DNA of 64,000 nucleotides, taken from contig JACOXT010000003.1 of assembly GCA_016182235.1 (NCBI GenBank), positions 451,488-515,487 on the forward strand, in the 5' to 3' direction. Source of the DNA: Candidatus Levyibacteriota bacterium (lineage in GTDB: Bacteria > Patescibacteriota > Microgenomatia > Levybacterales > UBA12049). The notes beneath the pieces were generated by a model. It had not been told where the DNA came from and did no database searches. It worked only from the letters and a program-made list of their open reading frames with translations. The position numbers were made by a program, and so were the translations under genes. Of this stretch, positions 1 to 64,000 are shown piece after piece (within the stretch, counting starts at the first letter, position 1; the number at the start of each line of letters is the position of its first letter).

Positions 1-897
1 GAGGAAAGCTTAAAGTATTTCTACGAAGAGCTAATCAACACATTTTCTAATGAGACAATAAAATACGAAGTTATTTTTATTGATGATGGTTCCGACGATT
101 CTTCATTAGAAATTCTAAAAACATTTGAGAATCAAAATAAAAATGTACGGGTTTTTGCATTCAGAAAAAATAGAGGAAAGTCGGAAGCGCTTTTATATGG
201 GTTTTTAAAAGCCAGGGGTGAATATATTTTGACCATGGACGCAGATCTGCAAGACAAGCCTTCTGAGGGATTGTCACTTCTTAAAAAATTGCGAGAAGGC
301 AATGATCATATATCTGGGTGGAGAAAGGTGAGGAAAGATACGGGTCTTAAAATTCTATTCTCAAGAGTTTTTAATACTTTGGTAAGTCTTATTTTTGGCC
401 TAAGGTTTCATGATTATAATTGCGGACTTAAAGCCTATACAAAAGAAGCTGCTAAGAGTCTTAAGCTCTATGGGGGACTTCATAGGTTTATTCCGCTAAT
501 TCTATATCAACAGGGTTTTAAGGTAGGAGAAATGCCCGTCAGTCATGGTCAGCGAAGATTTGGAAAATCGAAGTTTGGAATATCAAAAGTTTGGAAAGAT
601 TTGCCCGATATGCTTACAATGATATTTCTTATTAAATACAGCAATCGTCCGCTTCATTTTTTTGGGGTCGCTGGATTTATGTTCCTTTTTATTGGATTTG
701 GGATTTTAATATATCTTACATTTGCAAAAATTTTTTATGGAGAGGGAATCGGAGATAGGCCAATTATTTTTTTGGGAATTCTTCTCATGCTTACTGGTTT
801 TCAGACCTTATTTACGGGCTTTTTAGCGGACCTTACTATAAACATCTCGCAAAGAGAGACTAAAGAATTTTATCTTAAATATTCAAGTAAAGATTAA
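1..897 (+). CDS. GT2-family glycosyltransferase (polyprenyl-phosphate sugar transferase type, DPM1/GtrB-like); 5-prime end outside window
   Basis: Frame-1 ORF runs in from the window edge. Motifs FIDDGSDDSS and ILTMDADLQD (DXD) are typical of GT2. The C-terminal hydrophobic helices resemble GtrB/DPM1-type enzymes. Confidence 0.8.
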   Translation, partial: EESLKYFYEELINTFSNETIKYEVIFIDDGSDDSSLEILKTFENQNKNVRVFAFRKNRGKSEALLYGFLKARGEYILTMDADLQDKPSEGLSLLKKLREGNDHISGWRKVRKDTGLKILFSRVFNTLVSLIFGLRFHDYNCGLKAYTKEAAKSLKLYGGLHRFIPLILYQQGFKVGEMPVSHGQRRFGKSKFGISKVWKDLPDMLTMIFLIKYSNRPLHFFGVAGFMFLFIGFGILIYLTFAKIFYGEGIGDRPIIFLGILLMLTGFQTLFTGFLADLTINISQRETKEFYLKYSSKD

Positions 898-1505
898 TTT
901 TTTTCATTTTTTTCTCCTAAAATTATTATCCATGGAAAAGGTAATTTTATTTTCTTTATTTTCAATCCATGCTTTTTAAGAAGATTTATGAAGGAAATAA
1001 TGGTCCAATGATTAATATGTCCTGGGTCGTTTCCTAACCTTGAAATATTTTTTCCTCTAAGAAAATTACTTAGCATAAAGAAAGGCTCATTAGGAACAGA
1101 AATAACAACATCTTTTGTTGAAATCCTTAGTATCTCTTTAAGTGCTCTTTGTGGACTATCTAAGTGCTCTAATACTTCAGTACACACAACTAAGTCAAAA
1201 AAATTATTAGGATATGGTATGCTGTAAATACTTCCTCTTTTTATCTTTAGGTCCGGGAAAAGCTTTTTACCTATCGTAATTGTTTCTTCTGAGAACTCTA
1301 TCCCTTCTACATTTTCTCCAATATTATTTTTAATTAAATTATTCATGGTAAATCCTTCTCCGCAGCCTGCGTCAAGCACGGTTTTTGGATTGAGTGGTTT
1401 TATTAATGAGACTAACGAGGAGTAGAAATTATCAATTAAATATTTTTGTAACGGGTTTTTACTTGTATGTTTTATGTAATTTGTGGGAAGTTGAGTTTTA
1501 TCCAT
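894..1505 (-). CDS. class I SAM-dependent methyltransferase
   Basis: 203-aa ORF with motif I LDAGCGEGF and the post-I acidic motif VVCTEVLEHL. Confidence 0.75.
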   Translation of the reverse strand: MDKTQLPTNYIKHTSKNPLQKYLIDNFYSSLVSLIKPLNPKTVLDAGCGEGFTMNNLIKNNIGENVEGIEFSEETITIGKKLFPDLKIKRGSIYSIPYPNNFFDLVVCTEVLEHLDSPQRALKEILRISTKDVVISVPNEPFFMLSNFLRGKNISRLGNDPGHINHWTIISFINLLKKHGLKIKKIKLPFPWIIILGEKNEKN

Positions 1506-1533
1506 GCATAGAATAATATAGAATACTAATTAT

Positions 1534-1773
1534 ATGTGGAATGATATGAAGATACAAGATATTGCGTTTATCATTACTTTATTAAGCTTAATTTATAAAC
1601 GAAGTCCTAAATGGACAGTTGTCTTTGGGATTGTCAGCCTTTTATTATCGATTCCTCTTTTTACCCTTTGGGTTTTCTTTACTGCTGAGCGGCTTACTTG
1701 GTATGCGGCAGGTTTTTTTCTTTTGGCTATCATTTTCTTTTTATTAAATGCAAGAAAGTATAGAGGCAATTAA
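1534..1773 (+). CDS. small hydrophobic membrane protein (hypothetical)
   Basis: 79-aa ORF with two or three predicted TM helices, sitting between flanking genes. Confidence 0.4.
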   Translation: MWNDMKIQDIAFIITLLSLIYKRSPKWTVVFGIVSLLLSIPLFTLWVFFTAERLTWYAAGFFLLAIIFFLLNARKYRGN

Positions 1774-1795
1774 CCCAATCTGATACAATTAAGGG

Positions 1796-2362
1796 ATGAA
1801 GATTGGCATAGATATATCTCAAATTGCATATGAAGGGACTGGAGTTGCGCGATACTTAAGGTCTCTGGTTGAAGAGCTCCTGAGAATTGATAAAAAGAAC
1901 GAGTATGTCCTTTTTTTCTCAAGCCTCAGAAGAAAAATTCCCTCCTTCGCCAAGGCTGCCTCCTTCGCCGAAGTGGCTACGAAGGCCGAGTCGGCGGGCA
2001 AGAGAAATTCCAAAATAAAGGCTTTTAGATTTCCCCCTTCTTTGTTAGATTTACTCTGGAATAGGCTGCATATTTTGCCGGTCGAGTGGCTAATTGGAGA
2101 TGTTGATATTTTTATTACTTCCGACTGGACGGAGCCTCCTGTACTTCGAGCAAAAAAGGCAACAATTCTATACGACCTTATTGTTTATAAATATCCTCAA
2201 GAAACAGATAAACATATTGTCGAGGTTCAAAAGCGAAAATTAGAATGGGCTAAAAAAGAATCAGATTTAATTTTTTGCATATCAGAGGCCACAAAGAAAG
2301 ATGCCATGGAAATCTTAGACGTTGAAGAGGAACGATTAAAGGTTATATTGCCGGGAGTGTGA
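1796..2362 (+). CDS. truncated GT4 glycosyltransferase, N-terminal Rossmann domain only (possible gene remnant)
   Basis: 188 aa. Starts MKIGIDISQ..GTGVARY like a GT4 N-domain and stops just after ...ILPGV, the position where the downstream GT4 has TYPGV. Lacks the C-terminal EX7E/nucleotide-sugar domain. Contains the GC-rich in-frame insertion at 1934-2011. Confidence 0.5.
   Translation: MKIGIDISQIAYEGTGVARYLRSLVEELLRIDKKNEYVLFFSSLRRKIPSFAKAASFAEVATKAESAGKRNSKIKAFRFPPSLLDLLWNRLHILPVEWLIGDVDIFITSDWTEPPVLRAKKATILYDLIVYKYPQETDKHIVEVQKRKLEWAKKESDLIFCISEATKKDAMEILDVEEERLKVILPGV
1934..2011. repeat. GC-rich ~60-bp in-frame insertion flanked by AAATTCC direct repeats inside the GT4 fragment
   Basis: agAAAAATTCC[ctccttcgccaaggctgcctccttcgccgaagtggctacgaaggccgagtcggcgggcaag]AGAAATTCCaaaat. 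The core contains palindromic CTTCGCCGAAG. Confidence 0.6.
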
Positions 2363-3564
2363 TTATGACTATTGGGATCAATGGATACGAAGCTGTAATG
2401 CCGAGGTTTGGATATGATTTTGAAACAAAACTGCCAAGAAGGGTCGGCAGCGGTGAATATTGTTTTGAACTCCTACTATATCTTAACAAAATTGATAAGA
2501 AAAACAAATATATAATATTTCTTCCCAAAACTCCAACAATGGATTTACCTAGGCAATCAGATAGCTGGCGATATAGGATTGTTGGGCCAAAGCGCTTTTG
2601 GACGATTTTTGGGTTATCAATGGAATTTTTGCTTAGGCGGTCTAAGGTAGACGTATTTTTCTCCCCAACTCATTATTTGCCTTTTTTTTTGCCAGTAAAA
2701 TCCGCTGTTTCTGTTTTAGATGTTTCCTTTATTCATTTTCCTAAGCTTTTTAAAAAGAAAGATCTGTATCAGCTTAAGAGTTGGACAGCTTATTCGGTAA
2801 GGAAAGCATCAAAAGTGTTAACGATTAGCCTGGCGTCAAAAGATGATATAATTAAGACATACAATGTTTCGAAGGAAAAGGTGATAGTTACATATCCCGG
2901 AGTAAAATCCGAAATTCAAATATCGAAATTCGAAACAAATGCAAAATTCAAAATGCAAAATTCAAAATTTCTTAAAGATAAGTACGGGGCTGAAGGGAAT
3001 TATATTTTGTTTGTGGGGACATTACAGCCCAGAAAAAATATAGTCCGTCTTATCGAGGCCTTTAGCCATATTTCTTCTTCTTTAATCATTAATCCTGCCT
3101 CGCCGGCAGGCAGGCCTTTATCGTTAATCATTGTGGGTAAAAAGGGTTGGTTATATGAGGAAATTTTGGAGACTCCCAAAAAGCTTAATATTGAGACGAA
3201 AGTAAAGTTTTTAGAAAATATTTCAGATGAAGATTTGCCTTATTTTTATAAAAACGCTTTATGTTTTGTTTTACCTAGCCTATATGAAGGGTTTGGCCTG
3301 CCAATTTTGGAAGCAATGAGATATGGGTGTCCGGTTATCACAAGTAATATCTCCTCGCTTCCCGAGGCAGGAGGAGACGCGGCTCTATACGTAGATCCTC
3401 TCAATGTAGACGATATTGCCAAAAAATTGGAATTAGTAATTAATAATGAAGATTTAAGGAAAAAACTTATAAAAAAAGGTTACGAACAAGTTAGGAAATT
3501 CAGTTGGGAGAAAACAGCAAGAGAAACATTAAGGGTATTGGAAGGTGTAGTAAATAATGAGTAG
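2359..3564 (+). CDS. GT4-family glycosyltransferase
   Basis: 401 aa with the C-terminal GT4 signature EGFGLPILEAMRYGCPVITS. Carries two in-frame mini-insertions (2905-2972 and 3082-3132). Confidence 0.85.
   Translation: MIMTIGINGYEAVMPRFGYDFETKLPRRVGSGEYCFELLLYLNKIDKKNKYIIFLPKTPTMDLPRQSDSWRYRIVGPKRFWTIFGLSMEFLLRRSKVDVFFSPTHYLPFFLPVKSAVSVLDVSFIHFPKLFKKKDLYQLKSWTAYSVRKASKVLTISLASKDDIIKTYNVSKEKVIVTYPGVKSEIQISKFETNAKFKMQNSKFLKDKYGAEGNYILFVGTLQPRKNIVRLIEAFSHISSSLIINPASPAGRPLSLIIVGKKGWLYEEILETPKKLNIETKVKFLENISDEDLPYFYKNALCFVLPSLYEGFGLPILEAMRYGCPVITSNISSLPEAGGDAALYVDPLNVDDIAKKLELVINNEDLRKKLIKKGYEQVRKFSWEKTARETLRVLEGVVNNE
2905..2972. repeat. AT-rich in-frame insertion with GAAATTC/AAAATTC tandem units in GT4
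   Basis: tccGAAATTCaaatatcGAAATTCgaaacaaatgcAAAATTCaaaatgcAAAATTCaaaatttc encodes SEIQISKFETNAKFKMQNSKF. Confidence 0.6.
3082..3132. repeat. GC-rich hairpin mini-insertion with perfect 9-bp direct repeat (TTAATCATT) inside GT4 CDS
   Basis: TTAATCATTaatCCTGCCtcgccGGCAGGcaggcctttatcgTTAATCATT. Repeat-to-repeat distance is 42 nt (14 codons), so it is in frame. Confidence 0.7.
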
Positions 3565-4108
3565 GCTAACAAGAAGAATAAAAACTGTATTGTTGGAATT
3601 TATAGTCATGAAGCTGCATTTTGTGGGATATGTTCCATCGCATCATTATCGTAGGTTTTTTTATAGACTTTTTGGTATGAAAATTGGAAGAGGATCAACA
3701 ATACACATGGGTGCTCGATTTTATAATCCAAGAAACATACAAATTGGTGAGGATTCTATTGTCGGTGAAGGGACAGTATTGGATGGAAGAGACAAATTGA
3801 CTATTGGAGATCATGTGGATATAGCAAGTGAAGTTATGATTTATAATTCAGAACACGATGTTCAAAGTAGCGATTTTCAGGCAAAGACTGCGCCTGTTGA
3901 AATTTCAGATTATGTTTTTATTGGACCACGTGTAATTATTTTGCCCGGAGTAAAAATTGGTAAAGGAGCTGTAATTGCTGCAGGAGCGGTGGTTACAAAA
4001 GACGTTGAGAGTTTTGCAATTATTGGTGGTGTACCTGCACAAAAGATTGGAGAAAGAAAAATTAAGGAATTAAATTACAAACTCGGAAGAGCTGCGTGGT
4101 TTAGATAG
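3557..4108 (+). CDS. hexapeptide-repeat (LbH) sugar O-acetyltransferase, WcaF/maltose acetyltransferase-like
   Basis: 183 aa with repeated [LIV]G-x4 hexapeptide units (IGEDSIVGEGTVLDG..IGDHVDIAS..IGPRVIILPGVKIGKGAVIAAGAVV). Confidence 0.8.
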   Translation: MSRLTRRIKTVLLEFIVMKLHFVGYVPSHHYRRFFYRLFGMKIGRGSTIHMGARFYNPRNIQIGEDSIVGEGTVLDGRDKLTIGDHVDIASEVMIYNSEHDVQSSDFQAKTAPVEISDYVFIGPRVIILPGVKIGKGAVIAAGAVVTKDVESFAIIGGVPAQKIGERKIKELNYKLGRAAWFR

Positions 4109-4127
4109 CCTAAAATCTTTAATTGTT

Positions 4128-5018
4128 GTGATAGAACTCTCTATAATTATTCTTTCTTATAATACCAAAGATTTAACGCGTCGATGCATCCAATCAGTAA
4201 GAAAGCAATATAAAAAAGAACTGATAGACAAAAAATTGGAAATTATAGTTATTGACAATAATTCATCCGATGATTCTGCATCTTTATTGTCAGATCTTAA
4301 AAAAGAAATACTCGCCTCGCGGCGAAGCGGGTCAAATTTTACACTAATTCAAAATAGAGAAAATTTAGGATTTGCTAAAGGTTGCAATTTCGGCGCTAAA
4401 AACGCTAAAGGAAAATATCTTCTTTTTCTAAATTCTGATACTACAGTTCTAGATAGGGGATTTTTACGGATGACAGAATTTTTAGATAATCACAAAGAAG
4501 CTGGTATTTTGGGTGGAAGACTTCTGAATCCAAATGGTACTCCCCAACGATCGGGTGGAAAGTTTTATAACCTATGGTACCTTTTTTTAATGCTTTTAGG
4601 GTTGGAGGTGTTAGTAAGAAGATCACCTACTAAGATAGATAAGATTGATTGGGTAAGTGGGGCTTGCTTGATGATAGGAAAGAATCAATTCAATAATCTA
4701 TCTGGTTTTGATGAACATTTTTTCATGTACATAGAAGACATGGAATTATGCTATAGGATGAGAAAACTTGGTTTTTCAACTTATTTTTATCCTTTTGTTG
4801 GGATTGAGCATAAAACCCTAGGTAGCAGCAACAGATCATTTGCTATAATTAATATTTATAAGGGAATTCTCTATTTTTATTCAAAACACAAAAATCATCT
4901 AGAGTATTTAGTTGCCAAAACATTGCTTATCTCAAAAGCAGAAATTTTAATTTTGGTAGGATTTTTGACATTTAGCTCTGGGCTAAGGGATAGATACAGA
5001 AAGGCGGTAATGTTTTAA
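4128..5018 (+). CDS. GT2-family glycosyltransferase
   Basis: N-terminal IIILSYNTKD and VIDNNSSDDS with a DXD-like FLNSDT. Contains a GC-palindrome insertion at 4311-4332. Confidence 0.8.
   Translation: MIELSIIILSYNTKDLTRRCIQSVRKQYKKELIDKKLEIIVIDNNSSDDSASLLSDLKKEILASRRSGSNFTLIQNRENLGFAKGCNFGAKNAKGKYLLFLNSDTTVLDRGFLRMTEFLDNHKEAGILGGRLLNPNGTPQRSGGKFYNLWYLFLMLLGLEVLVRRSPTKIDKIDWVSGACLMIGKNQFNNLSGFDEHFFMYIEDMELCYRMRKLGFSTYFYPFVGIEHKTLGSSNRSFAIINIYKGILYFYSKHKNHLEYLVAKTLLISKAEILILVGFLTFSSGLRDRYRKAVMF
4311..4332. repeat. GC-rich palindromic core CTCGCCTCGCGGCGAAGCGGGT inside GT2 CDS
   Basis: Same core family as the copies at 29026-29047 and (reverse complement) 45518-45538. Confidence 0.6.
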
Positions 5019-5021
5019 TCC

Positions 5022-8000
5022 ATGAAAATTTTTAAATGGATGTCGGATAATCTTTTGTTTGTTTTCACTTTGATCTTATTGGGACTGATTCCTCTTTACC
5101 CGAAAATCCCTCTTATTGATATAAAAAATACATGGGTGTATGTTAGGGCAGAAGATTTTTTTGTTACATTTGTTGTTTTGTTTTGGGTGGGATTAGTCTT
5201 GTTTAGAAGGGTTACTCTAAAAACACCTTTAACATTGCCGATTTTCATTTTTTGGATTATTGGCGGCATATCAACCCTCCATGGAGTGCTTCTGATTTTC
5301 CCAACCATTTCAGATGTTTTTTCCAACGTAGCCATGCTAAGCCTGCTTAGGAGAGTGGAATATTTATCTTTATTTTTTGTGGCAGTTACTTCAATAAAAG
5401 ATAAAAAAGCAATTTTTTATGTTGTTTGGGCATTGGCAATTGTACTTTTGTTGGTGGCTGGATATGGGTTTGGACAAAAATTCCTAAGCTTTCCGGCGTA
5501 TTTAACCATGAATGAAGAATTCGCGAAAGGAATTCCCATTCACCTTTCCGAGCTTTCAAGAGTGCCGTCTACGTTTGCGGGTCATTACGATCTGGCCGCT
5601 TATTTAGTTCTTGTAATCCCAATACTTATTAGCATAGTTTTTGGATTTAGGAATTTATTTGCAAAACTTTTCTTTCTTACGACATCTGTTTTGGGATTTA
5701 TACTTCTTTTCATGACCGTATCTCGAGTTTCATTTTTTGTTCTTTTGATTTCCATTGTTGTGCTTTTGATTCTTCAGAAAAAAAAATGGTTTATTGGATC
5801 TCTTCTGGTAGTGGCAGTTCTTTTTTTAAGTTTTGCTCCAAGTCTTATTGCCCGGTTTGGAGATACGGTTAAAGAAATTAATGTTTTAGTTGATGCTAGG
5901 ACAGGAGGGGCAATAGGCCAAGTAAAAGAAGTGCCTTCTGCGTATTTCAAAGATAAGATTATTAAAAAGGTGGCAATCTCCAATAAAGACGCCTTAAACG
6001 CAAGCGTTTCGGCAGTAGTTCCATTCTCCCTGATCCCTCCTATAGCCTCCCTTGTTGTTGAGGCCAACAGCCCAACAGGAGAAAATCTTCCGCAGGGAAC
6101 AAGCTATATTAATCTACCTCTGTCACCTGTTATCAAAAAGGTGGACGAGTATTATTATCAAAAATTGACTAACAAGTCTGGATTGGAATCGGAGGAAATT
6201 AGCGTTATCTATGGGGATTTTTTGATAAAAAAAGCAAAAGCATATGATCTTTCTTTTACCACAAGATTTCAAGGAGAGTGGCCAAATGCAATATTGGCTT
6301 TCAAGAGAAATATTTTTCTTGGCAGCGGTTATGGTTCGGTTAGTTTGGCGGTTGACAATAACTATCTGCGAATTTTGGGAGAATCAGGACTATTAGGATT
6401 TGTTTCATTCATATCTATCTTTTTAATTGCAGGAATTTATATCTGGAAAATACTTCCAAATGTTACTTCGCCTGTTGTCAGGAATTTTGTTTTTGGGTTT
6501 GTGGCAGGTGCTTTTGGTTTGGCGTTGAACGCGCTTCTTATTGATGTGTTCGAAGCTTCAAAAGTTGCGTTTACTCTATGGCTTTTAATGGGAATAACTC
6601 TTGGGATTTTAAGTTTGTATAAAACAGAAGATGTAGATATTCTTAAAGAACTTAAAAGAATGGTAACATCTACCGTTGCAGTTGTAGTTTATCTATTTGT
6701 TGCCTCGGTATTACTTTTGGGAGTTTCAAGTTACTTCTTTGTCGGAGACGATTTTACTTGGTTTAAGTGGGTTACAGACCCGTCCAACAGCATTATTAGC
6801 TATTTTACCAAGGCCGATGGATTTTTTTACCGCCCTGGGACAAAACTCTATTTTTACTTAATGCATTCGGTGTTTTGGCTTAATCAGTCTGTTTATCATT
6901 TTGTTTCCATATTTCTTCATTTTGCAGTTTCGGTTTTGGTATTTTTGATCGCCAAAAGAATTTTTAAAAATTATTTCTCATCTGTCGCAGCTGCCTTTTT
7001 ATTTCTTATACTAAGCGGGTATCACGAAGCAGTCTTCTGGATTTCAGCTTCTGGGTTTCTCTTTAATGCATTATTCGCGATGCTTTCTTTGCTTTCGTAT
7101 ATTTACTGGAGGGAAAAAAGGAAATCTGTTTATTTCGCAAGTGCTATAGTTTTTATATTTTTGAGCATGATGTTTCACGAACTCGGAGTAGTCGTTCCTT
7201 TTCTTCTTATTGCGTACGATTTGATTTTTGGAGAGTTTACAATCGGGAAATTTTTTAAGAAGAGCTATCTAGTTTTGCTCTCACCTATTTTACCATATCT
7301 TGCATTTCGCCTTTCTGCCAATAGTCATTGGTTTAGTGGAGATTATAGTTATAGCTTAATCAATTTTCCATTTAACTTTATAGGCAATATCATGGGATAC
7401 TTAGCTCTTGGTTTTTTCGGACCCAAGTCTATGGTTTTTTACCAGGCATTAAGAGATTTTGGAAGAAACAACACGTCCATTTCTATTTTGGTTTATTTGG
7501 TTATTGTATTTGGTGTTTTTATACTTTATAGATTGTTTGCTAAAAAGATTGAAAAACAGGAATGGAGAATTATTGTTTTTGCATCTTTATTTTTTGTTAT
7601 ATCACTCCTGCCATTTTTAGGGTTAGGAAATATGACTTCTCGCTATAGCTATTTATCGTCATTTGGGATTGTAATTCTTTTAGTTTTTTTCTTCAAGAAG
7701 ATATATTTTTACTTAACAAGTATTAGCGATAGATACGTTGGTGCTACGGCTATGACCATGATAGTAATTGTTTACTGCATTTTTCAACTATTTGGACTCC
7801 AAAATATTCATACGGATTGGAAAGTTGCCGGTGAGAAGTCTAAGAGATTTTTTATTTCAATCGAAGAATATTCTAAAGACTTTTGGATAAGAGATAGCAT
7901 GCAATTTTATTTTGTTGACATACCGATTCGAAACGGCGAGGCATGGGTATGGCCGGTAGGATTGGAAGATGCCTTGTGGTTTACATTCAAGAATCCAAAT

Positions 8001-8156
8001 ATCGCAGTTTACAAAATGTCAGATATTAGCCTCGCATTTGATCAGGCGGCAAACTCATCAAGCGCCCACGTATTTCGATTTGATAAGTATGGAAACGTGG
8101 AAGAGGTTGTTAGAGCAAAGAACGGACAAATAAATCTCCTAAATTCTCCAAGATAA
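5022..8156 (+). CDS. large polytopic membrane protein, probable glycan polymerase/ligase-like (O-antigen ligase, Wzy_C-type) with a second multi-TM domain
   Basis: 1044 aa with more than 20 hydrophobic helices in two blocks separated by a soluble loop. Embedded in the glycosyltransferase locus. The function is inferred from context and topology only. Confidence 0.45.
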   Translation: MKIFKWMSDNLLFVFTLILLGLIPLYPKIPLIDIKNTWVYVRAEDFFVTFVVLFWVGLVLFRRVTLKTPLTLPIFIFWIIGGISTLHGVLLIFPTISDVFSNVAMLSLLRRVEYLSLFFVAVTSIKDKKAIFYVVWALAIVLLLVAGYGFGQKFLSFPAYLTMNEEFAKGIPIHLSELSRVPSTFAGHYDLAAYLVLVIPILISIVFGFRNLFAKLFFLTTSVLGFILLFMTVSRVSFFVLLISIVVLLILQKKKWFIGSLLVVAVLFLSFAPSLIARFGDTVKEINVLVDARTGGAIGQVKEVPSAYFKDKIIKKVAISNKDALNASVSAVVPFSLIPPIASLVVEANSPTGENLPQGTSYINLPLSPVIKKVDEYYYQKLTNKSGLESEEISVIYGDFLIKKAKAYDLSFTTRFQGEWPNAILAFKRNIFLGSGYGSVSLAVDNNYLRILGESGLLGFVSFISIFLIAGIYIWKILPNVTSPVVRNFVFGFVAGAFGLALNALLIDVFEASKVAFTLWLLMGITLGILSLYKTEDVDILKELKRMVTSTVAVVVYLFVASVLLLGVSSYFFVGDDFTWFKWVTDPSNSIISYFTKADGFFYRPGTKLYFYLMHSVFWLNQSVYHFVSIFLHFAVSVLVFLIAKRIFKNYFSSVAAAFLFLILSGYHEAVFWISASGFLFNALFAMLSLLSYIYWREKRKSVYFASAIVFIFLSMMFHELGVVVPFLLIAYDLIFGEFTIGKFFKKSYLVLLSPILPYLAFRLSANSHWFSGDYSYSLINFPFNFIGNIMGYLALGFFGPKSMVFYQALRDFGRNNTSISILVYLVIVFGVFILYRLFAKKIEKQEWRIIVFASLFFVISLLPFLGLGNMTSRYSYLSSFGIVILLVFFFKKIYFYLTSISDRYVGATAMTMIVIVYCIFQLFGLQNIHTDWKVAGEKSKRFFISIEEYSKDFWIRDSMQFYFVDIPIRNGEAWVWPVGLEDALWFTFKNPNIAVYKMSDISLAFDQAANSSSAHVFRFDKYGNVEEVVRAKNGQINLLNSPR

Positions 8157-8237
8157 CCTTATTTTTTTTGAAAGCCTAACGATAACTGAGACAATTTGGC
8201 AATAAGAGTAGAATAAGCTACAATAATAGAATAGATA

Positions 8238-9719
8238 ATGAGGAAGTTTGAGATTTTTGCGTTGGCAGTTATTCTTATTGGGGCGTTTACAGTTAGGTTA
8301 TATAGGTTCGACTGGCCGGTTGCGGATTGGCACAGTTGGCGTCAGACTGACACATCGGCAGTTTCCCGAAATTTTGTAAGAGAAGGTTTCGACATATTCC
8401 GTCCCAAATTTGATGATTTATCTTCCGGTGTTTCTTTAATCGATAACCCAGAAGGTTACAGGTTTGTTGAATTTCCTATCTATAATGTGTTTCAAGCCAT
8501 TCTTTATCAGCAAATCGGTAAATTTACACTTGAGGAATGGGGAAGAGTAGTAACTATCTTTTCTTCCCTAATTTCGATAGTTTTTCTTTACCTTCTAGTT
8601 GCAAAGTACACGAATTCTCGCACCGGACTTTTGGCTTCTTTTTTCTTTGCTCTCATTCCATATAATATTTTTTATGGTCGCACCATTCTTCCCGATCAAT
8701 CTATGGTTGCATCACTTCTTGCAGGAACATACTTTTTTTCAAATTGGATGGAAAATAAAGACTTCAAATTTTCGATTTTCAATCTTCAATTTTTTCTAGC
8801 TGTCTTACTTATGGCGATGGCTTTACTTTTGAAGCCTTACGCTTTGTTTTTTACTTTGCCTTTGGTTTATCTTGCATGGAGTCGTTTTGGCTTTGGCTTT
8901 TTAAAAAAATGGCAGCTTTGGGCTTATTTTATTCTGGCAATTTTGCCTTTGATCTTGTGGCATATATGGATGAGTCAAAGGGAGTTTATTCAAGGAATTC
9001 CGCGTAATGATTGGTTATTTAATGGTAACGGCATTAGATTTAAAGGAGCATTTTTTCATTGGCTTTTTGGAGACAGAATAGGTCGTCTTATCTTGGGATA
9101 CTGGGGATTGCCTTTTGTTGTTTTGGGAATCATAAGGAAAATCAATAGAAAAGAAAATTGGTTTTTTTATTTTTTTATAGTTTCCTCTCTTGCCTATATG
9201 ACAATTTTAGCAACAGGAAATATCCAGCACGATTATTATCAAATTCTTATTGTTCCAACCCTTTCAATTTTTCTTGCAAAGGGTGTAGACCTTATACTTA
9301 GCAGTAAAGAATTTTTTAACCGGTCAGTTTCTTATATAATAATTGCTGGTGGAATTATTTTTATGTTAGCCTTCGGTTGGTTTGGGGTCAGGGATTATTA
9401 CAGCATTCAGCACCCGAACCTTATAGCTGCGGGACTCGCAGTTGACGAGCTTACTCCGAAAGATGTAAAAATTATTGCGCCCTATGGCGGGGATACAACC
9501 TTGTTATACCATACCAATCGAAAAGGCTGGCCGGTTTTTGACAGATCTTTTAAGGATTTTAAGAAAGCAGGAGCATCTTATATTGCCTTTGCTGATCCAA
9601 CGCCAGAGGAACTAAATTTAGAAACGTTATTCGAGCCTGTAATTATCACCCCTCAATACGCAATATTTGATCTTACAAAACCCACTCTGCAAGGCTTAAG
9701 AGAACAGAAAAAAGATTAA
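8238..9719 (+). CDS. GT39/GT83-like (ArnT/PMT-type) membrane glycosyltransferase
   Basis: N-terminus RLYRFDWPVADWHSWRQTDTSAVSRNF is the typical PMT_2/ArnT-like signature. Has about 11 TM helices. Contains a heptamer tract at 8763-8795. Confidence 0.7.
   Translation: MRKFEIFALAVILIGAFTVRLYRFDWPVADWHSWRQTDTSAVSRNFVREGFDIFRPKFDDLSSGVSLIDNPEGYRFVEFPIYNVFQAILYQQIGKFTLEEWGRVVTIFSSLISIVFLYLLVAKYTNSRTGLLASFFFALIPYNIFYGRTILPDQSMVASLLAGTYFFSNWMENKDFKFSIFNLQFFLAVLLMAMALLLKPYALFFTLPLVYLAWSRFGFGFLKKWQLWAYFILAILPLILWHIWMSQREFIQGIPRNDWLFNGNGIRFKGAFFHWLFGDRIGRLILGYWGLPFVVLGIIRKINRKENWFFYFFIVSSLAYMTILATGNIQHDYYQILIVPTLSIFLAKGVDLILSSKEFFNRSVSYIIIAGGIIFMLAFGWFGVRDYYSIQHPNLIAAGLAVDELTPKDVKIIAPYGGDTTLLYHTNRKGWPVFDRSFKDFKKAGASYIAFADPTPEELNLETLFEPVIITPQYAIFDLTKPTLQGLREQKKD
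8763..8795. repeat. TTCAATT/TTCGATT heptamer tract inside GT39-like CDS (encodes FKFSIFNLQFF)
   Basis: ttcaaattttcgattttcaatcttcaatttttt. Related to the ileS AATTTTC tract. Confidence 0.6.
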
Positions 9720-9720
9720 G

Positions 9721-9772
9721 ATGACCCGTTCGGCTAACGCTCAGGGTCATAGTGAGTGAAATCGAATCTATG
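9721..9772 (+). promoter_or_regulatory. conserved hairpin-containing 5-prime leader element (copy 1) immediately upstream of the GT4 start codon
   Basis: ATGACCCgttcggctaacgctcaGGGTCATagtgagtgaaatcgaatctATG. Homologous to 22892-22940. Confidence 0.45.
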
Positions 9773-10987
9773 AATATTCTTCTTATCTCGTCATTTCTTC
9801 CTTATCCTCTGTTTACCGGAGGACATATTCGCTTATTTAATTTAATAAAGCTCTTATCAAAAAAACACTCAATAACACTGGTATGTGAAAAAAGAGAATC
9901 GCAAAAGCAAAATGATGTTAGAGAGTTAGAGAAATATTGCAAGATTGTTAGAGTGATTCCTCGAAGAAAGCAATGGTCAATGGGTAATATTTTAAAAACA
10001 GGTTTTTCAATTTCCCCATTTTTAGTAACTGGACACACGAGTAGACTTATGAAAGAGGAAATAAAGAGTCTAATTAGCCAAACTCAATTTGATTTGATTC
10101 ATATAGAAACATCTTATGTGATGCAAAATCTGCGCTCCGGTAAGCTAGGTATTCCTATTGTTTTAGTTGAGCATAATATAGAGTATCTGGTCTATAAACG
10201 ATTTGTTGACAATATGCCTTTATATCTTCGGCCGATTTTGTATTTAGATATATTGAAGCTAAAATACTGGGAGGAAAGGATGTGGAGAAAAGCAACTAAA
10301 TTAATAGCTGTATCAGAGTCTGAAAAGAAAATAATGAGTTTAGAAAAAAAGGACGTGGTAGTGGTGCCAAATGGAGTAGATGTTAATAAATATCAAATAT
10401 CATCCATTCGACAAGCTCAGGATAAAAATAGAAAAGAAGAGAAAAGAGTTCTTTTTATTGGAGACTTTAGATGGATTCAAAACAGAGATGCTCTTACACA
10501 AATTATTTTAGACATTTGGCCAAAACTTAGAGCAGAAGTTATACCTTCATTAACAGAGGGATTAAAACTTTGGGTTGTTGGGAGAAAAATACCAGACTCA
10601 ATAAAGAAATTAACAAGAGACAAAAGTATTTTTTTTGATGAAAATGCGCCCGCCGATACACAGCTTATTTATAAAAATGCTTATCTTTTACTTGCTCCAA
10701 TTAACGTTGGGGGAGGAACAAGTTTTAAGATCTTAGAAGCTATGGCTTCAGGCGTTCCTGTAATAACAACGCGTTTGGGAAACGCTATCGGGGCACAGGA
10801 TAACTTAGAGATTCTTGTTGCTCATTCCCCAAAAGACTTTGTGCAGAGAATTATTGAACTATTCGAGAATAAAGCTCTTTATAGTAAAATTTCTACAAAT
10901 GCGCGAAAACTCGTGGAAGAAAAGTTTAATTGGGATAAGATTGCAAACGATTTAAATTCTGTCTACGAATCTGTAGTATATGCTTGA
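9770..10987 (+). CDS. GT4-family glycosyltransferase
   Basis: N-terminal ILLISSFLPYPLFTGGHIRLFNL and C-terminal FKILEAMASGVPVITT. The ORF track uses GTG 9752, but ATG 9770 is the more likely start. Confidence 0.8.
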   Translation: MNILLISSFLPYPLFTGGHIRLFNLIKLLSKKHSITLVCEKRESQKQNDVRELEKYCKIVRVIPRRKQWSMGNILKTGFSISPFLVTGHTSRLMKEEIKSLISQTQFDLIHIETSYVMQNLRSGKLGIPIVLVEHNIEYLVYKRFVDNMPLYLRPILYLDILKLKYWEERMWRKATKLIAVSESEKKIMSLEKKDVVVVPNGVDVNKYQISSIRQAQDKNRKEEKRVLFIGDFRWIQNRDALTQIILDIWPKLRAEVIPSLTEGLKLWVVGRKIPDSIKKLTRDKSIFFDENAPADTQLIYKNAYLLLAPINVGGGTSFKILEAMASGVPVITTRLGNAIGAQDNLEILVAHSPKDFVQRIIELFENKALYSKISTNARKLVEEKFNWDKIANDLNSVYESVVYA

Positions 10988-11879
10988 TTTATCTATTATT
11001 ATCGTTAATTACAACACCAAAGAATTTTTAGAAGGATGTGTTGATTCGCTTCTGAATTCAATTTCAAAGAAAATTAATTATGAAATTGTTGTGGTTGATA
11101 ATGCATCCATTGATGACTCGCCATCGGCAATCTCTCGCCTTCGTCAAGACTTCGGGGGGAAAGTAAATATAAAAACAATTTTAAATAAGGAAAATTTGGG
11201 GTTTTCTAGAGCGAATAATCAAGGAATAAAAATTTCTCAAAACAGCCGATACATATTGTTTTTAAATCCTGATACTCTTGTCAAAAATGACACGGTCGAA
11301 AAAATGATCGAATTTATGGATAAGCATAAAGATGCGGGGGCTGCAACATGTAAAGTCGTTATGCAAAATGGGCAAATAGATGATGCGTCTCATCGCGGAT
11401 TTCCAACGCCTTGGAACGCTTTTTGTCATTTTGTAGGTTTTGAAAAAATATTTCCAAAGTCAAGATTATTTAGCGGATACACTTTAGGGTGGAAAGAATT
11501 TTCAAAAGTACATGAAATAGATGTTTTGGCCGGAGCTTTTATGCTAGTCAGAAGAAAGGCGGGAGAGGATGTTAGCTGGTGGGATGAAGATTATTTTTTC
11601 TATGGAGAAGACATAGAATTTTGCTATCAATTAAAACAAAAAGGATGGAAGATTTATTATGTGCCACAGGCTTCAATAATGCATTTTAAAGGCGTTTCGG
11701 GAGGAATAAAATCAGTTTCCAAAGATATTACAACAGCAAATCCAGAAACAAAAAGAATAGCAACAAACGCACGATTTAACGCTATGCGTATTTTTTATAA
11801 CAAGCACTACAAAAAAAAGTATCCACAGGTTGTTAACTGGTTAGTACATCTTGGAATTTCAATAAAAGAACATTTATGA
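10980..11879 (+). CDS. GT2-family glycosyltransferase
   Basis: LSIIIVNYNTKEF, VVDNASIDDS and a DXD-like FLNPDT. Confidence 0.8.
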   Translation: MLDLSIIIVNYNTKEFLEGCVDSLLNSISKKINYEIVVVDNASIDDSPSAISRLRQDFGGKVNIKTILNKENLGFSRANNQGIKISQNSRYILFLNPDTLVKNDTVEKMIEFMDKHKDAGAATCKVVMQNGQIDDASHRGFPTPWNAFCHFVGFEKIFPKSRLFSGYTLGWKEFSKVHEIDVLAGAFMLVRRKAGEDVSWWDEDYFFYGEDIEFCYQLKQKGWKIYYVPQASIMHFKGVSGGIKSVSKDITTANPETKRIATNARFNAMRIFYNKHYKKKYPQVVNWLVHLGISIKEHL

Positions 11880-13033
11880 AAATTGGTATTGACGCAAGAC
11901 TTTGGAACGAAGGAGGGGTAGGAAGATACATAAGAAATCTAATTAAGCAAATTCAGCCTTTAGATAAAAGTAATCTTTATACTTTGTTTGTTTTGTCTAA
12001 AGACTATGAAAGTATTAAGTACGAAGTATCAAGTATTAAGGAGGAAAATTGGGAACTTATAAAGACAAATATTCGGTGGCATTCGATTGAGGAGCAGTTA
12101 AAGTTTGCTAACATTTTAAACAAAGAAGAATTAGATTTGGTGCATTTTCCCTATATTTCGGTGCCGTTGAATTATCAAAAGCCATTTATCATTACAATAC
12201 ACGATTTAATTCCATATCATTATCCTTCTTCAAATGCTTCCGCTCTCCCTTTCCCTATTTACTTCTTAAAATTATTGGCATATAAATTTGTGGTGAGAGC
12301 CGCAGCAAGAAAAGCGCAAAAAATTATCGCGCCCTCAAATTTTACAAAAAAGGAAATTGTAGAACATCTAAAAATTGATCCAAGAAAAGTAATAGTAACT
12401 TACGAAGGAGTAAATAGTAAAATTACAAATTCAAAATCTCAAATTCCAAAAAAATCCCAAAATACTAAATACAAAATACTAAATACAAAATACTTTTTAT
12501 ATGTAGGAAACGCGTTTCCGCATAAGAATCTTGAGGTATTGATAGAAGCTTTCAATCTTTTCCGTCAAGAGCATCCTGGTATTTTTCTTGTCTTTGTCGG
12601 CAAGGAGGATTTCTTCTACAGTCGATTAAAAAATGAGGTTTACAAGCGTAAAATTTCAGACGTAGTTTTTTTACATAATATAATTGATGGGCAATTAGTA
12701 AGTTTGTACAGAAGCGCAATTGCATTTGTTTCACCTTCTCTTATGGAAGGATTTGGTCTGCCGGTTCTTGAGGCAATGGTAAATAGATGTTTGGTTTTGG
12801 CATCGGATATTCCAACACATCGAGAAATTTGTGGCAAGGTTGCCTTATACTTTGATCCTAATAATGTTGGGGATCTAACTCAAAAACTAGAATCCATTCA
12901 CTCTAATGATATGTATTATTATAGTGAAAAAAAAAGGGGGTTTGATCGAGCGAAAGTGTTCTCTTGGGAAAAGATGGCAAGAGAAACTTTAAAAATATAT
13001 GAAAGTTGCGTTGGTTTACGACAGAGTGAATAA
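11876..13033 (+). CDS. GT4-family glycosyltransferase
   Basis: C-terminal EGFGLPVLEAM. Contains the AT-rich in-frame insertion at 12418-12493. Confidence 0.8.
   Translation: MKIGIDARLWNEGGVGRYIRNLIKQIQPLDKSNLYTLFVLSKDYESIKYEVSSIKEENWELIKTNIRWHSIEEQLKFANILNKEELDLVHFPYISVPLNYQKPFIITIHDLIPYHYPSSNASALPFPIYFLKLLAYKFVVRAAARKAQKIIAPSNFTKKEIVEHLKIDPRKVIVTYEGVNSKITNSKSQIPKKSQNTKYKILNTKYFLYVGNAFPHKNLEVLIEAFNLFRQEHPGIFLVFVGKEDFFYSRLKNEVYKRKISDVVFLHNIIDGQLVSLYRSAIAFVSPSLMEGFGLPVLEAMVNRCLVLASDIPTHREICGKVALYFDPNNVGDLTQKLESIHSNDMYYYSEKKRGFDRAKVFSWEKMARETLKIYESCVGLRQSE
12418..12493. repeat. AT-rich ~70-bp in-frame insertion (A/C/T heptamer-like tracts) in GT4, homologous to the murE copy at 29515-29585
   Basis: aaaattacaaattcaaaatctcaaattccaaaaaaatcccaaaat... 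encodes KITNSKSQIPKKSQNTKYKILNTKY. The murE copy is aaaattccaaactcaaaatctcaaattacaaataaatccaaaatt. Confidence 0.65.
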
Positions 13034-14099
13034 GTGGGGAGGGGCGGAAAGAGTTTTGCTTGTACTTCATAGGATATTTCCAGATGCGCCGCTTTACACT
13101 TCGGTTTACGATAAAATAAATGCTCCATGGGCGAAAATTTTTGATGTTAAGACATCGTTTTTAGAGAATTTTCCATTTGCTACCCGCCACGAGCTGTACG
13201 CAACCCTGATGCCTCTTGCATTTGAAAGCTTTTCTTTTGATGACTATGACTTAGTCATTTCTGTTACTAGCGAGGCTGCGAAGGGAATAATTACAAAACC
13301 CAAAACAAAGCATATTTGTTATTGCTTGACTCCAACTCGATATCTATGGAGTGGTTATGAGGATTATTTTAGTAATCGATATTTTCGCTTCATATCAAAG
13401 CCAATAGTTTCATATTTAAGAACTTGGGATAGAATTGCAGCTCAAAGACCAGATGGATATATTGCCATTTCGAATGAGGTTAAAAATAGAATTAAGAGAT
13501 ATTACAATCGAGAATCAGAAGTAGTTTATCCCCCTTTGAGTGAAACTTTCAGTCAACTAGCGTCTAGCGCTCAGTTAAAAAATAAGAAATTAAACGCTGA
13601 ACGCTCGTATTTTTTGATTGTTTCGCGGCTTGTTCCTTATAAAAGAATTGATATTGCAATAAATGCATTTAATAGTCTTAAATTACCCTTAAGAATTGTT
13701 GGAGTAGGCTCGGAAATGGGAAGATTGAAAAGTATGGCGGGGCCATCGATTGAATTCCTTGGTAACTTGACTGATGATGAGTTAGTAGGATATTATAGGG
13801 GTTGTCGCGCTCTCATCTTCCCGGGTCTTGAGGACTTTGGGTTAACAATAGTTGAGGCGCAAAGTTTTGGGAAACCAGCCATAGCGTTTCGAGGAGGAGG
13901 AGCGCTTGAGACAATTATTGAAAGGAAAACAGGAATATTTTTTGATGAGCAAAATCCTGAAAGCTTAATTAATGCAATTAAACAATTTAGGAATACAACA
14001 ATTAATTCAGAGGACTGTCTTAGTCAAGCGCGAAGGTTTAGCTTTGATTCATTTAAAAAATCTTTTATGAGTACGTTAGGAACTAATACCCTGAAATAA
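12999..14099 (+). CDS. GT4-family glycosyltransferase
   Basis: N-terminal VYDRVNKWGGAERVLLVL and C-terminal EDFGLTIVEAQSFGKPAIA. Confidence 0.8.
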   Translation: MKVALVYDRVNKWGGAERVLLVLHRIFPDAPLYTSVYDKINAPWAKIFDVKTSFLENFPFATRHELYATLMPLAFESFSFDDYDLVISVTSEAAKGIITKPKTKHICYCLTPTRYLWSGYEDYFSNRYFRFISKPIVSYLRTWDRIAAQRPDGYIAISNEVKNRIKRYYNRESEVVYPPLSETFSQLASSAQLKNKKLNAERSYFLIVSRLVPYKRIDIAINAFNSLKLPLRIVGVGSEMGRLKSMAGPSIEFLGNLTDDELVGYYRGCRALIFPGLEDFGLTIVEAQSFGKPAIAFRGGGALETIIERKTGIFFDEQNPESLINAIKQFRNTTINSEDCLSQARRFSFDSFKKSFMSTLGTNTLK

Positions 14100-14122
14100 A
14101 TTCAGGATGACAATTTTAGTAT

Positions 14123-15205
14123 ATGAAGTTTATAATTTTCGCAGGAGGAGTTGGCACAAGGCTTTGGCCTCTTTCTCGAAAAAATAGTCCAAAACAATTT
14201 GAAAAAATTCTTGGCGACAAGTCCACACTTCAACTGGCAGTGGATCGGCTTCTTCCCGACTTTAGCGTTTCTGATATCTATATAGCAACGGGCGAAAGAT
14301 ACAAAGATGTTGTAGAAGAGCAGCTTACTTCAATACCGAAAGAAAACTTTATCTTCGAGCCAGAGACTAGGGATGTAGGTCCGGCTGTTGGCATGGCTTT
14401 GTCAATCGTAGGTGAAAAATACCCCAATGTTCCTGTCGCCATTCTTTGGAGTGACCATTTTGTTAAAAAGGAAAGACGATTTCGTGAGGTATTGCATTTT
14501 GCGGAAGACCTAGTTTCAAAAAACAATAATTCCCTTATTCTTATAGGGCAGCGCGCTAGATTTGCTAATCAAAATTTGGGATGGATTGAATTTGGCAACG
14601 AGATTAAAAATATTAGAGGAACAAAAGTTTTTGAGTTTAAGAAGCTGATTTATAGACCGAGTCTTGTTGAGGCAGAGGAGTTTTTAAAAAAAGAAAGATT
14701 TTCCTGGAATCCGGGATATTTTGTCACAACGCCTAAATTTTTATTGTCGCAGTTTGAAAAGTTTGCTCCTAATTTATGGAAAAGTCTTTTAAAAATACAA
14801 AATTCGATTGGCAAAAAAGATTTTGTCGAAGTTATGAATAAGGTGTATCCGACACTTGACAAAATAAGTTTTGATAACGCAATCTTGGAAAAAATAGACC
14901 CAAAATACGTATTTGTCATAGCATCAGATCTTGGCTGGAGCGATGTTGGAGCATGGGAAGCATTAAAAGAAGCTCTAGAGGTATCTTCGGAACAAAACGT
15001 AACAAAGGGGAAAGTGTTAATAAACGATTCGTTAGACAATCTTGTTTTTAACTATACTGATCAGCTGGTTGTAGGAATTGATTTAGAAAAAATGATCGTT
15101 ATCAACACCGACGATGTCTTATTAGTTTGTCATAAAAACTCCGTCCCCAAAATTAAGAAACTCGTTGAAGGTTTACAAAATACTCCCAACGTCCATCTCA
15201 CTTAA
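14123..15205 (+). CDS. mannose-1-phosphate guanylyltransferase (nucleotidyltransferase only, no isomerase domain)
   Basis: FAGGVGTRLWPLSR..PKQF is the canonical ManC/CpsB N-terminus. 360 aa. Confidence 0.8.
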   Translation: MKFIIFAGGVGTRLWPLSRKNSPKQFEKILGDKSTLQLAVDRLLPDFSVSDIYIATGERYKDVVEEQLTSIPKENFIFEPETRDVGPAVGMALSIVGEKYPNVPVAILWSDHFVKKERRFREVLHFAEDLVSKNNNSLILIGQRARFANQNLGWIEFGNEIKNIRGTKVFEFKKLIYRPSLVEAEEFLKKERFSWNPGYFVTTPKFLLSQFEKFAPNLWKSLLKIQNSIGKKDFVEVMNKVYPTLDKISFDNAILEKIDPKYVFVIASDLGWSDVGAWEALKEALEVSSEQNVTKGKVLINDSLDNLVFNYTDQLVVGIDLEKMIVINTDDVLLVCHKNSVPKIKKLVEGLQNTPNVHLT

Positions 15206-15206
15206 T

Positions 15207-15881
15207 ATGCCAAGTACTGAAGTGACAGAGATTAAAAAAAGTACGTCTTACCTTGTTGTCAAAAGAGCTATGGATATTTTTTTCTCAATTCTTTTGATTA
15301 TTCTATTTGCGCCTGTTATCATAATAATAGCAATAGCTATAAAGCTTGACTCCAAAGGGCCTATTCTGGCGGATACACCAAACCGTGTTGGTAAAAATGG
15401 CAAACTTTTCAAGATGTATAAATTCCGTTCTATGATTGACAATGCCCATGAGATGTTACGCGATAACCCTAAGTATTCAAATCTTTATAGCATTTATAAA
15501 AAAGGTAGTTATAAATTAAAAGACGACCCTAGAATCACCAAAATTGGGCACTTTTTACGTAAACATTCCTTAGATGAGATTCCTCAAGCTTTGAATATCT
15601 TAAAAGGAGAAATGAGCTTGGTTGGTCCCAGAGCTTACTATCCGGATGAATTACAGGAACAGCAAAAAAAATATCCTTATACTATAGATTCTGTTAAAAT
15701 TGTGTTATCTGTGAAACCGGGGGTGACTGGATACTGGCAAGTTTCAGGCCGTAGTGAAATAAATTTTGACAAACGAATACAAATGGATGCTATGTATGTG
15801 AAGAAAAGGTCAATTCTATATGATCTTTGGATTATTGCAAAAACTCCCTTCGCCATGATCACGGGGGTTGGTGCGTTATAA
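15207..15881 (+). CDS. polyprenyl-phosphate sugar phosphotransferase (bacterial sugar transferase, WbaP/EpsL C-terminal domain type)
   Basis: AMDIFFS..LLIILFAPVIIII..KLDSKGPILA..RVGKNGKLFKMYKFRSM and DEIPQALNILKGEMSLVGPR are hallmark motifs. The start is moved to ATG 15207 to avoid overlap with the upstream gene. Confidence 0.85.
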   Translation: MPSTEVTEIKKSTSYLVVKRAMDIFFSILLIILFAPVIIIIAIAIKLDSKGPILADTPNRVGKNGKLFKMYKFRSMIDNAHEMLRDNPKYSNLYSIYKKGSYKLKDDPRITKIGHFLRKHSLDEIPQALNILKGEMSLVGPRAYYPDELQEQQKKYPYTIDSVKIVLSVKPGVTGYWQVSGRSEINFDKRIQMDAMYVKKRSILYDLWIIAKTPFAMITGVGAL

Positions 15882-15923
15882 TAAGGATTGACAGGGCTTG
15901 TTGACTTTGGTTATAGTTAATAT

Positions 15924-17852
15924 ATGGAAGGTTTTAATAAGATTGATTTGGATAAAGTTAGGAAAAAGAAATGGCGTCTTTCTAAAAGAATGTTAGTTAT
16001 TCTTTCCGTTCTGGGGATATTGTTAATAATTTTCTCTTTTATATTAATTCCGCAGGTATCGAAAACCTACAAGGACGCGAAGAGCACTTTTGACCAAGTA
16101 AAAATTACAGTAGATGCTCTAAAAAAGCAGGATATTGAATTAGCATCTAAAGAGCTTGATAAAACAAAAATTGAACTTACCCAAACCCAAAAAGATCTTG
16201 ACTCCATGAGCTATTTCAGATTTGTCCCTCTGATCAACGTTTATTACAATGATTCACAGCATTTGGTAAAGGCAGGTTTTCATGGACTGGAAGCGGCACG
16301 AGTTCTCATAGATTCTATAGAGCCATATGTTGATGTGTTGGGACTAAAAGGTAAAGGAAGCTTTGTCTCAGGAACTGCCTCACAGCGCATAGAGACAGCA
16401 GTTACAACAATGGGGAAAATTACGCCTCATATAGATGACATTGTTAAATATATGGAATTGGCAAGAAAAGAAATTGATTATGTTGACCCCAGTCACTATC
16501 CTTCAATCTTTGGAGGGGATAAGATTAAAAAAGGATTGACTCAGGTAAGACAGATGACAGATCAGGGCGTCACGCTTATTGCTGACGCAAGGCCTTTAAT
16601 CAAGATTCTTCCGAGTCTTTTGGGCGATCCAAAGGAGAAAAGATATTTGGTGTTATTCCAAAACGATAAAGAGCTTCGTCCAACAGGAGGGTTTATTACC
16701 GCTTATGCTATTTTTAGAATAGATAAAGGTGTTATCCATGTAGATAGGTCAGACGACATCTATAACTTAGATAATGGAATAAGTGGAAAACCTACCGCGC
16801 CCGAGCCCATTCTTAAATACCTTCCCAAAGTTCCTGTTCTTAACCTTCGAGACAGTAATCTTTCTCCGGATTTTATAGAATCAATGAAGACATTTAATTC
16901 TTTGTATTCTAAAGCGCGGGGAGCAGTTGATGTCGATGGAATTATTGCTTTGGATACTAGCGTTTTAGTTTCAACAATTAAAATTTTGGACGATGAGGTT
17001 TATGCGGGAGGGATTAAATTCACTACCCAAAAGGATTCCCGCTGTAACTGCCCCCAGGTTATTTACGAACTGGAGCGTCTGATCTCGACTCCTAAAAGTG
17101 TTGATCTTAAAGTAACTACTCTTGCGGCAGTACAAGCTCAACGAAAAGATCTAATCGGGGTACTTTTGTATGCCATTATGGACAAAGCTCTCAAGTCCTC
17201 ACCAAAGCTGTATTGGGGGCCTTTATTCCAAGATATGTTAGCTCAGGTGGAACAAAAACATGTTATGTTTTATGTTTACAATAAGGACGCTCAAGGCGGG
17301 ATCGAAGCATTGAATGCGGCAGGAAAAATAAGACCATACGATGGAGATTACCTTCATATTAATCAAGCTAATTTTGGAGGAGCAAAGTCTAACTTATTTG
17401 TAGAGGAGGCTGTTAATCAGGATTACGAAGTGTCAGGAGATGGGGTCATAACAAAAAAAATCACTATAAATTATAAAAATCCTCATCCTCCGTCAGATTG
17501 CAACCTGGAACGCGGAAATCTTTGTTTAAACGCGGTTTTGAGGGATTGGATCAGAATATATGTACCAAAAGGGAGTAAGCTCCTTGATAGTCAAGGTTCG
17601 GAAGTTAAAATGACTTCTTATGACGAGCTGGATAAGACCGTATTTGAGGGTTTTCTTACGGTAAGGCCTAAGGGAGCTGCTGTTTTTTCTCTTTCTTACT
17701 CATTGCCATTTAAAGCGGCAGACGGAAACCTCCCCTTACTTATTCAAAAGCAACCGGGGACAAACGCGAATGAATACGTTATAAATGTCAAAGGCAAAGA
17801 AGTTAATAAATTCCCGCTCTTAACAGACAAAGAAGTAAGACTTAAAATATGA
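15924..17852 (+). CDS. N-terminally membrane-anchored large extracytoplasmic protein, DUF4012-like
   Basis: 642 aa with a single N-terminal TM helix followed by a coiled-coil. Such proteins commonly accompany cell-envelope glycan loci. The family assignment is from memory, not a search. Confidence 0.4.
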   Translation: MEGFNKIDLDKVRKKKWRLSKRMLVILSVLGILLIIFSFILIPQVSKTYKDAKSTFDQVKITVDALKKQDIELASKELDKTKIELTQTQKDLDSMSYFRFVPLINVYYNDSQHLVKAGFHGLEAARVLIDSIEPYVDVLGLKGKGSFVSGTASQRIETAVTTMGKITPHIDDIVKYMELARKEIDYVDPSHYPSIFGGDKIKKGLTQVRQMTDQGVTLIADARPLIKILPSLLGDPKEKRYLVLFQNDKELRPTGGFITAYAIFRIDKGVIHVDRSDDIYNLDNGISGKPTAPEPILKYLPKVPVLNLRDSNLSPDFIESMKTFNSLYSKARGAVDVDGIIALDTSVLVSTIKILDDEVYAGGIKFTTQKDSRCNCPQVIYELERLISTPKSVDLKVTTLAAVQAQRKDLIGVLLYAIMDKALKSSPKLYWGPLFQDMLAQVEQKHVMFYVYNKDAQGGIEALNAAGKIRPYDGDYLHINQANFGGAKSNLFVEEAVNQDYEVSGDGVITKKITINYKNPHPPSDCNLERGNLCLNAVLRDWIRIYVPKGSKLLDSQGSEVKMTSYDELDKTVFEGFLTVRPKGAAVFSLSYSLPFKAADGNLPLLIQKQPGTNANEYVINVKGKEVNKFPLLTDKEVRLKI

Positions 17853-18406
17853 GAAATCATAAAATTGAAGCAATTATTTTAAAAAGACGAAATTTGGGGG
17901 ACGCAGATAAAATATTAACGGTGTTAAGCAAAAACAATGGAAAATTTCAAGTAAAAGCTCCCGGCGTTAGAAAAATCACGAGTCGAAGATCTCCTCATGT
18001 TGAACTCCTCAACTTTTCAGAGCTGACCCTTTATTCGGCCAGAATTTCTTCAAATTTTTTGCCAACCCTTACAGGTGCTCATACGATCGAAGATTTTTCC
18101 AATATTAAGGACGATTTAGGGAAAATCGGTTATGCTTATTATATTTGCGAGCTTACCAATGGTCTTTGTGCTGAGGGTCAGGAAAACAAGGAGGCTTTTT
18201 CTTTGCTTAAGTCTACTCTTTATGAGCTTTGCCGGAATTTTGATTCAAAAAAAGTAGTTAGGTATTTTGAAAGAGAGCTTTTAGGAAGTCTTGGTTTTTG
18301 GAGAGAAGTTAATTTACTAAAAACTTATGACGGCCGGGAAGTTATAGAGAGAATTATAGAAAGAAAATTAAAGACTACAAAAGTAATTCCTCTTTTTACT
18401 TCTTAA
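17849..18406 (+). CDS. recO: DNA repair protein RecO
   Basis: The N-terminal OB-fold region (IEAIILKRRNLGDADKILTVLSKNNGKFQVKAPGVRK) matches RecO. 185 aa is a short form. Confidence 0.7.
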   Translation: MRNHKIEAIILKRRNLGDADKILTVLSKNNGKFQVKAPGVRKITSRRSPHVELLNFSELTLYSARISSNFLPTLTGAHTIEDFSNIKDDLGKIGYAYYICELTNGLCAEGQENKEAFSLLKSTLYELCRNFDSKKVVRYFERELLGSLGFWREVNLLKTYDGREVIERIIERKLKTTKVIPLFTS

Positions 18407-18941
18407 TTAAAGCAAGAAAAGTTGATAAATCTACTATTAGCAAAAAAAGAAAATAGATAGAATATATAATTGCGGTTGAAGCATTCACTTTCATAAAAGG
18501 AAAAAGAAAAAATAGAAATATAGCAGTAATTAAAAATAACCCTAAAAACGATGAGATCTTTGCGATTGGCCTTATCCTTAAAAATGTAAGACCCAAAGCG
18601 TTAATTGAGATTATTAAAGTGAGAACGACAAGCCCTAAGTGGTAAATTTCAAATGTTATTGGCCATGAAACACTTAAAAAACTTCCCATTGACTCAAGAT
18701 GTGTCGGAAATCTTAAAAACATGAAATTTGGCGGGGGAAAGACGTGGGGAGGGGTAACAAGTACAATTGTAAAAATAAGGATAAAAAGATATAAAAACCT
18801 TAATATATTAATGTTCAATTTTATATAACCCATATATGTTTTAAGGATATTATATGGGACTTTTAAAATCAATCGCTTATTGTTATAATTTAAAAAAGTG
18901 GAATCTTCTAATCTAATGGATAAAATTGTTGCTCTTTGCAA
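18396..18941 (-). CDS. hypothetical multi-pass membrane protein (uncertain)
   Basis: 181-aa ORF with about 4 hydrophobic segments. Fills the otherwise 490-bp recO-glyS gap. There is no homology anchor. Confidence 0.3.
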   Translation of the reverse strand: MQRATILSIRLEDSTFLNYNNKRLILKVPYNILKTYMGYIKLNINILRFLYLFILIFTIVLVTPPHVFPPPNFMFLRFPTHLESMGSFLSVSWPITFEIYHLGLVVLTLIISINALGLTFLRIRPIAKISSFLGLFLITAIFLFFLFPFMKVNASTAIIYSIYFLFLLIVDLSTFLALIKK

Positions 18942-20268
18942 GAGGCGGGGTTTTATTTATCCCGGAAGCGAAATATACGGAGGGATTACTGGATTTTGGG
19001 ATTACGGACCGCTTGGAGTCGAGCTTAAGAACAATATTAAACGCGAGTGGTGGAAGAGCATAGTCTATGACCGCGACGATGTGGTTGGGATTGATGCCGC
19101 AATAATAATGAACCCCGAAGTTTGGAAAGCATCGGGACACCTGGATGCATTTACGGATCCATTGGTGGAATGCAAGACTTGTCATCATAGATTTAGAATA
19201 GACCATCTACCAGGTGTTTCCCGAGAAGAAAAATATTATAAATTTGATCAATACCCATTTCCTTGTCCAACCGGAGGGCATGAGATTAATCTTGGGATGC
19301 TTAATAAACTCCCCAAAGAAATAAAATCAATAGAGCCGCGCCATTTTAATCTTTTAGTAGAAGCAAAGATTGGCGTGGTTGAAGGAGAAAAGAAAACCGC
19401 TTATCTTCGCGGGGAGATAACGCAGGGTGCGTTTGTGAATTTTGAAAACATTGTAAATTCCTCAAGGGTTAAGATCCCTTTTGGTATCGCGCAAATTGGT
19501 AAAGCGTTTAGAAACGAAATAACTCCCGGTAATTTTACTTTTAGGTCTCGTGAGTTTGAGCAGATGGAGCTTGAATTTCTTGTAAAGCCTGACGATAGGG
19601 AAAGCAACAAGTGGTTTGAATATTGGAGAAAAGAGCGCATGAGGTGGTATTTGGATTTGGGAATGAAAAAAGAAAACTTGCGTTTTCGGATACATGAGGA
19701 GAGCGAAAGAGCGCATTATGCAAGATCAGCTGAAGATATCGAGTATAACGCTCCTTTTGGATGGAGCGAGTTTGAGGGGATTCACCACAGAGGAGATTGG
19801 GATTTATCCCGACATAATCTTAAATACAAAGATGAAAGAGCAAAGGAAGAATTTACTCCTTGGGTGATAGAAACATCTGGTGGAGTTGACCGTTCAACAC
19901 TATTTTTCTTAGTAGATTCATATTATGAAGATGAGAAAAGAGTAGTTTTAAAACTCCATCCCAAACTTGCACCAGTTAAGGTGGCTGTATTTCCTTTGCT
20001 TGCGAATAAATTGCCTCTTGTAAAAATGGCAAAAGATATTTATCATAATCTTAAGGAACAAATTAATGGCATGATTGCGTTTGACGACAGAGGAAACATT
20101 GGAAAGCGTTACTATTCTCAAGACGAAATCGGAACACCATTTTGCGTAACAATAGATTTTCAAAGTATTGAAGACAAAACAGTTACAATTCGCGATCGTG
20201 ATACAATGAAGCAAGAGAGACTTGAAATATCAAAACTTCAAGAATATTTAAAAAAGAAATTATCGTAA
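18898..20268 (+). CDS. glyQS: glycyl-tRNA synthetase (class II, alpha2 type)
   Basis: FIYPGSEIYGG..GFWDYGPLGVELKNNI is the GlyRS N-terminal signature. Class II motifs are present. 456 aa. Confidence 0.9.
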   Translation: MESSNLMDKIVALCKRRGFIYPGSEIYGGITGFWDYGPLGVELKNNIKREWWKSIVYDRDDVVGIDAAIIMNPEVWKASGHLDAFTDPLVECKTCHHRFRIDHLPGVSREEKYYKFDQYPFPCPTGGHEINLGMLNKLPKEIKSIEPRHFNLLVEAKIGVVEGEKKTAYLRGEITQGAFVNFENIVNSSRVKIPFGIAQIGKAFRNEITPGNFTFRSREFEQMELEFLVKPDDRESNKWFEYWRKERMRWYLDLGMKKENLRFRIHEESERAHYARSAEDIEYNAPFGWSEFEGIHHRGDWDLSRHNLKYKDERAKEEFTPWVIETSGGVDRSTLFFLVDSYYEDEKRVVLKLHPKLAPVKVAVFPLLANKLPLVKMAKDIYHNLKEQINGMIAFDDRGNIGKRYYSQDEIGTPFCVTIDFQSIEDKTVTIRDRDTMKQERLEISKLQEYLKKKLS

Positions 20269-20269
20269 G

Positions 20270-20608
20270 ATGATAAAAGAAGCACTTAATGAAGTTTCTC
20301 CTAGCCAGATGAGATTAAGTGAGGAAGAAGTATTTGCTTCATCTACGGGTTTGTTTTTGAGTGTCAGAGGAAGCGCTTTACAGAAAGTCGTAATGCTTGC
20401 GAATGAAATATCTTCTGATCCAGTTTATCCATCGTCAAAAAATGGAAGACGTGATCCAACCCCTATCGCAATTGAACAAACTAAAACAGATTTAAGCAGT
20501 TCCTGCGAGAAAGTAGGAATAGAAAACAATATTTTTGTTTTACATGCACTGCATGAAGAGCTTGTAAGAGTTGTTTCGGAAAGAATTGATAGAGAAAAAT
20601 TAGGGTAA
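20270..20608 (+). CDS. hypothetical protein
   Basis: 112-aa ORF starting 2 nt after the glyQS stop. No recognisable motifs. Confidence 0.4.
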   Translation: MIKEALNEVSPSQMRLSEEEVFASSTGLFLSVRGSALQKVVMLANEISSDPVYPSSKNGRRDPTPIAIEQTKTDLSSSCEKVGIENNIFVLHALHEELVRVVSERIDREKLG

Positions 20609-20626
20609 TAGTAAATGAGAAGTGAG

Positions 20627-20654
20627 TTGACAAAGTTTAAGGGGTTGGTACAAT
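20627..20654 (+). promoter_or_regulatory. sigma70-like promoter (TTGACA, 16-nt spacer, TACAAT)
   Basis: TTGACAaagtttaaggggttggTACAAT lies 9 nt upstream of the GTG start at 20664. Confidence 0.4.
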
Positions 20655-20663
20655 AAATAAATA

Positions 20664-21116
20664 GTGAAAAATCAGAATTTAGTTATTGCTGGAGTTATCG
20701 CTTTAATTATTGTTTTAATTGGAGGATTTTTTATTTTGTCTCCCGGCAAAAAGACAGAGCCTGACTTAGTTACGAAACTGCCTATTGAGGAACAAATAAC
20801 TGAAATTAATCCTGAGGATATAGGGCTTACCCTTACAGCATCTGCGGACAACAGAAAAGTAATTCTTGAAGTAAATAAAACCGAAGGATTATCCGGATTA
20901 GACTATGAATTGTCTTATATCTCAAAGGGAGACATTCCAAGAGGAGTCATCGGGCATGTTGACATAGAACAGGAAGGAGATCCTGTAGCACAATCAATCA
21001 CTCTTGGAACTTGTTCTGATGTTTGCCATTATGACGAAGATGTCTCAGATATTAAGATAATTGTAAAAGTTTCAAAAACAGACGGATCTACAGCGCAAGT
21101 AGAAAAATCCCTCTAA
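20664..21116 (+). CDS. hypothetical protein with N-terminal membrane anchor
   Basis: 150 aa with a GTG start. One N-terminal TM helix, then an acidic soluble domain. Confidence 0.5.
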   Translation: MKNQNLVIAGVIALIIVLIGGFFILSPGKKTEPDLVTKLPIEEQITEINPEDIGLTLTASADNRKVILEVNKTEGLSGLDYELSYISKGDIPRGVIGHVDIEQEGDPVAQSITLGTCSDVCHYDEDVSDIKIIVKVSKTDGSTAQVEKSL

Positions 21117-21204
21117 ACTTCTTTTCTACCAGTTGAGTTTTGAATCTTCTCATTACGCTAAACTGCTGTTTTGATATATTGACAAAGAACTATAAACAGT
21201 TCAA

Positions 21205-21240
21205 AATGGGAATAAGTGGGAAAAGGTGGGTAGGATATGG
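21205..21240 (+). promoter_or_regulatory. MraZ operator: four direct (A/G)TGGG repeats with 10-bp periodicity overlapping the mraZ start
   Basis: aaTGGGaataaGTGGGaaaagGTGGGtaggatATGG, with repeats at 21206, 21216, 21226 and 21236. Confidence 0.6.
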
Positions 21241-21686
21241 CAGGATCATTATTGATAGGTCAATATGATGCACGAATAGACGAGAAACATAGAATTGCTT
21301 TCCCTAAAAAAATAAGAGAAATTATTGGAAATAAATTTATAGTTACACTCGGATATGAAAACTCGCTCATTATTGTCAAAGAAGAAGGATGGAAGGCGCT
21401 TCTTGAAGGCACAGAAGGAAAGCCTTTCATCCAAAAAGGGGCAAGGGAAACTCAAAGATACTTACTTGGAGGAGCAAGTTTCGTTGAGCTTGATAGCAAA
21501 GGAAGGTTTATTATACCTGACTACTTACGACGCTTTGCAAAGATTAAAGGAGAAGTTATATTCTTAGGACTTGAAAGATTTGTAGAACTATGGGATAGAG
21601 AAATATGGGAATCCTATAGACAGAACCTTGAAAAAAATATAGACAAAATTTCAGAGAAACTCATAAATGTCGACAATAAAGAGTGA
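21237..21686 (+). CDS. mraZ: transcriptional regulator MraZ
   Basis: 149 aa with duplicated DxxxR modules (DEKHRIAFP and DSKGRFIIP). First gene of the dcw cluster. Confidence 0.9.
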   Translation: MAGSLLIGQYDARIDEKHRIAFPKKIREIIGNKFIVTLGYENSLIIVKEEGWKALLEGTEGKPFIQKGARETQRYLLGGASFVELDSKGRFIIPDYLRRFAKIKGEVIFLGLERFVELWDREIWESYRQNLEKNIDKISEKLINVDNKE

Positions 21687-22602
21687 ATTGAGTTTCGATA
21701 TGGATAACTTTCATACACCAGTTCTTTTAAAAGAGGTCATTGAAAACTTAAGAATTGAGAAGGACAAAAAATATATTGACGCAACAATTGGCGGAGGGGG
21801 ACACGCAGTTGAGATTTTAAAGCTTGGTGGGAAAGTTCTAGGAATTGACGTAGATAGGGAAGCGATCGGTTATATAAAAGATCAAGAATTAAATATCAAA
21901 AATTCTAAAAATTTAATTTTGGTTAAGGGGAATTTTAGGGATATTGATGAGATAGCGAAATCAAAAGGATTTGATAAAGTGGCGGGAATAATTTTTGATC
22001 TAGGAGCATCAAGTCATCAGCTTGAGAGGCAAGAAAGGGGATTTAGCTTCCAAAAAGAAGGACCGTTAGACATGAGGATGGATCAGGAACTGGCTGTTCG
22101 GGCTTTAGACTTAATAAAAATTTTGACGAAAAGAGAACTTTATGAAATTTTTACTAAATTTGGTGAGGAAAATCGTGCTTGGGCCATTTCTGAACGTATT
22201 GTCAGCTCCCGTAAGATGAAACCGATTAAGACGACAAAGGATTTAACATTGGTTGTTGGGGAGGCTTTTGGCATAGGAGGCAGCAGGTCTAATTTTGCTA
22301 AGGCTCAAGTAGCTAAGAGGGTTTTTCAAGCGTTAAGGATTGCAGTGAACGATGAATTAGACGCTTTAGAGCAAGCTTTACCCAAGGCTATAAGCCTTCT
22401 TGAGAAAAATGGGAAATTAGCGGTAATTTCGTTTCACTCTCTTGAAGATAGAATCGTTAAAAAAGAATTTATAAAATATAAAGAAAAAAAACTTGGAGTA
22501 ATTATTACTGAAAAACCAATAATTCCTGAGGATCACGAGTTAAAAAAAAACTGGAAAGCAAGAAGTGCCAAGCTTAGAATTTTTGAGAAATCATTAATTT
22601 AA
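21667..22602 (+). CDS. rsmH: 16S rRNA (cytosine1402-N4)-methyltransferase RsmH (MraW)
   Basis: HTPVLLKEVIENL..DATIGGGGHA and DLGASSHQL motifs. Confidence 0.9.
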   Translation: MSTIKSELSFDMDNFHTPVLLKEVIENLRIEKDKKYIDATIGGGGHAVEILKLGGKVLGIDVDREAIGYIKDQELNIKNSKNLILVKGNFRDIDEIAKSKGFDKVAGIIFDLGASSHQLERQERGFSFQKEGPLDMRMDQELAVRALDLIKILTKRELYEIFTKFGEENRAWAISERIVSSRKMKPIKTTKDLTLVVGEAFGIGGSRSNFAKAQVAKRVFQALRIAVNDELDALEQALPKAISLLEKNGKLAVISFHSLEDRIVKKEFIKYKEKKLGVIITEKPIIPEDHELKKNWKARSAKLRIFEKSLI

Positions 22603-22610
22603 ATTGAAAT

Positions 22611-22895
22611 ATGAAGAAGTCGTCATTTGTTATACTGTTATTCATAATTACAATTGTCTCGCTATCCGTTGCGCAGGGAGTCGTATCAAATAAGCTTTCC
22701 ACAAAAGGAGTGATTCTGCATGAAATTGAGAAAAAAGTGTATGATTATAAAACCCAAAATAGTATTTTGTCTGAAGAAATTTTATACAACTCATCTCTCA
22801 CGAATTTAGCATCTAAAGCCGCAGAGTTAGGATTTGGTAAACTGAGAGAGCAATTTGTGCTAAATTCGGGGTCAAGTCTGGCAGTTAAGCCATGA
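22611..22895 (+). CDS. ftsL: cell division protein FtsL-like (small bitopic membrane protein)
   Basis: 94 aa with an N-terminal TM helix plus coiled-coil. Sits between rsmH and ftsI. Confidence 0.5.
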   Translation: MKKSSFVILLFIITIVSLSVAQGVVSNKLSTKGVILHEIEKKVYDYKTQNSILSEEILYNSSLTNLASKAAELGFGKLREQFVLNSGSSLAVKP

Positions 22896-22940
22896 TCCTT
22901 CGATTACGCTCAGGATCATACTGAGCATGTCGAATGTATG
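22892..22940 (+). promoter_or_regulatory. conserved hairpin-containing 5-prime leader element (copy 2) immediately upstream of the ftsI start codon
   Basis: ATGATCCTtcgattacgctcAGGATCATactgagcatgtcgaatgtATG. The stem and the 18-19-nt spacing to the ATG are both conserved. Confidence 0.45.
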
Positions 22941-24617
22941 AGATGGAGATATAATTTCCTTTTTATATTCCTATCAGTTCTTTTCGTATCCATAATCGCT
23001 CGGTTGTTCTACTGGCAGGTTGTGAAGGCAGAGATGCTTTCAGAATTAGCAATTTCTCAGTATACTGGTGTTAGGGAAATTGCGCCAACAAGAGGAGAGA
23101 TAAAGACCTCAGATGGGTTTCCAATTGTTGCCAATAAAGTTTCGTATATTCTTTTTGCTAACCCTAAAGAGATAAAAAATAAAAAGGAAACAATTGATAG
23201 GCTTTCATCTTTTATAGACATAGACATAGCTTCCGCAAGCTCCTTACTTAATAGTGATTTGTTCTGGGTTCCAATAAAGTCAGGAGTAAGTGCAAAGGTC
23301 AAAGACGAAATTGAAAAAGATAGTCCTATAGGGGTTGGATTTGAACAGCAATTTAATCGTTTTTATCCAGAAGCATCTATGGCTGCTGAGCTTATTGGTT
23401 TTGTAGGTAAAAGCGATGAGGGGAAAGATAAAGGGTATTTTGGTCTTGAAGGCTATTACGATAGATTACTTAGAGGTAAAGAAGGACGTTCTCTTGAAAT
23501 TCGCGACGCGTTAGGCAGTCCAATATTATCAAAAAGGAATGAAAACATTAGTGGTATAGGAGGAAGTAACGTTATTTTAAGTTTGGATAGATCAGTGCAG
23601 TTCTTGGTAGAAGATAGGTTAAAAAAGGCAATAGAAAGTTATGAGGCAACTGGCGGAATGATAGGAATTATGGATCCCCAGACTGGAAATATTATCGCGA
23701 TGGCATCTTTTCCAACATTTGATCCTGTGAATTTTCAATATTATGACGAAACTTTGTATTCTAATAATTTTATCGCGGATACTTACGAGCCGGGGTCTAC
23801 ATTGAAACCAATTATTATGTCTTCAGCCCTAGACGCAGGGGCGATAACACCCCTTACAAAATGTCCTATTTGTTATGGGCCAGTTTCTGTAAGCGGCTAT
23901 GAACTCCATACTTGGAACGACAAATATTATAAGGATACAAATATGATTGATGTGATTAAGCATTCAGACAATACTGGTATGGCATTTGTTGCTCTAAAAC
24001 TTGGAAGAGATAGGATTATTCGATATCTTGATAGATTTGGAATAGGTAAGTTAACAGATATTGATCTTCAGGGTGAGGCACTCGCGCAGCTTAAGCCGAA
24101 AAACGCATGGTATGATGTAGATCTTGCAACTACCGGATTTGGACAGGGCATATCTGTTACCCCAATCGCACTCTTAAATGCGTTTTCAGCTATTGCGAAT
24201 AAAGGTGTCATGATGCAGCCAAAAGCTGTTTCGGCGATCGAGGGTCCAGATGGAAAAATAATTAAGGTTCCCACAAAGACTAGGGGAACTCCTATTTCTG
24301 AAAAAACGGCAAAAATTATGACTGAAATGTTGGTAAATGCTGTTGATAATGGCGAGGCAAAGTGGGCTCGCGTAAAAGGTTATAGAGTCGCTGGAAAAAC
24401 AGGGACTGCCTCGATTCCAGTTGAGGGACATTACGATCCTGAAAATACAATTGCTTCTTTTATAGGGTTTGCTCCAGCAGATGATCCGAAGTTTGTGATG
24501 CTAGTTATACTTGATAAACCAACAACTTCTATTTATGCCGCAGAGACCGCAGCGCCTTTGTTTTTTGATATCACAAAAGAACTTTTAACCTACTACGGCA
24601 TCCCCCCGAGTGAGTAA
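22938..24617 (+). CDS. ftsI: penicillin-binding protein 2/3 (FtsI-type transpeptidase)
   Basis: N-terminal TM helix, the PBP dimerisation region, and the SxxK (STLKP), SxN (SDN) and KTG (KTGTA) active-site motifs. Confidence 0.9.
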   Translation: MRWRYNFLFIFLSVLFVSIIARLFYWQVVKAEMLSELAISQYTGVREIAPTRGEIKTSDGFPIVANKVSYILFANPKEIKNKKETIDRLSSFIDIDIASASSLLNSDLFWVPIKSGVSAKVKDEIEKDSPIGVGFEQQFNRFYPEASMAAELIGFVGKSDEGKDKGYFGLEGYYDRLLRGKEGRSLEIRDALGSPILSKRNENISGIGGSNVILSLDRSVQFLVEDRLKKAIESYEATGGMIGIMDPQTGNIIAMASFPTFDPVNFQYYDETLYSNNFIADTYEPGSTLKPIIMSSALDAGAITPLTKCPICYGPVSVSGYELHTWNDKYYKDTNMIDVIKHSDNTGMAFVALKLGRDRIIRYLDRFGIGKLTDIDLQGEALAQLKPKNAWYDVDLATTGFGQGISVTPIALLNAFSAIANKGVMMQPKAVSAIEGPDGKIIKVPTKTRGTPISEKTAKIMTEMLVNAVDNGEAKWARVKGYRVAGKTGTASIPVEGHYDPENTIASFIGFAPADDPKFVMLVILDKPTTSIYAAETAAPLFFDITKELLTYYGIPPSE

Positions 24618-24652
24618 GTAAAGTAGTTTATTGCTATTTCAAAAGGAGCCAG

Positions 24653-27600
24653 TCAATTGTTATTTCTCTTAAAATGTTCTCTTATTTTTTCAACTAATTC
24701 AGGAGAGTAGTGTTCGCTTTGAATATTTCTTCTTCCTCTTAAAATTCTAAACCATTCAGGATGATCCTCTCGAAATTGGGTAGCGAATTCACTAACTCGG
24801 GGACTTATTATACCTAGTTCTTTAGCCAAAGTAGTTTTATTTAACCAACCAACTTCCAAATCTGAAGGCCTAGCATTCTCTTGTTTTATCAACGAGGTAA
24901 GTTCTGGAGATACAAAGTAACCAATGTGGCGACTTTCATTCCGAAATACTCCCAAAAGGGTTGGGTGAGATTCTTTATACTGACTTAACAATCTTAATAC
25001 AGAAGCTTCAGATAACCTCAGGTTATTAGATAGTTCAATCGTATTTGACCAGCCAGGTGGTGGCGCTACTACTTCCAAATACTCATTTTTTATCAGTTCT
25101 ACTAATTCAGGTGAAAAGTATTGAGACAGATGGTGTTTTCTTCCTACCAATACTTTAAAATATTCAGGATGTGATTTTCCGTATCTTTTCACGTAGAATC
25201 TAACATTGACAGCATCAATACCAAAAATTTGTTCTATATCATAACTATTCATCCATCCTGTTGGAGGGGTTTCTCTACCTATAATTTCATTTCTTAATAG
25301 CTTTTCTATTTCAGGAGCAACATATTCTCGTACCTTACTTTTTTGTCTTTCTCGATCAATATATATTCTAAAGAGCTGTGGGTAAGTTTTACGATACTCT
25401 TCAATTCTTTTATTTACAGTTGTTCTAGAAATGCCTAATTCTTTGTGAATAACACTATGGTCAATCCATCCTTCATCTGGTTTATTAAGAAGCAGAGTGA
25501 TTTCATCTCTAAGTAAAGTAGCAAGCTCTGGAGAAAAATGCTCAGAAATTCTACCGCCTTGTGTCGTTCTGAACAATTGAATTCCCTCGGCTTGAATGTC
25601 TCTATTTTTTCCTACAAGTGTATTAATAACAGCTGTACTGATTCCAAACTCTTTTCCTAGTAAACTTGGACGCACCCAGCCCTCGCTAGCAACTGGAACT
25701 TTATCTAATTTTGTCTTTAAATAATCAATGATAGAAGCTGATATATATTCTGCGACTCTTCCTCCTCTTTTTTTGAATATTCCAAACATTTCAGGATGAC
25801 TTTCTTTATATCTTGCAGTGAATCTTTTAATAGTTTTTCTATCAACTTTTAATAAACGGGCAGCCTCTCTTTCCGTTACCCAACCTTCAGGTGGAATGTC
25901 AGCAGTTACTAGATTGTCTCTTGTCTGTTGTCTAATTATACCAACTAATTCAGGAGATAAGTATTCAATTATTTGCCCTCCTTCTCTTTTGAAAACTCTA
26001 AAATATCTTGGGATATTTACTCGATATTCATTAATAATTCTTCTAAGCGTTGGGCGCGAGATATTTAACTCACTTTCGATTGAAGTTAAACTTTGCCATC
26101 CTTCTATTGAAGCCTGTAATTTTTCTTTTGTATCTTTGATCATTTCTACCAATTTGGGGGAAACATATTCGTACACCCGTCCTCTAGAGCTACGAAATAA
26201 TTTAAAATCTTCCGAGTATAAGTCTCTTAGGTTGTCTAAAATTCGACGCATAGTTTGCGGACCAACTCGATAAGTGTTATTTAAAGCTGTAATGCTTAAC
26301 CACCCTTCCTGAACAGGTTGATACTTTTGTTCAACCACCTGTTGAACAATTTTCATTACCTCTTCGGCTTCTGTGATAACTTTTAAGCCGTAAATCTCTA
26401 TTTGAGGGTAAAGTATAGTTCCGGTGTCGGTATCTTCTCTAGGATAATCTGGAGGATTATCTTTCCTAAATATATGGGCAGATTCTAGTATTTGAGCAAA
26501 TGAAACCGGAAAACGATTCGGATCTCCAAAATTGTCTATAAAGTCGACGATATAGGCATGCTTGAATGGATTGGCTGGGTCCGGTCTTAATACGCGTCCA
26601 GCCCTTTGTTCAGCAACCACAGGAGATGCAGTTGGTCGAAGATTAAGACATACATTGACGCTAGGATCATCAAAACCCTGTATAAGAAGATCGGCATTAC
26701 ATAATACCTTTATTTCCCCTGTTTTGTATTTTCTTAATATGGTTTTCTGTTCTGCTGGCAACTGATATCCGCTAACAACTGCTGCCTTTATACCATTTTC
26801 TTCAAAACGTTTAGCTAAATCTGTCGCATGATTAACTGTGACACAATAAGCTAATGCCTTTTGATCTAGGAACATAGCTTTATATAGATCGACCGCAGCT
26901 GAATTTCGAGTTGTTATGTTTATTGCTCGTTCAAGATCTTCATCCTTATACTCCCCTGTGCTTGTTATTTTAACTTCACTTAAATCAACATCTGTTTTTC
27001 CAATATACACAGATAAAGAAGAAAGCATCCCCAGCTCTATTGCTTCTCTAATAGGCATGCTATGAATCTCGGTATTTAGCAGGTTACCCAGGTGTTTATC
27101 TTTTGTGTATCTAGGAGTTGCAGTAAAACCAAGTTTTACAGCGTTTGTAAACTTGCGTACTGCTTCCATTCTTCTTGGGCTTAACGATTCATGTGCCTCA
27201 TCCAAAATAAGCAGTTCGTAATCTTCAGGTTTCATTTTTACCGACTCAACATCTTTTAAAAACGACGCATACGTAATAATTGTTACTGGTTTTTCATATT
27301 CTTTTGATCGCGCATAAACTTTTCCAGTTTCAACAGTCGGCGCAAACTCTTCAAATCTCTCTTCTGTTTGGTCAACCAAGATTTGCGTCGGCACAACTAT
27401 GAGAGTTTTAAGGTCGGTGGCTTCGACAAACTCGGTAAATACTACAGTTTTTCCAGAACCAGTAGGCAATCGTATATAACCTTCTGTAACTCCTTCCTCA
27501 ATAGATTTTCTCAATGCTTCAAATGCGTTCATTTGAGGATCAAAAAGAGTTCTCTCGTCTTCGTTTTGGGAATAATAGGTATTAATATATCTATCAAGTG

Positions 27601-27853
27601 CGTTGAGAGCATGTATTCTCCTTTCATATAATAGATTAGGTTCTTCATTTCTTTTTTGTCTGCGTAAAGTATCAACATACACTTTGTATCTGGTAGGAAA
27701 TTTTTCTTTAAGTTCGCTTGAAGTTGTATCAAATAGTACTCCATTATCTAACATTGGAGATATGGGACTACCTAAAGCTTCTGAAACATTGTTAACTTGC
27801 CTACCAAGTTGTTCTATTGTTTTTGGTTTTGCTCGCTCGATCATAGCCAGCAA
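24653..27853 (-). CDS. SF2 helicase (ResIII/XPB-like core) fused to eight tandem ~68-aa winged-HTH-like (excisionase/MerR-like) repeats
   Basis: Walker A LPTGSGKTV, DEAH box ILDEAHE and motif VI QRAGRVLR fall within aa 125-425. From aa 516, eight repeats follow the pattern EGW-x6-LAKELGISRxTV-x6-YRxxHPExF-x7-GGR-x3-EY(F)SPELVxxI. Confidence 0.85.
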   Translation of the reverse strand: MLAMIERAKPKTIEQLGRQVNNVSEALGSPISPMLDNGVLFDTTSSELKEKFPTRYKVYVDTLRRQKRNEEPNLLYERRIHALNALDRYINTYYSQNEDERTLFDPQMNAFEALRKSIEEGVTEGYIRLPTGSGKTVVFTEFVEATDLKTLIVVPTQILVDQTEERFEEFAPTVETGKVYARSKEYEKPVTIITYASFLKDVESVKMKPEDYELLILDEAHESLSPRRMEAVRKFTNAVKLGFTATPRYTKDKHLGNLLNTEIHSMPIREAIELGMLSSLSVYIGKTDVDLSEVKITSTGEYKDEDLERAINITTRNSAAVDLYKAMFLDQKALAYCVTVNHATDLAKRFEENGIKAAVVSGYQLPAEQKTILRKYKTGEIKVLCNADLLIQGFDDPSVNVCLNLRPTASPVVAEQRAGRVLRPDPANPFKHAYIVDFIDNFGDPNRFPVSFAQILESAHIFRKDNPPDYPREDTDTGTILYPQIEIYGLKVITEAEEVMKIVQQVVEQKYQPVQEGWLSITALNNTYRVGPQTMRRILDNLRDLYSEDFKLFRSSRGRVYEYVSPKLVEMIKDTKEKLQASIEGWQSLTSIESELNISRPTLRRIINEYRVNIPRYFRVFKREGGQIIEYLSPELVGIIRQQTRDNLVTADIPPEGWVTEREAARLLKVDRKTIKRFTARYKESHPEMFGIFKKRGGRVAEYISASIIDYLKTKLDKVPVASEGWVRPSLLGKEFGISTAVINTLVGKNRDIQAEGIQLFRTTQGGRISEHFSPELATLLRDEITLLLNKPDEGWIDHSVIHKELGISRTTVNKRIEEYRKTYPQLFRIYIDRERQKSKVREYVAPEIEKLLRNEIIGRETPPTGWMNSYDIEQIFGIDAVNVRFYVKRYGKSHPEYFKVLVGRKHHLSQYFSPELVELIKNEYLEVVAPPPGWSNTIELSNNLRLSEASVLRLLSQYKESHPTLLGVFRNESRHIGYFVSPELTSLIKQENARPSDLEVGWLNKTTLAKELGIISPRVSEFATQFREDHPEWFRILRGRRNIQSEHYSPELVEKIREHFKRNNN

Positions 27854-27910
27854 ATTTTATAACAATATGCCTTTTATTACAAACTTCTATACTATGTTAT
27901 ACTGGATTGT

Positions 27911-28486
27911 ATGGCTGGGAGGACGCATGATTTGGGTGCTTTTACTGCGCTAACTTATACGGTGGCTACGCAGCCCCTACACGAGATGACGCTTGCGACA
28001 GCGATCGTTGCCTTTTTGGCTAACATGGTTGGAGGGTTGGCGCCTGATATTGACCAGCCAACCGGAAATTTGTGGAACAGAGTTCGGGGAGGAAGGTTGG
28101 TTAGCAGACTTGTTACTCCTCTTCTTGGAGGACATCGTTTTATCTCACATTCGTTATTAGGCATATTACTATTTGGGTTCGTTGTGAGTAAACTTCTAGA
28201 TACTGTGAGTTCAGTTCTACTCGTTGATATGAATATTGTTTGGTGGGCTTTTATGATAGGATTTGTGTCTCACCTAATGCTAGATACACTTAGTCGAGAA
28301 GGAGTTCCATGGCTATTTCCGATTCCAATTCGTATCGGAATTCCTCCATTTCGGTTTCTCCGTATAAAAACCGGTGGTATAGTCGAAAAATCATTTGCCT
28401 TTCCCATGCTTTTGATTGCAAATATTTATATGTATTATATCCACTACCCCAAATTTATGGACTTCTTACGGCACTACATAAAGTAG
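27911..28486 (+). CDS. membrane-bound metal-dependent hydrolase, DUF457/YdjM-like
   Basis: 191 aa, GC-rich compared with its neighbours. Has His-rich TM helices. The family assignment is from memory. Confidence 0.5.
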   Translation: MAGRTHDLGAFTALTYTVATQPLHEMTLATAIVAFLANMVGGLAPDIDQPTGNLWNRVRGGRLVSRLVTPLLGGHRFISHSLLGILLFGFVVSKLLDTVSSVLLVDMNIVWWAFMIGFVSHLMLDTLSREGVPWLFPIPIRIGIPPFRFLRIKTGGIVEKSFAFPMLLIANIYMYYIHYPKFMDFLRHYIK

Positions 28487-28518
28487 AGAAGAGGTTAAGA
28501 AAAGGGTATAATGGGGAC

Positions 28519-29757
28519 ATGCTACAGAGAATTAAGAATATTTATCACCTTGGAAATGGCATTCTGGGTAATTTGCGGTTTGGGTTTCCATCACATAAGC
28601 TTACTGTAATAGGCGTTACCGGAACTGATGGTAAAACAACAACTACAAGTCTAATATACCATGTCCTTTCTACATCTGGACGAAATGCATCGATGATAAG
28701 CTCAGTTGGGGCAGTAATAGGAGGAAGAGAGTATGATGTGGGATTTCATGTTACAACTCCTTCTTCCTGGGCGCTTCAGAAGTTTATTAAAGAGGCAGAA
28801 AAGGGCTTTCTGGTTCTTGAGACGACGTCTCATGCCTTGGATCAATTTAGAGTTTGGGGAATAAAATTTGACATTGGAGTTTTAACCAATATCACCCATG
28901 AACACCTAGATTACCACAAGACTTACCATAAATACGTTGAGGCAAAAGCAAAGCTTCTTGAAATGAGCCGAGTAGCGATTGTGAATAGAGACGACAAATC
29001 ATACCCGTTAATAAATTCGAAATTCGCTCGCCTCGCTGCGAAGCGGGAAATTCGAAATTCGAAATTAATTACCTATGGGATGAAAGATAATGCGGATTTA
29101 AATCCAAAAAAATTTCCATTTAAAACAAATATGATTGGAGAGTTCAATATTTACAACAGTCTTGCCGCAATAGCGGTATGTAGAGCTCTTGGTATTCCAG
29201 ATGAAGATATTAGAACGGGTTTAAAGTCATTTAAGCCTCCGATTGGCAGAGAAGAAGTAGTTTATAAGAAAGATTTTACCGTTATGATTGATTTTGCACA
29301 TACACCTAACGCCTTTGAGGAAATTCTGAGTTCAATTAAACCGAGTATAAAAGGCAGACTTATTCACGTATTTGGGTCGGCGGGACTTAGAGACAATACC
29401 AAAAGACCAATTATGGGGAGAGTCTCATCAAAATATGCGGATATTATTGTTTTGACCTCTGAAGATCCAAGATCGGAATCGGTTGAGAAGATTTCAGACG
29501 AGATAGAATCAGGAATAAAAATTCCAAACTCAAAATCTCAAATTACAAATAAATCCAAAATTCAAATATATAAAATTCCAAATCGACAAGAAGCAATTCA
29601 ATTTGCTATTAAGATTGCTAGAAAAGGAGATTTGGTCTTGACAACGGGGAAATCGCACGAAAAATCAATGAATTATGGACATGGAGAAGTTCCGTGGGAC
29701 GAGTACAGCGCTGTACGAAAAGCATTAAAAGGTTTGGGATTAAAGATTAAGGATTAA
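28519..29757 (+). CDS. murE: UDP-N-acetylmuramoyl-tripeptide ligase (MurE-type Mur ligase)
   Basis: P-loop VIGVTGTDGKTTT and a C-terminus GDLVLTTGKSHEKSMNYG resembling MurE GKGHE. Start set at ATG 28519 (MLQRIKN). Carries two in-frame mini-insertions (29014-29066 and 29515-29585). Confidence 0.75.
   Translation: MLQRIKNIYHLGNGILGNLRFGFPSHKLTVIGVTGTDGKTTTTSLIYHVLSTSGRNASMISSVGAVIGGREYDVGFHVTTPSSWALQKFIKEAEKGFLVLETTSHALDQFRVWGIKFDIGVLTNITHEHLDYHKTYHKYVEAKAKLLEMSRVAIVNRDDKSYPLINSKFARLAAKREIRNSKLITYGMKDNADLNPKKFPFKTNMIGEFNIYNSLAAIAVCRALGIPDEDIRTGLKSFKPPIGREEVVYKKDFTVMIDFAHTPNAFEEILSSIKPSIKGRLIHVFGSAGLRDNTKRPIMGRVSSKYADIIVLTSEDPRSESVEKISDEIESGIKIPNSKSQITNKSKIQIYKIPNRQEAIQFAIKIARKGDLVLTTGKSHEKSMNYGHGEVPWDEYSAVRKALKGLGLKIKD
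29014..29066. repeat. mini-insertion in murE: GAAATTC heptamer duplications flanking GC palindrome GCTCGCCTCGCTGCGAAGCGGG
   Basis: aaattcGAAATTC[gctcgcctcgctgcgaagcggg]GAAATTCGAAATTCGAAATT. In frame. Confidence 0.7.
29515..29585. repeat. AT-rich in-frame insertion in murE, homologous (~85% over ~50 nt, same reading frame) to 12418-12493
   Basis: Encodes KIPNSKSQITNKSKIQIYKIPNRQ. The tail tccaaaattcaaatata matches tccgaaattcaaatatc of the copy at 2905-2972. Confidence 0.65.
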
Positions 29758-31196
29758 TGATAAAAAAAATAAGATATATTCACTTCGCAGGGGTAAAAGG
29801 TGTTGGCATGGCTCCTCTTGCGATTATTGCCAAGGAAGCCGGAATAAATGTAACTGGCTCAGACATTGAAGACGAATTCATCACTGATGAGCTTCTTGAA
29901 AAAGCAAATATTAAGCCTTTTGTTGGTTTTTCAAAAAAAAATATCAAAGACCCAGATCTTGTTATTACAACAGGCGCACATGGCGGATTTGATAATTTAG
30001 AAGTTAAAGAGGCAAAGAGGAAAAAAATCAGAGTTATGACACAAGGCGAGGCAGTGGGTCTTTTTATGGATGGAACGATCTTTGGGAGAAGATTTACTGG
30101 AATTTCAGTAACTGGAACACATGGTAAAACGACAACAACAGCTATGGTAGCAACGATTCTTAAAGAAGCAAATCTTGACCCCTCATATGTTGTTGGAACA
30201 GGTTTTGTGCCGTCTCTTGGATCATCAGGGCACTTAGGGCAAGGAAAGTATTTTGTTTCAGAAGCCGATGAATATATAACAGAACCAAAATATGATAGAA
30301 AAATAAAATTCATGTGGCAAAACCCCAAAATTGCGGTTATTACAAACATAGAGTTTGATCATCCGGATGCTTATAAAACAATTGATGACGTAAAAGAAGC
30401 GTTCAAAAAATTCCCTAGCAAACTTCCAAAAGATGGCATATTAATTACCTGTGGCGATGATCATGAAGTAAGGAAGCTTTTTAAAGCTTATAAAGGGAAC
30501 AGAATTACGTATGGATTTTCAAAAGATAACGACTTTACAGTCAGCGAGGTCCGACCTTGTAATGACGGTAAGAAATATAAAGGCATACTAGAATTTAGGG
30601 TTATGAGAAAAAATCAAGATTTTGGAAAGTTCTATCTTAATGTTTTTGGCATACATAATGCTCTTAATGCCACTGCGGCATTTGTTGTGGGGCATAATCT
30701 TGGTTTGAATACACACAGTATTAAAAAAGGTTTGCTTGCATTTCAAGGCACAAAAAGAAGATCGGAATTTATAGGTGCACTAAAATCCGGTGCTAGGGTT
30801 TTCGACGATTACGCGCATCATCCAACAGAAATAAAAAACACACTTAGGGGATTTAAACAGAATTTTTCGAATATAAAATTAGTATGCATATTCCAGCCAC
30901 ATACCTACTCTCGAACAAAATCATTGTTCGAACAATTTTCTAAATCGTTTACGGATGCTGATATACTCATACTAACAAATATTTTTGCGTCCCTTCGTGA
31001 GAAAAAAGATCCTGAAATGTCATCTGAGCTTTTAGCAAATGAGGCTAGAAAATATAACAAGGAAGTATATTTCAAGCCTGCGCTTTCAGATGTGGTAAAA
31101 TATGTCAATTCTAAAAAATACGGGAAAGACACGATTATCATTACAATGGGAGCAGGAGACGTATATAAAATAAGTGAAGGGTTAAGATTACATTAA
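29757..31196 (+). CDS. murC: UDP-N-acetylmuramate--L-alanine ligase
   Basis: IHFAGVKGVGMAPLA and GTHGKTTTTAM with the Mur ligase C-terminal domain. Confidence 0.85.
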   Translation: MIKKIRYIHFAGVKGVGMAPLAIIAKEAGINVTGSDIEDEFITDELLEKANIKPFVGFSKKNIKDPDLVITTGAHGGFDNLEVKEAKRKKIRVMTQGEAVGLFMDGTIFGRRFTGISVTGTHGKTTTTAMVATILKEANLDPSYVVGTGFVPSLGSSGHLGQGKYFVSEADEYITEPKYDRKIKFMWQNPKIAVITNIEFDHPDAYKTIDDVKEAFKKFPSKLPKDGILITCGDDHEVRKLFKAYKGNRITYGFSKDNDFTVSEVRPCNDGKKYKGILEFRVMRKNQDFGKFYLNVFGIHNALNATAAFVVGHNLGLNTHSIKKGLLAFQGTKRRSEFIGALKSGARVFDDYAHHPTEIKNTLRGFKQNFSNIKLVCIFQPHTYSRTKSLFEQFSKSFTDADILILTNIFASLREKKDPEMSSELLANEARKYNKEVYFKPALSDVVKYVNSKKYGKDTIIITMGAGDVYKISEGLRLH

Positions 31197-31262
31197 TGTC
31201 ATCCCGAATTTATTTCGGGATCTAATTAGATGCTGAAGCAAGTTCAGCATGACAACTAATAA
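31197..31262 (+). terminator. two adjacent 8-bp-stem hairpins after murC (putative terminator or processing site)
   Basis: aTCCCGAAtttattTTCGGGAt followed by ATGCTGAAgcaagTTCAGCAT, nested within outer GTCAT/ATGAC complementarity. No clear U-tract. Confidence 0.35.
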
Positions 31263-31264
31263 AT

Positions 31265-32605
31265 ATGGAGAAGTTAATTATAAATGGCGGAAGGAAATTA
31301 AAAGGCAATATTTCGGTATCGGGAGCGAAAAATGTTGCTTTGAAAGCTTTGGTTGCCGCGTGTCTAACAAATGAGGAGGTAACTATTAAAAATATTCCAT
31401 TAATTACGGATTTTATGGTGATGGTCGCGATAATTCGAGATCTTGGCGGGCATGTTAAGCTTCTTGATCACACCGTAACTGTTCAGATTAAGGAATTTAA
31501 GAAAGAAAAAATTTCCTTAGACCAGGGAGCAAAAATAAGAACCTCTGCCATGTTTATGGCGCCGCTTCTCGCAAGAGTGGGAGTTGCAATTATTCCCAAT
31601 CCCGGAGGTTGTAGAATTGGAGCGCGCCCGATTGACAGAACAATAAAAGGAATAAAAGAATTAGGAGTAGAGGCTAAGTACAATAGGAGGGATGGGTATT
31701 TTTATCTTAAAAAAGAAAATAGAAAAAAAGACTGGAAAAAAGTTGTCCATAAGTTTGACAAAAACACCCATACCGGGACAGAAATAATGATCCTTGCTTC
31801 CACGCTTTTCAACGGAGAAGTTATTCTTAAAAATGCTGCGGAAGAGCCGGAAATTGATGAGCTTATAAATCTTTTAGTTCTCATGGGCGCCAAGATTGTA
31901 AGAACAGGAAAAAGAGAAATCACAATAGACGGCGTAGGAAAACTTCATGGAGCGACATTTACAATCGCTCCGGATAGGAATGAGATAGTAACCTTCGCTG
32001 TTGCGGGAATTGTAACAAAAGGAGATATTTTTGTTCTTGGCGCTCATAATGTTGATCTTAAAGAATTTATCAAAAGGCTAAAAAGTGCCGGAGGAGGCGT
32101 TGAGGAAAGGCAAGACGGAATACGTTTCTTTTACAAAGGACCTCTTACAAAAACATACATAAATACATCTTTTTATCCCGGGTTTATGACAGACTGGCAA
32201 GGTCCTTGGGCGGTTCTTATGACTCAAGCGAATGGAGATTCGGTGATTCATGAGACAGTATATGAAAGCAGGTTCGGATATGTAAAGGAGCTTAGAAAAA
32301 TGGGCGCAAATATTACTTTTTTTAATCCGAAGATTGTAAGCCCCGATAACGTTTATAATTTTAATCTTTCCGACCGGATCCCGGACTATTATCACGCAAT
32401 AAAGATTAAGGGTCAAATAAGGCTTCATAACGCGGTGGTTGAGATTTCAGATCTTCGGGCAGGCGCGTCTCTTGTTTTGGCTGCATTGTCTTCTCCCAAC
32501 GAAAGCGTTATTTTTGGCGTGGAGCATTTGGATAGAGGCTACGAGAATTTTGAAGAAAGATTAAAAAGTTTGGGAGGTGAAATTAAACGTGTTAAAAATG
32601 AATAA
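31265..32605 (+). CDS. murA: UDP-N-acetylglucosamine 1-carboxyvinyltransferase
   Basis: N-terminus MEKLIINGGRKLKGNISVSGAKNVALKAL and length 446 aa match MurA. Confidence 0.9.
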   Translation: MEKLIINGGRKLKGNISVSGAKNVALKALVAACLTNEEVTIKNIPLITDFMVMVAIIRDLGGHVKLLDHTVTVQIKEFKKEKISLDQGAKIRTSAMFMAPLLARVGVAIIPNPGGCRIGARPIDRTIKGIKELGVEAKYNRRDGYFYLKKENRKKDWKKVVHKFDKNTHTGTEIMILASTLFNGEVILKNAAEEPEIDELINLLVLMGAKIVRTGKREITIDGVGKLHGATFTIAPDRNEIVTFAVAGIVTKGDIFVLGAHNVDLKEFIKRLKSAGGGVEERQDGIRFFYKGPLTKTYINTSFYPGFMTDWQGPWAVLMTQANGDSVIHETVYESRFGYVKELRKMGANITFFNPKIVSPDNVYNFNLSDRIPDYYHAIKIKGQIRLHNAVVEISDLRAGASLVLAALSSPNESVIFGVEHLDRGYENFEERLKSLGGEIKRVKNE

Positions 32606-33866
32606 AGTTCAGGCAGTTGTACTAGCGGCTGGAGAATCTAGGAGGTTTTATCCATTTAATGGTTTTTCTCATAAAACACTTGTTGCAGTATTGGGAAAAC
32701 CAATTATCGTTCATACGATAGAATCAATCAAGCGATCAGGGATAACTGACATCATTATTGTTACATCTCCAAACGGCGAAATTAAATCAATTCTTGGGAA
32801 TGGAGAAAGATTTGGAGTATCTATTAGGTATGTTGTACAGGACAAGCCTGAAGGTATGGGCGATGCGCTTTTACTTTGTAGAGAGCGTATAAAAAGCGAC
32901 TTTTTTCTAATGCACGCTTCGCATCTTGATTTTGATACCTTTGCTGAAGATTTGTTAAAAGCAAAAAAAGAAGACATAAAAGGAGTTTTACTGGCTAAAA
33001 GGAAGAAATTAGGTCAGAATCAAGGCATTCTGAAATTATCTGGGAGAAAAGTAGAAGAGATAATTGAGAAGCCAAAAAAAGTTGAGGATCCTTCAAGTAT
33101 GCACGTGGTCGGAATATATCTTCTCAATAAGGACTTTCTGAATACGCTTGAGAAGTCGTCCAAAGAGCACTATAGACTGGAAAAAGCGATTTCAGATTAC
33201 GCTAAAGAAAATCACATTGGGTTTTTAGAAACTAAGAAAGATACGATATCTTTAAAATATCCCTGGGATTTACTAGCGGTTAAAGATTACCTTTTCAAGA
33301 ACATTAAAAGACAAATAAGTCCAAATGCGCGTATCGCGAAAAACGCTGAGATTATCGGAGAAGCTGTGGTAGGAGATGGAGTCGAAATAATGGAAGGTGC
33401 TCGCATAAAAGGCCCTTGTTTTATTGGTAAAAATGTGACTGTCGGGAATAACGCGCTTTTAAGGAATGGTGTAGACGTCGAAGAACATAGCGTTGTGGGC
33501 GGATATATGGAAATGAAAAATACTATACTTATGAGAAATTCAACAACTCACTCCGGGTTTATCGGCGACTCGATAATTGGACCAAACTGCAAAATAGCTG
33601 CTCAATTTTGCACAGGCAATTTACGTTTGGATCGCAATTTAGTCAAATCAAATGTGGGGCAGGACGAAACAGACACCGGGCTAAAATATTTAGGGGTAAT
33701 TGTTGGAGAAGATACAAATATAGGCATTAAGGTTTCGACAATGCCGGGCGTAATAATTGGCAGACATTCGGTTATCGGACCATCAACAGTTGTCATGAAA
33801 AATGTTTCCGATAATACGAGATATTATACAAAGTTTGCGGAGATTGTGAGTAAAAATGAAAAATAA
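32598..33866 (+). CDS. bifunctional sugar-1-phosphate nucleotidyltransferase / LbH acetyltransferase (GlmU-like, archaeal type)
   Basis: N-terminal AVVLAAGESRRF nucleotidyltransferase fold plus C-terminal hexapeptide repeats (IGEAVVGDGVEI, GKNVTVGNNALL). Start set to ATG 32598. Confidence 0.65.
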   Translation: MNKVQAVVLAAGESRRFYPFNGFSHKTLVAVLGKPIIVHTIESIKRSGITDIIIVTSPNGEIKSILGNGERFGVSIRYVVQDKPEGMGDALLLCRERIKSDFFLMHASHLDFDTFAEDLLKAKKEDIKGVLLAKRKKLGQNQGILKLSGRKVEEIIEKPKKVEDPSSMHVVGIYLLNKDFLNTLEKSSKEHYRLEKAISDYAKENHIGFLETKKDTISLKYPWDLLAVKDYLFKNIKRQISPNARIAKNAEIIGEAVVGDGVEIMEGARIKGPCFIGKNVTVGNNALLRNGVDVEEHSVVGGYMEMKNTILMRNSTTHSGFIGDSIIGPNCKIAAQFCTGNLRLDRNLVKSNVGQDETDTGLKYLGVIVGEDTNIGIKVSTMPGVIIGRHSVIGPSTVVMKNVSDNTRYYTKFAEIVSKNEK

Positions 33867-34434
33867 ATCCATCACTTTTCTATCGCAGAGCAGTGACTCG
33901 CTAGAAAAAAATAACCATATTCGCACACACACTAAACACCGAAATTTTAAAAAGGTGCTGGATAAACCCGTTGTCCTTTTTGACATTGACTATACACTTT
34001 TTGACACAGATCATTTTAAGAAAAGTTATCTTACAAAACATAGAATTTATGAAGAAGTGGGAAATGTTTTGAAGAGTTTAAGTAATATAGCAATTCTTGG
34101 AATTTTTTCAGAGGGAGATTTAGAACTTCAAAAAAGGAAGCTAATTAAAACTGCAATTCTAAATTACTTTGAAAAAGGTAACACCCATATAGTTCTTAAT
34201 AAATTAGTCGACCTTAAAAGAGTGTTGGGAAAATACAAAAATAGAAAAACCTTTTTTATTGACGATAAGCTTAGTATTTTATGCGATACGAAAAAAATAT
34301 TTCCAGAAGTTGTCGCTATTTGGGTGAAAAGAGGCGTTTACGCGAAGAACCAGAAGGAGATCGCAGGATTTAAGCCGGATGCGGAAGTTGAAGATTTGAA
34401 AGAAGTTGTTAAGATTATAAATTCTAAGTTATAA
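33856..34434 (+). CDS. HAD-superfamily hydrolase (putative sugar phosphatase)
   Basis: HAD motif I LFDIDYTLFDT. Sits between the glmU-like gene and glmS. Confidence 0.5.
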   Translation: MKNKSITFLSQSSDSLEKNNHIRTHTKHRNFKKVLDKPVVLFDIDYTLFDTDHFKKSYLTKHRIYEEVGNVLKSLSNIAILGIFSEGDLELQKRKLIKTAILNYFEKGNTHIVLNKLVDLKRVLGKYKNRKTFFIDDKLSILCDTKKIFPEVVAIWVKRGVYAKNQKEIAGFKPDAEVEDLKEVVKIINSKL

Positions 34435-34449
34435 ATCTTAAATTATTTT

Positions 34450-36210
34450 ATGTGCGGTATATTCGGCTATGTTGGCAAGAAATCTAGTGCTGCCAAAATT
34501 GTTTTTGACGGACTGAAACTTCTTGAGTATAGAGGGTATGATTCATGGGGAATCGCAATAAAAATCAAAAATAAGTTTATTATTGAAAAACACGTTGGTA
34601 AAATTGGAGATGCAAAGATTAATCTTCCGGAAGGTGATTTGGGAATAGGGCATACTCGCTGGGCGACTCACGGAGGAGTAACGGTTGCAAATGCTCATCC
34701 TCATCTGGATTGCACAAAGTCCATAACTGTTGTTCATAACGGCATTGTTGAGAATTTTCAGGAAATAAAAGATAAGCTTGTAAAATTAGGACACAAGTTT
34801 GTTTCAGAAACTGATACAGAAGTCATCCCTCATCTTATTGAAGAAAACTTGAAACATATTGGTTTTGCATCTTCTGTTCGTAACTCCTTTAATAAATTAA
34901 GAGGTCTAAACGCTATTGTGGTTGCGAATGCCGTTTCAAAAGAAATCGTAGCGGCCAAGAACGGTTCGCCTCTTATTGCGGGTATAGGAAGTGGGGAGTT
35001 TCTTGTCTCGTCCGATATTGTTGGAATTGTGCCTCATACAAGAAATGTAATTTTTCTAAAAGATAATGAAATGGTGATCTTGGGTAAAGAAATTCAGCTT
35101 ATTTCTCTTCCAACCGGAAAAAAACTTTCTATAAGACCCGAAAAAATAGATTGGAAATTTGAAAATACATCAAAAGGCAAGTTCCAGGACTTTATGATTA
35201 AGGAAATCCATGAACAGCCGCTTATCGTACGAAATATCGCCAAAAATTATTCGGAGAGTTTGAAAAAACTTGCAAATTATGTTCAAAATGCCAAAGGCAC
35301 ATTTTTTATTGGAGCTGGTACCGCGTTTCATGCCGGCCTTTCCGGAACTTATTTTTTTTCCAAAATCGCCAAAAAACACGTAAATACTACAGTTGCCTCT
35401 GAATTTAATTATTTGGAGGATTTTTTGACAAAAGAAAGCCTTGTTATTGTTCTTTCCCAAAGTGGTGAGACAATTGATGTTGTTGAGCCTGTAAATAGGG
35501 CAAAAAGTAAAAAAAGTAAAATCGTTGCGATTACAAATTCCTTGGGTTCAACACTTTATAGGATGGCAGATTATAATGTTTTGTTAAACGCCGGTCCGGA
35601 AAAGGCAGTCGCCTCAACAAAAGCCTATATCGCAAAACTTTCGGTTTTATTGATGCTGACATTTGCCTTAATTAACAAAGAAGAAAGAGCAAAAGAAATT
35701 CTTCTTAGGACTGCAAAGGAGATGGAAAGGCTTTTGGAAAGCAAACAAGTTTTGGAAATTAAAAAAATTGCCAAGTTTTTGTCAAAAACTAGAAATATTT
35801 ACGCACTTGGCCGCGGCGCGTCTTATCCTTCAGCCCTTGAGGCTGCTTTGAAAATAAAAGAAGTGACCTATATTCCAACAGAAGGATTTCCCGGAGGAGA
35901 GCTAAAGCACGGCACAATTGCACTGATAGGGCATGGAACGCCGGTTATAGTATTTGCTCCTCAGGATGAGACTTATGAATCTATTATTTCAAATGCTATT
36001 GAAATCAAATCAAGAGGCGGAGTTATAATTGGAATTTCCGATAGACAATCTTCAGCTTTTGATTATTTTATTTCAGTCAAGGACGTGGAAGAAGGTTCAT
36101 ATTTAGCGCAAGTTGTAGTTGCTCAGCTTTTGGCTTATTATATGGCAGTTGAATTGAAGCTTGATCCTGATATGCCCCGCAACCTCGCAAAATCAGTTAC
36201 CGTAAAATGA
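34450..36210 (+). CDS. glmS: glutamine--fructose-6-phosphate aminotransferase
   Basis: Begins MCGIFGY (N-terminal nucleophile Cys2) and has two SIS domains. 586 aa. Confidence 0.9.
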   Translation: MCGIFGYVGKKSSAAKIVFDGLKLLEYRGYDSWGIAIKIKNKFIIEKHVGKIGDAKINLPEGDLGIGHTRWATHGGVTVANAHPHLDCTKSITVVHNGIVENFQEIKDKLVKLGHKFVSETDTEVIPHLIEENLKHIGFASSVRNSFNKLRGLNAIVVANAVSKEIVAAKNGSPLIAGIGSGEFLVSSDIVGIVPHTRNVIFLKDNEMVILGKEIQLISLPTGKKLSIRPEKIDWKFENTSKGKFQDFMIKEIHEQPLIVRNIAKNYSESLKKLANYVQNAKGTFFIGAGTAFHAGLSGTYFFSKIAKKHVNTTVASEFNYLEDFLTKESLVIVLSQSGETIDVVEPVNRAKSKKSKIVAITNSLGSTLYRMADYNVLLNAGPEKAVASTKAYIAKLSVLLMLTFALINKEERAKEILLRTAKEMERLLESKQVLEIKKIAKFLSKTRNIYALGRGASYPSALEAALKIKEVTYIPTEGFPGGELKHGTIALIGHGTPVIVFAPQDETYESIISNAIEIKSRGGVIIGISDRQSSAFDYFISVKDVEEGSYLAQVVVAQLLAYYMAVELKLDPDMPRNLAKSVTVK

Positions 36211-36299
36211 CTTTGCCCTGAGTGAATAGATGCGAATCGAAGGACAAAAAGCGTGACTGTAAAGTAAATCCTCAGAAAAAGTGGTAAAATCTGCTTGTT

Positions 36300-37127
36300 A
36301 TGAGTAGAGTGGAAACTTTTCCCAGGCCAACACAAGTTGAAATCCCTAAAGTAAAGAACATGCCTCTTTCTGATATTGTTCCTGAACCGGAGAGGCGATC
36401 CTCACCTCCCGGATTAATAACTGTTGCGGGCCATGAACTCAACCATGCTCTGGTCGCACTGGCTCATGGGATACCAATTGTTAGTCTTTCCGTAATGCCG
36501 AAAGGCGACTCACTAGGCAGAACAGTTATCGGAGGGTGGGTTTCAACGGAAACGATGAAGGTAATCGCGGCAGGCGGAGGGGTTGAGACGCATGATGGAA
36601 GCGCGGAGGGCTTTGGAAGCGATAAATACAAGGTAGATGTCATGCATCATTTTCATGGCGGGCATTCCTGGGACTCGGCAAGAAATCAAGCCGCGAGTAT
36701 CGTTTCCAGATTTTCAAATAGAATTAGGGAAAGAGCTGCGGAAATTATAGCTTATTTGGGGACAGTAGCAGGATCACTTATTGGAGACATAATGCGTCGT
36801 GCGCAAATGGAACTTGATCAAGAAAAAGGAATCGAAACAGAGCAATTAATATTAGTTTCAAACCCTCAGCAGGAATATAAATATAAAACAATTATTGACG
36901 AGCTTCCGGGCAATGTGCAAAGAATTAGATATGTAGTGGTAGGAGTAGTTAAAAAAGAAGAATATCTTTGCGGAATTTGCCAGGGAATAAACAGCCATGA
37001 AGAAGATTGCCCAAACGCAAAACTCAAAGAAAATTCGGATGAATCTAAATCTTCCCCAAAACCGCTAACAAATGAAGGGATAATTATCTCTTTCCCAGTC
37101 CGCAAGCCTCTAAAACTTGTTGCATGA
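36300..37127 (+). CDS. putative Zn-metallopeptidase-like protein (HExxH) with C-terminal Cys-rich zinc-ribbon-like motif
   Basis: AGHELNHALVALAHG (HExxH) and CGICQGINSHEEDCPN. GC content of about 48% against about 33% in the flanks. Confidence 0.45.
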   Translation: MSRVETFPRPTQVEIPKVKNMPLSDIVPEPERRSSPPGLITVAGHELNHALVALAHGIPIVSLSVMPKGDSLGRTVIGGWVSTETMKVIAAGGGVETHDGSAEGFGSDKYKVDVMHHFHGGHSWDSARNQAASIVSRFSNRIRERAAEIIAYLGTVAGSLIGDIMRRAQMELDQEKGIETEQLILVSNPQQEYKYKTIIDELPGNVQRIRYVVVGVVKKEEYLCGICQGINSHEEDCPNAKLKENSDESKSSPKPLTNEGIIISFPVRKPLKLVA

Positions 37128-37291
37128 TAGGTTGATATATAATGAATTGAAAGACTGAATGGTGAAAAAAAGTAGAGAAGAGATTATAATAATGGTATAA
37201 ATTCAAATGCGAAAGAGAATTTAAAGGCGACTAGTGTATTGGCGAAATTCGTAATTAAAAGGAACACTTAAAGAAAATAATAAAGAAGTAG

Positions 37292-40024
37292 ATGAATAAA
37301 CTGCAAAAAGAAGCAAAAGAAAAAATTAAAGAACTTATCGGTAAGTATGAGTTAGCTGTTGTGGCGGGGCAAATTAAGAAGTACACGGAAGAAGAGACAA
37401 AAAATTCTTTTATAAAACCTCTTTTTGAAGCTCTAGGATGGGATTTTTCAGAAAAAAACGAAGTCTCTGCGGAAGAAAATATTATATCTTCAGGCAGAGT
37501 TGATTACGGATTTTATATTAACGGTCGAGCCAAATTTTATCTTGAAGCAAAAAAGTTAAAAGCGGATTTAAATTCGGAAGAATTTGCCCGCCAAGCAATT
37601 AGATACGGCTTCAATAAGGGCGTTACTTGGGCTGTTTTAACTGATTTCGAAAGCATCAAGGTCTTTAATTCCCAAGCTCTTTCAAATTATTTAGGGGATA
37701 AACTGTATTTTGAAATAAATTATTCGGAATATTTAGAGTGTTTGGATCAATTATGGCTCTTGTCAAAAGAAGCATTTGAAACTGACCTAATTGATAAGGA
37801 GGCTGAGAAAGCAGGTAAGAAATTACAAAAAGTTCCTGTTACTGAGCTTCTCTATAAAGATTTAAATGAATGCAGAAAAATATTGACAGAATATTTGGGT
37901 AAATGGAATCCGAAAGTGACAAAAGATCTTTTAGATGAAGGTGTACAAAAATTACTAGATAGATTAATTTTTATCAGAGTTGCCGAAGATAGAAAAATTG
38001 AACAGAATATTTTAGTTCCTTTAATTAATCAGTGGAGAGCTTTTGCTGGTAAGAATAAACCCGAGCTGTATGAATCCATGGCTGACAAATTTAGAGAGCT
38101 TGATGATATTTACAATTCCAATCTATTTACTCCGCATCCTTTTGAGAAATGGGAGGACGATGGCGGAGCGCTAGAGAAAGTCATAAAAATTCTACACGGA
38201 AAATCAGGTTATTATGAATATGACTTTAGTGTTATGCCGGCTGATGTTTTAGGAAGTGTCTATGAAAATTACTTGGGACATAAATTATCTCAGTCTAAAA
38301 AAGGACTGACGTTGGATAAAACAGCAAATAAAAGAAAAGAACAGGGAATTTACTATACTCCAACTTTTATAGTTGATTATATTGTCAGAAATGCTCTAAA
38401 ACCAGTTTTGGATAAGTGCAGAAGCATTAATGATTTGAAGAAAATTAAAGTTTTGGACCCTGCTTGCGGTTCGGGATCTTTTCTCATAAAAGCGTTGGAA
38501 GTTATAGCGGAAAAGTACAAGGATTTTAACGCTCCAATAAATGAGTTTACGAAAATACAAATAATTTTAGAGAATTTATATGGAGTTGATTTGGATATGC
38601 AAGCGGTAGAAATTGCAAGACTTAATCTACTGGTTAATACTCTCGAGGAAAAAGGCAAACTGCCCTCTTTGGACAAAAATATAAAGAATGGCAATTCGTT
38701 GATTTCAGGAACAGACGAAGAACTGGAAAAATATTTCGACAAAAACTTCAGAGACAAAAAACCTTTTAATTGGCAAGAAGAATTTCCGGAAGTCTTCAAG
38801 CAAGGTGGATTTGATGTAATAATAGGCAATCCTCCATACATTTTTGCTCGGGGTGGTAATTTTGATGACAATGAAAAAAAATATTATTATGACAACTATA
38901 AACTTCAAAAATATCAGATTAATACGTACCTTCTTTTTATAGAACGCACATACAACTTACTTAAACAGAACGGGAGATTAGGGTTCATAGTTCCTAACAA
39001 CTGGTTAACGATAAGCACTTTCAAGAATCTTAGAGAATTTATCCTGAAGGAGATGGGGGGAGTAAGAATAATTAATACTGTTGAAGCAGTATTTTCTCAG
39101 GCAAGTGTTGATACTTGCATTCTAATATTTGAAAAGTCAAAACCAACAGAAATTCAACTTGGAGAGCTAAGGGAAAATCAAGCACCATTAATGAAAAAAT
39201 ACAAGCCAGAAGATTTTTATGCGAACGATTTTATAATAAATATAACAAAAATATCTAGCCTTAAAGGCAATGCTATATTGAACAAAATAGATAGCAATTC
39301 CCTTTCTCTTAGTGACATAGCAAGAGTGTCTTCTGGGTTAAAAGCTTATCAGGAAGGCAAAGGTAAGCCGATTCAAACAAAAGAGATTAAAGAATCAAGA
39401 AAATATCATTCTCAGAAAAGACTAGATAAAACTTATTTTCCATATTTACAAGGTAGCGATGTCAAACGATATTTTCTTGACTGGTCTAAGGAATACTTAA
39501 GTTATGGTGATTGGTTAGCCGAACCAAGAAAATCTGTTCCCTTCAACGGCCATAGAATCTTAGTTCGGCAAATACCTTCTTCTTTACCTTACTGCATAAA
39601 TGCTGCATATACAGAAGATTACTATTTTAACGATATTAACAGTATGGTTATTTTCGATTCGATTAGAGGATACGATCTTAGATACATTCTGGGTATTATA
39701 AATACTAAGTTAATTTCCTATTGGTTTGCAAATGTTTTTGATAAATTTCAACGTAAAATATTCCCACAATTTAAGGTAAATGAGCTAGCTAAATTTCCGA
39801 TTTATAAGGCAGAAAAAAATAAACAAAAAGCAATTATTGAATTGGTTAATAAGATAATGCAGCTTAAGAAAGATTTAAAAAAATTAGATGCAAATTCCAA
39901 TAAATGGGTCAAGATAAAAGAAGAAATAGAAAAAACGGACAAAAAAATTGATGAAGAAGTCTATAAACTCTATGGTCTCACGCAGGAAGAAATTAGAGTT
40001 GTGGAAGATAATAACGAGAACTAA
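37292..40024 (+). CDS. Type IIG/IIL restriction-modification enzyme (MmeI-like): N-terminal PD-(D/E)xK nuclease, gamma-class N6-adenine methyltransferase, C-terminal TRD
   Basis: N-terminal ...GRVDYGF..FYLEAKK (D...E-x-K), methyltransferase motif I VLDPACGSGSFL, motif IV IGNPPY. 910 aa, close to the MmeI family size. Confidence 0.75.
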   Translation: MNKLQKEAKEKIKELIGKYELAVVAGQIKKYTEEETKNSFIKPLFEALGWDFSEKNEVSAEENIISSGRVDYGFYINGRAKFYLEAKKLKADLNSEEFARQAIRYGFNKGVTWAVLTDFESIKVFNSQALSNYLGDKLYFEINYSEYLECLDQLWLLSKEAFETDLIDKEAEKAGKKLQKVPVTELLYKDLNECRKILTEYLGKWNPKVTKDLLDEGVQKLLDRLIFIRVAEDRKIEQNILVPLINQWRAFAGKNKPELYESMADKFRELDDIYNSNLFTPHPFEKWEDDGGALEKVIKILHGKSGYYEYDFSVMPADVLGSVYENYLGHKLSQSKKGLTLDKTANKRKEQGIYYTPTFIVDYIVRNALKPVLDKCRSINDLKKIKVLDPACGSGSFLIKALEVIAEKYKDFNAPINEFTKIQIILENLYGVDLDMQAVEIARLNLLVNTLEEKGKLPSLDKNIKNGNSLISGTDEELEKYFDKNFRDKKPFNWQEEFPEVFKQGGFDVIIGNPPYIFARGGNFDDNEKKYYYDNYKLQKYQINTYLLFIERTYNLLKQNGRLGFIVPNNWLTISTFKNLREFILKEMGGVRIINTVEAVFSQASVDTCILIFEKSKPTEIQLGELRENQAPLMKKYKPEDFYANDFIINITKISSLKGNAILNKIDSNSLSLSDIARVSSGLKAYQEGKGKPIQTKEIKESRKYHSQKRLDKTYFPYLQGSDVKRYFLDWSKEYLSYGDWLAEPRKSVPFNGHRILVRQIPSSLPYCINAAYTEDYYFNDINSMVIFDSIRGYDLRYILGIINTKLISYWFANVFDKFQRKIFPQFKVNELAKFPIYKAEKNKQKAIIELVNKIMQLKKDLKKLDANSNKWVKIKEEIEKTDKKIDEEVYKLYGLTQEEIRVVEDNNEN

Positions 40025-40045
40025 CTGGCCGATGAAAATTTTCAT

Positions 40046-41128
40046 TTGAATATGGCATACCCACTTATCATTTTAGGAGCAGGTGCATCCTTTGACTTTC
40101 AAGATCTTTTAGATTATGAGGGAAGCAATGACATTATTAAGCTACTTGAATGGCGTCCTCCACTTGTAAATAAAATGTTTGATGTTGCGCGACTTGGAAG
40201 AATAATTGGAAACTATGATGATGTTAAACCACTTGCCTCAACAGTAAATAATCTTGTTAAAAATAAAAATATCAACTTTGATTTTGAAAAGCATTTGTCA
40301 CAAATAGAAAGCAAGTATCCTGAAAATAGCTATAAACAGATAATGGCCTTAAGGTTTTACCTTGCAGAACTTTTTAGTAAAATTTCTTACTACTATTTTA
40401 GACATACAAATAACCATCTTCATTTAATTAACGAGGTCAATAACAGAGGAGGAAATGCCTGTGTTGTAAACTTTAATTATGATACTTTATTTGAAAAGAA
40501 TATTAAAACTATCGGTAATAATGATAATATCGATGCCTATATTTCAGGAAACATCAAGATAATTAAAATACACGGTGCTCATAATTGGCGTTACAGCCCC
40601 AAAGCAGCAATTGCTAAAACTGGTGTTTATGATTTTTTTATATCTGGAGGGCGGAGCTTCTATGAAGAATATAAAGATCATGAAGTTGATCCAACAACTA
40701 CAAAAATTCTTGACTACAGTAAAGAAAATTTTGACCTAAACGAGTATAGGAAAAGTAGGGAAGATAAAACCCTCTCTATCAACACATGGCTATACTACTT
40801 ACCTGCAATAGCAATACCTATAGGGACAAAAGGAAATCACGTATGCCCAAAAAAACACATAAACACTTTAATTGAACAGTTAAAGATGGTTGACAGGATT
40901 CTTGTTATTGGATGGCGCGTTCAGGATGAGTACCTTTTATCACTATTAAAAGCACACTTACAAAATGGTGTTAAGTTAACTGTCGTATCTAGTGGCAATA
41001 CCTCAGCAAAAGAATACATAGAAAAGTTTAAGGCAATAATTCAAATAAAAATTCTAGACATGACTTTTCCTAATAATGGATATACAAATTTTATGATTAA
41101 CGGAGGGATTGAACGATTTTTATCATAA
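40046..41128 (+). CDS. SIR2_2-like (Thoeris ThsA/DSR-type SIR2) domain protein, putative NAD+-consuming defense effector
   Basis: LIILGAGASFDF (GAGxS), VVNFNYDTLFE (NYD motif) and IKIHGAHNW (HG motif). Confidence 0.6.
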   Translation: MNMAYPLIILGAGASFDFQDLLDYEGSNDIIKLLEWRPPLVNKMFDVARLGRIIGNYDDVKPLASTVNNLVKNKNINFDFEKHLSQIESKYPENSYKQIMALRFYLAELFSKISYYYFRHTNNHLHLINEVNNRGGNACVVNFNYDTLFEKNIKTIGNNDNIDAYISGNIKIIKIHGAHNWRYSPKAAIAKTGVYDFFISGGRSFYEEYKDHEVDPTTTKILDYSKENFDLNEYRKSREDKTLSINTWLYYLPAIAIPIGTKGNHVCPKKHINTLIEQLKMVDRILVIGWRVQDEYLLSLLKAHLQNGVKLTVVSSGNTSAKEYIEKFKAIIQIKILDMTFPNNGYTNFMINGGIERFLS

Positions 41129-41264
41129 CTCATGAAATTTGACCAACCGGTAAAAAATTATGAGGAGATATAAAACTAAATTGTTCGATATTGCAACCCA
41201 GACAGAACGAAAATTTACATGATAAAATCTCAAGAGATACTTGTGGAGATATTTAAAAAATAAT

Positions 41265-41420
41265 ATGGGTAAAAGTAAAAAAATTATTGTAAAAGGAAGC
41301 AAAATCGGTATCATCTTACATATTGGGGATAATGATTTTATCTCTCTAACCGATATGGCAAAATATAAAACTTACTGGTTTGGGGACTGGTTTGGGGACG
41401 GTCCTCGGAGGTGTTGTTAA
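41265..41420 (+). CDS. 51-aa ORF resembling a KilA-N/Bro-N-like N-terminal fragment (possible mobile-element remnant)
   Basis: MGKSKKIIVKGSKIGIILHIGDNDFISLTDMAKYK... The 3-prime end overlaps the TTTGGGGAC repeat motif. The assignment is weak. Confidence 0.2.
   Translation: MGKSKKIIVKGSKIGIILHIGDNDFISLTDMAKYKTYWFGDWFGDGPRRCC
41378..41410. repeat. GGTTTGGGGAC x2 + GGTCCTCGGAG motif (copy 1 of 3)
   Basis: ggtttggggactggtttggggacggtcctcggag. Confidence 0.6.
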
Positions 41421-41547
41421 GACACTCCAAAACAAACGCTGTTCTTGGAGCACCCACAACTCACCCTTAAATACTTGAGAATATTGGCATGTTATCGATT
41501 ATCTATTTCTTTTACTATCTCGAGCATGAAGGAGTAGATGTCTATTT

Positions 41548-42198
41548 CTATTGTTCAATTGCTAAAACCTGAAGGTGACTTTCGTGTTGTTCCAGAACCC
41601 CGCCATATGTCTGAACATATATGGATACAGTATGGTTTCCGGCAGATACAGGGAATACTCCGTTTACCGCTAAAGGAACTGCGGCATTTGCCGTAGTCAT
41701 AGTCGTTTGGTTGAACACTGCTTGATCAATATCATCAATATAAATATGGTAGAGGTGCTGAAATCCTCCGACTGTATTTCTGGTATCAACGTCGTAGTTT
41801 ACCCATAGAAGGCAATTTTCCGGGCAATTGGCTGTAATCTCATCAGGCGTTTTTACACTGTGTGGGTGTGTTATAGAAGTGCTAAAGAAAGATCCCCTTC
41901 TGGACCATATTCCAAAAACTATTTTATTTGATAAATTCTTGTTTTCAATTTCTTCAATTTTTGCAGACATTGTCGCATCATTAGTCTTGAGATCCTCTAT
42001 ATCGTCTTCATTTTGACTGACCCTGTTACTTAGGTCGTCGATGTCTTTTGACAAATTTGAGATAGCATCGGATATGAGTTGTTCAACTTGTACTATTGTT
42101 GCGAAAATGGGATTATTTACAGGTGCCGCTTTTACTAACTGGGGAAAAGCTAGGATGCCAGCAAGGAAAAGAAGCAGGATTGTTCTTTTAACTACCAT
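41548..42198 (-). CDS. secreted coiled-coil protein with C-terminal beta-rich domain (hypothetical)
   Basis: Signal peptide MVVKRTILLLFLAGILAFPQLVKA, then an acidic coiled-coil (DDLSNRVSQNEDDIEDLK), then a C-terminal globular domain. Flanked on both sides by the GGGGAYGGTCCT motif. Confidence 0.6.
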   Translation of the reverse strand: MVVKRTILLLFLAGILAFPQLVKAAPVNNPIFATIVQVEQLISDAISNLSKDIDDLSNRVSQNEDDIEDLKTNDATMSAKIEEIENKNLSNKIVFGIWSRRGSFFSTSITHPHSVKTPDEITANCPENCLLWVNYDVDTRNTVGGFQHLYHIYIDDIDQAVFNQTTMTTANAAVPLAVNGVFPVSAGNHTVSIYVQTYGGVLEQHESHLQVLAIEQ

Positions 42199-42240
42199 AA
42201 TTAAGTTGTATTGTAAGAATATTAAATCTATTTGTCAATC

Positions 42241-42260
42241 GTTTGGGGATGGTCCTGAGA
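42241..42260. repeat. GTTTGGGGATGGTCCTGAGA motif (copy 2 of 3), 43 nt upstream of the minus-strand secreted-protein gene
   Basis: gtttggggatggtcctgaga. Confidence 0.6.
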
Positions 42261-42449
42261 TATATTGTTGTAGTAAGCTGAAAGTGAAACATTTTGATCC
42301 TTCGGCCAGCTCAGGACAAGTATGTAGGCATCAATTCAAATGTTAATTATTTTGCCTTGAGAAGATTTTAAGGGTTAGAAACAAGAACTATGTTAAAAAG
42401 TATTTAAACTTTAATTTTTTCTTAAAAAGCTTTAAGATAGTAAGATTGC

Positions 42450-42818
42450 ATGATGGATGAAGAAAGATTTAGAGAGTTGGTGGAGGAGGCGATTGATTCA
42501 CTTCCGACTGAGTTTGCGGAAAAACTTAATAACGTTGCAGTTATTGTGGAGGATACTCCCTCTCCAATGCAAATTAGAAAACTTGGGCTTCGTTCGTTAA
42601 CTCTTCTTCTGGGACTTTATGAAGGAATCCCCCAAACAAAAAGAGGGCATTATTCAGGAGTGCTTCCTGACAAAATAACAATATTCAAAAGCTCAATTGA
42701 GATGATCGCAAGAACTGAAGAGGAGATAAAAGAAAAGGTCAGAGATACGGTTATCCATGAAATCGGGCATCACTTCGGGCTTTCCGATAAAGACTTGGAC
42801 AAGAATAGGGTAGAATAG
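42450..42818 (+). CDS. small zincin-like metallopeptidase family protein (HExxH)
   Basis: VIHEIGHHFGLSD in a 122-aa protein, placed immediately upstream of mraY. Confidence 0.6.
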   Translation: MMDEERFRELVEEAIDSLPTEFAEKLNNVAVIVEDTPSPMQIRKLGLRSLTLLLGLYEGIPQTKRGHYSGVLPDKITIFKSSIEMIARTEEEIKEKVRDTVIHEIGHHFGLSDKDLDKNRVE

Positions 42819-42832
42819 TATAATATAGTTCT

Positions 42833-43843
42833 ATGGCGCAACTTTTGGGGCTGATTCTCCTTTCTTTATTCATTACCGCCATTCTTTTAGTTCCCTTTAT
42901 AGATTTTCTATATCGGATGAAGTTTCGCCGCCTCAAGCAAAGGACGCTGGATATGTTTAATAAGCCAACGCCTGTTTTTGATAAGTTCAATAACTGGAAA
43001 GTTGGAACGCCTGTAGGAGGAGGATTACTAATTATCGCTGTTGTTTCCATCTTGACCTTGTGGGCATATGGAATACTGGGTGTTGAGTATAAGCCGTGGC
43101 AGCTTTTTGCCATTTTATTTACATTCATAGGTTTTGGAGCGTTGGGGTTTTATGATGATATGAAAAAGCTGGTTAACGGCAGAAAAATAGCTTTTTTTGG
43201 TCTTCGCTTTAGGCATAAATTTATAATTCAATGGATATTGGCCCTTATTATCGCATCAGTATTGTATTTCAAACTGGGTTACTCTTTTATCTTCATCAAA
43301 GGGTTTGATCTTATAACATTGGGGTTTCTATTTATACCGTTTGCGGCTTTTGTAATAGTCTCATTTGCTAACGCATTTAATATAGCTGATGGATTAGACG
43401 GACTTTCATCAGGGCTTCTTCTTATTTGTCTTGCGGCCTTTCTTGCAATTACAGCTAATCAATTAGATGAGCCTCTTGGAATTTTTATCGCGATCCTCAT
43501 GGGAAGCGTTGCCGCATTTTTATATTTTAACATCTATAAAGCAAGAATTTGGCTTGGAGATGTCGGTTCCTTGTCTCTGGGCGCTGTTTTGGCTGTTATG
43601 GGACTATTGACAGGTAAGATTATCGCCCTTGCTTTTATAGGCGGAGTATTTGTTATAGAAATAGCATCTTCTCTTATTCAGATTATCTCTAAAAAATTTT
43701 TTCATAGAAAGGTGTTTTTAGCCTCGCCTTTTCATTTGTTTTTACAAAGACTTGGCTGGGAAGAACCGAAAGTTGTTATGAGAGCGTGGCTTTTAGGATT
43801 TCTTTTTGCAATATTAGGTCTTTATATTGCTTTTATAACTTAG
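42833..43843 (+). CDS. mraY: phospho-N-acetylmuramoyl-pentapeptide-transferase
   Basis: Ten-TM protein with the NAFNIADGLDGL motif. Confidence 0.9.
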   Translation: MAQLLGLILLSLFITAILLVPFIDFLYRMKFRRLKQRTLDMFNKPTPVFDKFNNWKVGTPVGGGLLIIAVVSILTLWAYGILGVEYKPWQLFAILFTFIGFGALGFYDDMKKLVNGRKIAFFGLRFRHKFIIQWILALIIASVLYFKLGYSFIFIKGFDLITLGFLFIPFAAFVIVSFANAFNIADGLDGLSSGLLLICLAAFLAITANQLDEPLGIFIAILMGSVAAFLYFNIYKARIWLGDVGSLSLGAVLAVMGLLTGKIIALAFIGGVFVIEIASSLIQIISKKFFHRKVFLASPFHLFLQRLGWEEPKVVMRAWLLGFLFAILGLYIAFIT

Positions 43844-43864
43844 TACCAGCCGCTTCAAAAGCTT

Positions 43865-45001
43865 ATGGGAAAGATTGATATTTCGCTTTTTATATCAGTA
43901 ATCCTACTTACTCTTTTTGGTCTTTTTATCATTTATGATGCTTCATCCTTTGTAGCCTACCGTGACTTTTCGGATAAATATCATTATATTAAAGATCAAT
44001 TTTTTTGGGTTGCGTTAGGAGTGGGTTTACTTATTTTTTTTTCGATGTTCGATTATCATAAGTTGTATTTACTTTCAATTCCCATTCTCTGTACCGCCTT
44101 AATTTTACTTATATTGGTTTTTGTGCCGGGAATTGGCGTTCGCCTTTTGGGAGCAAATAGATGGATTAACTTGGGAGCGTTTGTTTTGCAACCGGCGGAG
44201 TTTGTTAAACTTGCATTAGCAATCTATCTTTCCGCATGGTTCTCAAACAAAGAAAAAGGAAGACTATTGGCATTTTTACTTATATTAGGTTTGGTGTTAT
44301 TTCTTGTATTAATGGAGCCGGATATGGGCACTGCCGCCGTTATCCTTTCTGAAGCACTGGCAATTTATTTTTTATCTGGAGCAAACGTATTTTATTATGT
44401 CTTATTGGCGCCTATTTTGTTTGTATTGGGATTAATTATTATAAAGGTTTCTCCATATAGGGCTGAAAGACTTCAGGCATTTTTAAACATAGATCAGTCA
44501 ATAAGTACATCCTCTTACCATGTAAAACAGGCTCTAATTGCTCTAGGAGCTGGAGGATTAACAGGAGTTGGGCTTGGTAACTCATTACAAAAATATGCTT
44601 ATTTACCGGAGAGTGCGACTGATTCAATTTTTGCCATAATCGCTGAAGAACTCGGTTTTATTGGCGCGACTGGTCTTATTTTGGTTTTTGTTTTTATTGT
44701 TTGGAGATGTTTTCGTATTGCAGTTTCGGCGAAAGATGAATTCGGAAGACTTTTAGCTTCAGGCATCGCGACTTTTCTGGCAGTTCAGGCTGTTATTAAT
44801 TTGGGGTCACAAACAGCGCTTATTCCTCTGACAGGAATTCCTCTTCCTTTTCTGTCCTATGGAGGATCGGCTCTTATTGTGGATCTTTGTTCGATCGGAA
44901 TACTCCTTAATATATCAAAACAGGGTCTAGGGACTAACATTCAGCGTTCAGTTTATAGGAGTCGAAAAACTAGACGCCAGGCGGTAATAACTAAACGCTA
45001 A
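43865..45001 (+). CDS. ftsW: SEDS-family peptidoglycan glycosyltransferase FtsW
   Basis: SEDS motifs (QPAEFVK, LPESATDSIFA, PLPFLSYGGS). Sits between mraY and murG. Confidence 0.85.
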   Translation: MGKIDISLFISVILLTLFGLFIIYDASSFVAYRDFSDKYHYIKDQFFWVALGVGLLIFFSMFDYHKLYLLSIPILCTALILLILVFVPGIGVRLLGANRWINLGAFVLQPAEFVKLALAIYLSAWFSNKEKGRLLAFLLILGLVLFLVLMEPDMGTAAVILSEALAIYFLSGANVFYYVLLAPILFVLGLIIIKVSPYRAERLQAFLNIDQSISTSSYHVKQALIALGAGGLTGVGLGNSLQKYAYLPESATDSIFAIIAEELGFIGATGLILVFVFIVWRCFRIAVSAKDEFGRLLASGIATFLAVQAVINLGSQTALIPLTGIPLPFLSYGGSALIVDLCSIGILLNISKQGLGTNIQRSVYRSRKTRRQAVITKR

Positions 45002-45006
45002 ATATT

Positions 45007-46143
45007 ATGAAAGTTGTAGTAATAGGAGGCCATTTATCTCCAGCGTTATCCGTAATCGAAGCGCTGCCAAAAGAGGTAAGTATATTATTTGTTGGAAGAA
45101 AATATTCTTTTGAGGGAGATAAGTCAAAATCTTTGGAATACGAGACCATTAATTCTCTTAAGTTTCCTTTTGCTGAGATTACTACAGCAAGGTGGCAAAG
45201 AAAGTTTACAAGACACACTATTAATTCGCTCTTTAAATTTCCTATTGGAGTTATTCAGTCGTTATTTATTTTATTAAGATTTAAGCCAGATGTTGTTGTT
45301 GGATTTGGAGGGTATGTGTCTCTGCCAGTTGCTATATCTTCTTTTATCCTAAGAGTTCCCGTTGTAATTCACGAGCAGACTTTGGAGGCAGGTTTTTCAA
45401 ATAGAATAATTTCGGTATGGGCTTCTAAGATATGTATATCATGGGAGTCATCACGCTCATTTTTTCCAAAAGAAAAAACGGTATTGACAGGAAACCCGAT
45501 ACGGAAGTTCGAAGTTCCCGCTTCGCAGAGAGGCGAGCGAAGTATGAAGTATGAAGTTGATAAGAAGGTTCCTACAATTTATATAACCGGTGGAAGTTCG
45601 GGATCGCATTTTATCAACAAATTAGTCGAAGGTTGTATTGGGGAACTGCTGAGAAAATTCAACATAATCCATCAGATTGGAGAGTCAAAATTTGGCGATT
45701 TTGAACGCTTAGTAAAGCTTCGTGAGACATTTTCTTTTGATCAACGCAAAAGATATATTTTAAAAAAATTTGTTAAACCGTCCCAAGTTGCCTCAATTTT
45801 AAAATATTGCGATTTAGCTATATCACGTTCGGGTATAAATACAATAACAGAACTTATTTATTTTGAAAAACCAGCTATTCTAATACCCCTCCCATTTTCT
45901 CAAAATAACGAACAATTGAAAAACGCAAGATTTTTGGAGACGTTCAAATTAGGAAAAGTATTGTCTCAAAACGAAGCTGACTCAAGAAGCTTATCTCAAA
46001 TGGTAGACTTAATATTTGATAATATAAAAGAGCATAAGTTAAATGAGAGCGAATCAGCGAAGAGGCAAATAGAAAATGCGGCTCAAAATATAGTTAAGAT
46101 TGTTGAATATGTCGGTGAAACAAAGAAAGTCCCGAAATTATAG
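45007..46143 (+). CDS. murG: undecaprenyldiphospho-muramoylpentapeptide beta-N-acetylglucosaminyltransferase
   Basis: N-terminal VIGGHLSPALSV and a GT28 C-terminal domain. Carries the GC-palindrome insertion at 45504-45558. Confidence 0.8.
   Translation: MKVVVIGGHLSPALSVIEALPKEVSILFVGRKYSFEGDKSKSLEYETINSLKFPFAEITTARWQRKFTRHTINSLFKFPIGVIQSLFILLRFKPDVVVGFGGYVSLPVAISSFILRVPVVIHEQTLEAGFSNRIISVWASKICISWESSRSFFPKEKTVLTGNPIRKFEVPASQRGERSMKYEVDKKVPTIYITGGSSGSHFINKLVEGCIGELLRKFNIIHQIGESKFGDFERLVKLRETFSFDQRKRYILKKFVKPSQVASILKYCDLAISRSGINTITELIYFEKPAILIPLPFSQNNEQLKNARFLETFKLGKVLSQNEADSRSLSQMVDLIFDNIKEHKLNESESAKRQIENAAQNIVKIVEYVGETKKVPKL
45504..45558. repeat. mini-insertion in murG: GAAGTTC/GAAGTAT heptamer duplications flanking GC palindrome CCGCTTCGCAGAGAGGCGAGC (reverse orientation of the murE core)
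   Basis: GAAGTTCGAAGTTC[ccgcttcgcagagaggcgagc]GAAGTATGAAGTATGAAGTT. In frame. Confidence 0.7.
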
Positions 46144-46516
46144 GAAAAAGATTATATGGTATTTCCTGTATTTATTTGTTTTGGGCTTACTGGTTTTTTC
46201 ATATTACTATTTTAATCTCTCAAAAAACGGAACGTTTATTAGTCCACTTGCAAAGAGTAACAACAAAACTCAGGATAACGTTGAAAAAAAGTTAAAAGAA
46301 TCAAGCATCCCATATTCTGAAATAGAGTCCAATTCCGATTCTTCGTACACTATTACATCTGACCAAGGAGGTGAAATTATTCTATCTTCAAAAAAAGACT
46401 TAGATACGCAAATATCCTCTTTACAAAGAATACTCAGAGAGCTTACAATGAGAGGAAAAGGTTTTAAAAATATTGATTTTAGGTTCGAAAAACCTGTTGT
46501 TGAGTTTAGCGAGTAA
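46109..46516 (+). CDS. ftsQ: FtsQ/DivIB-like small bitopic protein (putative)
   Basis: Basic N-terminus, one TM helix and a short periplasmic domain. Lies between murG and ftsA. Overlaps the murG 3-prime end by 35 nt. Confidence 0.4.
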   Translation: MSVKQRKSRNYRKKIIWYFLYLFVLGLLVFSYYYFNLSKNGTFISPLAKSNNKTQDNVEKKLKESSIPYSEIESNSDSSYTITSDQGGEIILSSKKDLDTQISSLQRILRELTMRGKGFKNIDFRFEKPVVEFSE

Positions 46517-46519
46517 ATT

Positions 46520-47800
46520 ATGAATGACGGGAAGATAGTGGTTGGAGTGGACATCGGAACTTCAAAAATCGTTACTATCATCGCCAGAGTTGGTGAATCA
46601 ATAAATGTTTTGGGTGTTTCCGAAGCTCTTGCCCAAGGTGTAAAAAAAGGACAGATAGTAGACATTAAGGAAGCGGTAAATTCTATAAATAACTCACTTG
46701 ACGGGGCAGAAAGAATGGCAGGATATTCTGTTTCTCACGTAGTCTCGTCAATCGGAGGAAGCCATATCGAATCCCAGAATTCAAGAGGAGTGGTCGCTGT
46801 CTCGACTCCTGAGGGGGAAATTGCGGAGAACGACACCCATAGGGTAATTGATGCGGCAAAAGCAATTTCCCTTCCGTCAAGCAGGCAAATAATCCACGTT
46901 TTGCCTAGAAGTTACGTTGTTGATGGACAGGAGGGCATAAAAGACCCAATAGGAATGACAGGGATAAGACTTGAGGTAGACACTCATATCATTACTGGAG
47001 CTTTAACATCTTTAACAAACCTTCAAAAAGCTTTTTCTCAAGTCGGGATTGATTTGGACGCGGTTGTCTTTAGCGGATATGCATCCAGCCTTGCGGTCCT
47101 ATCGGAAACAGAGAAAGAATTAGGAGCCGTTTTAGTCGACATGGGCGCTGGAACAACCGATATATCTATCTATGTTGATGGATCGGTTGCTTATTCTTCG
47201 GTATTGCCAATTGGAGCTCGCCACATAACAAATGATTTGGCAATTGGACTTAGGATATCTTTGGATAGTGCAGAAAAAATAAAAATGCACCTATCTAAAA
47301 CTGCAAAAAAACGCAAAATTGAACGGTTAGGTGAAACTTTTGAACCACAAAGAAACGTAGATGAGATAGATCTTACTAGCCTTAATCTACCTGAGGAGCT
47401 AAGGAAAGTTTCAAATAAAACACTTGTTGATGGAATTATAAGACCAAGGCTTAACGAGCTTTTTACAATGATAGGTTTTGAAATAAAAAGAAGTGGCTTC
47501 CTCGGCCAAACACCATCAGGTATTGTGGTAACAGGTGGAGGCGCACTCACGGTTGGGGTGACAGAATGCGCAAAAAGAACACTTGCAATGCCCGTTCGAA
47601 TTGGAATACCGACAAATATAAAAGGACTGATAGACGAGATACAAGATCCTTCTTTTGCGGCGGTTGTTGGGCTTGCAAGCTTTGGATCGACACTTGATGA
47701 AAAAAAATCACTTTTGCCTTTTGGCATGAACCTTCCTAATTTTGGTTTTAATAAAATATTTTCTCGCATTTGGGGCTTTATCAAATCTTTCCTACCCTGA
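46520..47800 (+). CDS. ftsA: cell division protein FtsA
   Basis: VGVDIGTSKIVTII actin-fold phosphate-1 motif, then VDMGAGTTDISI. Confidence 0.9.
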   Translation: MNDGKIVVGVDIGTSKIVTIIARVGESINVLGVSEALAQGVKKGQIVDIKEAVNSINNSLDGAERMAGYSVSHVVSSIGGSHIESQNSRGVVAVSTPEGEIAENDTHRVIDAAKAISLPSSRQIIHVLPRSYVVDGQEGIKDPIGMTGIRLEVDTHIITGALTSLTNLQKAFSQVGIDLDAVVFSGYASSLAVLSETEKELGAVLVDMGAGTTDISIYVDGSVAYSSVLPIGARHITNDLAIGLRISLDSAEKIKMHLSKTAKKRKIERLGETFEPQRNVDEIDLTSLNLPEELRKVSNKTLVDGIIRPRLNELFTMIGFEIKRSGFLGQTPSGIVVTGGGALTVGVTECAKRTLAMPVRIGIPTNIKGLIDEIQDPSFAAVVGLASFGSTLDEKKSLLPFGMNLPNFGFNKIFSRIWGFIKSFLP

Positions 47801-47847
47801 ATAGGTCATTGCAATAGAGTTTTATATATGTTAGATTTAAATCAATA

Positions 47848-48948
47848 ATGTTAATAAAGCCGCATACTACAAATTTCGCAAAAATTCGCGTTATGGGAGT
47901 TGGGGGAGGCGGAATGAATGCTCTTTCCTCAATGATGAGTGACAGTCAAATAAAAGGGGTTGATTTTGTCGCAGTCAATACTGATGCTCAAGTTTTACTT
48001 TTATCCCGTGCACAGACAAAAATACAAATAGGAGAAAATCTTACAAAAGGGTTAGGCAGTGGCGGCAACCCAGAAATTGGGAGGCAAGCAGCAGAAGAAT
48101 CATACGAGAAAATAAAAGAATTTATAGAAGGTTCTGACATGGTTTTTATAACTTCCGGCATGGGAGGAGGTACGGGAACTGGAGCTTCTCCTGTAATTGC
48201 GCGCGCTGCTAAAGAGATAGGAGCTTTGACGGTTGCTGTAGTTACTAAGCCTTTCGCGTTTGAAGGAACAAGGCGCATGGTTACAGCTGAGGATGGAATT
48301 GAAAGTATAAGAGGCATGGTTGATACGCTTATTGTTATTCCCAATCAAAGGATATTGGATGTAGTTGATAAAAAAGTGTCATTGCTTGATGCTTTTAGAG
48401 TTGCAGATTCTGTTTTGACCCAAGGCGTTCAGGGGATTTCGGATCTTATTACAATTCCGGGCCTAATTAATGTAGATTTTGCAGATGTAAAAGCGATTAT
48501 GAGTAATGCAGGATCAGCTCTTATGGGCATTGGAACTGGCGCTGGGGAAAATAGAGCACAAACCGCAGCTAGAATGGCAATTGCTTCCCCTCTTCTTGAA
48601 ATATCAATGGATGGAGCAAGAGGGGTCTTATTTAATATTACAGGAGGAGCGGATCTTACGATGTCTGAAGTTGATGAGGCATCGAAGATCATCTCAAGTG
48701 CCGCTGATCCGGACGCGAATATTATTTTTGGAGCTACTGTTAATGAGGCCATGAAAGACCAAATAAAAATAGCAGTTATCGCAACTGGTTTTGATCGCAC
48801 AAGACAAACCCTTAAAGAATTTGTCAAGCCGGTTGAAATTCCTAAGCAAGAAGTTAAAACTGATGAGGGGGGAGAGCCTCCACAAGAAACTCCACAACAA
48901 ACTGACGATGTGTGGGACATCCCCGCATTTCTAAGGCAGAAGAATTAG
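47848..48948 (+). CDS. ftsZ: cell division GTPase FtsZ
   Basis: Tubulin signature GGGTGTG (..[14 protein letters not shown]), T7 loop NVDFADV, and the C-terminal peptide DIPAFLRQK. Confidence 0.95.
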
Positions 48949-49020
48949 CTTCTAGAAACGACATTGCTAAACCACTCGGGAAAATAGAATTAAGCCAAGA
49001 ACTGATGTTATAATATATGC

Positions 49021-49512
49021 GTGAACAAGCTAAAACTTTTTGTTGTAAGTATTCTGGCCATAAACTTAATTGGGACAACAATTGTTGATTCACGCTATCT
49101 TTCAAAAAAAATATTCTTCCTTCCAAACGGCGCATTGGATACTACTTTTGAGTTATCTTCTACAAAAGTAAAAACAACAAAAGATATTAACCAAATAAAG
49201 AACGTTAATGTGATAGTTTTAAAAATTAACCTTAAAAATAATGCATCCTACCCTTTAACTAATATGAAATTAATCGTAGCAAATAAGGGGATTGATGCAC
49301 TTGAAACACCATCTGCTTTGCGTTTTACACATTTCCCTCCAAATACATCTGAATCTGCTTTTAAAGTACCAGATTTGTCGGCAGGAAGCGAAAGATCTTC
49401 AGAGATTCTTTTATACGCCAGAGAGAGAGGTACTTATTCAACGAATGTTATTGTTGAGAATGATGAAAAAGTAAAAGGCAGTACAGATCTTATCACCTTT
49501 ACAGCGGAATAA
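49021..49512 (+). CDS. hypothetical secreted/anchored protein
   Basis: 163 aa with a GTG start and an N-terminal hydrophobic signal/anchor. Preceded by an extended -10 element (TGtTATAAT at 49006-49014). Confidence 0.45.
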   Translation: MNKLKLFVVSILAINLIGTTIVDSRYLSKKIFFLPNGALDTTFELSSTKVKTTKDINQIKNVNVIVLKINLKNNASYPLTNMKLIVANKGIDALETPSALRFTHFPPNTSESAFKVPDLSAGSERSSEILLYARERGTYSTNVIVENDEKVKGSTDLITFTAE

Positions 49513-49517
49513 AAAGT

Positions 49518-51110
49518 TTAATATTGACGGCTGTCTGTGAAATTGCAAGTCCCCCCATGAGGGTAGTAATTGGTTTGTGACCTTTTTTTCATGACTAGCA
49601 AATATTGCAGATTATATACCACGGCATCATCTATGTCGGTTTTGCTGATATTATAAAATGACTGTTGTGCTACATTGTTTTTGCCCCATAAAGCAATACT
49701 TACTGGGTCAACAGAAAAATATAATCCCACAAAGTTAAGGGTACTTAGTAATAATAAGAAAAAAACAGGTATTTTTTTAATGTTTGAGGCAATGACAAAT
49801 GAAGCAGCAATAACAATAATTGGAATTAAAGGCAAAGCATATCGTGGGGTACTTAATACTGGAAATGTGAGCACGGAAATAGTATAAAACACAAAAAAAA
49901 TTATCATAGCAACGATTGTTTTTATCTTTTGATTTCTTTGTGAGATAGCCAATCTCAATTGATATGAGATTGTTTGTGTTTTTGCTAGAAAAGCCGCGAA
50001 AAAGATAAATATAATTAATGTCATTACCCAATAGACGCCGTTGAAGTTAAAATAGGTTACATAGGGATTAGGAGCTATCAATGCTTGCAGTGTAACTGTA
50101 GCAAGGGTGTATGCTAGAAGAAAAGACAATAAGAATAAAAGTAGAAACACTTTTTGTTTGTTTTTCTCAAAACTAAGTTTTATTTTTTGATGTTTAAAAT
50201 TTTTTATTGTTTGCGTAAATCCTATTATGATAATAAGCCAATAAACCCAAGTAAAATTCAGGTAAAATAATTGAAGGATATGAGCTTGAGCATATTGATG
50301 AAAAAAATTAAAAGTTAATAGATTATAGAATATTGTAACAAATGCTCCCTTACTAGCAGTTTCCGAAAGTATGTATTTGTGAAAAATTTCAAACCCATTG
50401 AATTTTACGTATGAATACCATATGAAATACATAATTATGGGGATAATTACTATGGAAAGTCTTAAGGCTTTTAGGAAAAATTTCTGTTTCTCCAAAAAAA
50501 AAGAGTACAGTTCAAGCAATAAGATAGATAAGGGCAAAATAAATCCTGTGTCTTTTGAGAGAGTAGTGAATGATGCAAGAATTGCATAGAAAATAAGTCT
50601 TTTTTGGGAATATGCAAATAGAGCTAGTACCAAAAATACAGTCACAAAAAAATCTGTATAGTTATCAAGACTATTTGCAACAAAGAGGGGAAAGGTGGCA
50701 AAAAGTAGTGATGCGATAATTCCAACCCCTTTATCAAACAATTTTTTACATAAAAAATATATGCCCAATATAGCAAGATATCCTAGCGTAAGGCCCATAA
50801 GGTGATAGCTTAATATGTTTTCTCCCCCAATAGTGTAATAAATACTTGATACAATAAATTTAAAAGGAGGGTGGAGTCCGCCATTTGTTAAATTTTTTAT
50901 ATAATCGTAAATGCTTTGTAGAAAGCCGCCCCTGAAAGTTCCTGTATTGGTGCTAAGTTCTGTTGAGCCATCCCAACAAGGACTTGTGTATAAGAAGGGG
51001 AAAAGCAAAAAGGAATACATAACTAAAGGAAGGATAACAACAAGATTCTCTGATAGGAATTTTTTGAAGTTTACAATAAAACTTCTTCTCGTATTTTTTT
51101 CTTTACTCAT
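49518..51110 (-). CDS. GT39/GT83-like (ArnT/PMT-type) polytopic membrane glycosyltransferase
   Basis: 530 aa with about 13 TM helices and an N-terminal periplasmic-loop pattern like PMT_2 proteins. Assigned by topology and family feel only. Confidence 0.5.
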   Translation of the reverse strand: MSKEKNTRRSFIVNFKKFLSENLVVILPLVMYSFLLFPFLYTSPCWDGSTELSTNTGTFRGGFLQSIYDYIKNLTNGGLHPPFKFIVSSIYYTIGGENILSYHLMGLTLGYLAILGIYFLCKKLFDKGVGIIASLLFATFPLFVANSLDNYTDFFVTVFLVLALFAYSQKRLIFYAILASFTTLSKDTGFILPLSILLLELYSFFLEKQKFFLKALRLSIVIIPIIMYFIWYSYVKFNGFEIFHKYILSETASKGAFVTIFYNLLTFNFFHQYAQAHILQLFYLNFTWVYWLIIIIGFTQTIKNFKHQKIKLSFEKNKQKVFLLLFLLSFLLAYTLATVTLQALIAPNPYVTYFNFNGVYWVMTLIIFIFFAAFLAKTQTISYQLRLAISQRNQKIKTIVAMIIFFVFYTISVLTFPVLSTPRYALPLIPIIVIAASFVIASNIKKIPVFFLLLLSTLNFVGLYFSVDPVSIALWGKNNVAQQSFYNISKTDIDDAVVYNLQYLLVMKKRSQTNYYPHGGTCNFTDSRQY

Positions 51111-51236
51111 TTGTCAATTTATATATCTTTCCAGCATCAATAGTCAATAGCCCTATTGGTTTTTAATGGTTATTTTATGTTAAATTTGATAAAGTCAGAG
51201 GCTTTACGCCTCGAAGGGGTATCAACGCTTTGATGT

Positions 51237-52429
51237 CTACGAGGTCGGGAGGCGAAAGCCTAATATTTGTAAAATTGATGAAATTCTTTGCGAGTTTTCT
51301 AAACCATTTCTGGCTGATTTTAAAATATAAGATAATACACTAGGTGTATCTAGGTCATTGTTCATATAGACTTCAAATTCTTTCTGTGAAAGAGAATCTT
51401 CTTTGTTTTTCAGATTACCTTCTTGGAAGTTTTTAATATATTCTTCGATAAAATTAACATTTTCCTGAGCTTTTTCCATTTCACCCTCAGTAAACTCCCA
51501 GGAACTCCTGTAATGATGGGACAGCAACATCCAGCGGATGGCGTTAGGGGAATATTTTTTTAGAAGATCAGAAATAAGAACTAGATTTCCCAAAGATTTT
51601 GACATTTTTCCGCCTTTGTATCTTACCTCTCCTGTGTGAAGCCAATATTTGGCAAATGGAATTTTGCCAGTTGCGCCTTCTGATTGTATGACTTCACTTT
51701 CGTGATGAGGAAATTTAAGATCCTGCCCTCCTCCGTGGATATCGATTTGTTGTCCAAGTGATGAGATTGCCATAGCCGAACATTCAATGTGCCAGCCAGG
51801 ACGCCCCATTCCAAAAGGACTATCAAATGAGGGAATATGTTTGGCTTGATTAGGAGTTGACGCGCGCCAAAGAGTAATATCCAGCCGGTGTTTTTTAAAT
51901 GGGTTATCCAGGTCTTCATCAAACTCTTTTGCAATTTTTAGCATTTCTTTTTCGGAAAGATGAGAAAGTTTGCCATATTGAGGAAAGTTTGTAATGTCAA
52001 GAAAAATATTTCCTTGGACTTTGTACGCTAGACCATTATTAAGTAATTGCGCAATTAAATTGATCATAGAATTAATTTGTTCAGAAGCTTTTAGATAGTT
52101 TGTGGGTATAATCCAATTGAGTTTTCCCATATCGTCATGAAACCTTTTTGTCCAGAAATCCGCAAGTTCATGCCAAGAAACATTTTGCTCTTTAGCACGA
52201 GCCAAAAGATCACTATCGCGGTCATTTATATCGGTTACGTTTTGAAAATTACTTTATATCCTTTAAGCATTAGGTAACGGATTAGGGTATCAAAGGAAAT
52301 GTAAGTGAAGGCATGACCTAGATGAGTAGTGTCGTATGGAGTTATACCGCAGACATACATAAGAACTTTTTTGTTGTAAAGAGGCTTGAACTCTTCAGCT
52401 TTGTGTGTTAATGAATTATACAAATGCAT
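51237..52429 (-). pseudogene. cysS: cysteinyl-tRNA synthetase interrupted by a single-nucleotide frameshift in a homopolymer (authentic pseudogene, programmed shift or assembly error)
   Basis: The N-terminal ORF (52235-52429) has the HIGH motif HLGHAFTY and ends ...GYKVIFKT*. The downstream ORF (51237-52205) has KMSKSLGN. The +1 frame reads ...[11 protein letters not shown], joining the two across the T4/A4 run at 52245-52248. Confidence 0.7.
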
Positions 52430-52452
52430 AGAGTTATTATATAATAATTTAC

Positions 52453-53154
52453 ATGAAAATTATGTTTGTCTTTGCGCATCCAGATGATGAGAGTTTCTCA
52501 TCAGGCGGAACCATTGCAGAGCTTGCTAAGAAAGGTCATGAAATAGCACTCATTACGGCAACAAAAGGCGAAAAAGGCGAACTAGGTGATCCGCCGATAA
52601 CAACAAAAGCGAATCTCGGAAAAACGAGAGAACAAGAACTTAGAAAAGCTGCCAGAATCTTAGGAATTAGAAGTGTTGAATTTTTAGGTTTTATCGATGG
52701 GACGCTTAAAAATTATGTGAAAGATCTTAAAAAGAAGATTTTAGTAATACTCATAAAAGAGACTCCTGATATTATTGTGACATTTGACAGATATGGAGGA
52801 TCTAATCATCCTGATCATATCGCGATATCGAATGTTACTACTACTTCGTTTAGGGAGTACATGAAAAGATCAAAGAAACGTGTTTGTCTATATCACACTG
52901 CGGTTCCCCGAAGCTATCTTAGAAAGTACGAGAAAACAAATCTTAGTTATACTGCATTTGGAAAAATGAGGGGAACTCCTGATTCTAATATTACAACAAT
53001 AGTTGATATCAAAAAAACGTACCCGGTTAAAGTTAGAGCTCTTCAGTGTCACAAGACTCAAAAAAAAGATGTTGACCGGTTTCTCAAACGTGTTTCGTAT
53101 GTAGACTTAAAGAGAGAGTTTTTTGAGTTGATTTGCGAGAATAGCTTGATTTAA
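52453..53154 (+). CDS. PIG-L/LmbE-family N-acetylglucosaminyl deacetylase
   Basis: The [17 protein letters not shown] and HPDH motifs are characteristic. Confidence 0.8.
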
Positions 53155-53169
53155 GCTAATATTAAGTTT

Positions 53170-56097
53170 ATGTTCGAAGTTGTAGATCCAAAATTAAATT
53201 TCCCCAAGCTCGAAGAGGACCTTCTTAAAATGTGGTACAAAGAGGGAATTGTGAAAAAATATCTTCAAAAAAATAATTCTTCCAAGAAGAAATTTTCTTT
53301 TCTTGATGGGCCAATAACTGCTAACAATCCCATGGGTGTTCACCATGCCTGGGGAAGAACTTACAAAGATCTCTGGCAAAGATTTTGGAACATGAGAGGC
53401 TATAAGCAAAGATTCCAGAATGGATTTGATGAACAAGGGCTTTGGGTCGAGGTAGAAGTTGAAAAAGAATTGGGTTTGAAGAATAAGAAAGATATTGAAA
53501 ATTTAATTCCGGGCAATAAGTTTGCAAGTCTTGAGAAATTTATAAATCTTTGTAAAGAAAGAGTAAGAAAATTTTCTAAGATTCAAACCGAACAAAGCAA
53601 GAGGCTTGGATATTTTATGGACTGGGACAACTCTTATCATACCTCTTCGGATCGAAATAACTACACAATCTGGAATTTCTTAAAAATCGTCAATGAAAAA
53701 GGCTGGCTTTACAAGGGACGAGACAGTGTGCCGTGGTGCCCAAGATGCGGGACTGCAATTTCTCAACATGAAATTTTGACTGAGGAATACAAAGAACTTA
53801 CTCATAAAACAGTCGTTTTTAAACTTACAATTAAAGGGAGAAACAAAGAATATTTACTTGCTTGGACTACAACGCCCTGGACAATTCCGGGAAATGTCGC
53901 GCTTGCAGTTGACAATAATCTATCGTATTGGAAGATGGAAAACGCCAAAGGCGAGAAAATAATTATTGTTAATCCGACAGCAAATGGTGATCTTAATAAG
54001 GAAGCTATGCTTGTTAATAGGCTAGGATTAATAGAAGGTTATGTAAAAGTAGAGGAACTTAAGGGAAAAGATCTTGTAGGACTTGGATACGAGGCGCCTT
54101 ATGATAGTTTGCCTTCTGTTAAAAAAACCCTTGGGAATTATACGCATCGGGTAGTTGCAACTGATCCCCAAGTATTACCGATTAATCCAGCTGAGGGTAC
54201 TGGAATTGTCCATATTGCTCCTGGCGCGGGCGCGGAAGATTTTAAGCTTAGCAAGAAAGAAAAAATACCTGCAATTGAGGAAATTGACGAAAGTGGTGTA
54301 TTTATAGACGGATTTGATTTTATGTCTGGAAAGCATGTTAAAAAAGCAATGCCTCAGATTTTGGAGGACCTTGAAAAACGTAACTTTGCTTTTAAAATTT
54401 TTGACTATATGCATCGCTATCCTACATGCTGGAGGTGTAAAACTGAGTTAGTCTGGAGAGTAGTTGATGAATGGTATATAGCAATGGATAAAGCATTAAA
54501 GTCAAAAGTCAAAAGTCAAAAGTCAAAAGTTGAAGAAAATAAAACATATAGAGAACAGATGATTGAGGTAGCTAAGAAGATTAACTGGATACCTAAATGG
54601 GGATTAGATAGGGAACTTGATTGGCTTTCCAACATGCACGATTGGCTTATAAGCAAAAAGCGTTTTTGGGGACTGGCATTACCAATTTGGGAATGCAAAG
54701 AGTGCGGAAGTTTTGAGGTGATTGGCGGACGGGAGGAGCTTAAAGTTCGAGCATTTAGCGGTTGGAAGGAGTTCGATGGAAATAGCCCCCATAGACCATG
54801 GATTGATCAAATAAAAATAAAATGCAAAAATTGTAGATCAATAATGTCACGAATACCTGATGTTGGAAACCCATGGCTTGATGCAGGTATTGTTCCTTTC
54901 TCAACATTGCCCGCTGGTTGGTTTCCAGCAGATTTTATTACTGAAAGTTTTCCAGGGCAATTTAAAAATTGGTTTTACTCTCTTATTGCAATGGCAACAG
55001 CTATTAAAAATGAACCTCCTTTTAAAACAGTTTTGGGGTTTGCTTCAGTTCGAGACGAAAAAGGAGAGGAAATGCATAAATCAAAAGGAAATGCTATTGA
55101 ATTCAATGAAGCCGCAGGCAAGATTGGGGGAGACGTCATGAGGTGGCTTTACACGACTCAAAAGCCTGAACTCAATCTTAATTTTGGTTATGGACCCGCA
55201 ACAGACGTAAAAAGAAGATTCTATTTAATACTTTGGAACAGTTATAAATTTTTTGTTGACTACGCAAAAGCTTCTTCATGGGAATGTGGAAGAAATGTTA
55301 AAGATTTAACAATACTAGATAAATGGATTCTGGCAAGATTAACAGAAGTAGTTTTCTTGGTAAATGAATCTTTAGAAAGATTCGATGCAAGTCGCGCCTC
55401 TTTCGCAATAGAGGAATTTGTAGTGAAAGATTTTTCTACATGGTACATAAGAAGATCTCGAGACAGGGTTTCGCCAATTTCAGACGCAAATGACAGAAAT
55501 ACTTGTTTTTCAGTTATGTACGGAGTCTTGGTTACGCTTTCCAAATTACTTGCTCCTTTTACGCCATTTATTGCTGAGGAAATATTTAGAAATTTGGCAA
55601 ATGAAGAATCAGTACATTTACAAAGTTATCCGAAGGGCGACAAGTCGCTATTGAATAGAAATCTTATTGAGGATATGAAGAAAGTAAGGGAAGTTGTCGA
55701 AGCTGGACACGCAAAACGAAAAGAAATTGGGATAAGAGTAAGACAACCGCTACCCAAATTTTCAATTTTCAATTTTCAATTTTCAATTGAAGAGAAGCTA
55801 ATAGATCTTATTAGGGATGAGTTAAATGTTAAAAATGTTATTTTCAAGATGAGAAAAGGACCGTTTTCTGTGGAGTTCGATACGGAGATTACAAACGATC
55901 TTAAAAATGAAGGTGAGGCAAGAGAAATAGTTAGAAGAATTCAGCAGGAACGAAAAATTATAGGTACGACATTGAATGAGAGGGTAAATGTCACTTTGGA
56001 GAGTTGGCCGGCTTCATATAGCAATTACATTAAAAGAAATGCGTTAGTTGGAAGTCTCAAAAAAGGAGACGAATTTTCGGTCGCAAGGCAGAAATGA
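53170..56097 (+). CDS. ileS: isoleucyl-tRNA synthetase, type 2 (eukaryote/archaeal-like)
   Basis: FLDGPITANNPMGVHHAWGRTYKDL..GFDEQGLWVE matches the type-2 IleRS N-terminus. KMSKS-like HKSKGN present. Carries in-frame repeat tracts at 54498-54531 and 55757-55789. Confidence 0.85.
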   Translation: MFEVVDPKLNFPKLEEDLLKMWYKEGIVKKYLQKNNSSKKKFSFLDGPITANNPMGVHHAWGRTYKDLWQRFWNMRGYKQRFQNGFDEQGLWVEVEVEKELGLKNKKDIENLIPGNKFASLEKFINLCKERVRKFSKIQTEQSKRLGYFMDWDNSYHTSSDRNNYTIWNFLKIVNEKGWLYKGRDSVPWCPRCGTAISQHEILTEEYKELTHKTVVFKLTIKGRNKEYLLAWTTTPWTIPGNVALAVDNNLSYWKMENAKGEKIIIVNPTANGDLNKEAMLVNRLGLIEGYVKVEELKGKDLVGLGYEAPYDSLPSVKKTLGNYTHRVVATDPQVLPINPAEGTGIVHIAPGAGAEDFKLSKKEKIPAIEEIDESGVFIDGFDFMSGKHVKKAMPQILEDLEKRNFAFKIFDYMHRYPTCWRCKTELVWRVVDEWYIAMDKALKSKVKSQKSKVEENKTYREQMIEVAKKINWIPKWGLDRELDWLSNMHDWLISKKRFWGLALPIWECKECGSFEVIGGREELKVRAFSGWKEFDGNSPHRPWIDQIKIKCKNCRSIMSRIPDVGNPWLDAGIVPFSTLPAGWFPADFITESFPGQFKNWFYSLIAMATAIKNEPPFKTVLGFASVRDEKGEEMHKSKGNAIEFNEAAGKIGGDVMRWLYTTQKPELNLNFGYGPATDVKRRFYLILWNSYKFFVDYAKASSWECGRNVKDLTILDKWILARLTEVVFLVNESLERFDASRASFAIEEFVVKDFSTWYIRRSRDRVSPISDANDRNTCFSVMYGVLVTLSKLLAPFTPFIAEEIFRNLANEESVHLQSYPKGDKSLLNRNLIEDMKKVREVVEAGHAKRKEIGIRVRQPLPKFSIFNFQFSIEEKLIDLIRDELNVKNVIFKMRKGPFSVEFDTEITNDLKNEGEAREIVRRIQQERKIIGTTLNERVNVTLESWPASYSNYIKRNALVGSLKKGDEFSVARQK
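54498..54531. repeat. (AAAGTC)x5 hexamer tandem repeat inside ileS (encodes KSKVKSQKSKV)
   Basis: Seen directly: aaagtcaaaagtcaaaagtcaaaagtcaaaagt. Confidence 0.8.
55757..55789. repeat. (AATTTTC)x4.7 heptamer tandem repeat inside ileS (encodes KFSIFNFQFSI)
   Basis: Seen directly: aattttcaattttcaattttcaattttcaattg. Confidence 0.8.
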
Positions 56098-57167
56098 ATA
56101 GGAGATTTTATTTTGATATTGACTGGGCACTAATTACTCCCATAATGGTTCTAGCTACGTTAAGTCTGGTTACACTTTTTTCTATTAATATAGAGTTATT
56201 CAAAAACCAACTTCTTTTTTTAATTATAGGAATAATAGCTTTTTTATTTTTTTCTAAAGTAAATTACAGCATAATTAAGTTATACTCATTCCCAATCTAT
56301 ATTGCTTCGGTCGTGTCTTTTGTCCTGGTGCTATTTATCGGCATCGAGAGTCGCGGATCTTCAAGGTGGTTTGAGATTTTAGGTTTTAGATTTCAATTTT
56401 CTGAAATATTCAAGCCTTTTCTTGCGATTTCGTTATCTTCCTACCTTGGATCAAAAGAGAGTTATTCTTTAAAAACATTTTTTATTGTATTTTGTTTGTT
56501 GGTGCCTTTAGCTTTTTTAATTTTTATGCAGCCAGATTTGGGTAACGCTTTAATATATGGCATGGTGGTAGTATTGACACTTTTGGCATATGGATTTCCA
56601 AAACGTTTCTTCTTGGGGCTCCTTGTGTTAGGCTTTTTAGCATTTCCAGTAGTTTTTAGATTTTTGCATGACTATCAGAGAGAGCGCATCTTAACTTTTT
56701 TGAATCCGTCGGATCCTCTAGGGCTTTCTTACAATATTATCCAGTCAGTGATATCTGTGGGATCTGGGATGTTATTTGGCCGCGGACTGGGCTTAGGTAC
56801 CCAATCCAGTCTTAGATTTTTACCCGAGTTACATACTGATTTTATTTTCGCAACCATTTCCGAGCAATTGGGCTTTGTTGGAGCAATTACTATAGTTTTA
56901 GCGTTTTTTGTATTACTCTATAGAATTTTGAAAATCATTTCTCATCAGGAAGAAATCTTTAGTAAAATATTTTCTATTGCTGCGTTCTTTTTGATATTTA
57001 TTCAGTTCTTTGTAAATATTGGGATGAATATTGGCATGCTCCCAATCGTTGGAATAACTCTTCCTTTTGTTTCTTATGGAGGAAGTTCACTTCTGTCCAG
57101 TTTTATTTTGATCGGACTTATTTCCGCAATTAACAAGAAAACATCCCAAGTGTTGGAAATAAGATAG
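56094..57167 (+). CDS. rodA: SEDS-family protein RodA (second SEDS paralogue)
   Basis: SEDS motifs (QPDLGNALIY, LPELHTDFIFA, LPFVSYGGSS). Lies outside the dcw cluster. Confidence 0.8.
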   Translation: MNRRFYFDIDWALITPIMVLATLSLVTLFSINIELFKNQLLFLIIGIIAFLFFSKVNYSIIKLYSFPIYIASVVSFVLVLFIGIESRGSSRWFEILGFRFQFSEIFKPFLAISLSSYLGSKESYSLKTFFIVFCLLVPLAFLIFMQPDLGNALIYGMVVVLTLLAYGFPKRFFLGLLVLGFLAFPVVFRFLHDYQRERILTFLNPSDPLGLSYNIIQSVISVGSGMLFGRGLGLGTQSSLRFLPELHTDFIFATISEQLGFVGAITIVLAFFVLLYRILKIISHQEEIFSKIFSIAAFFLIFIQFFVNIGMNIGMLPIVGITLPFVSYGGSSLLSSFILIGLISAINKKTSQVLEIR

Positions 57168-57192
57168 AAACTTTGTTATAATACTTCAAAAG

Positions 57193-57510
57193 ATGGAATA
57201 CGTAGTTTTAAAATTAGGTGGCAGGCAGTATAGGGTTTCAAAGGGAGACATACTAGAAATAGATAAAATGGAAGGCAAAAAAGGTCAAGAATTTACTTTA
57301 TCTAATGCATTACTTTTTGTGTCAAATGGCAAGGTTCATGTTGGTAAACCAGCCCTTTCCAATGTAAAAGTAAAGGCTAAGATTTTGGATCAAAAAAAAG
57401 GAGAGAAAATTCGAGTCGCTAAGTTTAAGGCCAAGGTAAGATATAGAAGAGTCATGGGATTCAGACCGTCATTAACTCAATTACAAATCGTTGACATTAA
57501 AGAAGGCTAA
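57193..57510 (+). CDS. rplU: 50S ribosomal protein L21
   Basis: MEYVVLKLGGRQYRVSKGD. 105 aa. Confidence 0.95.
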   Translation: MEYVVLKLGGRQYRVSKGDILEIDKMEGKKGQEFTLSNALLFVSNGKVHVGKPALSNVKVKAKILDQKKGEKIRVAKFKAKVRYRRVMGFRPSLTQLQIVDIKEG

Positions 57511-57541
57511 GCCTCATTTAATCTGATATATTTTGATATTC

Positions 57542-57570
57542 TTGACATCCGTGAAAAATTAACGTAATAT
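57542..57570 (+). promoter_or_regulatory. sigma70-like promoter upstream of rpmA (TTGACA, 17-nt spacer, TAATAT)
   Basis: cTTGACAtccgtgaaaaattaacgTAATAT is followed by an AT-rich leader containing AACTAACT direct repeats and no Shine-Dalgarno sequence. Confidence 0.5.
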
Positions 57571-57629
57571 AGGGTAGATTTTCACAGTTCCAATAACTAA
57601 CTATCCAACTAACTAATTAACTATCTAAT

Positions 57630-57878
57630 ATGGCACATACCAAAGCGCAGGGGTCAGTTAAGGGAAATAGAGATTCAAGATCAAAAAGATTGGGCGTTAA
57701 AATATATAGCGGCCAGAAAATTTTTAAAGGCAATATTATCGTAAGACAGAGGGGGACAAAGCTCTTTGCGGGAAGTGGTGTGTCTATGGGAAAAGACCAT
57801 ACTCTATTTGCGATTAGAGACGGTACGGTAGATTTTAAGAGATTAAAAAGTAAAAGAATTGCCCAGATTATCAATTAA
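57630..57878 (+). CDS. rpmA: 50S ribosomal protein L27
   Basis: [24 protein letters not shown]. Confidence 0.95.
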
Positions 57879-57896
57879 AATTAAAGCCATAAGTAT

Positions 57897-58724
57897 ATGG
57901 ATAATGTAAACTTAGATGAAAAAGTATACGAACTAGAAATAGATATGCTTCAATCTAATCCTCTGCAACCTCGGGGCATAATTTCTCCCTCTTCATTAAA
58001 TGAACTTATAGATTCAATAAGAGAGCAGGGAATTCTTGAGCCATTGGTTGTCGCAAAAACGCCGGCTGGATATCAGATTATTGCGGGAGAAAGACGTTGG
58101 AGAGCTGCCAAAATCCTCGGACACTCAAAGGTTCCAGTTGTTGTTAGAGAAACTACTCCCCAGGGAATGCTTGAAATGTCTATTGTCGAGAATGTACAGC
58201 GAGAGGATTTAAATCCGATTGAAAGAGCCCAAGCCTACAAAAGATTAATTGATGAGTTCGGATTAGGGACAAATGAAGTAGCAAAAAAAGTCGGAAAAAG
58301 TGCTCCTGCAGTATCTAATACCATAAGGCTTTTGTCTCTTCCGGATGCAATTAAAGATGCACTTGTTGCAGGTGTTATCACTGAAGGGCACGTTCGTCCT
58401 TTAATTACGCTAGGGGACACTAATTTGATGCTTGAGCTGTTCAAAAGGATACTACGCGAGAACAGTACGGTTCGTCAAACGGAAGAACAGGCGCGCAAAT
58501 TAAAAGGTGAAATTCAGAAAAGGGAACCAAGAACGGCTATTGATAGACTATGGGTTCCTGAAATGGATGAGATGGCAAAAAGAATTCAAGACCTTTTTGG
58601 ACTTACAAAAGTATCAATCTTTCAGTCAAGCAAAAAAGGGAGATTTGTAATAGAAAAAGATGGAGATGTGGAAGTAACCGGACCTTTAATAAAAAAGATA
58701 AGCGAAAAACTTTTGGTTCAATAA
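57897..58724 (+). CDS. parB: chromosome partitioning protein ParB/Spo0J
   Basis: ParB box GERRWRAAKILG and the HTH region. Confidence 0.85.
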   Translation: MDNVNLDEKVYELEIDMLQSNPLQPRGIISPSSLNELIDSIREQGILEPLVVAKTPAGYQIIAGERRWRAAKILGHSKVPVVVRETTPQGMLEMSIVENVQREDLNPIERAQAYKRLIDEFGLGTNEVAKKVGKSAPAVSNTIRLLSLPDAIKDALVAGVITEGHVRPLITLGDTNLMLELFKRILRENSTVRQTEEQARKLKGEIQKREPRTAIDRLWVPEMDEMAKRIQDLFGLTKVSIFQSSKKGRFVIEKDGDVEVTGPLIKKISEKLLVQ

Positions 58725-58726
58725 TA

Positions 58727-59296
58727 TCACTCAGAGTAAGGATTTTTTATTGCTCCAATCTTATCTGGCGGCCAATAGACAAAGAATGCTTCTCCAACTA
58801 TTGAATTAAAAGGGACGAAACCCCACTCTCTTGAATCTGAGCTTTCAAGCCTATTATCGCCCATTACAAAATACTCGTTTTCGGGAACCGTTATGGTCTT
58901 TCCTTCTTGAATAAAGGACCCTCCGGGAGTTACAATAGAGCTCTTTAGGTATTTCTTCTCATTGAGTTCTTTTTCATTTAGATATACTTTCCCAGATTCT
59001 AATAATATCTTATCTCCAGGTACTCCTATTACGCGCTTTATGTAATCTCTCTCAGGGTCTGGTGGAGCTCTGAATATGACTACATCCCCAAACTTTGGTT
59101 CCTTAAACCTCATAGTAATTATATTTGTTAATATGTATTCTTTGTGGAAAAAATTTGGATACATAGAGTCTCCGTTAACTTGAAATGGGCGAAATAAAAA
59201 GATGTAAATAACTATGAATATTGCAAATACCAAAAGAAGGGTCTGGATTATATCTAAGAAAAAAAAGTAAATTTTCCGGATAATGTCCAAAATCAT
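58727..59296 (-). CDS. lepB: signal peptidase I
   Basis: N-terminal TM helix, catalytic Ser motif NGDSMYPN, Lys box KRVIGVPGD and C-terminal GDNRLES. Confidence 0.9.
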   Translation of the reverse strand: MILDIIRKIYFFFLDIIQTLLLVFAIFIVIYIFLFRPFQVNGDSMYPNFFHKEYILTNIITMRFKEPKFGDVVIFRAPPDPERDYIKRVIGVPGDKILLESGKVYLNEKELNEKKYLKSSIVTPGGSFIQEGKTITVPENEYFVMGDNRLESSDSREWGFVPFNSIVGEAFFVYWPPDKIGAIKNPYSE

Positions 59297-59329
59297 ACGA
59301 TCTTTACATTGTCCTCAATTTAATCCACT

Positions 59330-59358
59330 TTGTCAATGCGAGAGAAAAGATGTAAAAT
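59330..59358 (+). promoter_or_regulatory. candidate promoter for tRNA-Val (TTGTCA, 17-nt spacer, TAAAAT)
   Basis: TTGTCAatgcgagagaaaagatgTAAAAT ends about 35 nt upstream of the tRNA 5-prime end. Confidence 0.35.
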
Positions 59359-59393
59359 AAGGATGTCGTGGTAGACATACCCACTTGCCATAT

Positions 59394-59465
59394 GAGTCCG
59401 TAGCTCAGCGGTAGAGCGTTGCATTCACATTGCAAATGTCGGAGGTTCAAATCCTCCCGGGCTCA
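59394..59465 (+). tRNA. tRNA-Val (anticodon CAC)
   Basis: Manual cloverleaf. 7-bp acceptor stem (GAGTCCG/CGGGCTC with one G-U), D arm GCTC-AGCGGTA-GAGC, anticodon arm TTGCA-TTCACAT-TGCAA, T arm GGAGG-TTCAAAT-CCTCC. A73 discriminator, and no encoded CCA. Confidence 0.85.
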
Positions 59466-59569
59466 CTAGAAAATGGCTGTTAATATCAGGAGTGGATTTT
59501 ACTTTTGTATAAACAAATACACCTGCCTGTATTTTAGAAGTGCTTTGCTCGATTATTTTTTTAAGTTCA

Positions 59570-60595
59570 TCATTCATAATCCTTGCAAGATGGAATTACA
59601 CCTTTATAACCTTGTTCAAACTTTATAGTTTCCGCTGATAAACAAGCATTATAAATACTTTCTTGAACTGCTTTAGCGGCGGCATTACCTACTACATCAA
59701 CGCTAAATAGTGGCCAGCCGGGGGTTTCCCAGCTTTTACCATTTTTGTTAAGGAGATTCTTATTTTCTTCTGTAGAAAAGACAAAAACAGTGTCGCCATC
59801 AACTGATGTGTGGACAGGATTGATAGCTCTTATTTGGCCATGCGTAGCCATGTGAGCAACTCTTTCATAGTTTTCTCTAGTTTTTAGGTCTATATTCATT
59901 CCAACAATATTAATGGTGGTATTTGTTTTCGATGTTACAAATTCTGAAGTTTCGTCAAACACCTTAAACTTTTTCTTTTCGTCTCTATTTCCTGCAAGTA
60001 TTGTGCCGTCTTCTTTAACAACGTTTCCTAAAGCATTGACTACCGATAAAGCACAAATCATTGATCCACCACCTAAATCAATGCGGGCAGAACCTACGCC
60101 CGATTTCATTCCGCCATTCTTTTTTCCCATTTCCAAGTATTGAAACTTACCAACTGCTGTTCCGGTTCCTGCTCCTACATTTCCATTGGCTACTGGATCG
60201 ACTGATAAATTTTCAAATGCTTCTCTTCCGAATTTAGGGTCAAAATTTTGGCCAAGATCTACACCTAAATCAAACACGATAGCTCCTCTTATGACTGGAT
60301 TGATAATTTTTCCATCAGGAGAACCTATTTTATTTTCGATCATAGCCTGCATAATTTCAGATGCAGACATTAACCCTGTCAAACTTCCGCCAGCAATAAA
60401 TATTCCGTTGCTTCGGTAAAAACTCATTCCACTTTTAAGAATCTCTGTATTAAATGTTCCTGGAGCGCCTCCGTACGATTTATAAGCGGTGGGGTACCAA
60501 TCGTCGAACATAACAAGCGTGCAGCCGGTGAGTTTGTCTAAATGAGTAGAGTGTCCAACCTTTACACCTTTTAGTGCTGTAAGAGTTTTATTCAT
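59570..60595 (-). CDS. DmpA/ArgJ-fold (peptidase S58) family aminopeptidase/amidase
   Basis: 341 aa with a Gly-rich core (GAGTGTAVGKF) and GGS motifs typical of DmpA-family Ntn hydrolases. Confidence 0.6.
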   Translation of the reverse strand: MNKTLTALKGVKVGHSTHLDKLTGCTLVMFDDWYPTAYKSYGGAPGTFNTEILKSGMSFYRSNGIFIAGGSLTGLMSASEIMQAMIENKIGSPDGKIINPVIRGAIVFDLGVDLGQNFDPKFGREAFENLSVDPVANGNVGAGTGTAVGKFQYLEMGKKNGGMKSGVGSARIDLGGGSMICALSVVNALGNVVKEDGTILAGNRDEKKKFKVFDETSEFVTSKTNTTINIVGMNIDLKTRENYERVAHMATHGQIRAINPVHTSVDGDTVFVFSTEENKNLLNKNGKSWETPGWPLFSVDVVGNAAAKAVQESIYNACLSAETIKFEQGYKGVIPSCKDYE

Positions 60596-60651
60596 ATCTT
60601 CTAAGTTCGATTATATAACAAAAGCTGAGAGAAAGTTTATCGAAACGTACA

Positions 60652-60693
60652 TGGGGACCATTTTGGGGACCATTTTGGGGATGGTCCTCAGAG
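60652..60693. repeat. GGGGACCATTTT x2 + GGGGATGGTCCTCAGAG motif (copy 3 of 3), 57 nt upstream of the minus-strand DmpA-family gene
   Basis: tggggaccattttggggaccattttggggatggtcctcagag. GGACCAT and ATGGTCC can pair as a 7-bp hairpin. Confidence 0.6.
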
Positions 60694-60898
60694 CGATTGA
60701 TTTAACAATCCAGACTAATCATAGATTTGAGATATAACTCCACTTTGATAAAATTAGCCGATTGGAATAATTGTCAACAATTTGGCTTTGATTTTATGAA
60801 TAATATTAAATGTTTTGAAACATTTAATCTAATTCATAATTTCTCATATTTTATTTTATTGAATAGCATGGTAGAATCTAAGGCGTTGAAAATTAACA

Positions 60899-61957
60899 AT
60901 GAATGTTTTATTTTTATCTCGCTTATTTTATCCCCATATTGGAGGTGTCGAGAAGCACGTTTTGGAAATAAGTAAGATTTTGGTTGAAAAAGGACACAAA
61001 ATAACAATTATTACAGAACAATACTCAAGAGACCTTCCGAAAGAAGAAGATTTTAACGGAATTAGAGTATTAAGAATATTTACAGGACAAGACGATTGGT
61101 TTAAGAAATTTAGAATCTGGAAAGAATTGTTTAAATTAAAAAAACTAATCAGAAATGCTAGCATAGTCCATTGTCACGATGTGTTTTTTTGGTACTTCCC
61201 ATTTCTTTTTTTATACCCCAAGAAAAAAGTATATGTGACATTTCATGGGTATGAAGATTACCCGATTCCCAAAAAGGCGGTATTGGTAAGAAGACTCTCT
61301 GAAAAATTATCTAAGGGAAATATATGTATTGGAGACTTTATGAAAAAATGGTATGGAACAGAACCAACATTTGTGACATACGGAGGGGTTGACAAATATC
61401 AAATATCAAACATTAAATATCAAAAAGATGAGAGATTAAAAGATCCAAATTCTGCAGTCTTTGTTGGCAGATTGGATGAGCAGACAGGAATAAAAACTTA
61501 TTTGAAAGCTTTTAAGATGATAAAGAAGAAAATTAAAAATTTTAAATTATTGGTGGTAGGAGACGGTAAATTCAAAAAACATATTGTTAAAAATGTTCGA
61601 GGAGTAGGTTTTCAGTTGAACCCAGAAAAATATATTAGAGAATACCGATTTGCATTTGTTTCTCGCTATCTATCAATTCTTGAAGCCTTTGTCTCAAAAA
61701 GACTAGTCTTTGCCGTTTACGATAACCCTTTGAAGGAAGATTATCTTAAAATGTCTCCATTTGCGAAATATATAATTGTTGCCAGAAATTCAAAAAAACT
61801 TTCGGACGCAGTTTTTTACTTTTTAAACAATCCGAATGAAGAGAAAAAAATGCTAAACAAAGCGTATAATTGGGTTAATAAGCAGACATGGGAAAAAGTG
61901 ACAGACACATATTTGAATCTTTGGGGTTTCAAGACAGAAAATATAATTTTTCCTTGA
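60899..61957 (+). CDS. GT4-like glycosyltransferase
   Basis: N-terminus MNVLFLSRLFYPHIGGVEKHVLEISKIL has the GT4 N-domain pattern. Carries the AAATATC heptamer tract at 61394-61421. Confidence 0.6.
   Translation: MNVLFLSRLFYPHIGGVEKHVLEISKILVEKGHKITIITEQYSRDLPKEEDFNGIRVLRIFTGQDDWFKKFRIWKELFKLKKLIRNASIVHCHDVFFWYFPFLFLYPKKKVYVTFHGYEDYPIPKKAVLVRRLSEKLSKGNICIGDFMKKWYGTEPTFVTYGGVDKYQISNIKYQKDERLKDPNSAVFVGRLDEQTGIKTYLKAFKMIKKKIKNFKLLVVGDGKFKKHIVKNVRGVGFQLNPEKYIREYRFAFVSRYLSILEAFVSKRLVFAVYDNPLKEDYLKMSPFAKYIIVARNSKKLSDAVFYFLNNPNEEKKMLNKAYNWVNKQTWEKVTDTYLNLWGFKTENIIFP
61394..61421. repeat. (AAATATC) heptamer tandem tract inside GT4-like CDS (encodes KYQISNIKYQ)
   Basis: aaatatcaaatatcaaacattaaatatc. 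Confidence 0.7.
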
Positions 61958-61982
61958 TAATATTGACTTTTATAGATATAGA

Positions 61983-62777
61983 ATGAGAGTAAAAACTGAA
62001 GAATATTTTAGGAGATATTTGAGAATTTCTCCGCTTTGTGTTGCTCTTTGGAGATCTGTTGAGGCAAAACATTTATCAAAAGTTAAGCTAAATCGCCCGA
62101 TTCTTGATATTGGCTGTGGATGGGGAGAGTTTGCAGAGGCGTTTGGAAAGAAAATTGATATGGGTATCGACATCGCGCCACGCGACCTATATGTTGCTTC
62201 AAAAGGAAAAATGTATAAAAATTTAACTCTTGCTGATGCACGAGCTTTGCCGTTTGCAGACGAAAGCTTCGGATCTATAATCTCCATAAGTACATTTGAA
62301 CATATTCCAAACGAAAAAAAACTTTTAAAAGAAATGTATAGAGTACTAAAGCCCAATGGAGTTATTGCTATAACAATGGAAACAGAAGATGTGGATAAAA
62401 ATACTTTCTATAGGCCAATGTTGCGAAAGATTGGCCTTTCATTTTTAAGTGATTTTTTGACATGGGCATATAATACAAAGTTCCATAGACATAATTTGCC
62501 TTCGAAAGAAAAATGGTTAAGCGACTTTAAAAAGACAGGCTTTCAAATAGTTCAGGCCCGCGATATAATCTCTCCAACAATTACAAAACTTTATGATTTT
62601 TTTATTCTCACAGCCTGGCCGGCTCAACTTTTCCGTCCGTTTATTGGAAAAAGGAAAGTATTTAGGCCAAGATTTACAGAAGATTTACTTGTGAAAATAT
62701 TCTTGAGATACGTTGAGGAAGATGAAAAAATAGGGACCAATTTATTTATTGTGGCAAAAAAACCTTCAAGTGCTTAA
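61983..62777 (+). CDS. class I SAM-dependent methyltransferase
   Basis: Motif I ILDIGCGWGEF and VLKPNGVIAI. Confidence 0.75.
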   Translation: MRVKTEEYFRRYLRISPLCVALWRSVEAKHLSKVKLNRPILDIGCGWGEFAEAFGKKIDMGIDIAPRDLYVASKGKMYKNLTLADARALPFADESFGSIISISTFEHIPNEKKLLKEMYRVLKPNGVIAITMETEDVDKNTFYRPMLRKIGLSFLSDFLTWAYNTKFHRHNLPSKEKWLSDFKKTGFQIVQARDIISPTITKLYDFFILTAWPAQLFRPFIGKRKVFRPRFTEDLLVKIFLRYVEEDEKIGTNLFIVAKKPSSA

Positions 62778-63610
62778 GACCATTTTCTTCCTTCCAGGAG
62801 AGTTTGTTTTACGAAAAGGTAAATTTCCATAAGTCCTTTTTTAATATTTCCTCTATATAATATAAAAAGTGTAACAGGATTGACCTCAATTGTTACTGAT
62901 CCTTTCCACTTTTTCTTATTTAACCATAAAAGCTGCTCTTCAGCGAGTGAATTTTCATGTTTAGTTATTTTCTTTAATCCATTTATTCCAATAAAAGTTA
63001 GCTGAATACATTTGATTTTTTTAACCCCTATCCAATTCCAAAATTTCTGCCAACTATTAAATCCGTAGTTTTTTGCCCACCTTAATGATTGATCATCCCG
63101 ACAGTCAACGACAACATTATGAGTCTCATCTTTCATCCAAATTTTTAATTTTTTAGGATTTATAGAGGTACCAATTATTTCATATAAAATTCCTCCAGGG
63201 AATTCTTTTCCTTGATTGTCTTTTGTCCAATTGTCTGAAATGTCATGCACCGTAACGGGAATATTTAAGTTTTGGGTTAATAATTCAATAAGGTTATTCG
63301 ATTCTCTGACTTTTGGGAAAAGCAAAAATCGAAGCATTATAAAAAACAAAGATGAAATAAAGCCTATCCCATACTCTTCGTCGTGTCCTACATCAAGACG
63401 CCAACTTTGATGCACGTTCTTTACATAACTCATCTCTACGTCATTTCTAAAAGCATTTTGCCTGTATGACTTGAGCAGTTCAGAAGTGATGCGTTTAAAC
63501 GGAACGAGTTCTATTCCATCAAGGCCAGTTTCTTTTGCTAACTTTATGGATTGTTTTGTGTTTAACCAGGGAATACTTCCTCCGGATAGATAAATATTAC
63601 ATTTATTCAT
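62774..63610 (-). CDS. hypothetical protein (possible TIM-barrel sugar-phosphate isomerase/epimerase-like)
   Basis: 278-aa ORF. GLDGIEL resembles the xylose-isomerase-like TIM-barrel motif. The assignment is weak. Confidence 0.3.
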   Translation of the reverse strand: MNKCNIYLSGGSIPWLNTKQSIKLAKETGLDGIELVPFKRITSELLKSYRQNAFRNDVEMSYVKNVHQSWRLDVGHDEEYGIGFISSLFFIMLRFLLFPKVRESNNLIELLTQNLNIPVTVHDISDNWTKDNQGKEFPGGILYEIIGTSINPKKLKIWMKDETHNVVVDCRDDQSLRWAKNYGFNSWQKFWNWIGVKKIKCIQLTFIGINGLKKITKHENSLAEEQLLWLNKKKWKGSVTIEVNPVTLFILYRGNIKKGLMEIYLFVKQTLLEGRKWS

Positions 63611-63662
63611 AGTACGGTATTTATTGAATATTTGATATTATTATGATATCTTCATTGAATAT

Positions 63663-64000
63663 ATGAAGAGTATACCAGTATCAGGACCATTGTTCTCTGG
63701 AAATGAAATTAAATATGTCACCGATTGCATTACAACATCGTGGGTTTCAACAGGAAAATATATAACAAAATTCGAAAAAAAATTTGCGCGATTTTGTAAT
63801 TCATCGTATGCTCTTACGACTTCAAGCGGAACATCATCTCTCCATCTTACGCTTCTTGCATTAGGTATTAAACCAGGAGATGAAGTTATGATCCCTGACT
63901 TAACTTATGTTTCTACAGCAAATGCAATAAAGTACGTTGGGGCTACGCCCGTTTTTGTTGAGGTAGATAAAGACATATGGTCAATTGATCCTGAGGAGCT
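63663..64000 (+). CDS. DegT/DnrJ/EryC1/StrS-family PLP-dependent sugar aminotransferase; 3-prime end outside window
   Basis: Hand-translated from ATG 63663: MKSIPVSGPLFSGNEIKYVTDCITTSWVSTGKYITKFEKKFA...TSSGTSSLHLTLLALGIKPGDEVMIPDLTY matches the family N-terminus. Missing from the ORF track because it is truncated. Confidence 0.8.
   Translation, partial: MKSIPVSGPLFSGNEIKYVTDCITTSWVSTGKYITKFEKKFARFCNSSYALTTSSGTSSLHLTLLALGIKPGDEVMIPDLTYVSTANAIKYVGATPVFVEVDKDIWSIDPEE

Follow-up and report, generated by a model that had tools for sequence, protein, structure and literature searches.

Insertion sequences of the IS200/IS605 family have no terminal inverted repeats, and the hairpins at their ends are in the same orientation. 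The Correia/NEMIS elements of Neisseria are derivatives of DDE-type insertion sequences and have fixed target duplications. RAYT-like genes with long terminal inverted repeats (TIRs) and no GTAG REPs have been described under the name of 'TIRYT' genes, located in 'TIRtrons' (Di Nocera, De Gregorio and Rocco, 2013; PMC3733652). According to the accessible portion of that article, the TIR families are moderately abundant and appear as singles, dimers and groups, some of the TIRs share the sequence GGGGWSAS, and the hosts are Proteobacteria, Acidobacteria and others; the Correia/NEMIS elements are classed there as MITEs. In this work we have analyzed a box found in three copies in the window, i.e. 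the whole 64-kb stretch of DNA under study, and we conclude that these boxes are very probably solo members of a repeat of ~57 nt, inverted pairs of which flank an IS200-like Y1 (HUH) transposase gene of probable RAYT/TIRYT type. They are mobile-element debris of a known kind, and not a regulator of the gene for a secreted protein beside which two of them lie.

The first-pass annotation had reported the box on both sides of that gene and, in a third, longer copy, upstream of a peptidase gene. The three copies are present, with minor corrections to their limits. Copy 1 (ggTTTGGGGACtggTTTGGGGACGGTCCTCGGAg) starts at position 41377 and not at 41378, and ends at 41410. The position given for copy 2, 42241-42260, was exact; the minus-strand gene 41548-42198 has its start (42198) 42-43 nt away. 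Copy 3 starts at 60652 as reported, while the string quoted for it ends at 60691 instead of 60693; the peptidase gene, which belongs to the S58/DmpA family according to Pfam, has its start (60595) at the indicated distance of 57 nt. Two features had been missed, namely that the three copies share one orientation, on the + strand, and that the similarity between them extends beyond the box over ~57 nt (repeat finding, family D6). The motif TTTGGGGAY occurs nine times in the window versus 1.96 expected, a count that was not reached in any of 100 shuffles, and the four exact matches that remain apart from the boxes are within ORFs and show no further similarity. With up to three mismatches allowed, the 17-mer TTGGGGAYGGTCCTSRG is found exactly three times (0.27 expected), and a scan of the 64 kb with a profile of the whole module revealed no degenerate fourth copy. 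The inverted repeat GGACCAT/ATGGTCC, also pointed out in the first-pass annotation, exists in copy 3 and is not common to the copies; it arises as a consequence of the duplication of the tip in tandem, described below. The coordinates of the resulting features are given in the table. Copy 1, whose sequence in L115/L116 fits positions 1-56 of the module profile with E=2e-13, is flanked by a KilA-N-like ORF fragment and, on the other side, by the secreted-protein gene (216 aa, minus strand), which has its 3' end there. The other two copies are in divergent regions, between the 216-aa gene and the Zincin_1-MraY-FtsW-MurG genes (copy 2) and between the S58 peptidase gene and a GT4 glycosyltransferase gene (copy 3).

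Table. Module copies and partial tips in the window.
Feature	Position	Strand	Remarks
Partial tip copy, TTTGGGGAC + 3-nt spacer TGG	41379..41390	+	First 9 nt of copy 1, duplicated in tandem
Module copy 1, solo	41391..41448	+	Core TTTGGGGACGGTCCTCGGA (41391-41409) + ~38 nt
Module copy 2, solo	42242..42299	+	Core TTTGGGGATGGTCCTGAGA (42242-42260) + ~38 nt; profile E=2e-12
Two tandem partial tips (GGGGAC-CAT, TTTGGGGAC-CAT) before copy 3	60653..60673	+	
Module copy 3, solo	60674..60731	+	Core TTTGGGGATGGTCCTCAGA (60674-60692) + ~38 nt

The boxes correspond to the outer 19 nt of modules of ~57 nt with sharp boundaries. Public collections were scanned for the 19-mer TTTGGGGAYGGTCCTSRGA. In genomes, 31 loci were obtained, when a rough estimate of the number expected by chance in such a collection is ~35; around 16 of the 31 correspond to MAGs of Levybacteria, Gottesman-, Giovannonibacteria and similar low-GC or Microgenomates-like organisms, and in these the common stretch is much longer. 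Metagenomes yielded 81 loci, most of them in contigs from groundwater with 33-44% GC that carry the same long stretch. Only two matches appeared in the viral collection, both within coding sequence and unrelated, and a literature search with the sequence string returned HDV-ribozyme primers only. At least 69 distinct copies of the module could be collected from public low-GC Microgenomates contigs (Levy-, Davies- and Curtissbacteria), 51 of them with the exact core and 18 with a variant core, the latter recovered from the same loci with a profile built from the former, and all of them align without gaps. The information content of the 69 copies is high between column 1 and around column 56, and the profile is flat on either side, before this block (up to position 0) as well as after it. 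The core is near-palindromic (GGGGAC-G-GTCCTC). Variant copies differ freely in the leading TTT and keep the 11-mer GGGACGGTCCT invariant or nearly so. The first-pass annotation would have abandoned its proposal if only three copies existed, without positional bias relative to genes. Half of this applies: the window holds three copies, at no fixed distance to gene starts, yet the module is abundant in related genomes.

Besides solo copies in intergenic DNA, the module forms short convergent (head-to-head) doublets, of 149, 149, 149, 158, 163, 173 and 282 nt, with unrelated middles and arms that are only ~70% alike. More distant pairs show direct, inverted and divergent arrangements, and one locus (L007) has two direct copies separated by ~880 nt that include small genes. 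Five related contigs have a module right after the stop codon of glmS, at its 3' end, and across these copies the core is kept and other module positions differ, from which it follows that the copy is old and conserved across species; the orthologous glmS site of the window (36210-36300) has no module. As expected of a multicopy repeat, many copies are found 30-200 nt from a contig end, and the short-read (Logan) contigs of the window's own strain break at copies 1 and 2. In practical terms, the modules fragment metagenome assemblies of CPR bacteria at predictable sites.

The relation to a transposase came from convergent pairs of modules 757-775 nt apart, present in four loci (L064, L085, L105 and L110), each of which encloses one ORF of ~220 aa beginning with MPRGPRFAF..AFYHVFNRG. 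These ORFs match the Pfam family PF01797 (Y1_Tnp, IS200-like Y1 transposase) with E~1e-12, and of the NCBIfam models NF047646 (REP-associated tyrosine transposase) scores best, with 71.4 bits, under the curated cut-off of 80. A PDB search with a single transposase sequence gave no match, and a profile of four sequences was required; the sole transposase matched with it was TnpA-REP of Escherichia coli (4ER8, E=7.6e-4). The HUH motif H60-F61-H62 aligns with H59-M60-H61 of 4ER8, and Y119 (in YIYxNPVK) with the catalytic Y115, H60-F61-H62 and Y119 being invariant. Homologues were grouped in 2888 clusters at E<=1e-5; the best 120 of the 2888 are all at least 70% identical and of ~219 aa, and those named among them correspond to Levy-, Davies-, Curtissbacteria or 'Microgenomates'. 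Three further homologues, from Davies-, Curtiss- and 'Microgenomates' MAGs, were fetched with 10-kb flanks, and in them the + module ends just before the start codon and the - module overlaps the stop. Altogether, inverted modules flank 7/7 intact genes examined (the four mentioned plus L117, L119 and L121). One MAG, CAYUJR01, contains a unit (L121) together with solo modules (L013, L026), and decayed transposase fragments adjoin modules in L093, in L082 (the 282-nt doublet) and in L028/L106. The first four intact units are non-syntenic and have unrelated gene neighbourhoods, so that there is apparently some mobility of the whole unit. The 64-kb window itself has no transposase gene, and no remnant of one was found near any of its three copies.

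The module also contains a promoter-like sequence, with TTGnyA in columns 24-29 and cATAgT in columns 47-52, 17 nt apart, and its conservation stops where the transcript would start. Promoter-like hexamers are present in 6/7 of the modules proximal to a transposase, with TTGACA (one TTGGCA) as the first hexamer and an A at position 2 and a T at position 6 of the -10. The start codon of the transposase is in module column 57-61, at the predicted transcription start and with no ribosome-binding site between, so a leaderless mRNA is likely. This embedded predicted promoter, with the transposase start codon at the transcription start, may be a new feature. Sigma-54 and ECF promoter readings of the core were discarded by inspection, given the unsuitable spacing. 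In all three window copies the promoter positions are degraded, to the extent that none passed a lenient test, and these copies therefore probably have little effect on their neighbours; judging from these positions, they would not be expected to drive the Zincin_1-MraY-FtsW-MurG or GT4 genes.

A second trait that may be new is the duplication of the module tip ending in GGGGAC. Defining a tip duplication as a match of at least 7/9 to TTTGGGGAC within the 34 nt upstream of the module, it was found in 30/69 modules versus 3/69 control windows, and the match is perfect in 16 of the 30. Partial tips nearly always end in ...GGGGAC and are followed by a spacer of 2-5 nt, although a few are longer (L058, L093). 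Within a locus all spacers are the same, and they vary from one locus to another, which argues for local duplications and not for templated additions. The tip copies are thus local duplications anchored at the outer edge of the module and broken in the middle of GGAC-G-GTCC, and their sequence may hint at the position where DNA would be cut and rejoined. A telomere-like resemblance, to TTTTGGGG, was considered for these tips and rejected.

Taken together with what has been described for TnpA-REP and the IS200/IS605 enzymes, a mechanism can be proposed. Two inverted modules and the ~220-aa Y1 gene constitute a unit of 757-775 bp, which would be transcribed into a leaderless mRNA from the putative TTGACA-17 nt-cATAgT promoter of the module. 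By analogy with those enzymes, the transposase would recognize the invariant GGGACGGTCCT, cut and join single-stranded DNA there, and spread modules in trans. The break might be located between GGGGAC and GG, as suggested by the tandem tips ending in ...GGGGAC.

The module family fits the TIRYT/TIRtron description, the comparison being with that description as given in the text of PMC3733652. Like the systems described there, it consists of a Y1 gene with long TIRs that are unrelated to GTAG REPs and abut or overlap the gene ends, and of a dispersed family of solo copies and convergent doublets, here of 149-282 nt. The GGGGWSAS sequence of some TIRs and GGGGACGG, which has the same outer position in the module, coincide in 7/8 positions, position 7 being G and not A. 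It differs in its duplicated tips and in the predicted promoter, with a leaderless start, inside the module, neither of which is found in the accessible part of PMC3733652. A full-text literature search returned no paper linking RAYT or REPIN with CPR/Patescibacteria, and our analysis shows that transposase-repeat systems of probable RAYT/TIRYT type live in the very small, streamlined genomes of Microgenomates.

With REP/REPIN-RAYT systems (Bertels and Rainey, 2011, PMC3116915; Messing et al., 2012, PMC3479197; Bertels et al., 2017, PMC5581495) the modules share a Y1/HUH enzyme whose HUH motif and catalytic Tyr align with those of E. coli TnpA-REP, a gene flanked by inverted repeats, extragenic singlets and inverted doublets that persist at orthologous sites across species, and the dispersal of the flanking module in the same genome, as observed in CAYUJR01 and in the 64-kb window with its 3 copies. 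In contrast, the module has neither the 5' GTAG tag nor a demonstrable hairpin (CGTC is present on the reverse strand within GGACCGTCCCC, but not at the foot of a hairpin), its 57 nt differ from the 20-40-nt palindrome of REPs, the arms of its doublets are imperfectly alike, and its density is lower, at 3 copies per 64 kb. Since it is non-palindromic and lacks GTAG, covariation and unusual folding as single-stranded DNA, it is not a canonical REP. RAYT genes are typically single-copy and vertically inherited. The first four units found here are non-syntenic, which would point to some mobility of the unit. The resemblance to IS200/IS605 elements (IS200, IS608, ISDra2) lies in the PF01797 superfamily, in a ~760-bp unit like that of IS200 filled by the enzyme gene, and in a sequence-specific end that is probably cleaved beside a short conserved motif. 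However, the ends are here 57-nt inverted repeats, and the TnpA proteins of IS608 and ISDra2 were not matched in the PDB, where TnpA-REP was the only transposase found. Promoter-carrying MITEs such as Correia/NEMIS are comparable as intergenic inverted-repeat elements of 100-300 bp that bring promoter-like hexamers to genes, but the enzyme is here a Y1 transposase and most copies are single arms.

Several other explanations have to be weighed against this one. The operator for a transcription factor that had been proposed for the box, with the module as a regulated promoter defining a regulon, is in our opinion very improbable. Its near-palindromic core with extra half-sites about one helical turn apart, its location just upstream of -35/-10-like hexamers and the presence of copies 2 and 3 at 208 and 225 nt upstream of + strand genes would be in agreement with such a function. 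Nevertheless, copies exist in every intergenic context, many of them facing the 3' end of a convergent gene, often abutting its stop, or sitting between convergent genes; no constant position relative to gene starts was found; and the whole 57 nt are conserved as one block, the spacer and flanking columns being those of a copied element and unlike independent sites. Furthermore, the adjoining genes, for which a common function was to be checked, are functionally unrelated, the hexamers are degraded in the three window copies, and in all seven cases the box goes together with a transposase gene. The orientation of solo copies with respect to the dominant gene strand (15:7, p=0.13) was not significantly biased. 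The other regulatory proposal, a transcribed module acting as a structured RNA, a terminator or a terminator-antiterminator switch, is hardly credible. It is true that of 62 copies ~28 are located after the end of a co-directional gene, 16-90 nt from its stop, that consensus pairing occurs in 81-83% of cells versus 30-60% with the partners slid, and that a simple terminator scan flags copies 1 and 3. However, ~15 copies are upstream of a divergent gene, with no co-directional gene before them, there is no U-tract after the module, and the matches of the terminator scan rest on G-T pairs and 3-nt loops. Covariation, sought in the core hairpin (columns 1-8/12-19), an internal hairpin (22-27/32-37) and a long-range closure (1-5/37-41), was no better than in shuffled columns, 130-357 of 500 shuffles reaching the observed values. 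Folding energies were ordinary (z between -0.5 and +1.0) when both strands of the window copies were folded as single-stranded DNA and compared with shuffles, and Rfam gave nothing relevant either at gathering thresholds or at E<=1.

The idea that the boxes are termini of a mobile element was right as to their mobile origin, the box being the tip of the terminal inverted repeat of the Y1 unit, and wrong in that they do not bracket the secreted-protein gene. It is extremely doubtful that this gene was brought by an element or cassette, now decayed, whose ends would be copies 1 and 2. The window comes from a Candidatus Levybacteria MAG, the 216-aa protein being identical to HYT07_02775. Its gene is in a variable island; the neighbours are a restriction-modification gene of type IIG and a KilA-N-like fragment truncated at copy 1, which together with the two direct copies of L007, separated by ~880 nt, could speak for a cassette. 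Against it, copies 1 and 2 are direct while the ends of the known unit are inverted, no transposase remnant is present between them, and distant pairs show the mixed arrangements that independent insertions would give. Homologues of the protein (53-60% identity) are also in variable islands, beside restriction-modification, LexA-like, Bro-N and antitoxin genes, and the 5 kb around them lack modules in the three other contig contexts. The flanking of the gene is therefore incidental, copies 1 and 2 being solo and independent of each other, in a region that is variable. When the sequence was read beyond copy 2, the remainder of the KilA-N gene was not seen. A different possibility, rather unlikely in our view, is that solo boxes are what is left of full 760-bp transposase units after internal or one-sided deletion, and not the product of transposition in trans. 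The transposase fragments beside modules in L093, L082 and L028/L106 and the unrelated surroundings of the first four intact units, which make it seem that the whole unit moves, are in favour of deletion. Yet none of the window copies has a remnant nearby, three independent doublets measure exactly 149 nt with unrelated middles, which is ill-suited to random deletion, and solo copies fit in intergenic gaps of 80-100 nt. Two further candidates were dropped: an integron attC site, given that there is no GTTRRRY core, array or integrase, and once the Y1 gene was found; and a DNA-uptake sequence, in view of the low density and the association with a transposase.

With solo members of a transposase-flanking repeat as the preferred reading, a false lead is removed, since the box marks no regulon of secreted proteins or peptidases and defines no cassette. 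The family offers a clean substrate for analyzing how a non-REP RAYT relative recognizes DNA, since its 11-mer is invariant, the ends of the module are sharp and the duplicated tips point to a single break position. The predicted embedded promoter and the putative leaderless start of the transposase would in turn be a case in which the carriage of promoter sequence by a dispersed repeat can be tested.

The identical 19-mer was also found outside low-GC bacteria, on contigs with a GC content of 70-76% (two samples, Ga0214473 and Ga0326597), where it is part of near-perfect palindromic doublets of ~96 nt that are often nested. No Y1 gene was present within the few kb examined on these contigs. 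This coincidence could reflect a recognition motif conserved in a clade of transposases, or transfer between organisms. A broader proposal, which we regard as quite improbable, is that the modules have ceased to be debris only: a Y1 enzyme or a host factor would bind GGGACGGTCCT at dozens of intergenic sites, each with a portable promoter, and these would make up a genome-wide regulatory or architectural network in a streamlined CPR genome. It is likewise quite improbable that the common 19-nt core results from exchange of the element between a CPR episymbiont and its high-GC host and not from an old constraint on a clade of transposases. The doublets of the high-GC contigs have the structure GTTGAA-core-TTCAACTTGC...GCAAGTTGAA-core'-TTCAAC.

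One transposase unit, two inverted modules around one Y1 transposase gene, on a Curtissbacteria contig (L119/L120, 9945-10702) lies within the conserved rpoBC-S12-S7-EF-G-EF-Tu-S10 ribosomal gene cluster, with the S7 gene on one side, the EF-G gene on the other, and on the strand opposite to the cluster. Among the head-to-head doublets, three independent ones (L009, L031 and L083) are all exactly 149 nt long with a 33-nt middle. These middles have no sequence in common, and the equal length of the doublets suggests a spacing constraint.

The exact 19-mer of the module core, TTTGGGGACGGTCCTCGGA, is also present within nearly perfect palindromic doublets of ~96 nt with GTTGAA/TTCAAC at the flanks, some of them nested or tandem. 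Their source is a very high-GC organism, and they were located on metagenome contigs (70-76% GC; L055, L073, L080, L081, L087, L090, L091, L092, L096, L098 and L114). A related core followed by a ACTTGCGTAGCGCAAG hairpin was observed in a genome contig, L021. No Y1 transposase was found on the few kb examined of these contigs.

An identical 75-nt stretch of module plus flank (L007, 3027-3101; L019, 1656-1730) is shared by two MAGs of one groundwater project that carry different phylum labels (Levyibacteriota and Giovannonibacteria), which suggests either that a single contig was binned into both or that the sequence was transferred very recently. The Microgenomates module was located on MAG contigs of ~40% GC titled 'uncultured Gammaproteobacteria' (L013, L015, L022, L026, L031 and L121). 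For one such MAG, CAYUJR01, nr lists the transposase under 'Candidatus Microgenomates bacterium', and these titles are probably wrong.

In the window, a variable island (37292-41420) is located directly upstream of box copy 1; its genes are listed in the table, along with the copies of a second repeat family. The short ORF of the island reads into box copy 1, ending …AKYKTYWFGDWFGDGPRRCC*.

Genes of the variable island and copies of the second repeat family in the window
Feature	Position	Strand	Evidence
Type IIG restriction-modification gene	37292-40024		PADLOC 1.9e-117; Pfam Eco57I, N6_Mtase, TaqI_C
360-aa gene	40046-41128		Weak SIR2 matches only (E=1e-4)
Short ORF	41265-41420		First ~40 residues resemble start of KilA-N domain (sub-threshold Pfam match, E=0.086)
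Second-family hairpin	22893-22919	-	
Second-family hairpin	36211-36250	+	
Second-family hairpin	42294-42321	-	

Members of this second small family are hairpins that read (T)TGryCCT-GAGC...CGA-AGGAyCA(A), and the pattern CCTGAG-N2-26-GAAGGA was observed 3 times in the window versus 0.11 expected. The hairpin is also present in L018 and L093. One copy comes directly after box copy 2, a pairing of module and hairpin that is repeated in L018. The final ~21 nt of glmS are present on either side of the copy at 36211, once at 36187-36210 and again at 36244-36267, and in L093 the hairpin likewise lies between duplicated copies of the glmS end, as if its insertion had duplicated or restored the end of the gene.

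Other dispersed repeats in the window include a 45-nt pair (29016-29060 and 45504-45548), 87% complementary and built on TTCGAAATTCGC...GCGAAGCGGGAAATTCGAA, and an AAATTC/AAAATnC-rich family of 66-nt stretches (2903-2968, 12419-12498 and 29518-29583). Some of them appear to fall within long ORFs.

Follow-up and report, generated by a model that had tools for sequence, protein, structure and literature searches.

The element analysed here has its closest described counterparts in the small dispersed repeats (SDRs) of Nostoc punctiforme and further heterocystous cyanobacteria. Reportedly described in 2008, these are dispersed, hairpin-forming sequences of 21-27 nt that often lie in tandem heptamers and are often nested within further copies of the same element, and they are said to have been proposed as the smallest mobile elements. 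They are also said to be essentially confined to one cyanobacterial subgroup. The heptamer repeats of heterocystous cyanobacteria known as STRRs were reportedly described in 1990. Papers citing the SDRs class them among the short interspersed palindromic repeats and call their origin obscure, and SDR5 is given as inserting precisely into HIP1; the cyanobacterial STRRs are presented in the published record as 7-bp repeats able to form hairpins. Among the papers listed in our literature searches, none paired heptamer repeats or palindromic elements with Patescibacteria or the candidate phyla radiation (CPR).

Rickettsia palindromic elements (RPEs) insert in frame into coding sequence, where surface regions of the encoded proteins accommodate them; they are ~100-150 bp in size and are not known outside Rickettsia or in connection with heptamer arrays. 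The mobile GC clusters of yeast mitochondria (for example in var1) and the byp elements of Magnusiomyces are short GC-rich palindromes in AT-rich genomes that are found in either orientation, also in coding sequence. They are organellar, eukaryotic and 30-50 nt long, and ribosomes pass over the byp elements during translation. Many REPs contain G.T pairs and some are intragenic, two REP superfamilies are defined by an unpaired GTAG or CGTC tetranucleotide, and the RPEs are mentioned in the same source as CGTC-tagged (PMC3733652).

The window, by which we mean the whole 64-kb stretch of DNA that was analysed, has a GC content of ~36% and a positive GC skew throughout. It contains the dcw cluster of cell-wall and division genes and many glycosyltransferase genes, and NCBI assigns the neighbouring MurE and IleRS proteins to Candidatus Levybacteria. 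The protein encoded by murG is 378 aa in size and contains the domains PF03033 and PF04101 (Pfam). It is identical to an NCBI-annotated protein of a MAG (600,876-bp contig) and matches the solved MurG structures 7D1I, 3S2U and 1F0K.

The segment at 45504-45558 is in frame within murG and reads GAAGTTCGAAGTTC CCGCTTCGCAGAGAGGCGAGC GAAGTATGAAGTATGAAGTT, which amounts to two GAAGTTC heptamers, a GC-rich core of 21 nt, two GAAGTAT heptamers and a final GAAGTT. The segment is translated into GNPIRKFEVPASQRGERSMKYEVDKKVPT within the protein, its element-bearing part into RKFEVPASQRGERSMKYEVDKK, and in the peptide across the insert, KFEVPASQRGER, residues 171-177 are derived from the core. Two registers fit the sequence equally well, namely 45518-45538 as in a preliminary description of this DNA, and a register one base further to the left that keeps the phase of the heptamers (AAGTTCG AAGTT / CCCGCTTCGCAGAGAGGCGAG / CG AAGTATG AAGTATG AAGTT), which we have adopted in Table 1. 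The GAAGTAT array was identified by TRF at 45539-45557 with 2.7 perfect copies.

The predicted stem of the core pairs CGCTTC with GAGGCG and includes a T.G pair. On the opposite strand this pair becomes a C.A mismatch, which is the sole hint of a single-stranded intermediate. The RNA of the sense strand at the murG site folds into a somewhat more stable structure than shuffled sequences (z = -2.06). A search of Rfam with E-values up to 10 yielded no match at this site, and one tRNA only in the whole window.

Table 1. Positions in the window of the murG gene, the copies of the 21-nt core, a second hairpin and the uninterrupted heptamer arrays in ileS
Feature	Position	Strand	Basis or content
murG, GT28 UDP-GlcNAc transferase, host gene of the core	45007..46143	+	Pfam domains, NCBI protein identity, structure matches
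Native heptamers to the left of the core, AAGTTCG AAGTT	45505..45516	+	AAGTTCG unit also forms an unbroken 33-nt array in L205
21-nt GC-rich hairpin core CCCGCTTCGCAGAGAGGCGAG, encodes P171-E177	45517..45537	+	21-mer search; heptamer phase
Native heptamers to the right of the core, CG AAGTATG AAGTATG AAGTT	45538..45558	+	TRF, 2.7 perfect copies
murE copy, TAAATTC GAAATTC / GCTCGCCTCGCTGCGAAGCGG (core 29026-29046) / (GAAATTC)2.9	29012..29066	-	Encodes INSKF[ARLAAKR]EIRNSKL
GT2-gene copy CTCGCCTCGCGGCGAAGCGGG, encodes LASRRSG in a third reading frame	4311..4331 (21-mer search: 4310-4330)	-	Sequence reading
Second hairpin family, TTTAATC ATTAATC / CCTGCCTCGCCGGCAGGCAGG (3094-3114, 21 nt) / CTTTATC GTTAATC ATT	3081..3132	+	In frame, GT4 gene
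Uninterrupted array (AATTTTC)4.6 in ileS, encodes KFSIFNFQFSI	55757..55788	+	TRF
Uninterrupted array (AAAGTCA)4.7 in ileS	54498-54530		TRF

Searching the window for the 21-mer with at most three mismatches, we recovered the murG core (45518-45538, plus strand, no mismatch), a copy in murE with one mismatch and a copy in a GT2 gene with three mismatches, the latter two on the minus strand. Thus, three copies were observed in 64 kb, against none expected from 100 shuffles, and all three are located inside ORFs. The murE and murG sites were also recovered as a 45-nt inverted pair with 87% complementarity in a repeat search of the window. The heptamers flanking the core differ between the two sites (GAAATTC in murE versus GAAGTTC in murG), and neither flanking heptamers nor a flanking direct repeat were found at the GT2 copy. 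The letters and translation given in the preliminary description were confirmed by direct reading, and these searches bear out its view that the murG core is an inserted copy in the opposite orientation to the other two, placed among heptamers that are local and not carried along with the element.

The three copies are read as PASQRGE in murG, ARLAAKR in murE and LASRRSG in the GT2 gene, using three frames and two strands, and the 21-nt core contains a stop codon in none of its six frames by direct reading. A module defined at the level of the protein was considered and rejected, since neither frame nor orientation is constant among the copies.

We examined the corresponding site in MurG orthologues, for which DNA sequences were obtained from metagenomes (80) and assemblies (5). 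The linker was defined as the segment between the conserved motifs GNPxR and (I/V)Y(I/V)TGGS, giving 76 sequences including the window. A strong heptamer array without a GC core was present at this position in 23 of the 76 linkers, usually with a length of 33 nt (4.7 units). Periodicity at lag 7 was detected in 36% of the 76 linkers, while any other lag between 3 and 11 accounted for at most 4%. The array units vary with lineage (AATTTTC in L121, GAATTCA in L122, AAATTTC in L124, AAATTCA in L126, AAATTCG in L151 and AAAATGG in L159), and in all of these, as in L205, the 33-nt array is uninterrupted. The L121 orthologue, which is the closest relative of the MurG in the window, has an empty site with (AATTTTC)4.7. 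The array in L205, also without a core, is AAGTTCG ATGTTCG ATGTTCG AAGTTCG AAGTT, that is (AAGTTCG/ATGTTCG)4.7, and consists of the window's own unit.

If the 21 nt are removed, the array in the window becomes AAGTTCG AAGTTCG AAGTATG AAGTATG AAGTT, which is 33 nt and therefore of the same length as the empty arrays, so that the filled site has gained exactly 21 nt (7 codons) and no extra heptamer. Likewise, (AAATTCG)n is translated into INSKF-EIRNSKL in the MurE orthologues, whose counterpart in the window has seven additional residues with the array-encoded peptide retained. MITEs and classical transposons are recognized by terminal inverted repeats together with a target-site duplication on insertion, whereas the filled and empty sites here differ by exactly 21 nt, a comparison at which models of this kind fail. 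Judging from these orthologous sequences, the heptamers at murG are the landing context of the core and not a product of its integration.

The same core was found at the MurG site in two other orthologues, in opposite orientations. One of these (L201, P0009) reads AAGTTTG AAGTTCG AAGTTCG / CCCGCTTCGCCGCGAGGCGAG / AAGTTCA, with the core in the window's orientation, and the other (L202, P0004) reads CAATTTA CGATTAA / CTCGCCTCGCGGCGAAGCGGG / CAATTTA CAATTAA, with an inverted core inside an array of other units. When the linker is left out of the comparison, P0004 is most closely related to P0009 and vice versa (78% identity), and the MurG in the window is closest to P0002 (76%), in which the site is empty. 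At least six other GC hairpins were observed at the MurG site, in L130, L133, L155, L181, L186/L187, L203 and L204. The hairpin in L130 is TCCCGACTCAGTCGGGACA, of which L175 contains a decayed version, and L133 contains a 58-nt double hairpin that is related to positions 31197-31254 of the window. The linker array has thus been hit repeatedly by several small hairpin families. For the core and the AAGTTCG unit that are common to the window and L201, vertical inheritance could be the explanation instead of a repeated hit.

The murG core is a single instance of a phenomenon that extends through the genome and the lineage. When one-genome-per-species GTDB contigs were scanned with CCGCTTCGCNGNGAGGCGAG, at least 120 loci were recovered; since the copies were gathered with this exact pattern, the set is ascertained by it, and the context figures given below cover 126 copies, all in other genomes, among the matches listed. 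The consensus among the matches listed is gc/CCGCTTCGCNGCGAGGCGAG/cc, and the cores encountered in this analysis include CCGCTTCGCNGCGAGGCGAG and CCTGCCTNGCCGGCAGGCAGG. A fuzzy search for diverged copies of the quasi-palindromic core, again within the limits of a set ascertained by the exact pattern, recovered mostly its own reverse complement plus a few variants. The core pattern had 0 matches in the IMG/VR viral contigs scanned, giving no sign of a phage vector.

The copies occur in several types of contexts. Some are located in heptamer phase inside arrays of locally different units (AACTTTG, GAAATTG, AAATTTG, CAATTTC and others). Among the matches listed, a lag of 35 (= 21+14) was the best in 7 of 9 array-flagged copies, six of which match at 10-13 of 13 bases and the remaining one (L020) at 7 of 13. 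In 19 of the 126 copies among the matches listed, the core, as CCGCTTCGC, lies in the loop of a different hairpin, CCTGCCTGCCGG^CAGGCAGG (CCTGCC..GGCAGG), which belongs to the same family as the element at 3094-3114 in the window. Tips of miscellaneous hairpins are also occupied, with flanks that form a stem (7 or more of 8 bp) in 12% of the copies among the matches listed compared to 0.6% of control positions. Finally, tandem or inverted self-copies were seen in L051, L080 and L102, with inverted doublets in L080 and L082. Most copies elsewhere, among the matches listed, are located outside arrays.

Open frames of at least 150 codons contained 72 of the 126 copies among the matches listed; all six frame and strand combinations were used, with about equal numbers in sense and antisense (34 versus 38). 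The fraction inside genes differed among taxa: in genomes titled Microgenomates, 21 of 25 copies were located in open frames with 125 codons or more, compared to 2 of 13 and 2 of 14 in two MAGs titled Bacteroidota (all among the matches listed). This contrast is consistent with copies persisting within genes in genomes that have little intergenic space. Carriers include the complete MAG chromosomes OY970292.1 and CP181398.1, and their record titles name Patescibacteria, Sphingobacteriales, Lentimicrobiaceae and others; the taxonomic spread is that of the record titles, some of which are perhaps unreliable, such as CAZRWL010000002.1 (L062), titled 'uncultured Gammaproteobacteria'. About nine matches in high-GC genomes, among the matches listed, are probably due to chance. 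In the Levybacteria MAG JACPAR01, all three copies have identical AACTTTG flanks, which may indicate either a composite that carries its own flanks or a preference for one unit.

These features resemble those of the SDRs in size (21 nt), in dispersal (three copies in the window versus none expected, and at least 120 genome loci) and in the association with heptamer arrays (murG, murE, L201, L202, and 7 of 9 flagged copies in phase among the matches listed), the comparison being one of the features reported for the SDRs. Nesting in copies of itself or in other repeats is a further likeness at related loci, the murG site itself not being nested. The differences are in the host, which is a member of the Levybacteria (Patescibacteria) with ~36% GC whereas the SDRs are reportedly cyanobacterial only, and in that the present copies reside mostly within protein-coding genes, including the essential murG and murE genes, and are presumably translated in frame. 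With the RPEs the murG core shares the in-frame intragenic habit alone; it is 21 nt in size and has no CGTC. Since every copy examined keeps the frame and is free of stop codons, translation is a simpler reading than skipping of the kind seen for the byp elements.

We consider it probable that 45517-45537 represents a dispersed, non-autonomous hairpin module of very small size that was copied into a pre-existing heptamer array in the MurG linker of Levybacteria and their relatives. By analogy, an SDR-like element, that is, a trans-mobilised 21-nt hairpin module targeting heptamer arrays and hairpin tips, would be the best explanation. The module would be defined as DNA or RNA and not as a peptide, given its use of both orientations and all reading frames and the absence of stops in all six. 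Its preferred targets would be structure-prone DNA, consisting of heptamer arrays and the tips of other GC hairpins, and entry into an array would leave the 7-nt phase intact (21 = 3x7). Within genes, the only survivors would be copies that keep the frame (21 = 7 codons) in tolerant surface loops. Mobilisation may be provided in trans by a putative activity, perhaps with single-stranded DNA or RNA as the intermediate; among the 50 ORFs of the window that were scanned, Pfam identified neither a transposase nor a reverse transcriptase nor an HUH nuclease. We saw no presence/absence polymorphism between near-identical genomes that would show recent mobility, which is a point against this explanation.

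Should this explanation be correct, mobile DNA of the smallest class, until now associated essentially with one cyanobacterial group, would also be at work in the CPR, where genomes are almost devoid of intergenic space, so that the elements would reside in essential genes and be translated. It would offer a checkable source for the many short low-complexity insertions in proteins of these bacteria and call for caution with alignments, phylogenies and structure predictions based on such proteins. Orthologous sites that are empty, filled, inverted or occupied by another family would represent a natural experiment on the target rules and the mobilising enzyme.

The main rival to a mobilised module dispenses with dedicated mobility and with an enzyme: the copies would have spread among similar, slippage-prone heptamer arrays and hairpins, either by ectopic gene conversion or by template switching during replication, through microhomology-driven copying at stalled forks. 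Orientation would be free in such a process because units such as TTCGAA are near-palindromic. In favour of it are the near-identity of the murE and murG arrays (GAAATTC versus GAAGTTC) and the shared AACTTTG flanks of the three copies in JACPAR01. The concerted evolution of the arrays, with one homogenised unit per lineage, implies frequent intra-array misalignment and repair, and no mobilising enzyme was identified among the 50 ORFs of the window scanned with Pfam. However, the boundaries of the 21-mer are constant in arrays of unrelated units, in hairpin loops and at repeat-free sites, and no foreign heptamers were brought along beside the core in the window, L201, L202 or L069. Furthermore, conversion requires flanking homology, which is missing at the GT2 site and at the nested sites. 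We therefore regard copying of this kind as rather unlikely, albeit as the most serious competitor of the mobilised module.

The heptamer arrays are also a phenomenon of their own. Five arrays of period 7 were observed in the window versus none in shuffled sequences; this was the sole enriched period, and no arrays of period 5, 6 or 8-12 were present. In addition to the arrays in ileS, in-frame arrays were identified in murE (29518-29583), in several glycosyltransferase genes and in a PMT-like gene. The array at 54498-54530 in ileS represents a net gain of 11 residues (33 nt) relative to the orthologues, and the one at 55757-55788 has, like the MurG array, the same length as non-repetitive sequence in more distant orthologues. 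The presence of a nearly perfect, lineage-specific unit at a given site suggests that the arrays undergo rapid concerted evolution in essential genes with the frame maintained.

It is conceivable, but doubtful, that the heptamer arrays and the 21-nt (3x7) hairpins are two products of one dedicated, putative DNA-writing or repair activity that operates in a 7-nt register at slipped arrays and hairpin tips. Such an activity would be common to Patescibacteria, heterocystous cyanobacteria and part of the Bacteroidota, where surface loops in essential proteins would be rewritten all the time. A single activity of this type would explain why the arrays have a period of 7 only, why their typical length is 33 nt, and why the units are homogenised within lineages without breaking the frame.

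An improbable alternative to the mobilised module is an element of the REP/REPIN type moved by a RAYT, a tyrosine transposase of the IS200/IS605-like kind, whose gene would lie in another part of the genome. The likeness consists of a short, GC-rich, multicopy palindrome whose stem includes a G.T pair, and the inverted doublets in L080 and L082 resemble REPINs. Yet, the unpaired GTAG or CGTC tag is absent from the core and its immediate flanks, and the copies are tied to heptamer arrays and are mainly intragenic in this lineage, as exemplified by the genomes titled Microgenomates, where 21 of 25 copies among the matches listed are within open frames with 125 codons or more. A RAYT was seen in none of the 50 ORFs of the window that were scanned with Pfam.

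According to the preliminary description, a local 7-mer was duplicated or slipped at each integration, which would make the heptamers a by-product of insertion. This would account for heptamers that differ between murE and murG and flank the core on both sides, and a 7-bp staggered cut could in principle build an array over many cycles of insertion and excision. It is nevertheless largely refuted, and we hold it to be very improbable. Core-free arrays of 33 nt are located at the orthologous site, in L205 even with the window's unit, a filled site exceeds an empty one by exactly 21 nt at murG as well as at murE, and flanking repeats are missing from the GT2 copy. Moreover, most copies elsewhere are located outside arrays (among the matches listed), and core-less arrays are common in the window. 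The preliminary description had itself named tandem heptamers in core-less homologues as evidence that would speak against duplication, and because 23 of the 76 linkers have them at the same place, this part of its reading fails, while the inserted and inverted copy in the inter-domain linker stands.

Slightly less probable still is a selected function of the segment itself, which would then serve as a peptide loop of MurG or form an mRNA hairpin modulating expression within the dcw operon. An insert that is in frame and conserved in L201, with a sense RNA fold at z = -2.06 relative to shuffles, is compatible with this idea, but the closest orthologue has no core, one DNA sequence serves three frames in three genes, and both orientations occur at the MurG site (L201, L202). 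Sense and antisense copies are about as common (34 versus 38, among the matches listed), the residues are modelled as disordered and no match to Rfam was obtained. An assembly or sequencing artefact (adaptor, chimera), suggested by nothing but the oddity of an identical 20-mer across many assemblies, has a negligible probability, because the core is present in independent assemblies from many projects and technologies, closed chromosomes included, is in frame inside conserved genes, and occurs in sequence variants and nested contexts.

To place the insert in the protein, we used an AlphaFold2 model of MurG based on an alignment of 20 sequences (mean pLDDT 83.9). Residues 161-189 were modelled as a coil between a strand of the N domain (158-160) and a strand of the C domain (190-193), and the lowest pLDDT values of the model, below 50, were obtained for the core-encoded residues 173-177. 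In an alignment with 7D1I, the insert falls after GNPVR and before the G-loop of the C domain (GGS), in accordance with the inter-domain location that the preliminary description had put forward for checking. The seven extra residues, PASQRGE, are predicted to lie in a disordered linker and are most likely neutral for MurG. The length of this linker ranges from 22 to 38 residues among the orthologues, so that an addition of seven residues is most likely tolerated.

Beside the core (CCGCTTCGC, the 21-nt GC-rich hairpin module dispersed over the murG, murE and GT2 genes), the window contains a second GC hairpin located in a GT4 gene (2359-3564). This hairpin is bordered on both sides by NTTAATC heptamers, the reading frame is kept, and the region encodes the peptide NPASPAGRP. 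In other genomes, the loop of hairpins of this type is the site of the CCGCTTCGC core. The translation of the short element in the GT4 gene at 9752-10987 contains KYQISSIRQAQDK, and the same motif (SIRQAQDK) fills the inter-domain linker of MurG in the orthologue L182. The GC-rich block at 1940-2005 apparently consists of nested hairpins; the ORF containing it adjoins a full GT4 gene and its sole match was an N-terminal GT4 domain, slightly under the Pfam cut-off.

Sequence features of the window (window positions)
Position	Feature	Location
1940-2005	GC-rich block with PSFAKAASFAEVATKAESAGK	within ORF 1796-2362
2904-2969	degenerate AT-rich heptamer tract, AAAATTC-like units	
3094-3114 (3081-3132 with flanks)	second 21-nt GC hairpin CCTGCCTCGCCGGCAGGCAGG, distinct from the core	GT4 gene 2359-3564
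10388-10426	AAATATC twice, then TCCATTCGACAAGCTCAGGATAAA	in frame, GT4 gene 9752-10987
12420-12494	degenerate AT-rich heptamer tract, AAAATTC-like units	
24653-27853 (-)	1066-aa ResIII/DEAD helicase, then several helix-turn-helix modules	
29518-29583	degenerate AT-rich heptamer tract, AAAATTC-like units	
31197-31254	58-nt double hairpin with inverted ends, TGTCATCCCGAATTTATTTCGGGATC-TAATTAG-ATGCTGAAGCAAGTTCAGCATGACA	intergenic
37292-40024	type IIG restriction-modification fusion enzyme, Eco57I/MmeI-like, 910 aa	amid cell-wall gene region
54498-54530	perfect heptamer array (AAAGTCA)n, 4.6-4.7 units	ileS
55757-55788	perfect heptamer array (AATTTTC)n, 4.6-4.7 units	ileS

The double hairpin is flanked by a Mur ligase gene (29757-31196) on one side and a gene of the EPSP synthase family (MurA-like, 31265-32605) on the other, and an in-frame insertion related to it was found in the MurG linker of another orthologue, L133.

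In five loci (L006, L066, L080, L082 and L093), all from the Lentimicrobiaceae-titled MAG CAZBDF01, the core is located at the centre of a repeated palindrome of about 90 nt (CTACAATACTAAATCGCCTACGGCGAA..core..TTCCGCGTAGCGGATAAAGTACTGTAG), which resembles a MITE in appearance. The paired cores facing each other in L080 and L082 are similar to a REPIN doublet. The contig of another core-matching locus, L062 (CAZRWL010000002.1), is titled 'uncultured Gammaproteobacteria', but at 88,534 bp it has the same size as the contig recorded for the MurE orthologue P0150, named Levybacteria. Since the organism titles of third-party 'binchicken' MAG assemblies, L062 included, may be unreliable, the apparent cross-phylum spread of the core should be read with caution.

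Compared with orthologues, the first ileS heptamer array adds a net 11 residues, whereas the second is an equal-length replacement rather than a net insertion. A 34-nt ileS string, AAATTTTCAATTTTCAATTTTCAATTTTCAATTG, is an exact match to the array in the MurG linker of L121, which comes from another genome. The degenerate tracts are longer than the ileS arrays (up to 9.9 copies) and keep the reading frame of their host genes: two of the three lie in GT4 genes, and the third lies close to the C-terminal end of murE. Many MurE orthologues lack the sequence that this third tract adds.

The direct-repeat families D2-D4 are explained by the helix-turn-helix modules of the helicase gene, which is among the few minus-strand genes of the window.

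What the first reader, a model, noticed from the sequence alone, without database searches (positions are those of the whole stretch)
54498..55789. Two different microsatellite tracts inside isoleucyl-tRNA synthetase, (AAAGTC)5 and (AATTTTC)4.7, kept in frame
A type-2 IleRS carries a pure hexamer tract (KSKVKSQKSKV) at 54498-54531 and a pure heptamer tract (KFSIFNFQFSI) at 55757-55789. Heptamer tracts shift the frame with every unit gained or lost, so this locus could be a slippage-prone contingency site in an essential gene. The alternative is that the tract is a fixed remnant of the GAAATTC-type insertion process. AATTTTC is the complement of the GAAAATT/GAAATTC flanks seen at the GC elements. 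Similar heptamer tracts are in the GT39-like gene (8763-8795) and the GT4-like gene (61394-61421).
Basis: seen in the sequence. Interest (0 to 1): 0.6.

Follow-up and report, generated by a model that had tools for sequence, protein, structure and literature searches.

The report
Stable heptamer repeat patches in IleRS
Two perfect 7-base tandem repeats sit in frame inside the essential isoleucyl-tRNA synthetase gene of a Levybacteria (CPR) genome; they are stable members of a widespread class of about 33-base heptamer arrays, not an on/off switch.

Summary
Both tracts are real, pure and in frame. Tract 1 is a heptamer, (AAAGTCA)x4.7 (33 nt), not a hexamer. Tract 2 is (AATTTTC)x4.6 (32 nt).

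- The identical 32-nt tract 2 sits at the same codons in an orthologue that is 66% identical in protein.
- Tract 1 plus tail is a 36-nt exact match in a Roizmanbacteria ileS (57% identity), the only match of 14 nt or more in that gene.
- Array length does not vary within clusters of 90% or more identity.
- Any slip of one or two units truncates the enzyme.

The tracts belong to a discrete class of 30-34-nt heptamer arrays found across CPR genomes, resembling cyanobacterial STRR and Xanthomonas heptamer repeats. Here they lie mostly in frame inside genes.

The arrays evolve in concert. The unit can change in every copy while length is kept. They also receive clean 21-24-nt GC-rich inserts.

My best explanation is locally seeded slippage arrays, filtered for frame and homogenised at the DNA level. 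The mechanism is inferred, not shown. I rate it a new variant of a known kind, of moderate interest.

The parts
53170..56097 (+). ileS, type-2-like isoleucyl-tRNA synthetase (975 aa), host gene of both tracts
   Evidence: ORF, translation. TIGR00392 ileS scores 639.6 bits against a cut-off of 621.4. Pfam domains: tRNA-synt_1 18-662, Anticodon_1 717-862, DUF5915 896-956. PDB 1ile E 8e-154 and 8c8w E 6e-153. A 100% identical protein is named Candidatus Levybacteria.
54498..54530 (+). Tract 1: (AAAGTCA)x4.7, 33 nt, pure. It encodes KSKVKSQKSKV (aa 443-453) in a variable loop of the catalytic-domain region.
   Evidence: TRF and exact scan. It lies in an 18-residue gap relative to 1ile and 8c8w and is an 11-aa excess over most orthologues. 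The model gives pLDDT below 50 and no secondary structure for residues 439-457. The same 36-nt DNA is in L017.
55757..55788 (+). Tract 2: (AATTTTC)x4.6, 32 nt, pure. It encodes KFSIFNFQFSI (aa 863-873) just after the anticodon-binding domain, with no net length change against most close orthologues (about 1 aa longer than the Daviesbacteria type).
   Evidence: TRF and exact scan. It aligns without a gap to 8c8w and to most of the closer orthologues. The model gives strand 861-867, then a turn, with pLDDT 84-90. The identical 32-nt array is in L001 and a decayed copy is in L002.
61393..61424 (+). (CAAATAT)x4.6 array, 84% pure, in the interdomain linker of a GT4-type glycosyltransferase gene (60899-61957)
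   Evidence: TRF. In-frame peptide DKYQISNIKYQ. Orthologue L085 has an array with another unit (AAATTAC/AAATTCA) at the same place.
8767..8793 (+). (AATTTTC)-like array, 3.9 copies, 80% pure, inside ORF 8238-9719.
   Evidence: TRF, sequence, ORF.
2904..2969 (+). Composite A-rich heptamer array (AAAATTC / AAATGCA units, 66 nt) in ORF 2359-3564, after a 'YPGV' motif
   Evidence: TRF rows of period 7, 14 and 32, sequence, ORF.
12420..12494 (+). Two adjoining heptamer arrays (AAATTCC-like, then AAATACT/AAATACA) in ORF 11876-13033, after a 'YEGV' motif. A further array (AAGTATT)x4.4 lies at 12010-12040 in the same ORF.
   Evidence: TRF, sequence, ORF.
29013..29066 (+). (AAATTCG) heptamer array split at a unit boundary by a 21-nt GC-rich element (29027-29047), in ORF 28309-29757. 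Without the element it is a 4.7-unit array.
   Evidence: Sequence, element search, split-array scan.
45503..45558 (-). Heptamer array (AACTTCG/TACTTCA units on the minus strand) split by the same GC element in reverse orientation (45517-45537), in ORF 45007-46143
   Evidence: Sequence, element search with 1 mismatch.
4311..4331 (+). Third copy of the GC-rich element (CTCGCCTCGCGGCGAAGCGGG) in ORF 4128-5018, without a clear flanking array
   Evidence: Zero matches were expected by chance in 100 shuffles.

Best explanation
**What the tracts are.** Both tracts are short heptanucleotide tandem arrays of the STRR / dispersed heptameric SSR kind, with 4-5 units (30-34 nt). They are made and maintained at the DNA level, not by selection on the peptide.

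**Proposed mechanism.**
1. A local heptamer is amplified by replication or repair slippage up to a focal length just under five units. (Inferred.)
2. In this coding-dense genome an array survives only if four conditions hold. Its unit has no stop codon in any frame. The net length change is a multiple of three. The site tolerates the change. The encoded peptide fits. (The outcome is shown. The filter is inferred, supported by enrichment of the 4.x-unit class in coding DNA.)
3. Because 7 and 3 are coprime, every frame of a heptamer array gives the same cyclic heptapeptide. The array can therefore be read in any phase. (Shown.)
4. In ileS one array fills a disordered surface loop of the catalytic-domain region. 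The other overwrites a strand-turn segment just after the anticodon-binding domain. (Shown by alignment and model.)
5. Once present, arrays are homogenised without length change. I infer out-of-register repair or conversion within the array, or between arrays, with off-length products removed by selection. This keeps arrays pure, lets the unit change in all copies at once, and can drive convergence on the same unit in different lineages. (The pattern is shown. The process is inferred.)
6. Arrays also serve as landing sites for 21-24-nt GC-rich mini-inserts. (Shown for one recent event; precise excision from the other copy is not excluded.)

The tracts are not phase-variation switches. Their cost is an occasional lethal frameshift.
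For: **A DNA-level property.**
- Given the same peptides and the window's codon usage, the observed lag-7 identity is reached in 2 of 20000 random back-translations for tract 1 and 11 of 20000 for tract 2.
- A 7-residue-periodic peptide would enforce only 21-nt periodicity.

**A discrete class.**
- In 956 kb of CPR-like loci, pure period-7 runs fall off from 16 to 22 nt and then reappear at 32-34 nt (8 arrays), with one each at 27 and 40 nt. No other period from 5 to 11 has any run above 24 nt.
- 32 of 56 strong TRF arrays have period 7.
- Metagenome samples give the same clustering, with a sharp fall above 34 nt.
- Coding arrays are enriched for the 4.x-unit class relative to non-coding ones: 35:26 against 17:35, Fisher p=0.013.

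**Stability.**
- The identical 32-nt tract 2 is in L001 (66% aa, 46% third-position identity).
- The 36-nt tract 1 plus tail is in L017 (57% aa, 38.5% third-position identity) and is the only exact match of 14 nt or more in that gene.
- The encoded repeat peptide is identical within clusters of 90% or more identity: 4 site-1 and 5 site-2 copies for P0108, 6 and 5 for P0058, and 2 each for P0114, P0021 and P0039.

**Concerted evolution.**
- Site 1 carries AAGTCAA in the window, L010 and L017, against AACTCAA in L003, with the same length and flanks.
- Site 2 carries, in one register, CAATTTT (window, L001), GAATTAA (L039, L041, L061), AAATTAA (L034) and AAGTTAA (L069, L011).
- L207 and L208 are 94.4% identical in DNA, yet a third ileS site carries (AAAATCA)x4.6 in one and (AAGTATC)x5 in the other.

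**Local seeding.**
- The base-state loop DNA already holds about one unit: GACAAAAGTGGG or GATAAATCGGGT.
- About a dozen of 120 orthologues have arrays of different units and lengths at site 1, each nested among neighbours with the base state.

**Tolerance of the sites.** See the model.

**Precedent.** Heptamer SSRs are over-represented in many bacteria, and the Xanthomonas arrays mostly have four units (PMC4692102).
Against: - The net excess at site 1 is 33 nt, which is not a multiple of 7. At site 2 the net change against close orthologues is zero. Simple addition of units to the present 'empty' alleles therefore does not reproduce the arrays.
- Stepwise slippage through out-of-frame intermediates should be lethal in ileS.
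- The cut-off near 34 nt also holds in non-coding DNA, and my model does not explain it.
- The same unit recurs in distant lineages while close relatives differ. The 'PS' 5' flank recurs with arrays in lineages that do not group together. Both could instead mean lateral spread of small DNA patches or an active process.
- I have no read-level or strain-level DNA for this genome; the search for it found nothing.
- Whole-genome counts were not possible. Most of my loci are centred on ileS, so gene-level enrichment is confounded.
Confidence: 0.68

Rival explanations
1. Contingency locus. The tracts are hypermutable switches whose unit number changes turn IleRS, or its C-terminal domain, on and off. 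This would generate adaptive heterogeneity.
For: Both units are 7 nt, so each unit gained or lost shifts the frame. Heptanucleotide repeats drive phase variation elsewhere, for example at the H. influenzae hmw1A promoter (PMC8262952, listed).
Against: - The same unit number is found in orthologues 57-66% identical in protein and within clusters of 90% or more identity.
- The arrays have only 4.6-4.7 units.
- The tracts lie mid-gene and near the 3' end of an essential housekeeping gene.
- Slips of one or two units give stops within 6-26 codons. For tract 1 this removes the KMSKS region.
- Arrays of the same class occur in many unrelated genes and in spacers.
Confidence: 0.04
2. Footprint of a tiny mobile element. 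The heptamer arrays are produced by repeated insertion and excision of the GC-rich mini-element, for example through 7-bp target duplications left behind. On this view the IleRS tracts are empty scars.
For: - GC-rich inserts sit inside arrays in the window at 29027 and 45517, in L207, and in L002, L060, L076 and L116.
- Three copies of one element occur in 64 kb, against none expected by chance.
Against: - In the pair 94% identical in DNA, the 24-nt insert is a clean addition at a unit boundary with the same five units on both alleles. There is no target duplication.
- Arrays far outnumber occupied arrays.
- Arrays occur in genomes and loci where no such element was seen.
- No transposase gene is in the window.
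Confidence: 0.08
3. Functional peptide. The repeats are kept because the encoded peptides are needed. Candidates are a Lys/Ser-rich loop contacting tRNA at site 1, and a strand-turn-strand module at site 2.
For: - Site 2 peptides keep a pattern of hydrophobic-x-hydrophobic-x-N across CPR.
- Site 2 is modelled with high confidence as a strand.
- A frame change leaves the cyclic peptide unchanged, so the L017 frame difference does not exclude peptide selection.
Against: - The 7-nt purity is not explained by the peptide.
- 93 of 120 close orthologues lack any site-1 insert, and others carry quite different inserts there.
- Site 1 is modelled as disordered.
- The same array class occurs in spacers with stop-containing units.
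Confidence: 0.08
4. Active writing or lateral patch transfer. A dedicated process, either templated patch synthesis or conversion from other arrays or an SDR-like mobile system, installs heptamer-periodic patches of about 33 nt. Identical arrays in distant lineages would then reflect recent acquisition rather than descent or convergence.
For: - The tract is the most conserved DNA between ileS genes that are otherwise saturated at third positions.
- Site-1 arrays are patchily distributed and share flanks.
- Final array length (30-34 nt) is constant while the net insertion varies: 0, +3, +8, +9 or +11 aa.
- A whole-array unit switch is seen at 94% identity.
- The length cut-off also holds in non-coding DNA.
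Against: - No candidate enzyme is linked to the arrays.
- Units resemble the local base-state sequence.
- Unit diversity is large.
- The same length mode is seen in Xanthomonas and in Nostocales-like contigs, which have quite different gene contents.
Confidence: 0.12

Closest known systems
STRR (short tandemly repeated repetitive) heptanucleotide sequences of heterocystous cyanobacteria (Mazel 1990; Vioque 1997, STRR inside the RNase P RNA gene). The definition is from memory; the Vioque title is cited in PMC2858038.
   Same: - Tandem 7-nt units, a few copies each, dispersed at many loci.
- They can sit inside an essential gene at a structurally permissive place.
- Nostocales-like contigs in my metagenome sample carry STRR-type units (GGGACTG, CCCTACT) with the same 30-34-nt lengths.
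   Different: - Different phylum (CPR/Patescibacteria) and A/T-rich units.
- Here most arrays are in frame inside protein-coding genes, persist at orthologous codons across candidate phyla, and show concerted unit change.
GGGAATC heptamer repeats of Xanthomonas and GGGGA(T/C)T repeats of Nostoc (Rehm et al. 2015, PMC4692102), and the general excess of heptameric SSRs in bacteria (Mrazek 2007, as summarised there)
   Same: - Period 7, dispersed, with most arrays having four units.
- Inverted pairs occur, as in L069 upstream of ileS.
- The origin is unexplained; polymerase slippage has been proposed.
   Different: - Those repeats are G-rich, quadruplex-forming and 89-93% intergenic.
- The IleRS tracts are A/T-rich, fold to 0 kcal/mol and are translated.
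Phase-variable SSR contingency loci, for example the heptanucleotide repeats at H. influenzae hmw1A (PMC8262952)
   Same: The unit length is not a multiple of three, so a one-unit slip would change expression.
   Different: No unit-number variation, short tract, essential gene, and lethal truncation on slippage.
Small dispersed repeats (SDR, 21-27 nt) of Nostoc punctiforme, often nested in heptamer repeats (Elhai et al. 2008). From memory; the paper is not held.
   Same: This applies to the GC-rich inserts, not to the tracts themselves. The shared features are size (21-24 nt), multiple copies, insertion into heptamer arrays, and no target duplication in the one allele pair seen.
   Different: Different phylum and sequences. 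Here the inserts are in frame inside coding arrays. I could not check the family definition against the paper.
Rickettsia palindromic elements inserted in frame in protein genes (Ogata et al. 2000). From memory.
   Same: Non-coding-type repetitive DNA tolerated in frame at permissive surface sites of housekeeping proteins.
   Different: RPEs are palindromic elements of about 100-150 bp from one sequence family. The tracts here are 33-nt tandem arrays of locally varying units.

Membership tests
Isoleucyl-tRNA synthetase, type 2 (eukaryote-like/MupA-like) | Full-length match to the ileS equivalog model above its curated cut-off | tested here: met
   TIGR00392 scores 639.6 bits against a cut-off of 621.4.
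Isoleucyl-tRNA synthetase, type 2 (eukaryote-like/MupA-like) | Closer to type-2 than to type-1 enzymes; C-terminal DUF5915-type region | tested here: met
   PDB 1ile and 8c8w match at E about 1e-153, against the 921-aa and 917-aa IleRS chains (8c9f, 1ffy) at 1e-64 to 1e-68. MupA/MupB are the next NCBIfam hits. PF19302 matches residues 896-956. Assigning the PDB entries to types is from memory.
Bacterial contingency (phase-variable SSR) locus | A repeat whose unit changes shift the frame or promoter spacing | tested here: met
   The unit is 7 nt. Simulated slips of one or two units give premature stops.
Bacterial contingency (phase-variable SSR) locus | Unit number varies among strains or close relatives | tested here: not met
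   The repeat peptide is identical within clusters of 90% or more identity. The same copy number is found in orthologues 57-66% identical in protein. No DNA from strains of this genome was available.
Bacterial contingency (phase-variable SSR) locus | Sits in a dispensable gene (surface, restriction-modification or host interaction), usually near the 5' end or promoter | tested here: not met
   The host gene is ileS. The tracts are at codons 443-453 and 863-873 of 975.
Dispersed heptameric SSR / STRR-type arrays | Head-to-tail repeats of a 7-nt unit | tested here: met
Dispersed heptameric SSR / STRR-type arrays | Many arrays per genome, with period 7 in excess over other periods | tested here: met
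   In the window, 5 of 7 pure repeats have period 7. In related loci, 32 of 56 strong arrays have period 7, and only period 7 has pure runs above 24 nt. Whole genomes were not available.
Dispersed heptameric SSR / STRR-type arrays | Modal size about four to five units | tested here: met
   There is a peak at 32-34 nt in CPR loci and at 30-34 nt in metagenome samples. Most Xanthomonas arrays have four units (PMC4692102).
Dispersed heptameric SSR / STRR-type arrays | Predominantly intergenic location | tested here: not met
   All clear arrays of the window lie inside ORFs. 23 of 32 strong arrays in related loci lie inside long ORFs. This is why I call it a variant rather than a plain member.
SDR-like very small mobile elements (applies to the GC inserts only) | Multi-copy element of 21-27 nt that inserts without target duplication, often into heptamer arrays | tested here: inconclusive
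   Three copies in the window. One clean 24-nt presence/absence in an array between alleles 94% identical in DNA. Further split arrays are seen. Copy number beyond the window, sequence relatedness among the inserts, and the published definition could not be checked.

The most novel reading that the evidence does not exclude
CPR bacteria, and perhaps many other bacteria, may have an unrecognised DNA process that writes or converts patches of about 33 nt into heptamer-periodic sequence at constant length. It may be coupled to 21-24-nt GC-rich mini-elements that insert without target duplication, and it would operate even inside essential genes. On this reading, identical arrays in ileS of different candidate phyla reflect recurrent action or lateral spread of small DNA patches, not descent.
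Probability: 0.15. Interest if true: 0.8.

Novelty: new variant of a known kind. Interest (0 to 1): 0.5.

Why it matters
Heptamer tandem repeats (STRR and the Xanthomonas repeats) have been known for decades, but their origin and the reason for their size remain unexplained.

Here the same kind of array lies inside conserved, alignable, essential genes. Every array therefore has a dated, codon-resolved history across hundreds of orthologues. That makes four things directly measurable:
- gain and loss of arrays;
- unit turnover;
- the length rule;
- invasion by GC mini-inserts.

There are practical consequences too:
- In-frame patches of 11 codons and mini-inserts inflate and diversify CPR proteins without any functional meaning.
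- They can mislead alignment, phylogeny and domain annotation.
- They place a standing frameshift risk inside essential genes of organisms thought to have limited DNA repair.

Tried and rejected
- **Strain variants.** A metagenome search with the window-specific left junction of tract 1 found nothing, so unit-number polymorphism in this species is untested.
- **Papers not held.** Elhai 2008, Mrazek 2007 and Vioque 1997 could not be read. What I say about them is from memory or from papers that cite them.
- **FtsW 'array'.** The TRF hit at 56370-56393 is chance periodicity in a conserved peptide with no insert. I dropped it.
- **GC-rich 'RPSRKASDGK' allele at ileS site 1.** I tested it as a dispersed element. 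In my loci it occurs only at that site, so I did not call it mobile.
- **Y1 transposase.** These genes occur near ileS in some relatives but not in the window. No link can be made.
- **Hairpin formation by the tracts.** Both fold to 0 kcal/mol.
- **Enrichment of arrays in ileS.** 17 of 32 strong arrays lie in ileS, but the loci were chosen around ileS and sites 1 and 2 account for 13. I make no claim from this.
- None is open.
- **Literature.** The held library has no paper on simple sequence repeats in Patescibacteria.


Full report
**Observation**

The region holds two perfect tandem repeats. TRF reports 54498-54530 (period 7, 4.7 copies, 100% matches) and 55757-55788 (period 7, 4.6 copies, 100%). 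An exact scan gives 33 and 32 nt.

The sequence is aaagtca x4 plus aaagt, so it is a heptamer, not a hexamer. Both tracts lie in ORF 53170-56097 and encode LKSKVKSQKSKVE and KFSIFNFQFSI.

Third-order Markov simulations of the window gave no comparable array of any period. Five of the seven pure tandem repeats of 18 nt or more in the window have period 7.

**The gene and where the tracts sit**

The gene is ileS. TIGR00392 scores above its cut-off, and the next matches are MupA/MupB. The best solved structures are T. thermophilus IleRS and a 1032-aa IleRS. The genome is a Candidatus Levybacteria MAG.

- Tract 1 (aa 443-453) lies within the tRNA-synt_1 region, in an 18-residue gap relative to both solved structures.
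- Tract 2 (aa 863-873) follows the Anticodon_1 domain directly and aligns to the solved structure without a gap.
- An AlphaFold model from 30 orthologues is only moderate overall (mean pLDDT 70). It gives residues 439-457 pLDDT below 50 and no secondary structure. Tract 2 starts as a confident strand (861-867, pLDDT 84-90) followed by a turn.

**Orthologues, site 1**

- Among 120 orthologues of 60% or more identity, 93 have a short base-state loop (MD[KR][KD]D[DEK]SGKTYR).
- About a dozen carry heptamer-derived peptides of different units and lengths: KSKVKSQKSK, NSKLKAQNSKL, KSKIKNQKSKI, SSKFKAQSS.
- Nine carry a GC-rich 'RPSRKASDGK' allele.
- Each array-bearing sequence is nested among neighbours with the base state.
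- Orthologues outside Microgenomates have no insert at this site.
- L003 (Daviesbacteria) has (AACTCAA)x4.6 where the window has (AAGTCAA). The length and flanks are the same, and nearly every unit differs by the same G/C base.
- L010 (Woykebacteria) has the window's unit with two mismatches.
- L017 (Roizmanbacteria) is 57% identical in protein and 38.5% identical at third positions. It has the identical 36 nt (array plus TTGAA tail), read in a different frame after compensating flank indels. This is the only exact match of 14 nt or more in the whole gene.
- Because 7 and 3 are coprime, all three frames of a heptamer array give the same cyclic heptapeptide. The frame change therefore alters only the phase.

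**Orthologues, site 2**

- The window's 32-nt array is present unchanged in L001, which is 66% identical in protein and 46% identical at third positions. It is the longest exact match between the two genes; the next longest is 23 nt at the KMSKS motif. L002 has a decayed copy.
- The three closest relatives (73-75% identity) have degenerate arrays of another unit, GAATTAx.
- Across CPR, at the same place and in the same register after the QPL motif, the units are CAATTTT, GAATTAA, AAATTAA or AAGTTAA. Nealsonbacteria and Staskawiczbacteria are among these lineages.
- Most of the closer orthologues show no length difference at this site. The Daviesbacteria type is about one residue shorter, and several more distant CPR orthologues differ in length.

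**Close relatives**

- Within clusters of 90% or more identity, the array peptides are invariant.
- One pair, L207 and L208, is 94.4% identical in DNA and shows two events. At site 2, one allele has a clean 24-nt GC-rich insert at a unit boundary of an otherwise identical 4.7-unit array, with no target duplication. At a third site (aa about 705-720), the arrays have different units in every copy, AAAATCA against AAGTATC, with a net difference of 9 nt.
- Arrays are therefore stable in length but turn over in sequence faster than their surroundings.

**A class, not a peculiarity of ileS**

- In 956 kb of CPR-like loci, pure period-7 runs decline from 16 to 22 nt and then form a separate peak at 32-34 nt. 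No other period from 5 to 11 exceeds 24 nt.
- 32 of 56 strong TRF arrays have period 7, and most are 31-34 nt.
- Arrays occur in frame in many genes. They also occur in spacers, where units often contain stop codons.
- A metagenome sample for AANTCAA x3 gave lengths clustered at 23-27 and 30-34 nt, none at 28-29 nt, and almost nothing above 34 nt.
- Arrays in the same contigs that were not selected by the search pattern behave alike.
- Some of those contigs look like Nostocales, with classic STRR units.
- Coding arrays are enriched for the 4.x-unit class relative to non-coding ones (p=0.013). Arrays of 5.x units are rare in both.
- Published work reports an excess of heptameric SSRs in bacteria, and a mode of four units in Xanthomonas (PMC4692102).
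- I found nothing on such repeats in Patescibacteria in the held library.

**DNA versus peptide**

Given the same peptides and the window's codon usage, random back-translation reaches the observed 7-nt identity in 2 and 11 of 20000 trials. Neither tract folds as a single strand.

**GC elements**

- The window has three copies of CTCGCCTCGC(T/G)GCGAAGCGGG, all inside ORFs.
- At 29027 the element splits what would otherwise be a 4.7-unit AAATTCG array, and at 45517 it sits within an array.
- Split arrays with other GC-rich inserts occur in several loci.
- Together with the L207/L208 pair, this suggests that arrays host the inserts rather than being their scars, although precise excision is not excluded.

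**Interpretation**

The contingency reading is rejected on four grounds: identical unit numbers in distant and close relatives, a short tract, an essential host gene, and stops within 6-26 codons after any slip of one or two units.

The best-supported account has four parts:
- slippage arrays seeded locally from the existing sequence;
- growth to a focal length just under five units;
- filtering for reading frame, absence of stop codons and structural tolerance;
- homogenisation at constant length.

The amplification and homogenisation mechanisms are inferred. Several facts remain unexplained:
- the 33-nt net excess at site 1;
- the constant final length despite variable net insertion;
- the recurrence of the same unit in distant lineages;
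- the cut-off at about 34 nt in non-coding DNA.

These leave room for an active or lateral process.

**Limits**

- I had no strain-level DNA for this genome.
- I had no whole genomes.
- Most loci were centred on ileS.
- Three key papers were not held.

Noticed in passing
window 4311-4331, 29027-29047, 45517-45537: Three copies of a 21-nt GC-rich element (CTCGCCTCGCTGCGAAGCGGG; 6-bp stem with a GCGA loop) lie in frame inside three different ORFs. Two of them sit inside heptamer arrays.
   Followed up: partly
L207 3739-3795 versus L208 (ileS site 2): Between ileS genes 94.4% identical in DNA, one allele has a clean 24-nt GC-rich insert (CCCTTCGGCCTCGCTCAGGGCAGG) at a unit boundary of a (CAATTTA) array, without target duplication. 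This is a recent insertion or a precise excision.
   Followed up: partly
L207/L208 ileS, about aa 705-720; also L028 10321-10352 and possibly L061 12025-12064: A third array hot spot in ileS lies before the KNVLDRW motif. L207 has (AAAATCA)x4.6 and L208 has (AAGTATC)x5 despite 94% identity. L028 has pure (AGTATCA)x4.6 at about the same position. L061 has a pure 40-nt array nearby, but I did not check that it aligns to the same site. The window has no array there.
   Followed up: partly
ileS site 1 in L012, L024, L037, L085, L209: A GC-rich, hairpin-capable allele (CGTCCTTCGCGTAAAGCTTCGGACGGCAAG, peptide RPSRKASDGK) replaces the loop in scattered Microgenomates. Its codons are unusual for AT-rich genomes. 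It is present in P0149 but absent from other members of the same 90% cluster.
   Followed up: partly
window 57594-57628: A (TAAC)x8.8 tetranucleotide array lies in the rplU-rpmA spacer, just upstream of the L27 gene. In relatives the sequence just upstream of the L27 gene holds heptamer arrays (L019, L056), and in L208 a Y1-transposase gene lies between rplU and rpmA that is absent from the near-identical L207.
   Followed up: partly
window 53335-53346 (IleRS aa 56-59): The class I signature reads GVHH rather than HxGH. From memory, this swapped motif marks mupirocin-hyper-resistant type-2 IleRS.
   Followed up: no
window 60652-60681 and 41374-41399: Two pure 12-nt tandem repeats, TGGGGACCATTT x2.5 and ACTGGTTTGGGG x2.2. 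The first lies in the spacer upstream of the GT4-type gene at 60899.
   Followed up: no
L069 9904-9971: Directly upstream of ileS in a Staskawiczbacteria genome, two heptamer arrays lie in inverted orientation, (CTAAACC)x5 and (TTTAGAA)x4.4. They could form a long hairpin, like the inverted pairs described in Xanthomonas.
   Followed up: no
window 2904-2969, 12420-12494, 61393-61424: Three ORFs that look like paralogous glycosyltransferases (only the one at 60899-61957 was compared with GT4-annotated orthologues) carry heptamer arrays at the same place, after a Y-x-G-V motif. The orthologue in L085 has an array with another unit there.
   Followed up: partly
L003 3114-3809 and 9226-9900; L009; L090; L208 7484-8152: Y1 (IS200/RAYT-like, PF01797) transposase genes of about 225 aa recur near ileS in Microgenomates relatives. 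None is in the window.
   Followed up: partly
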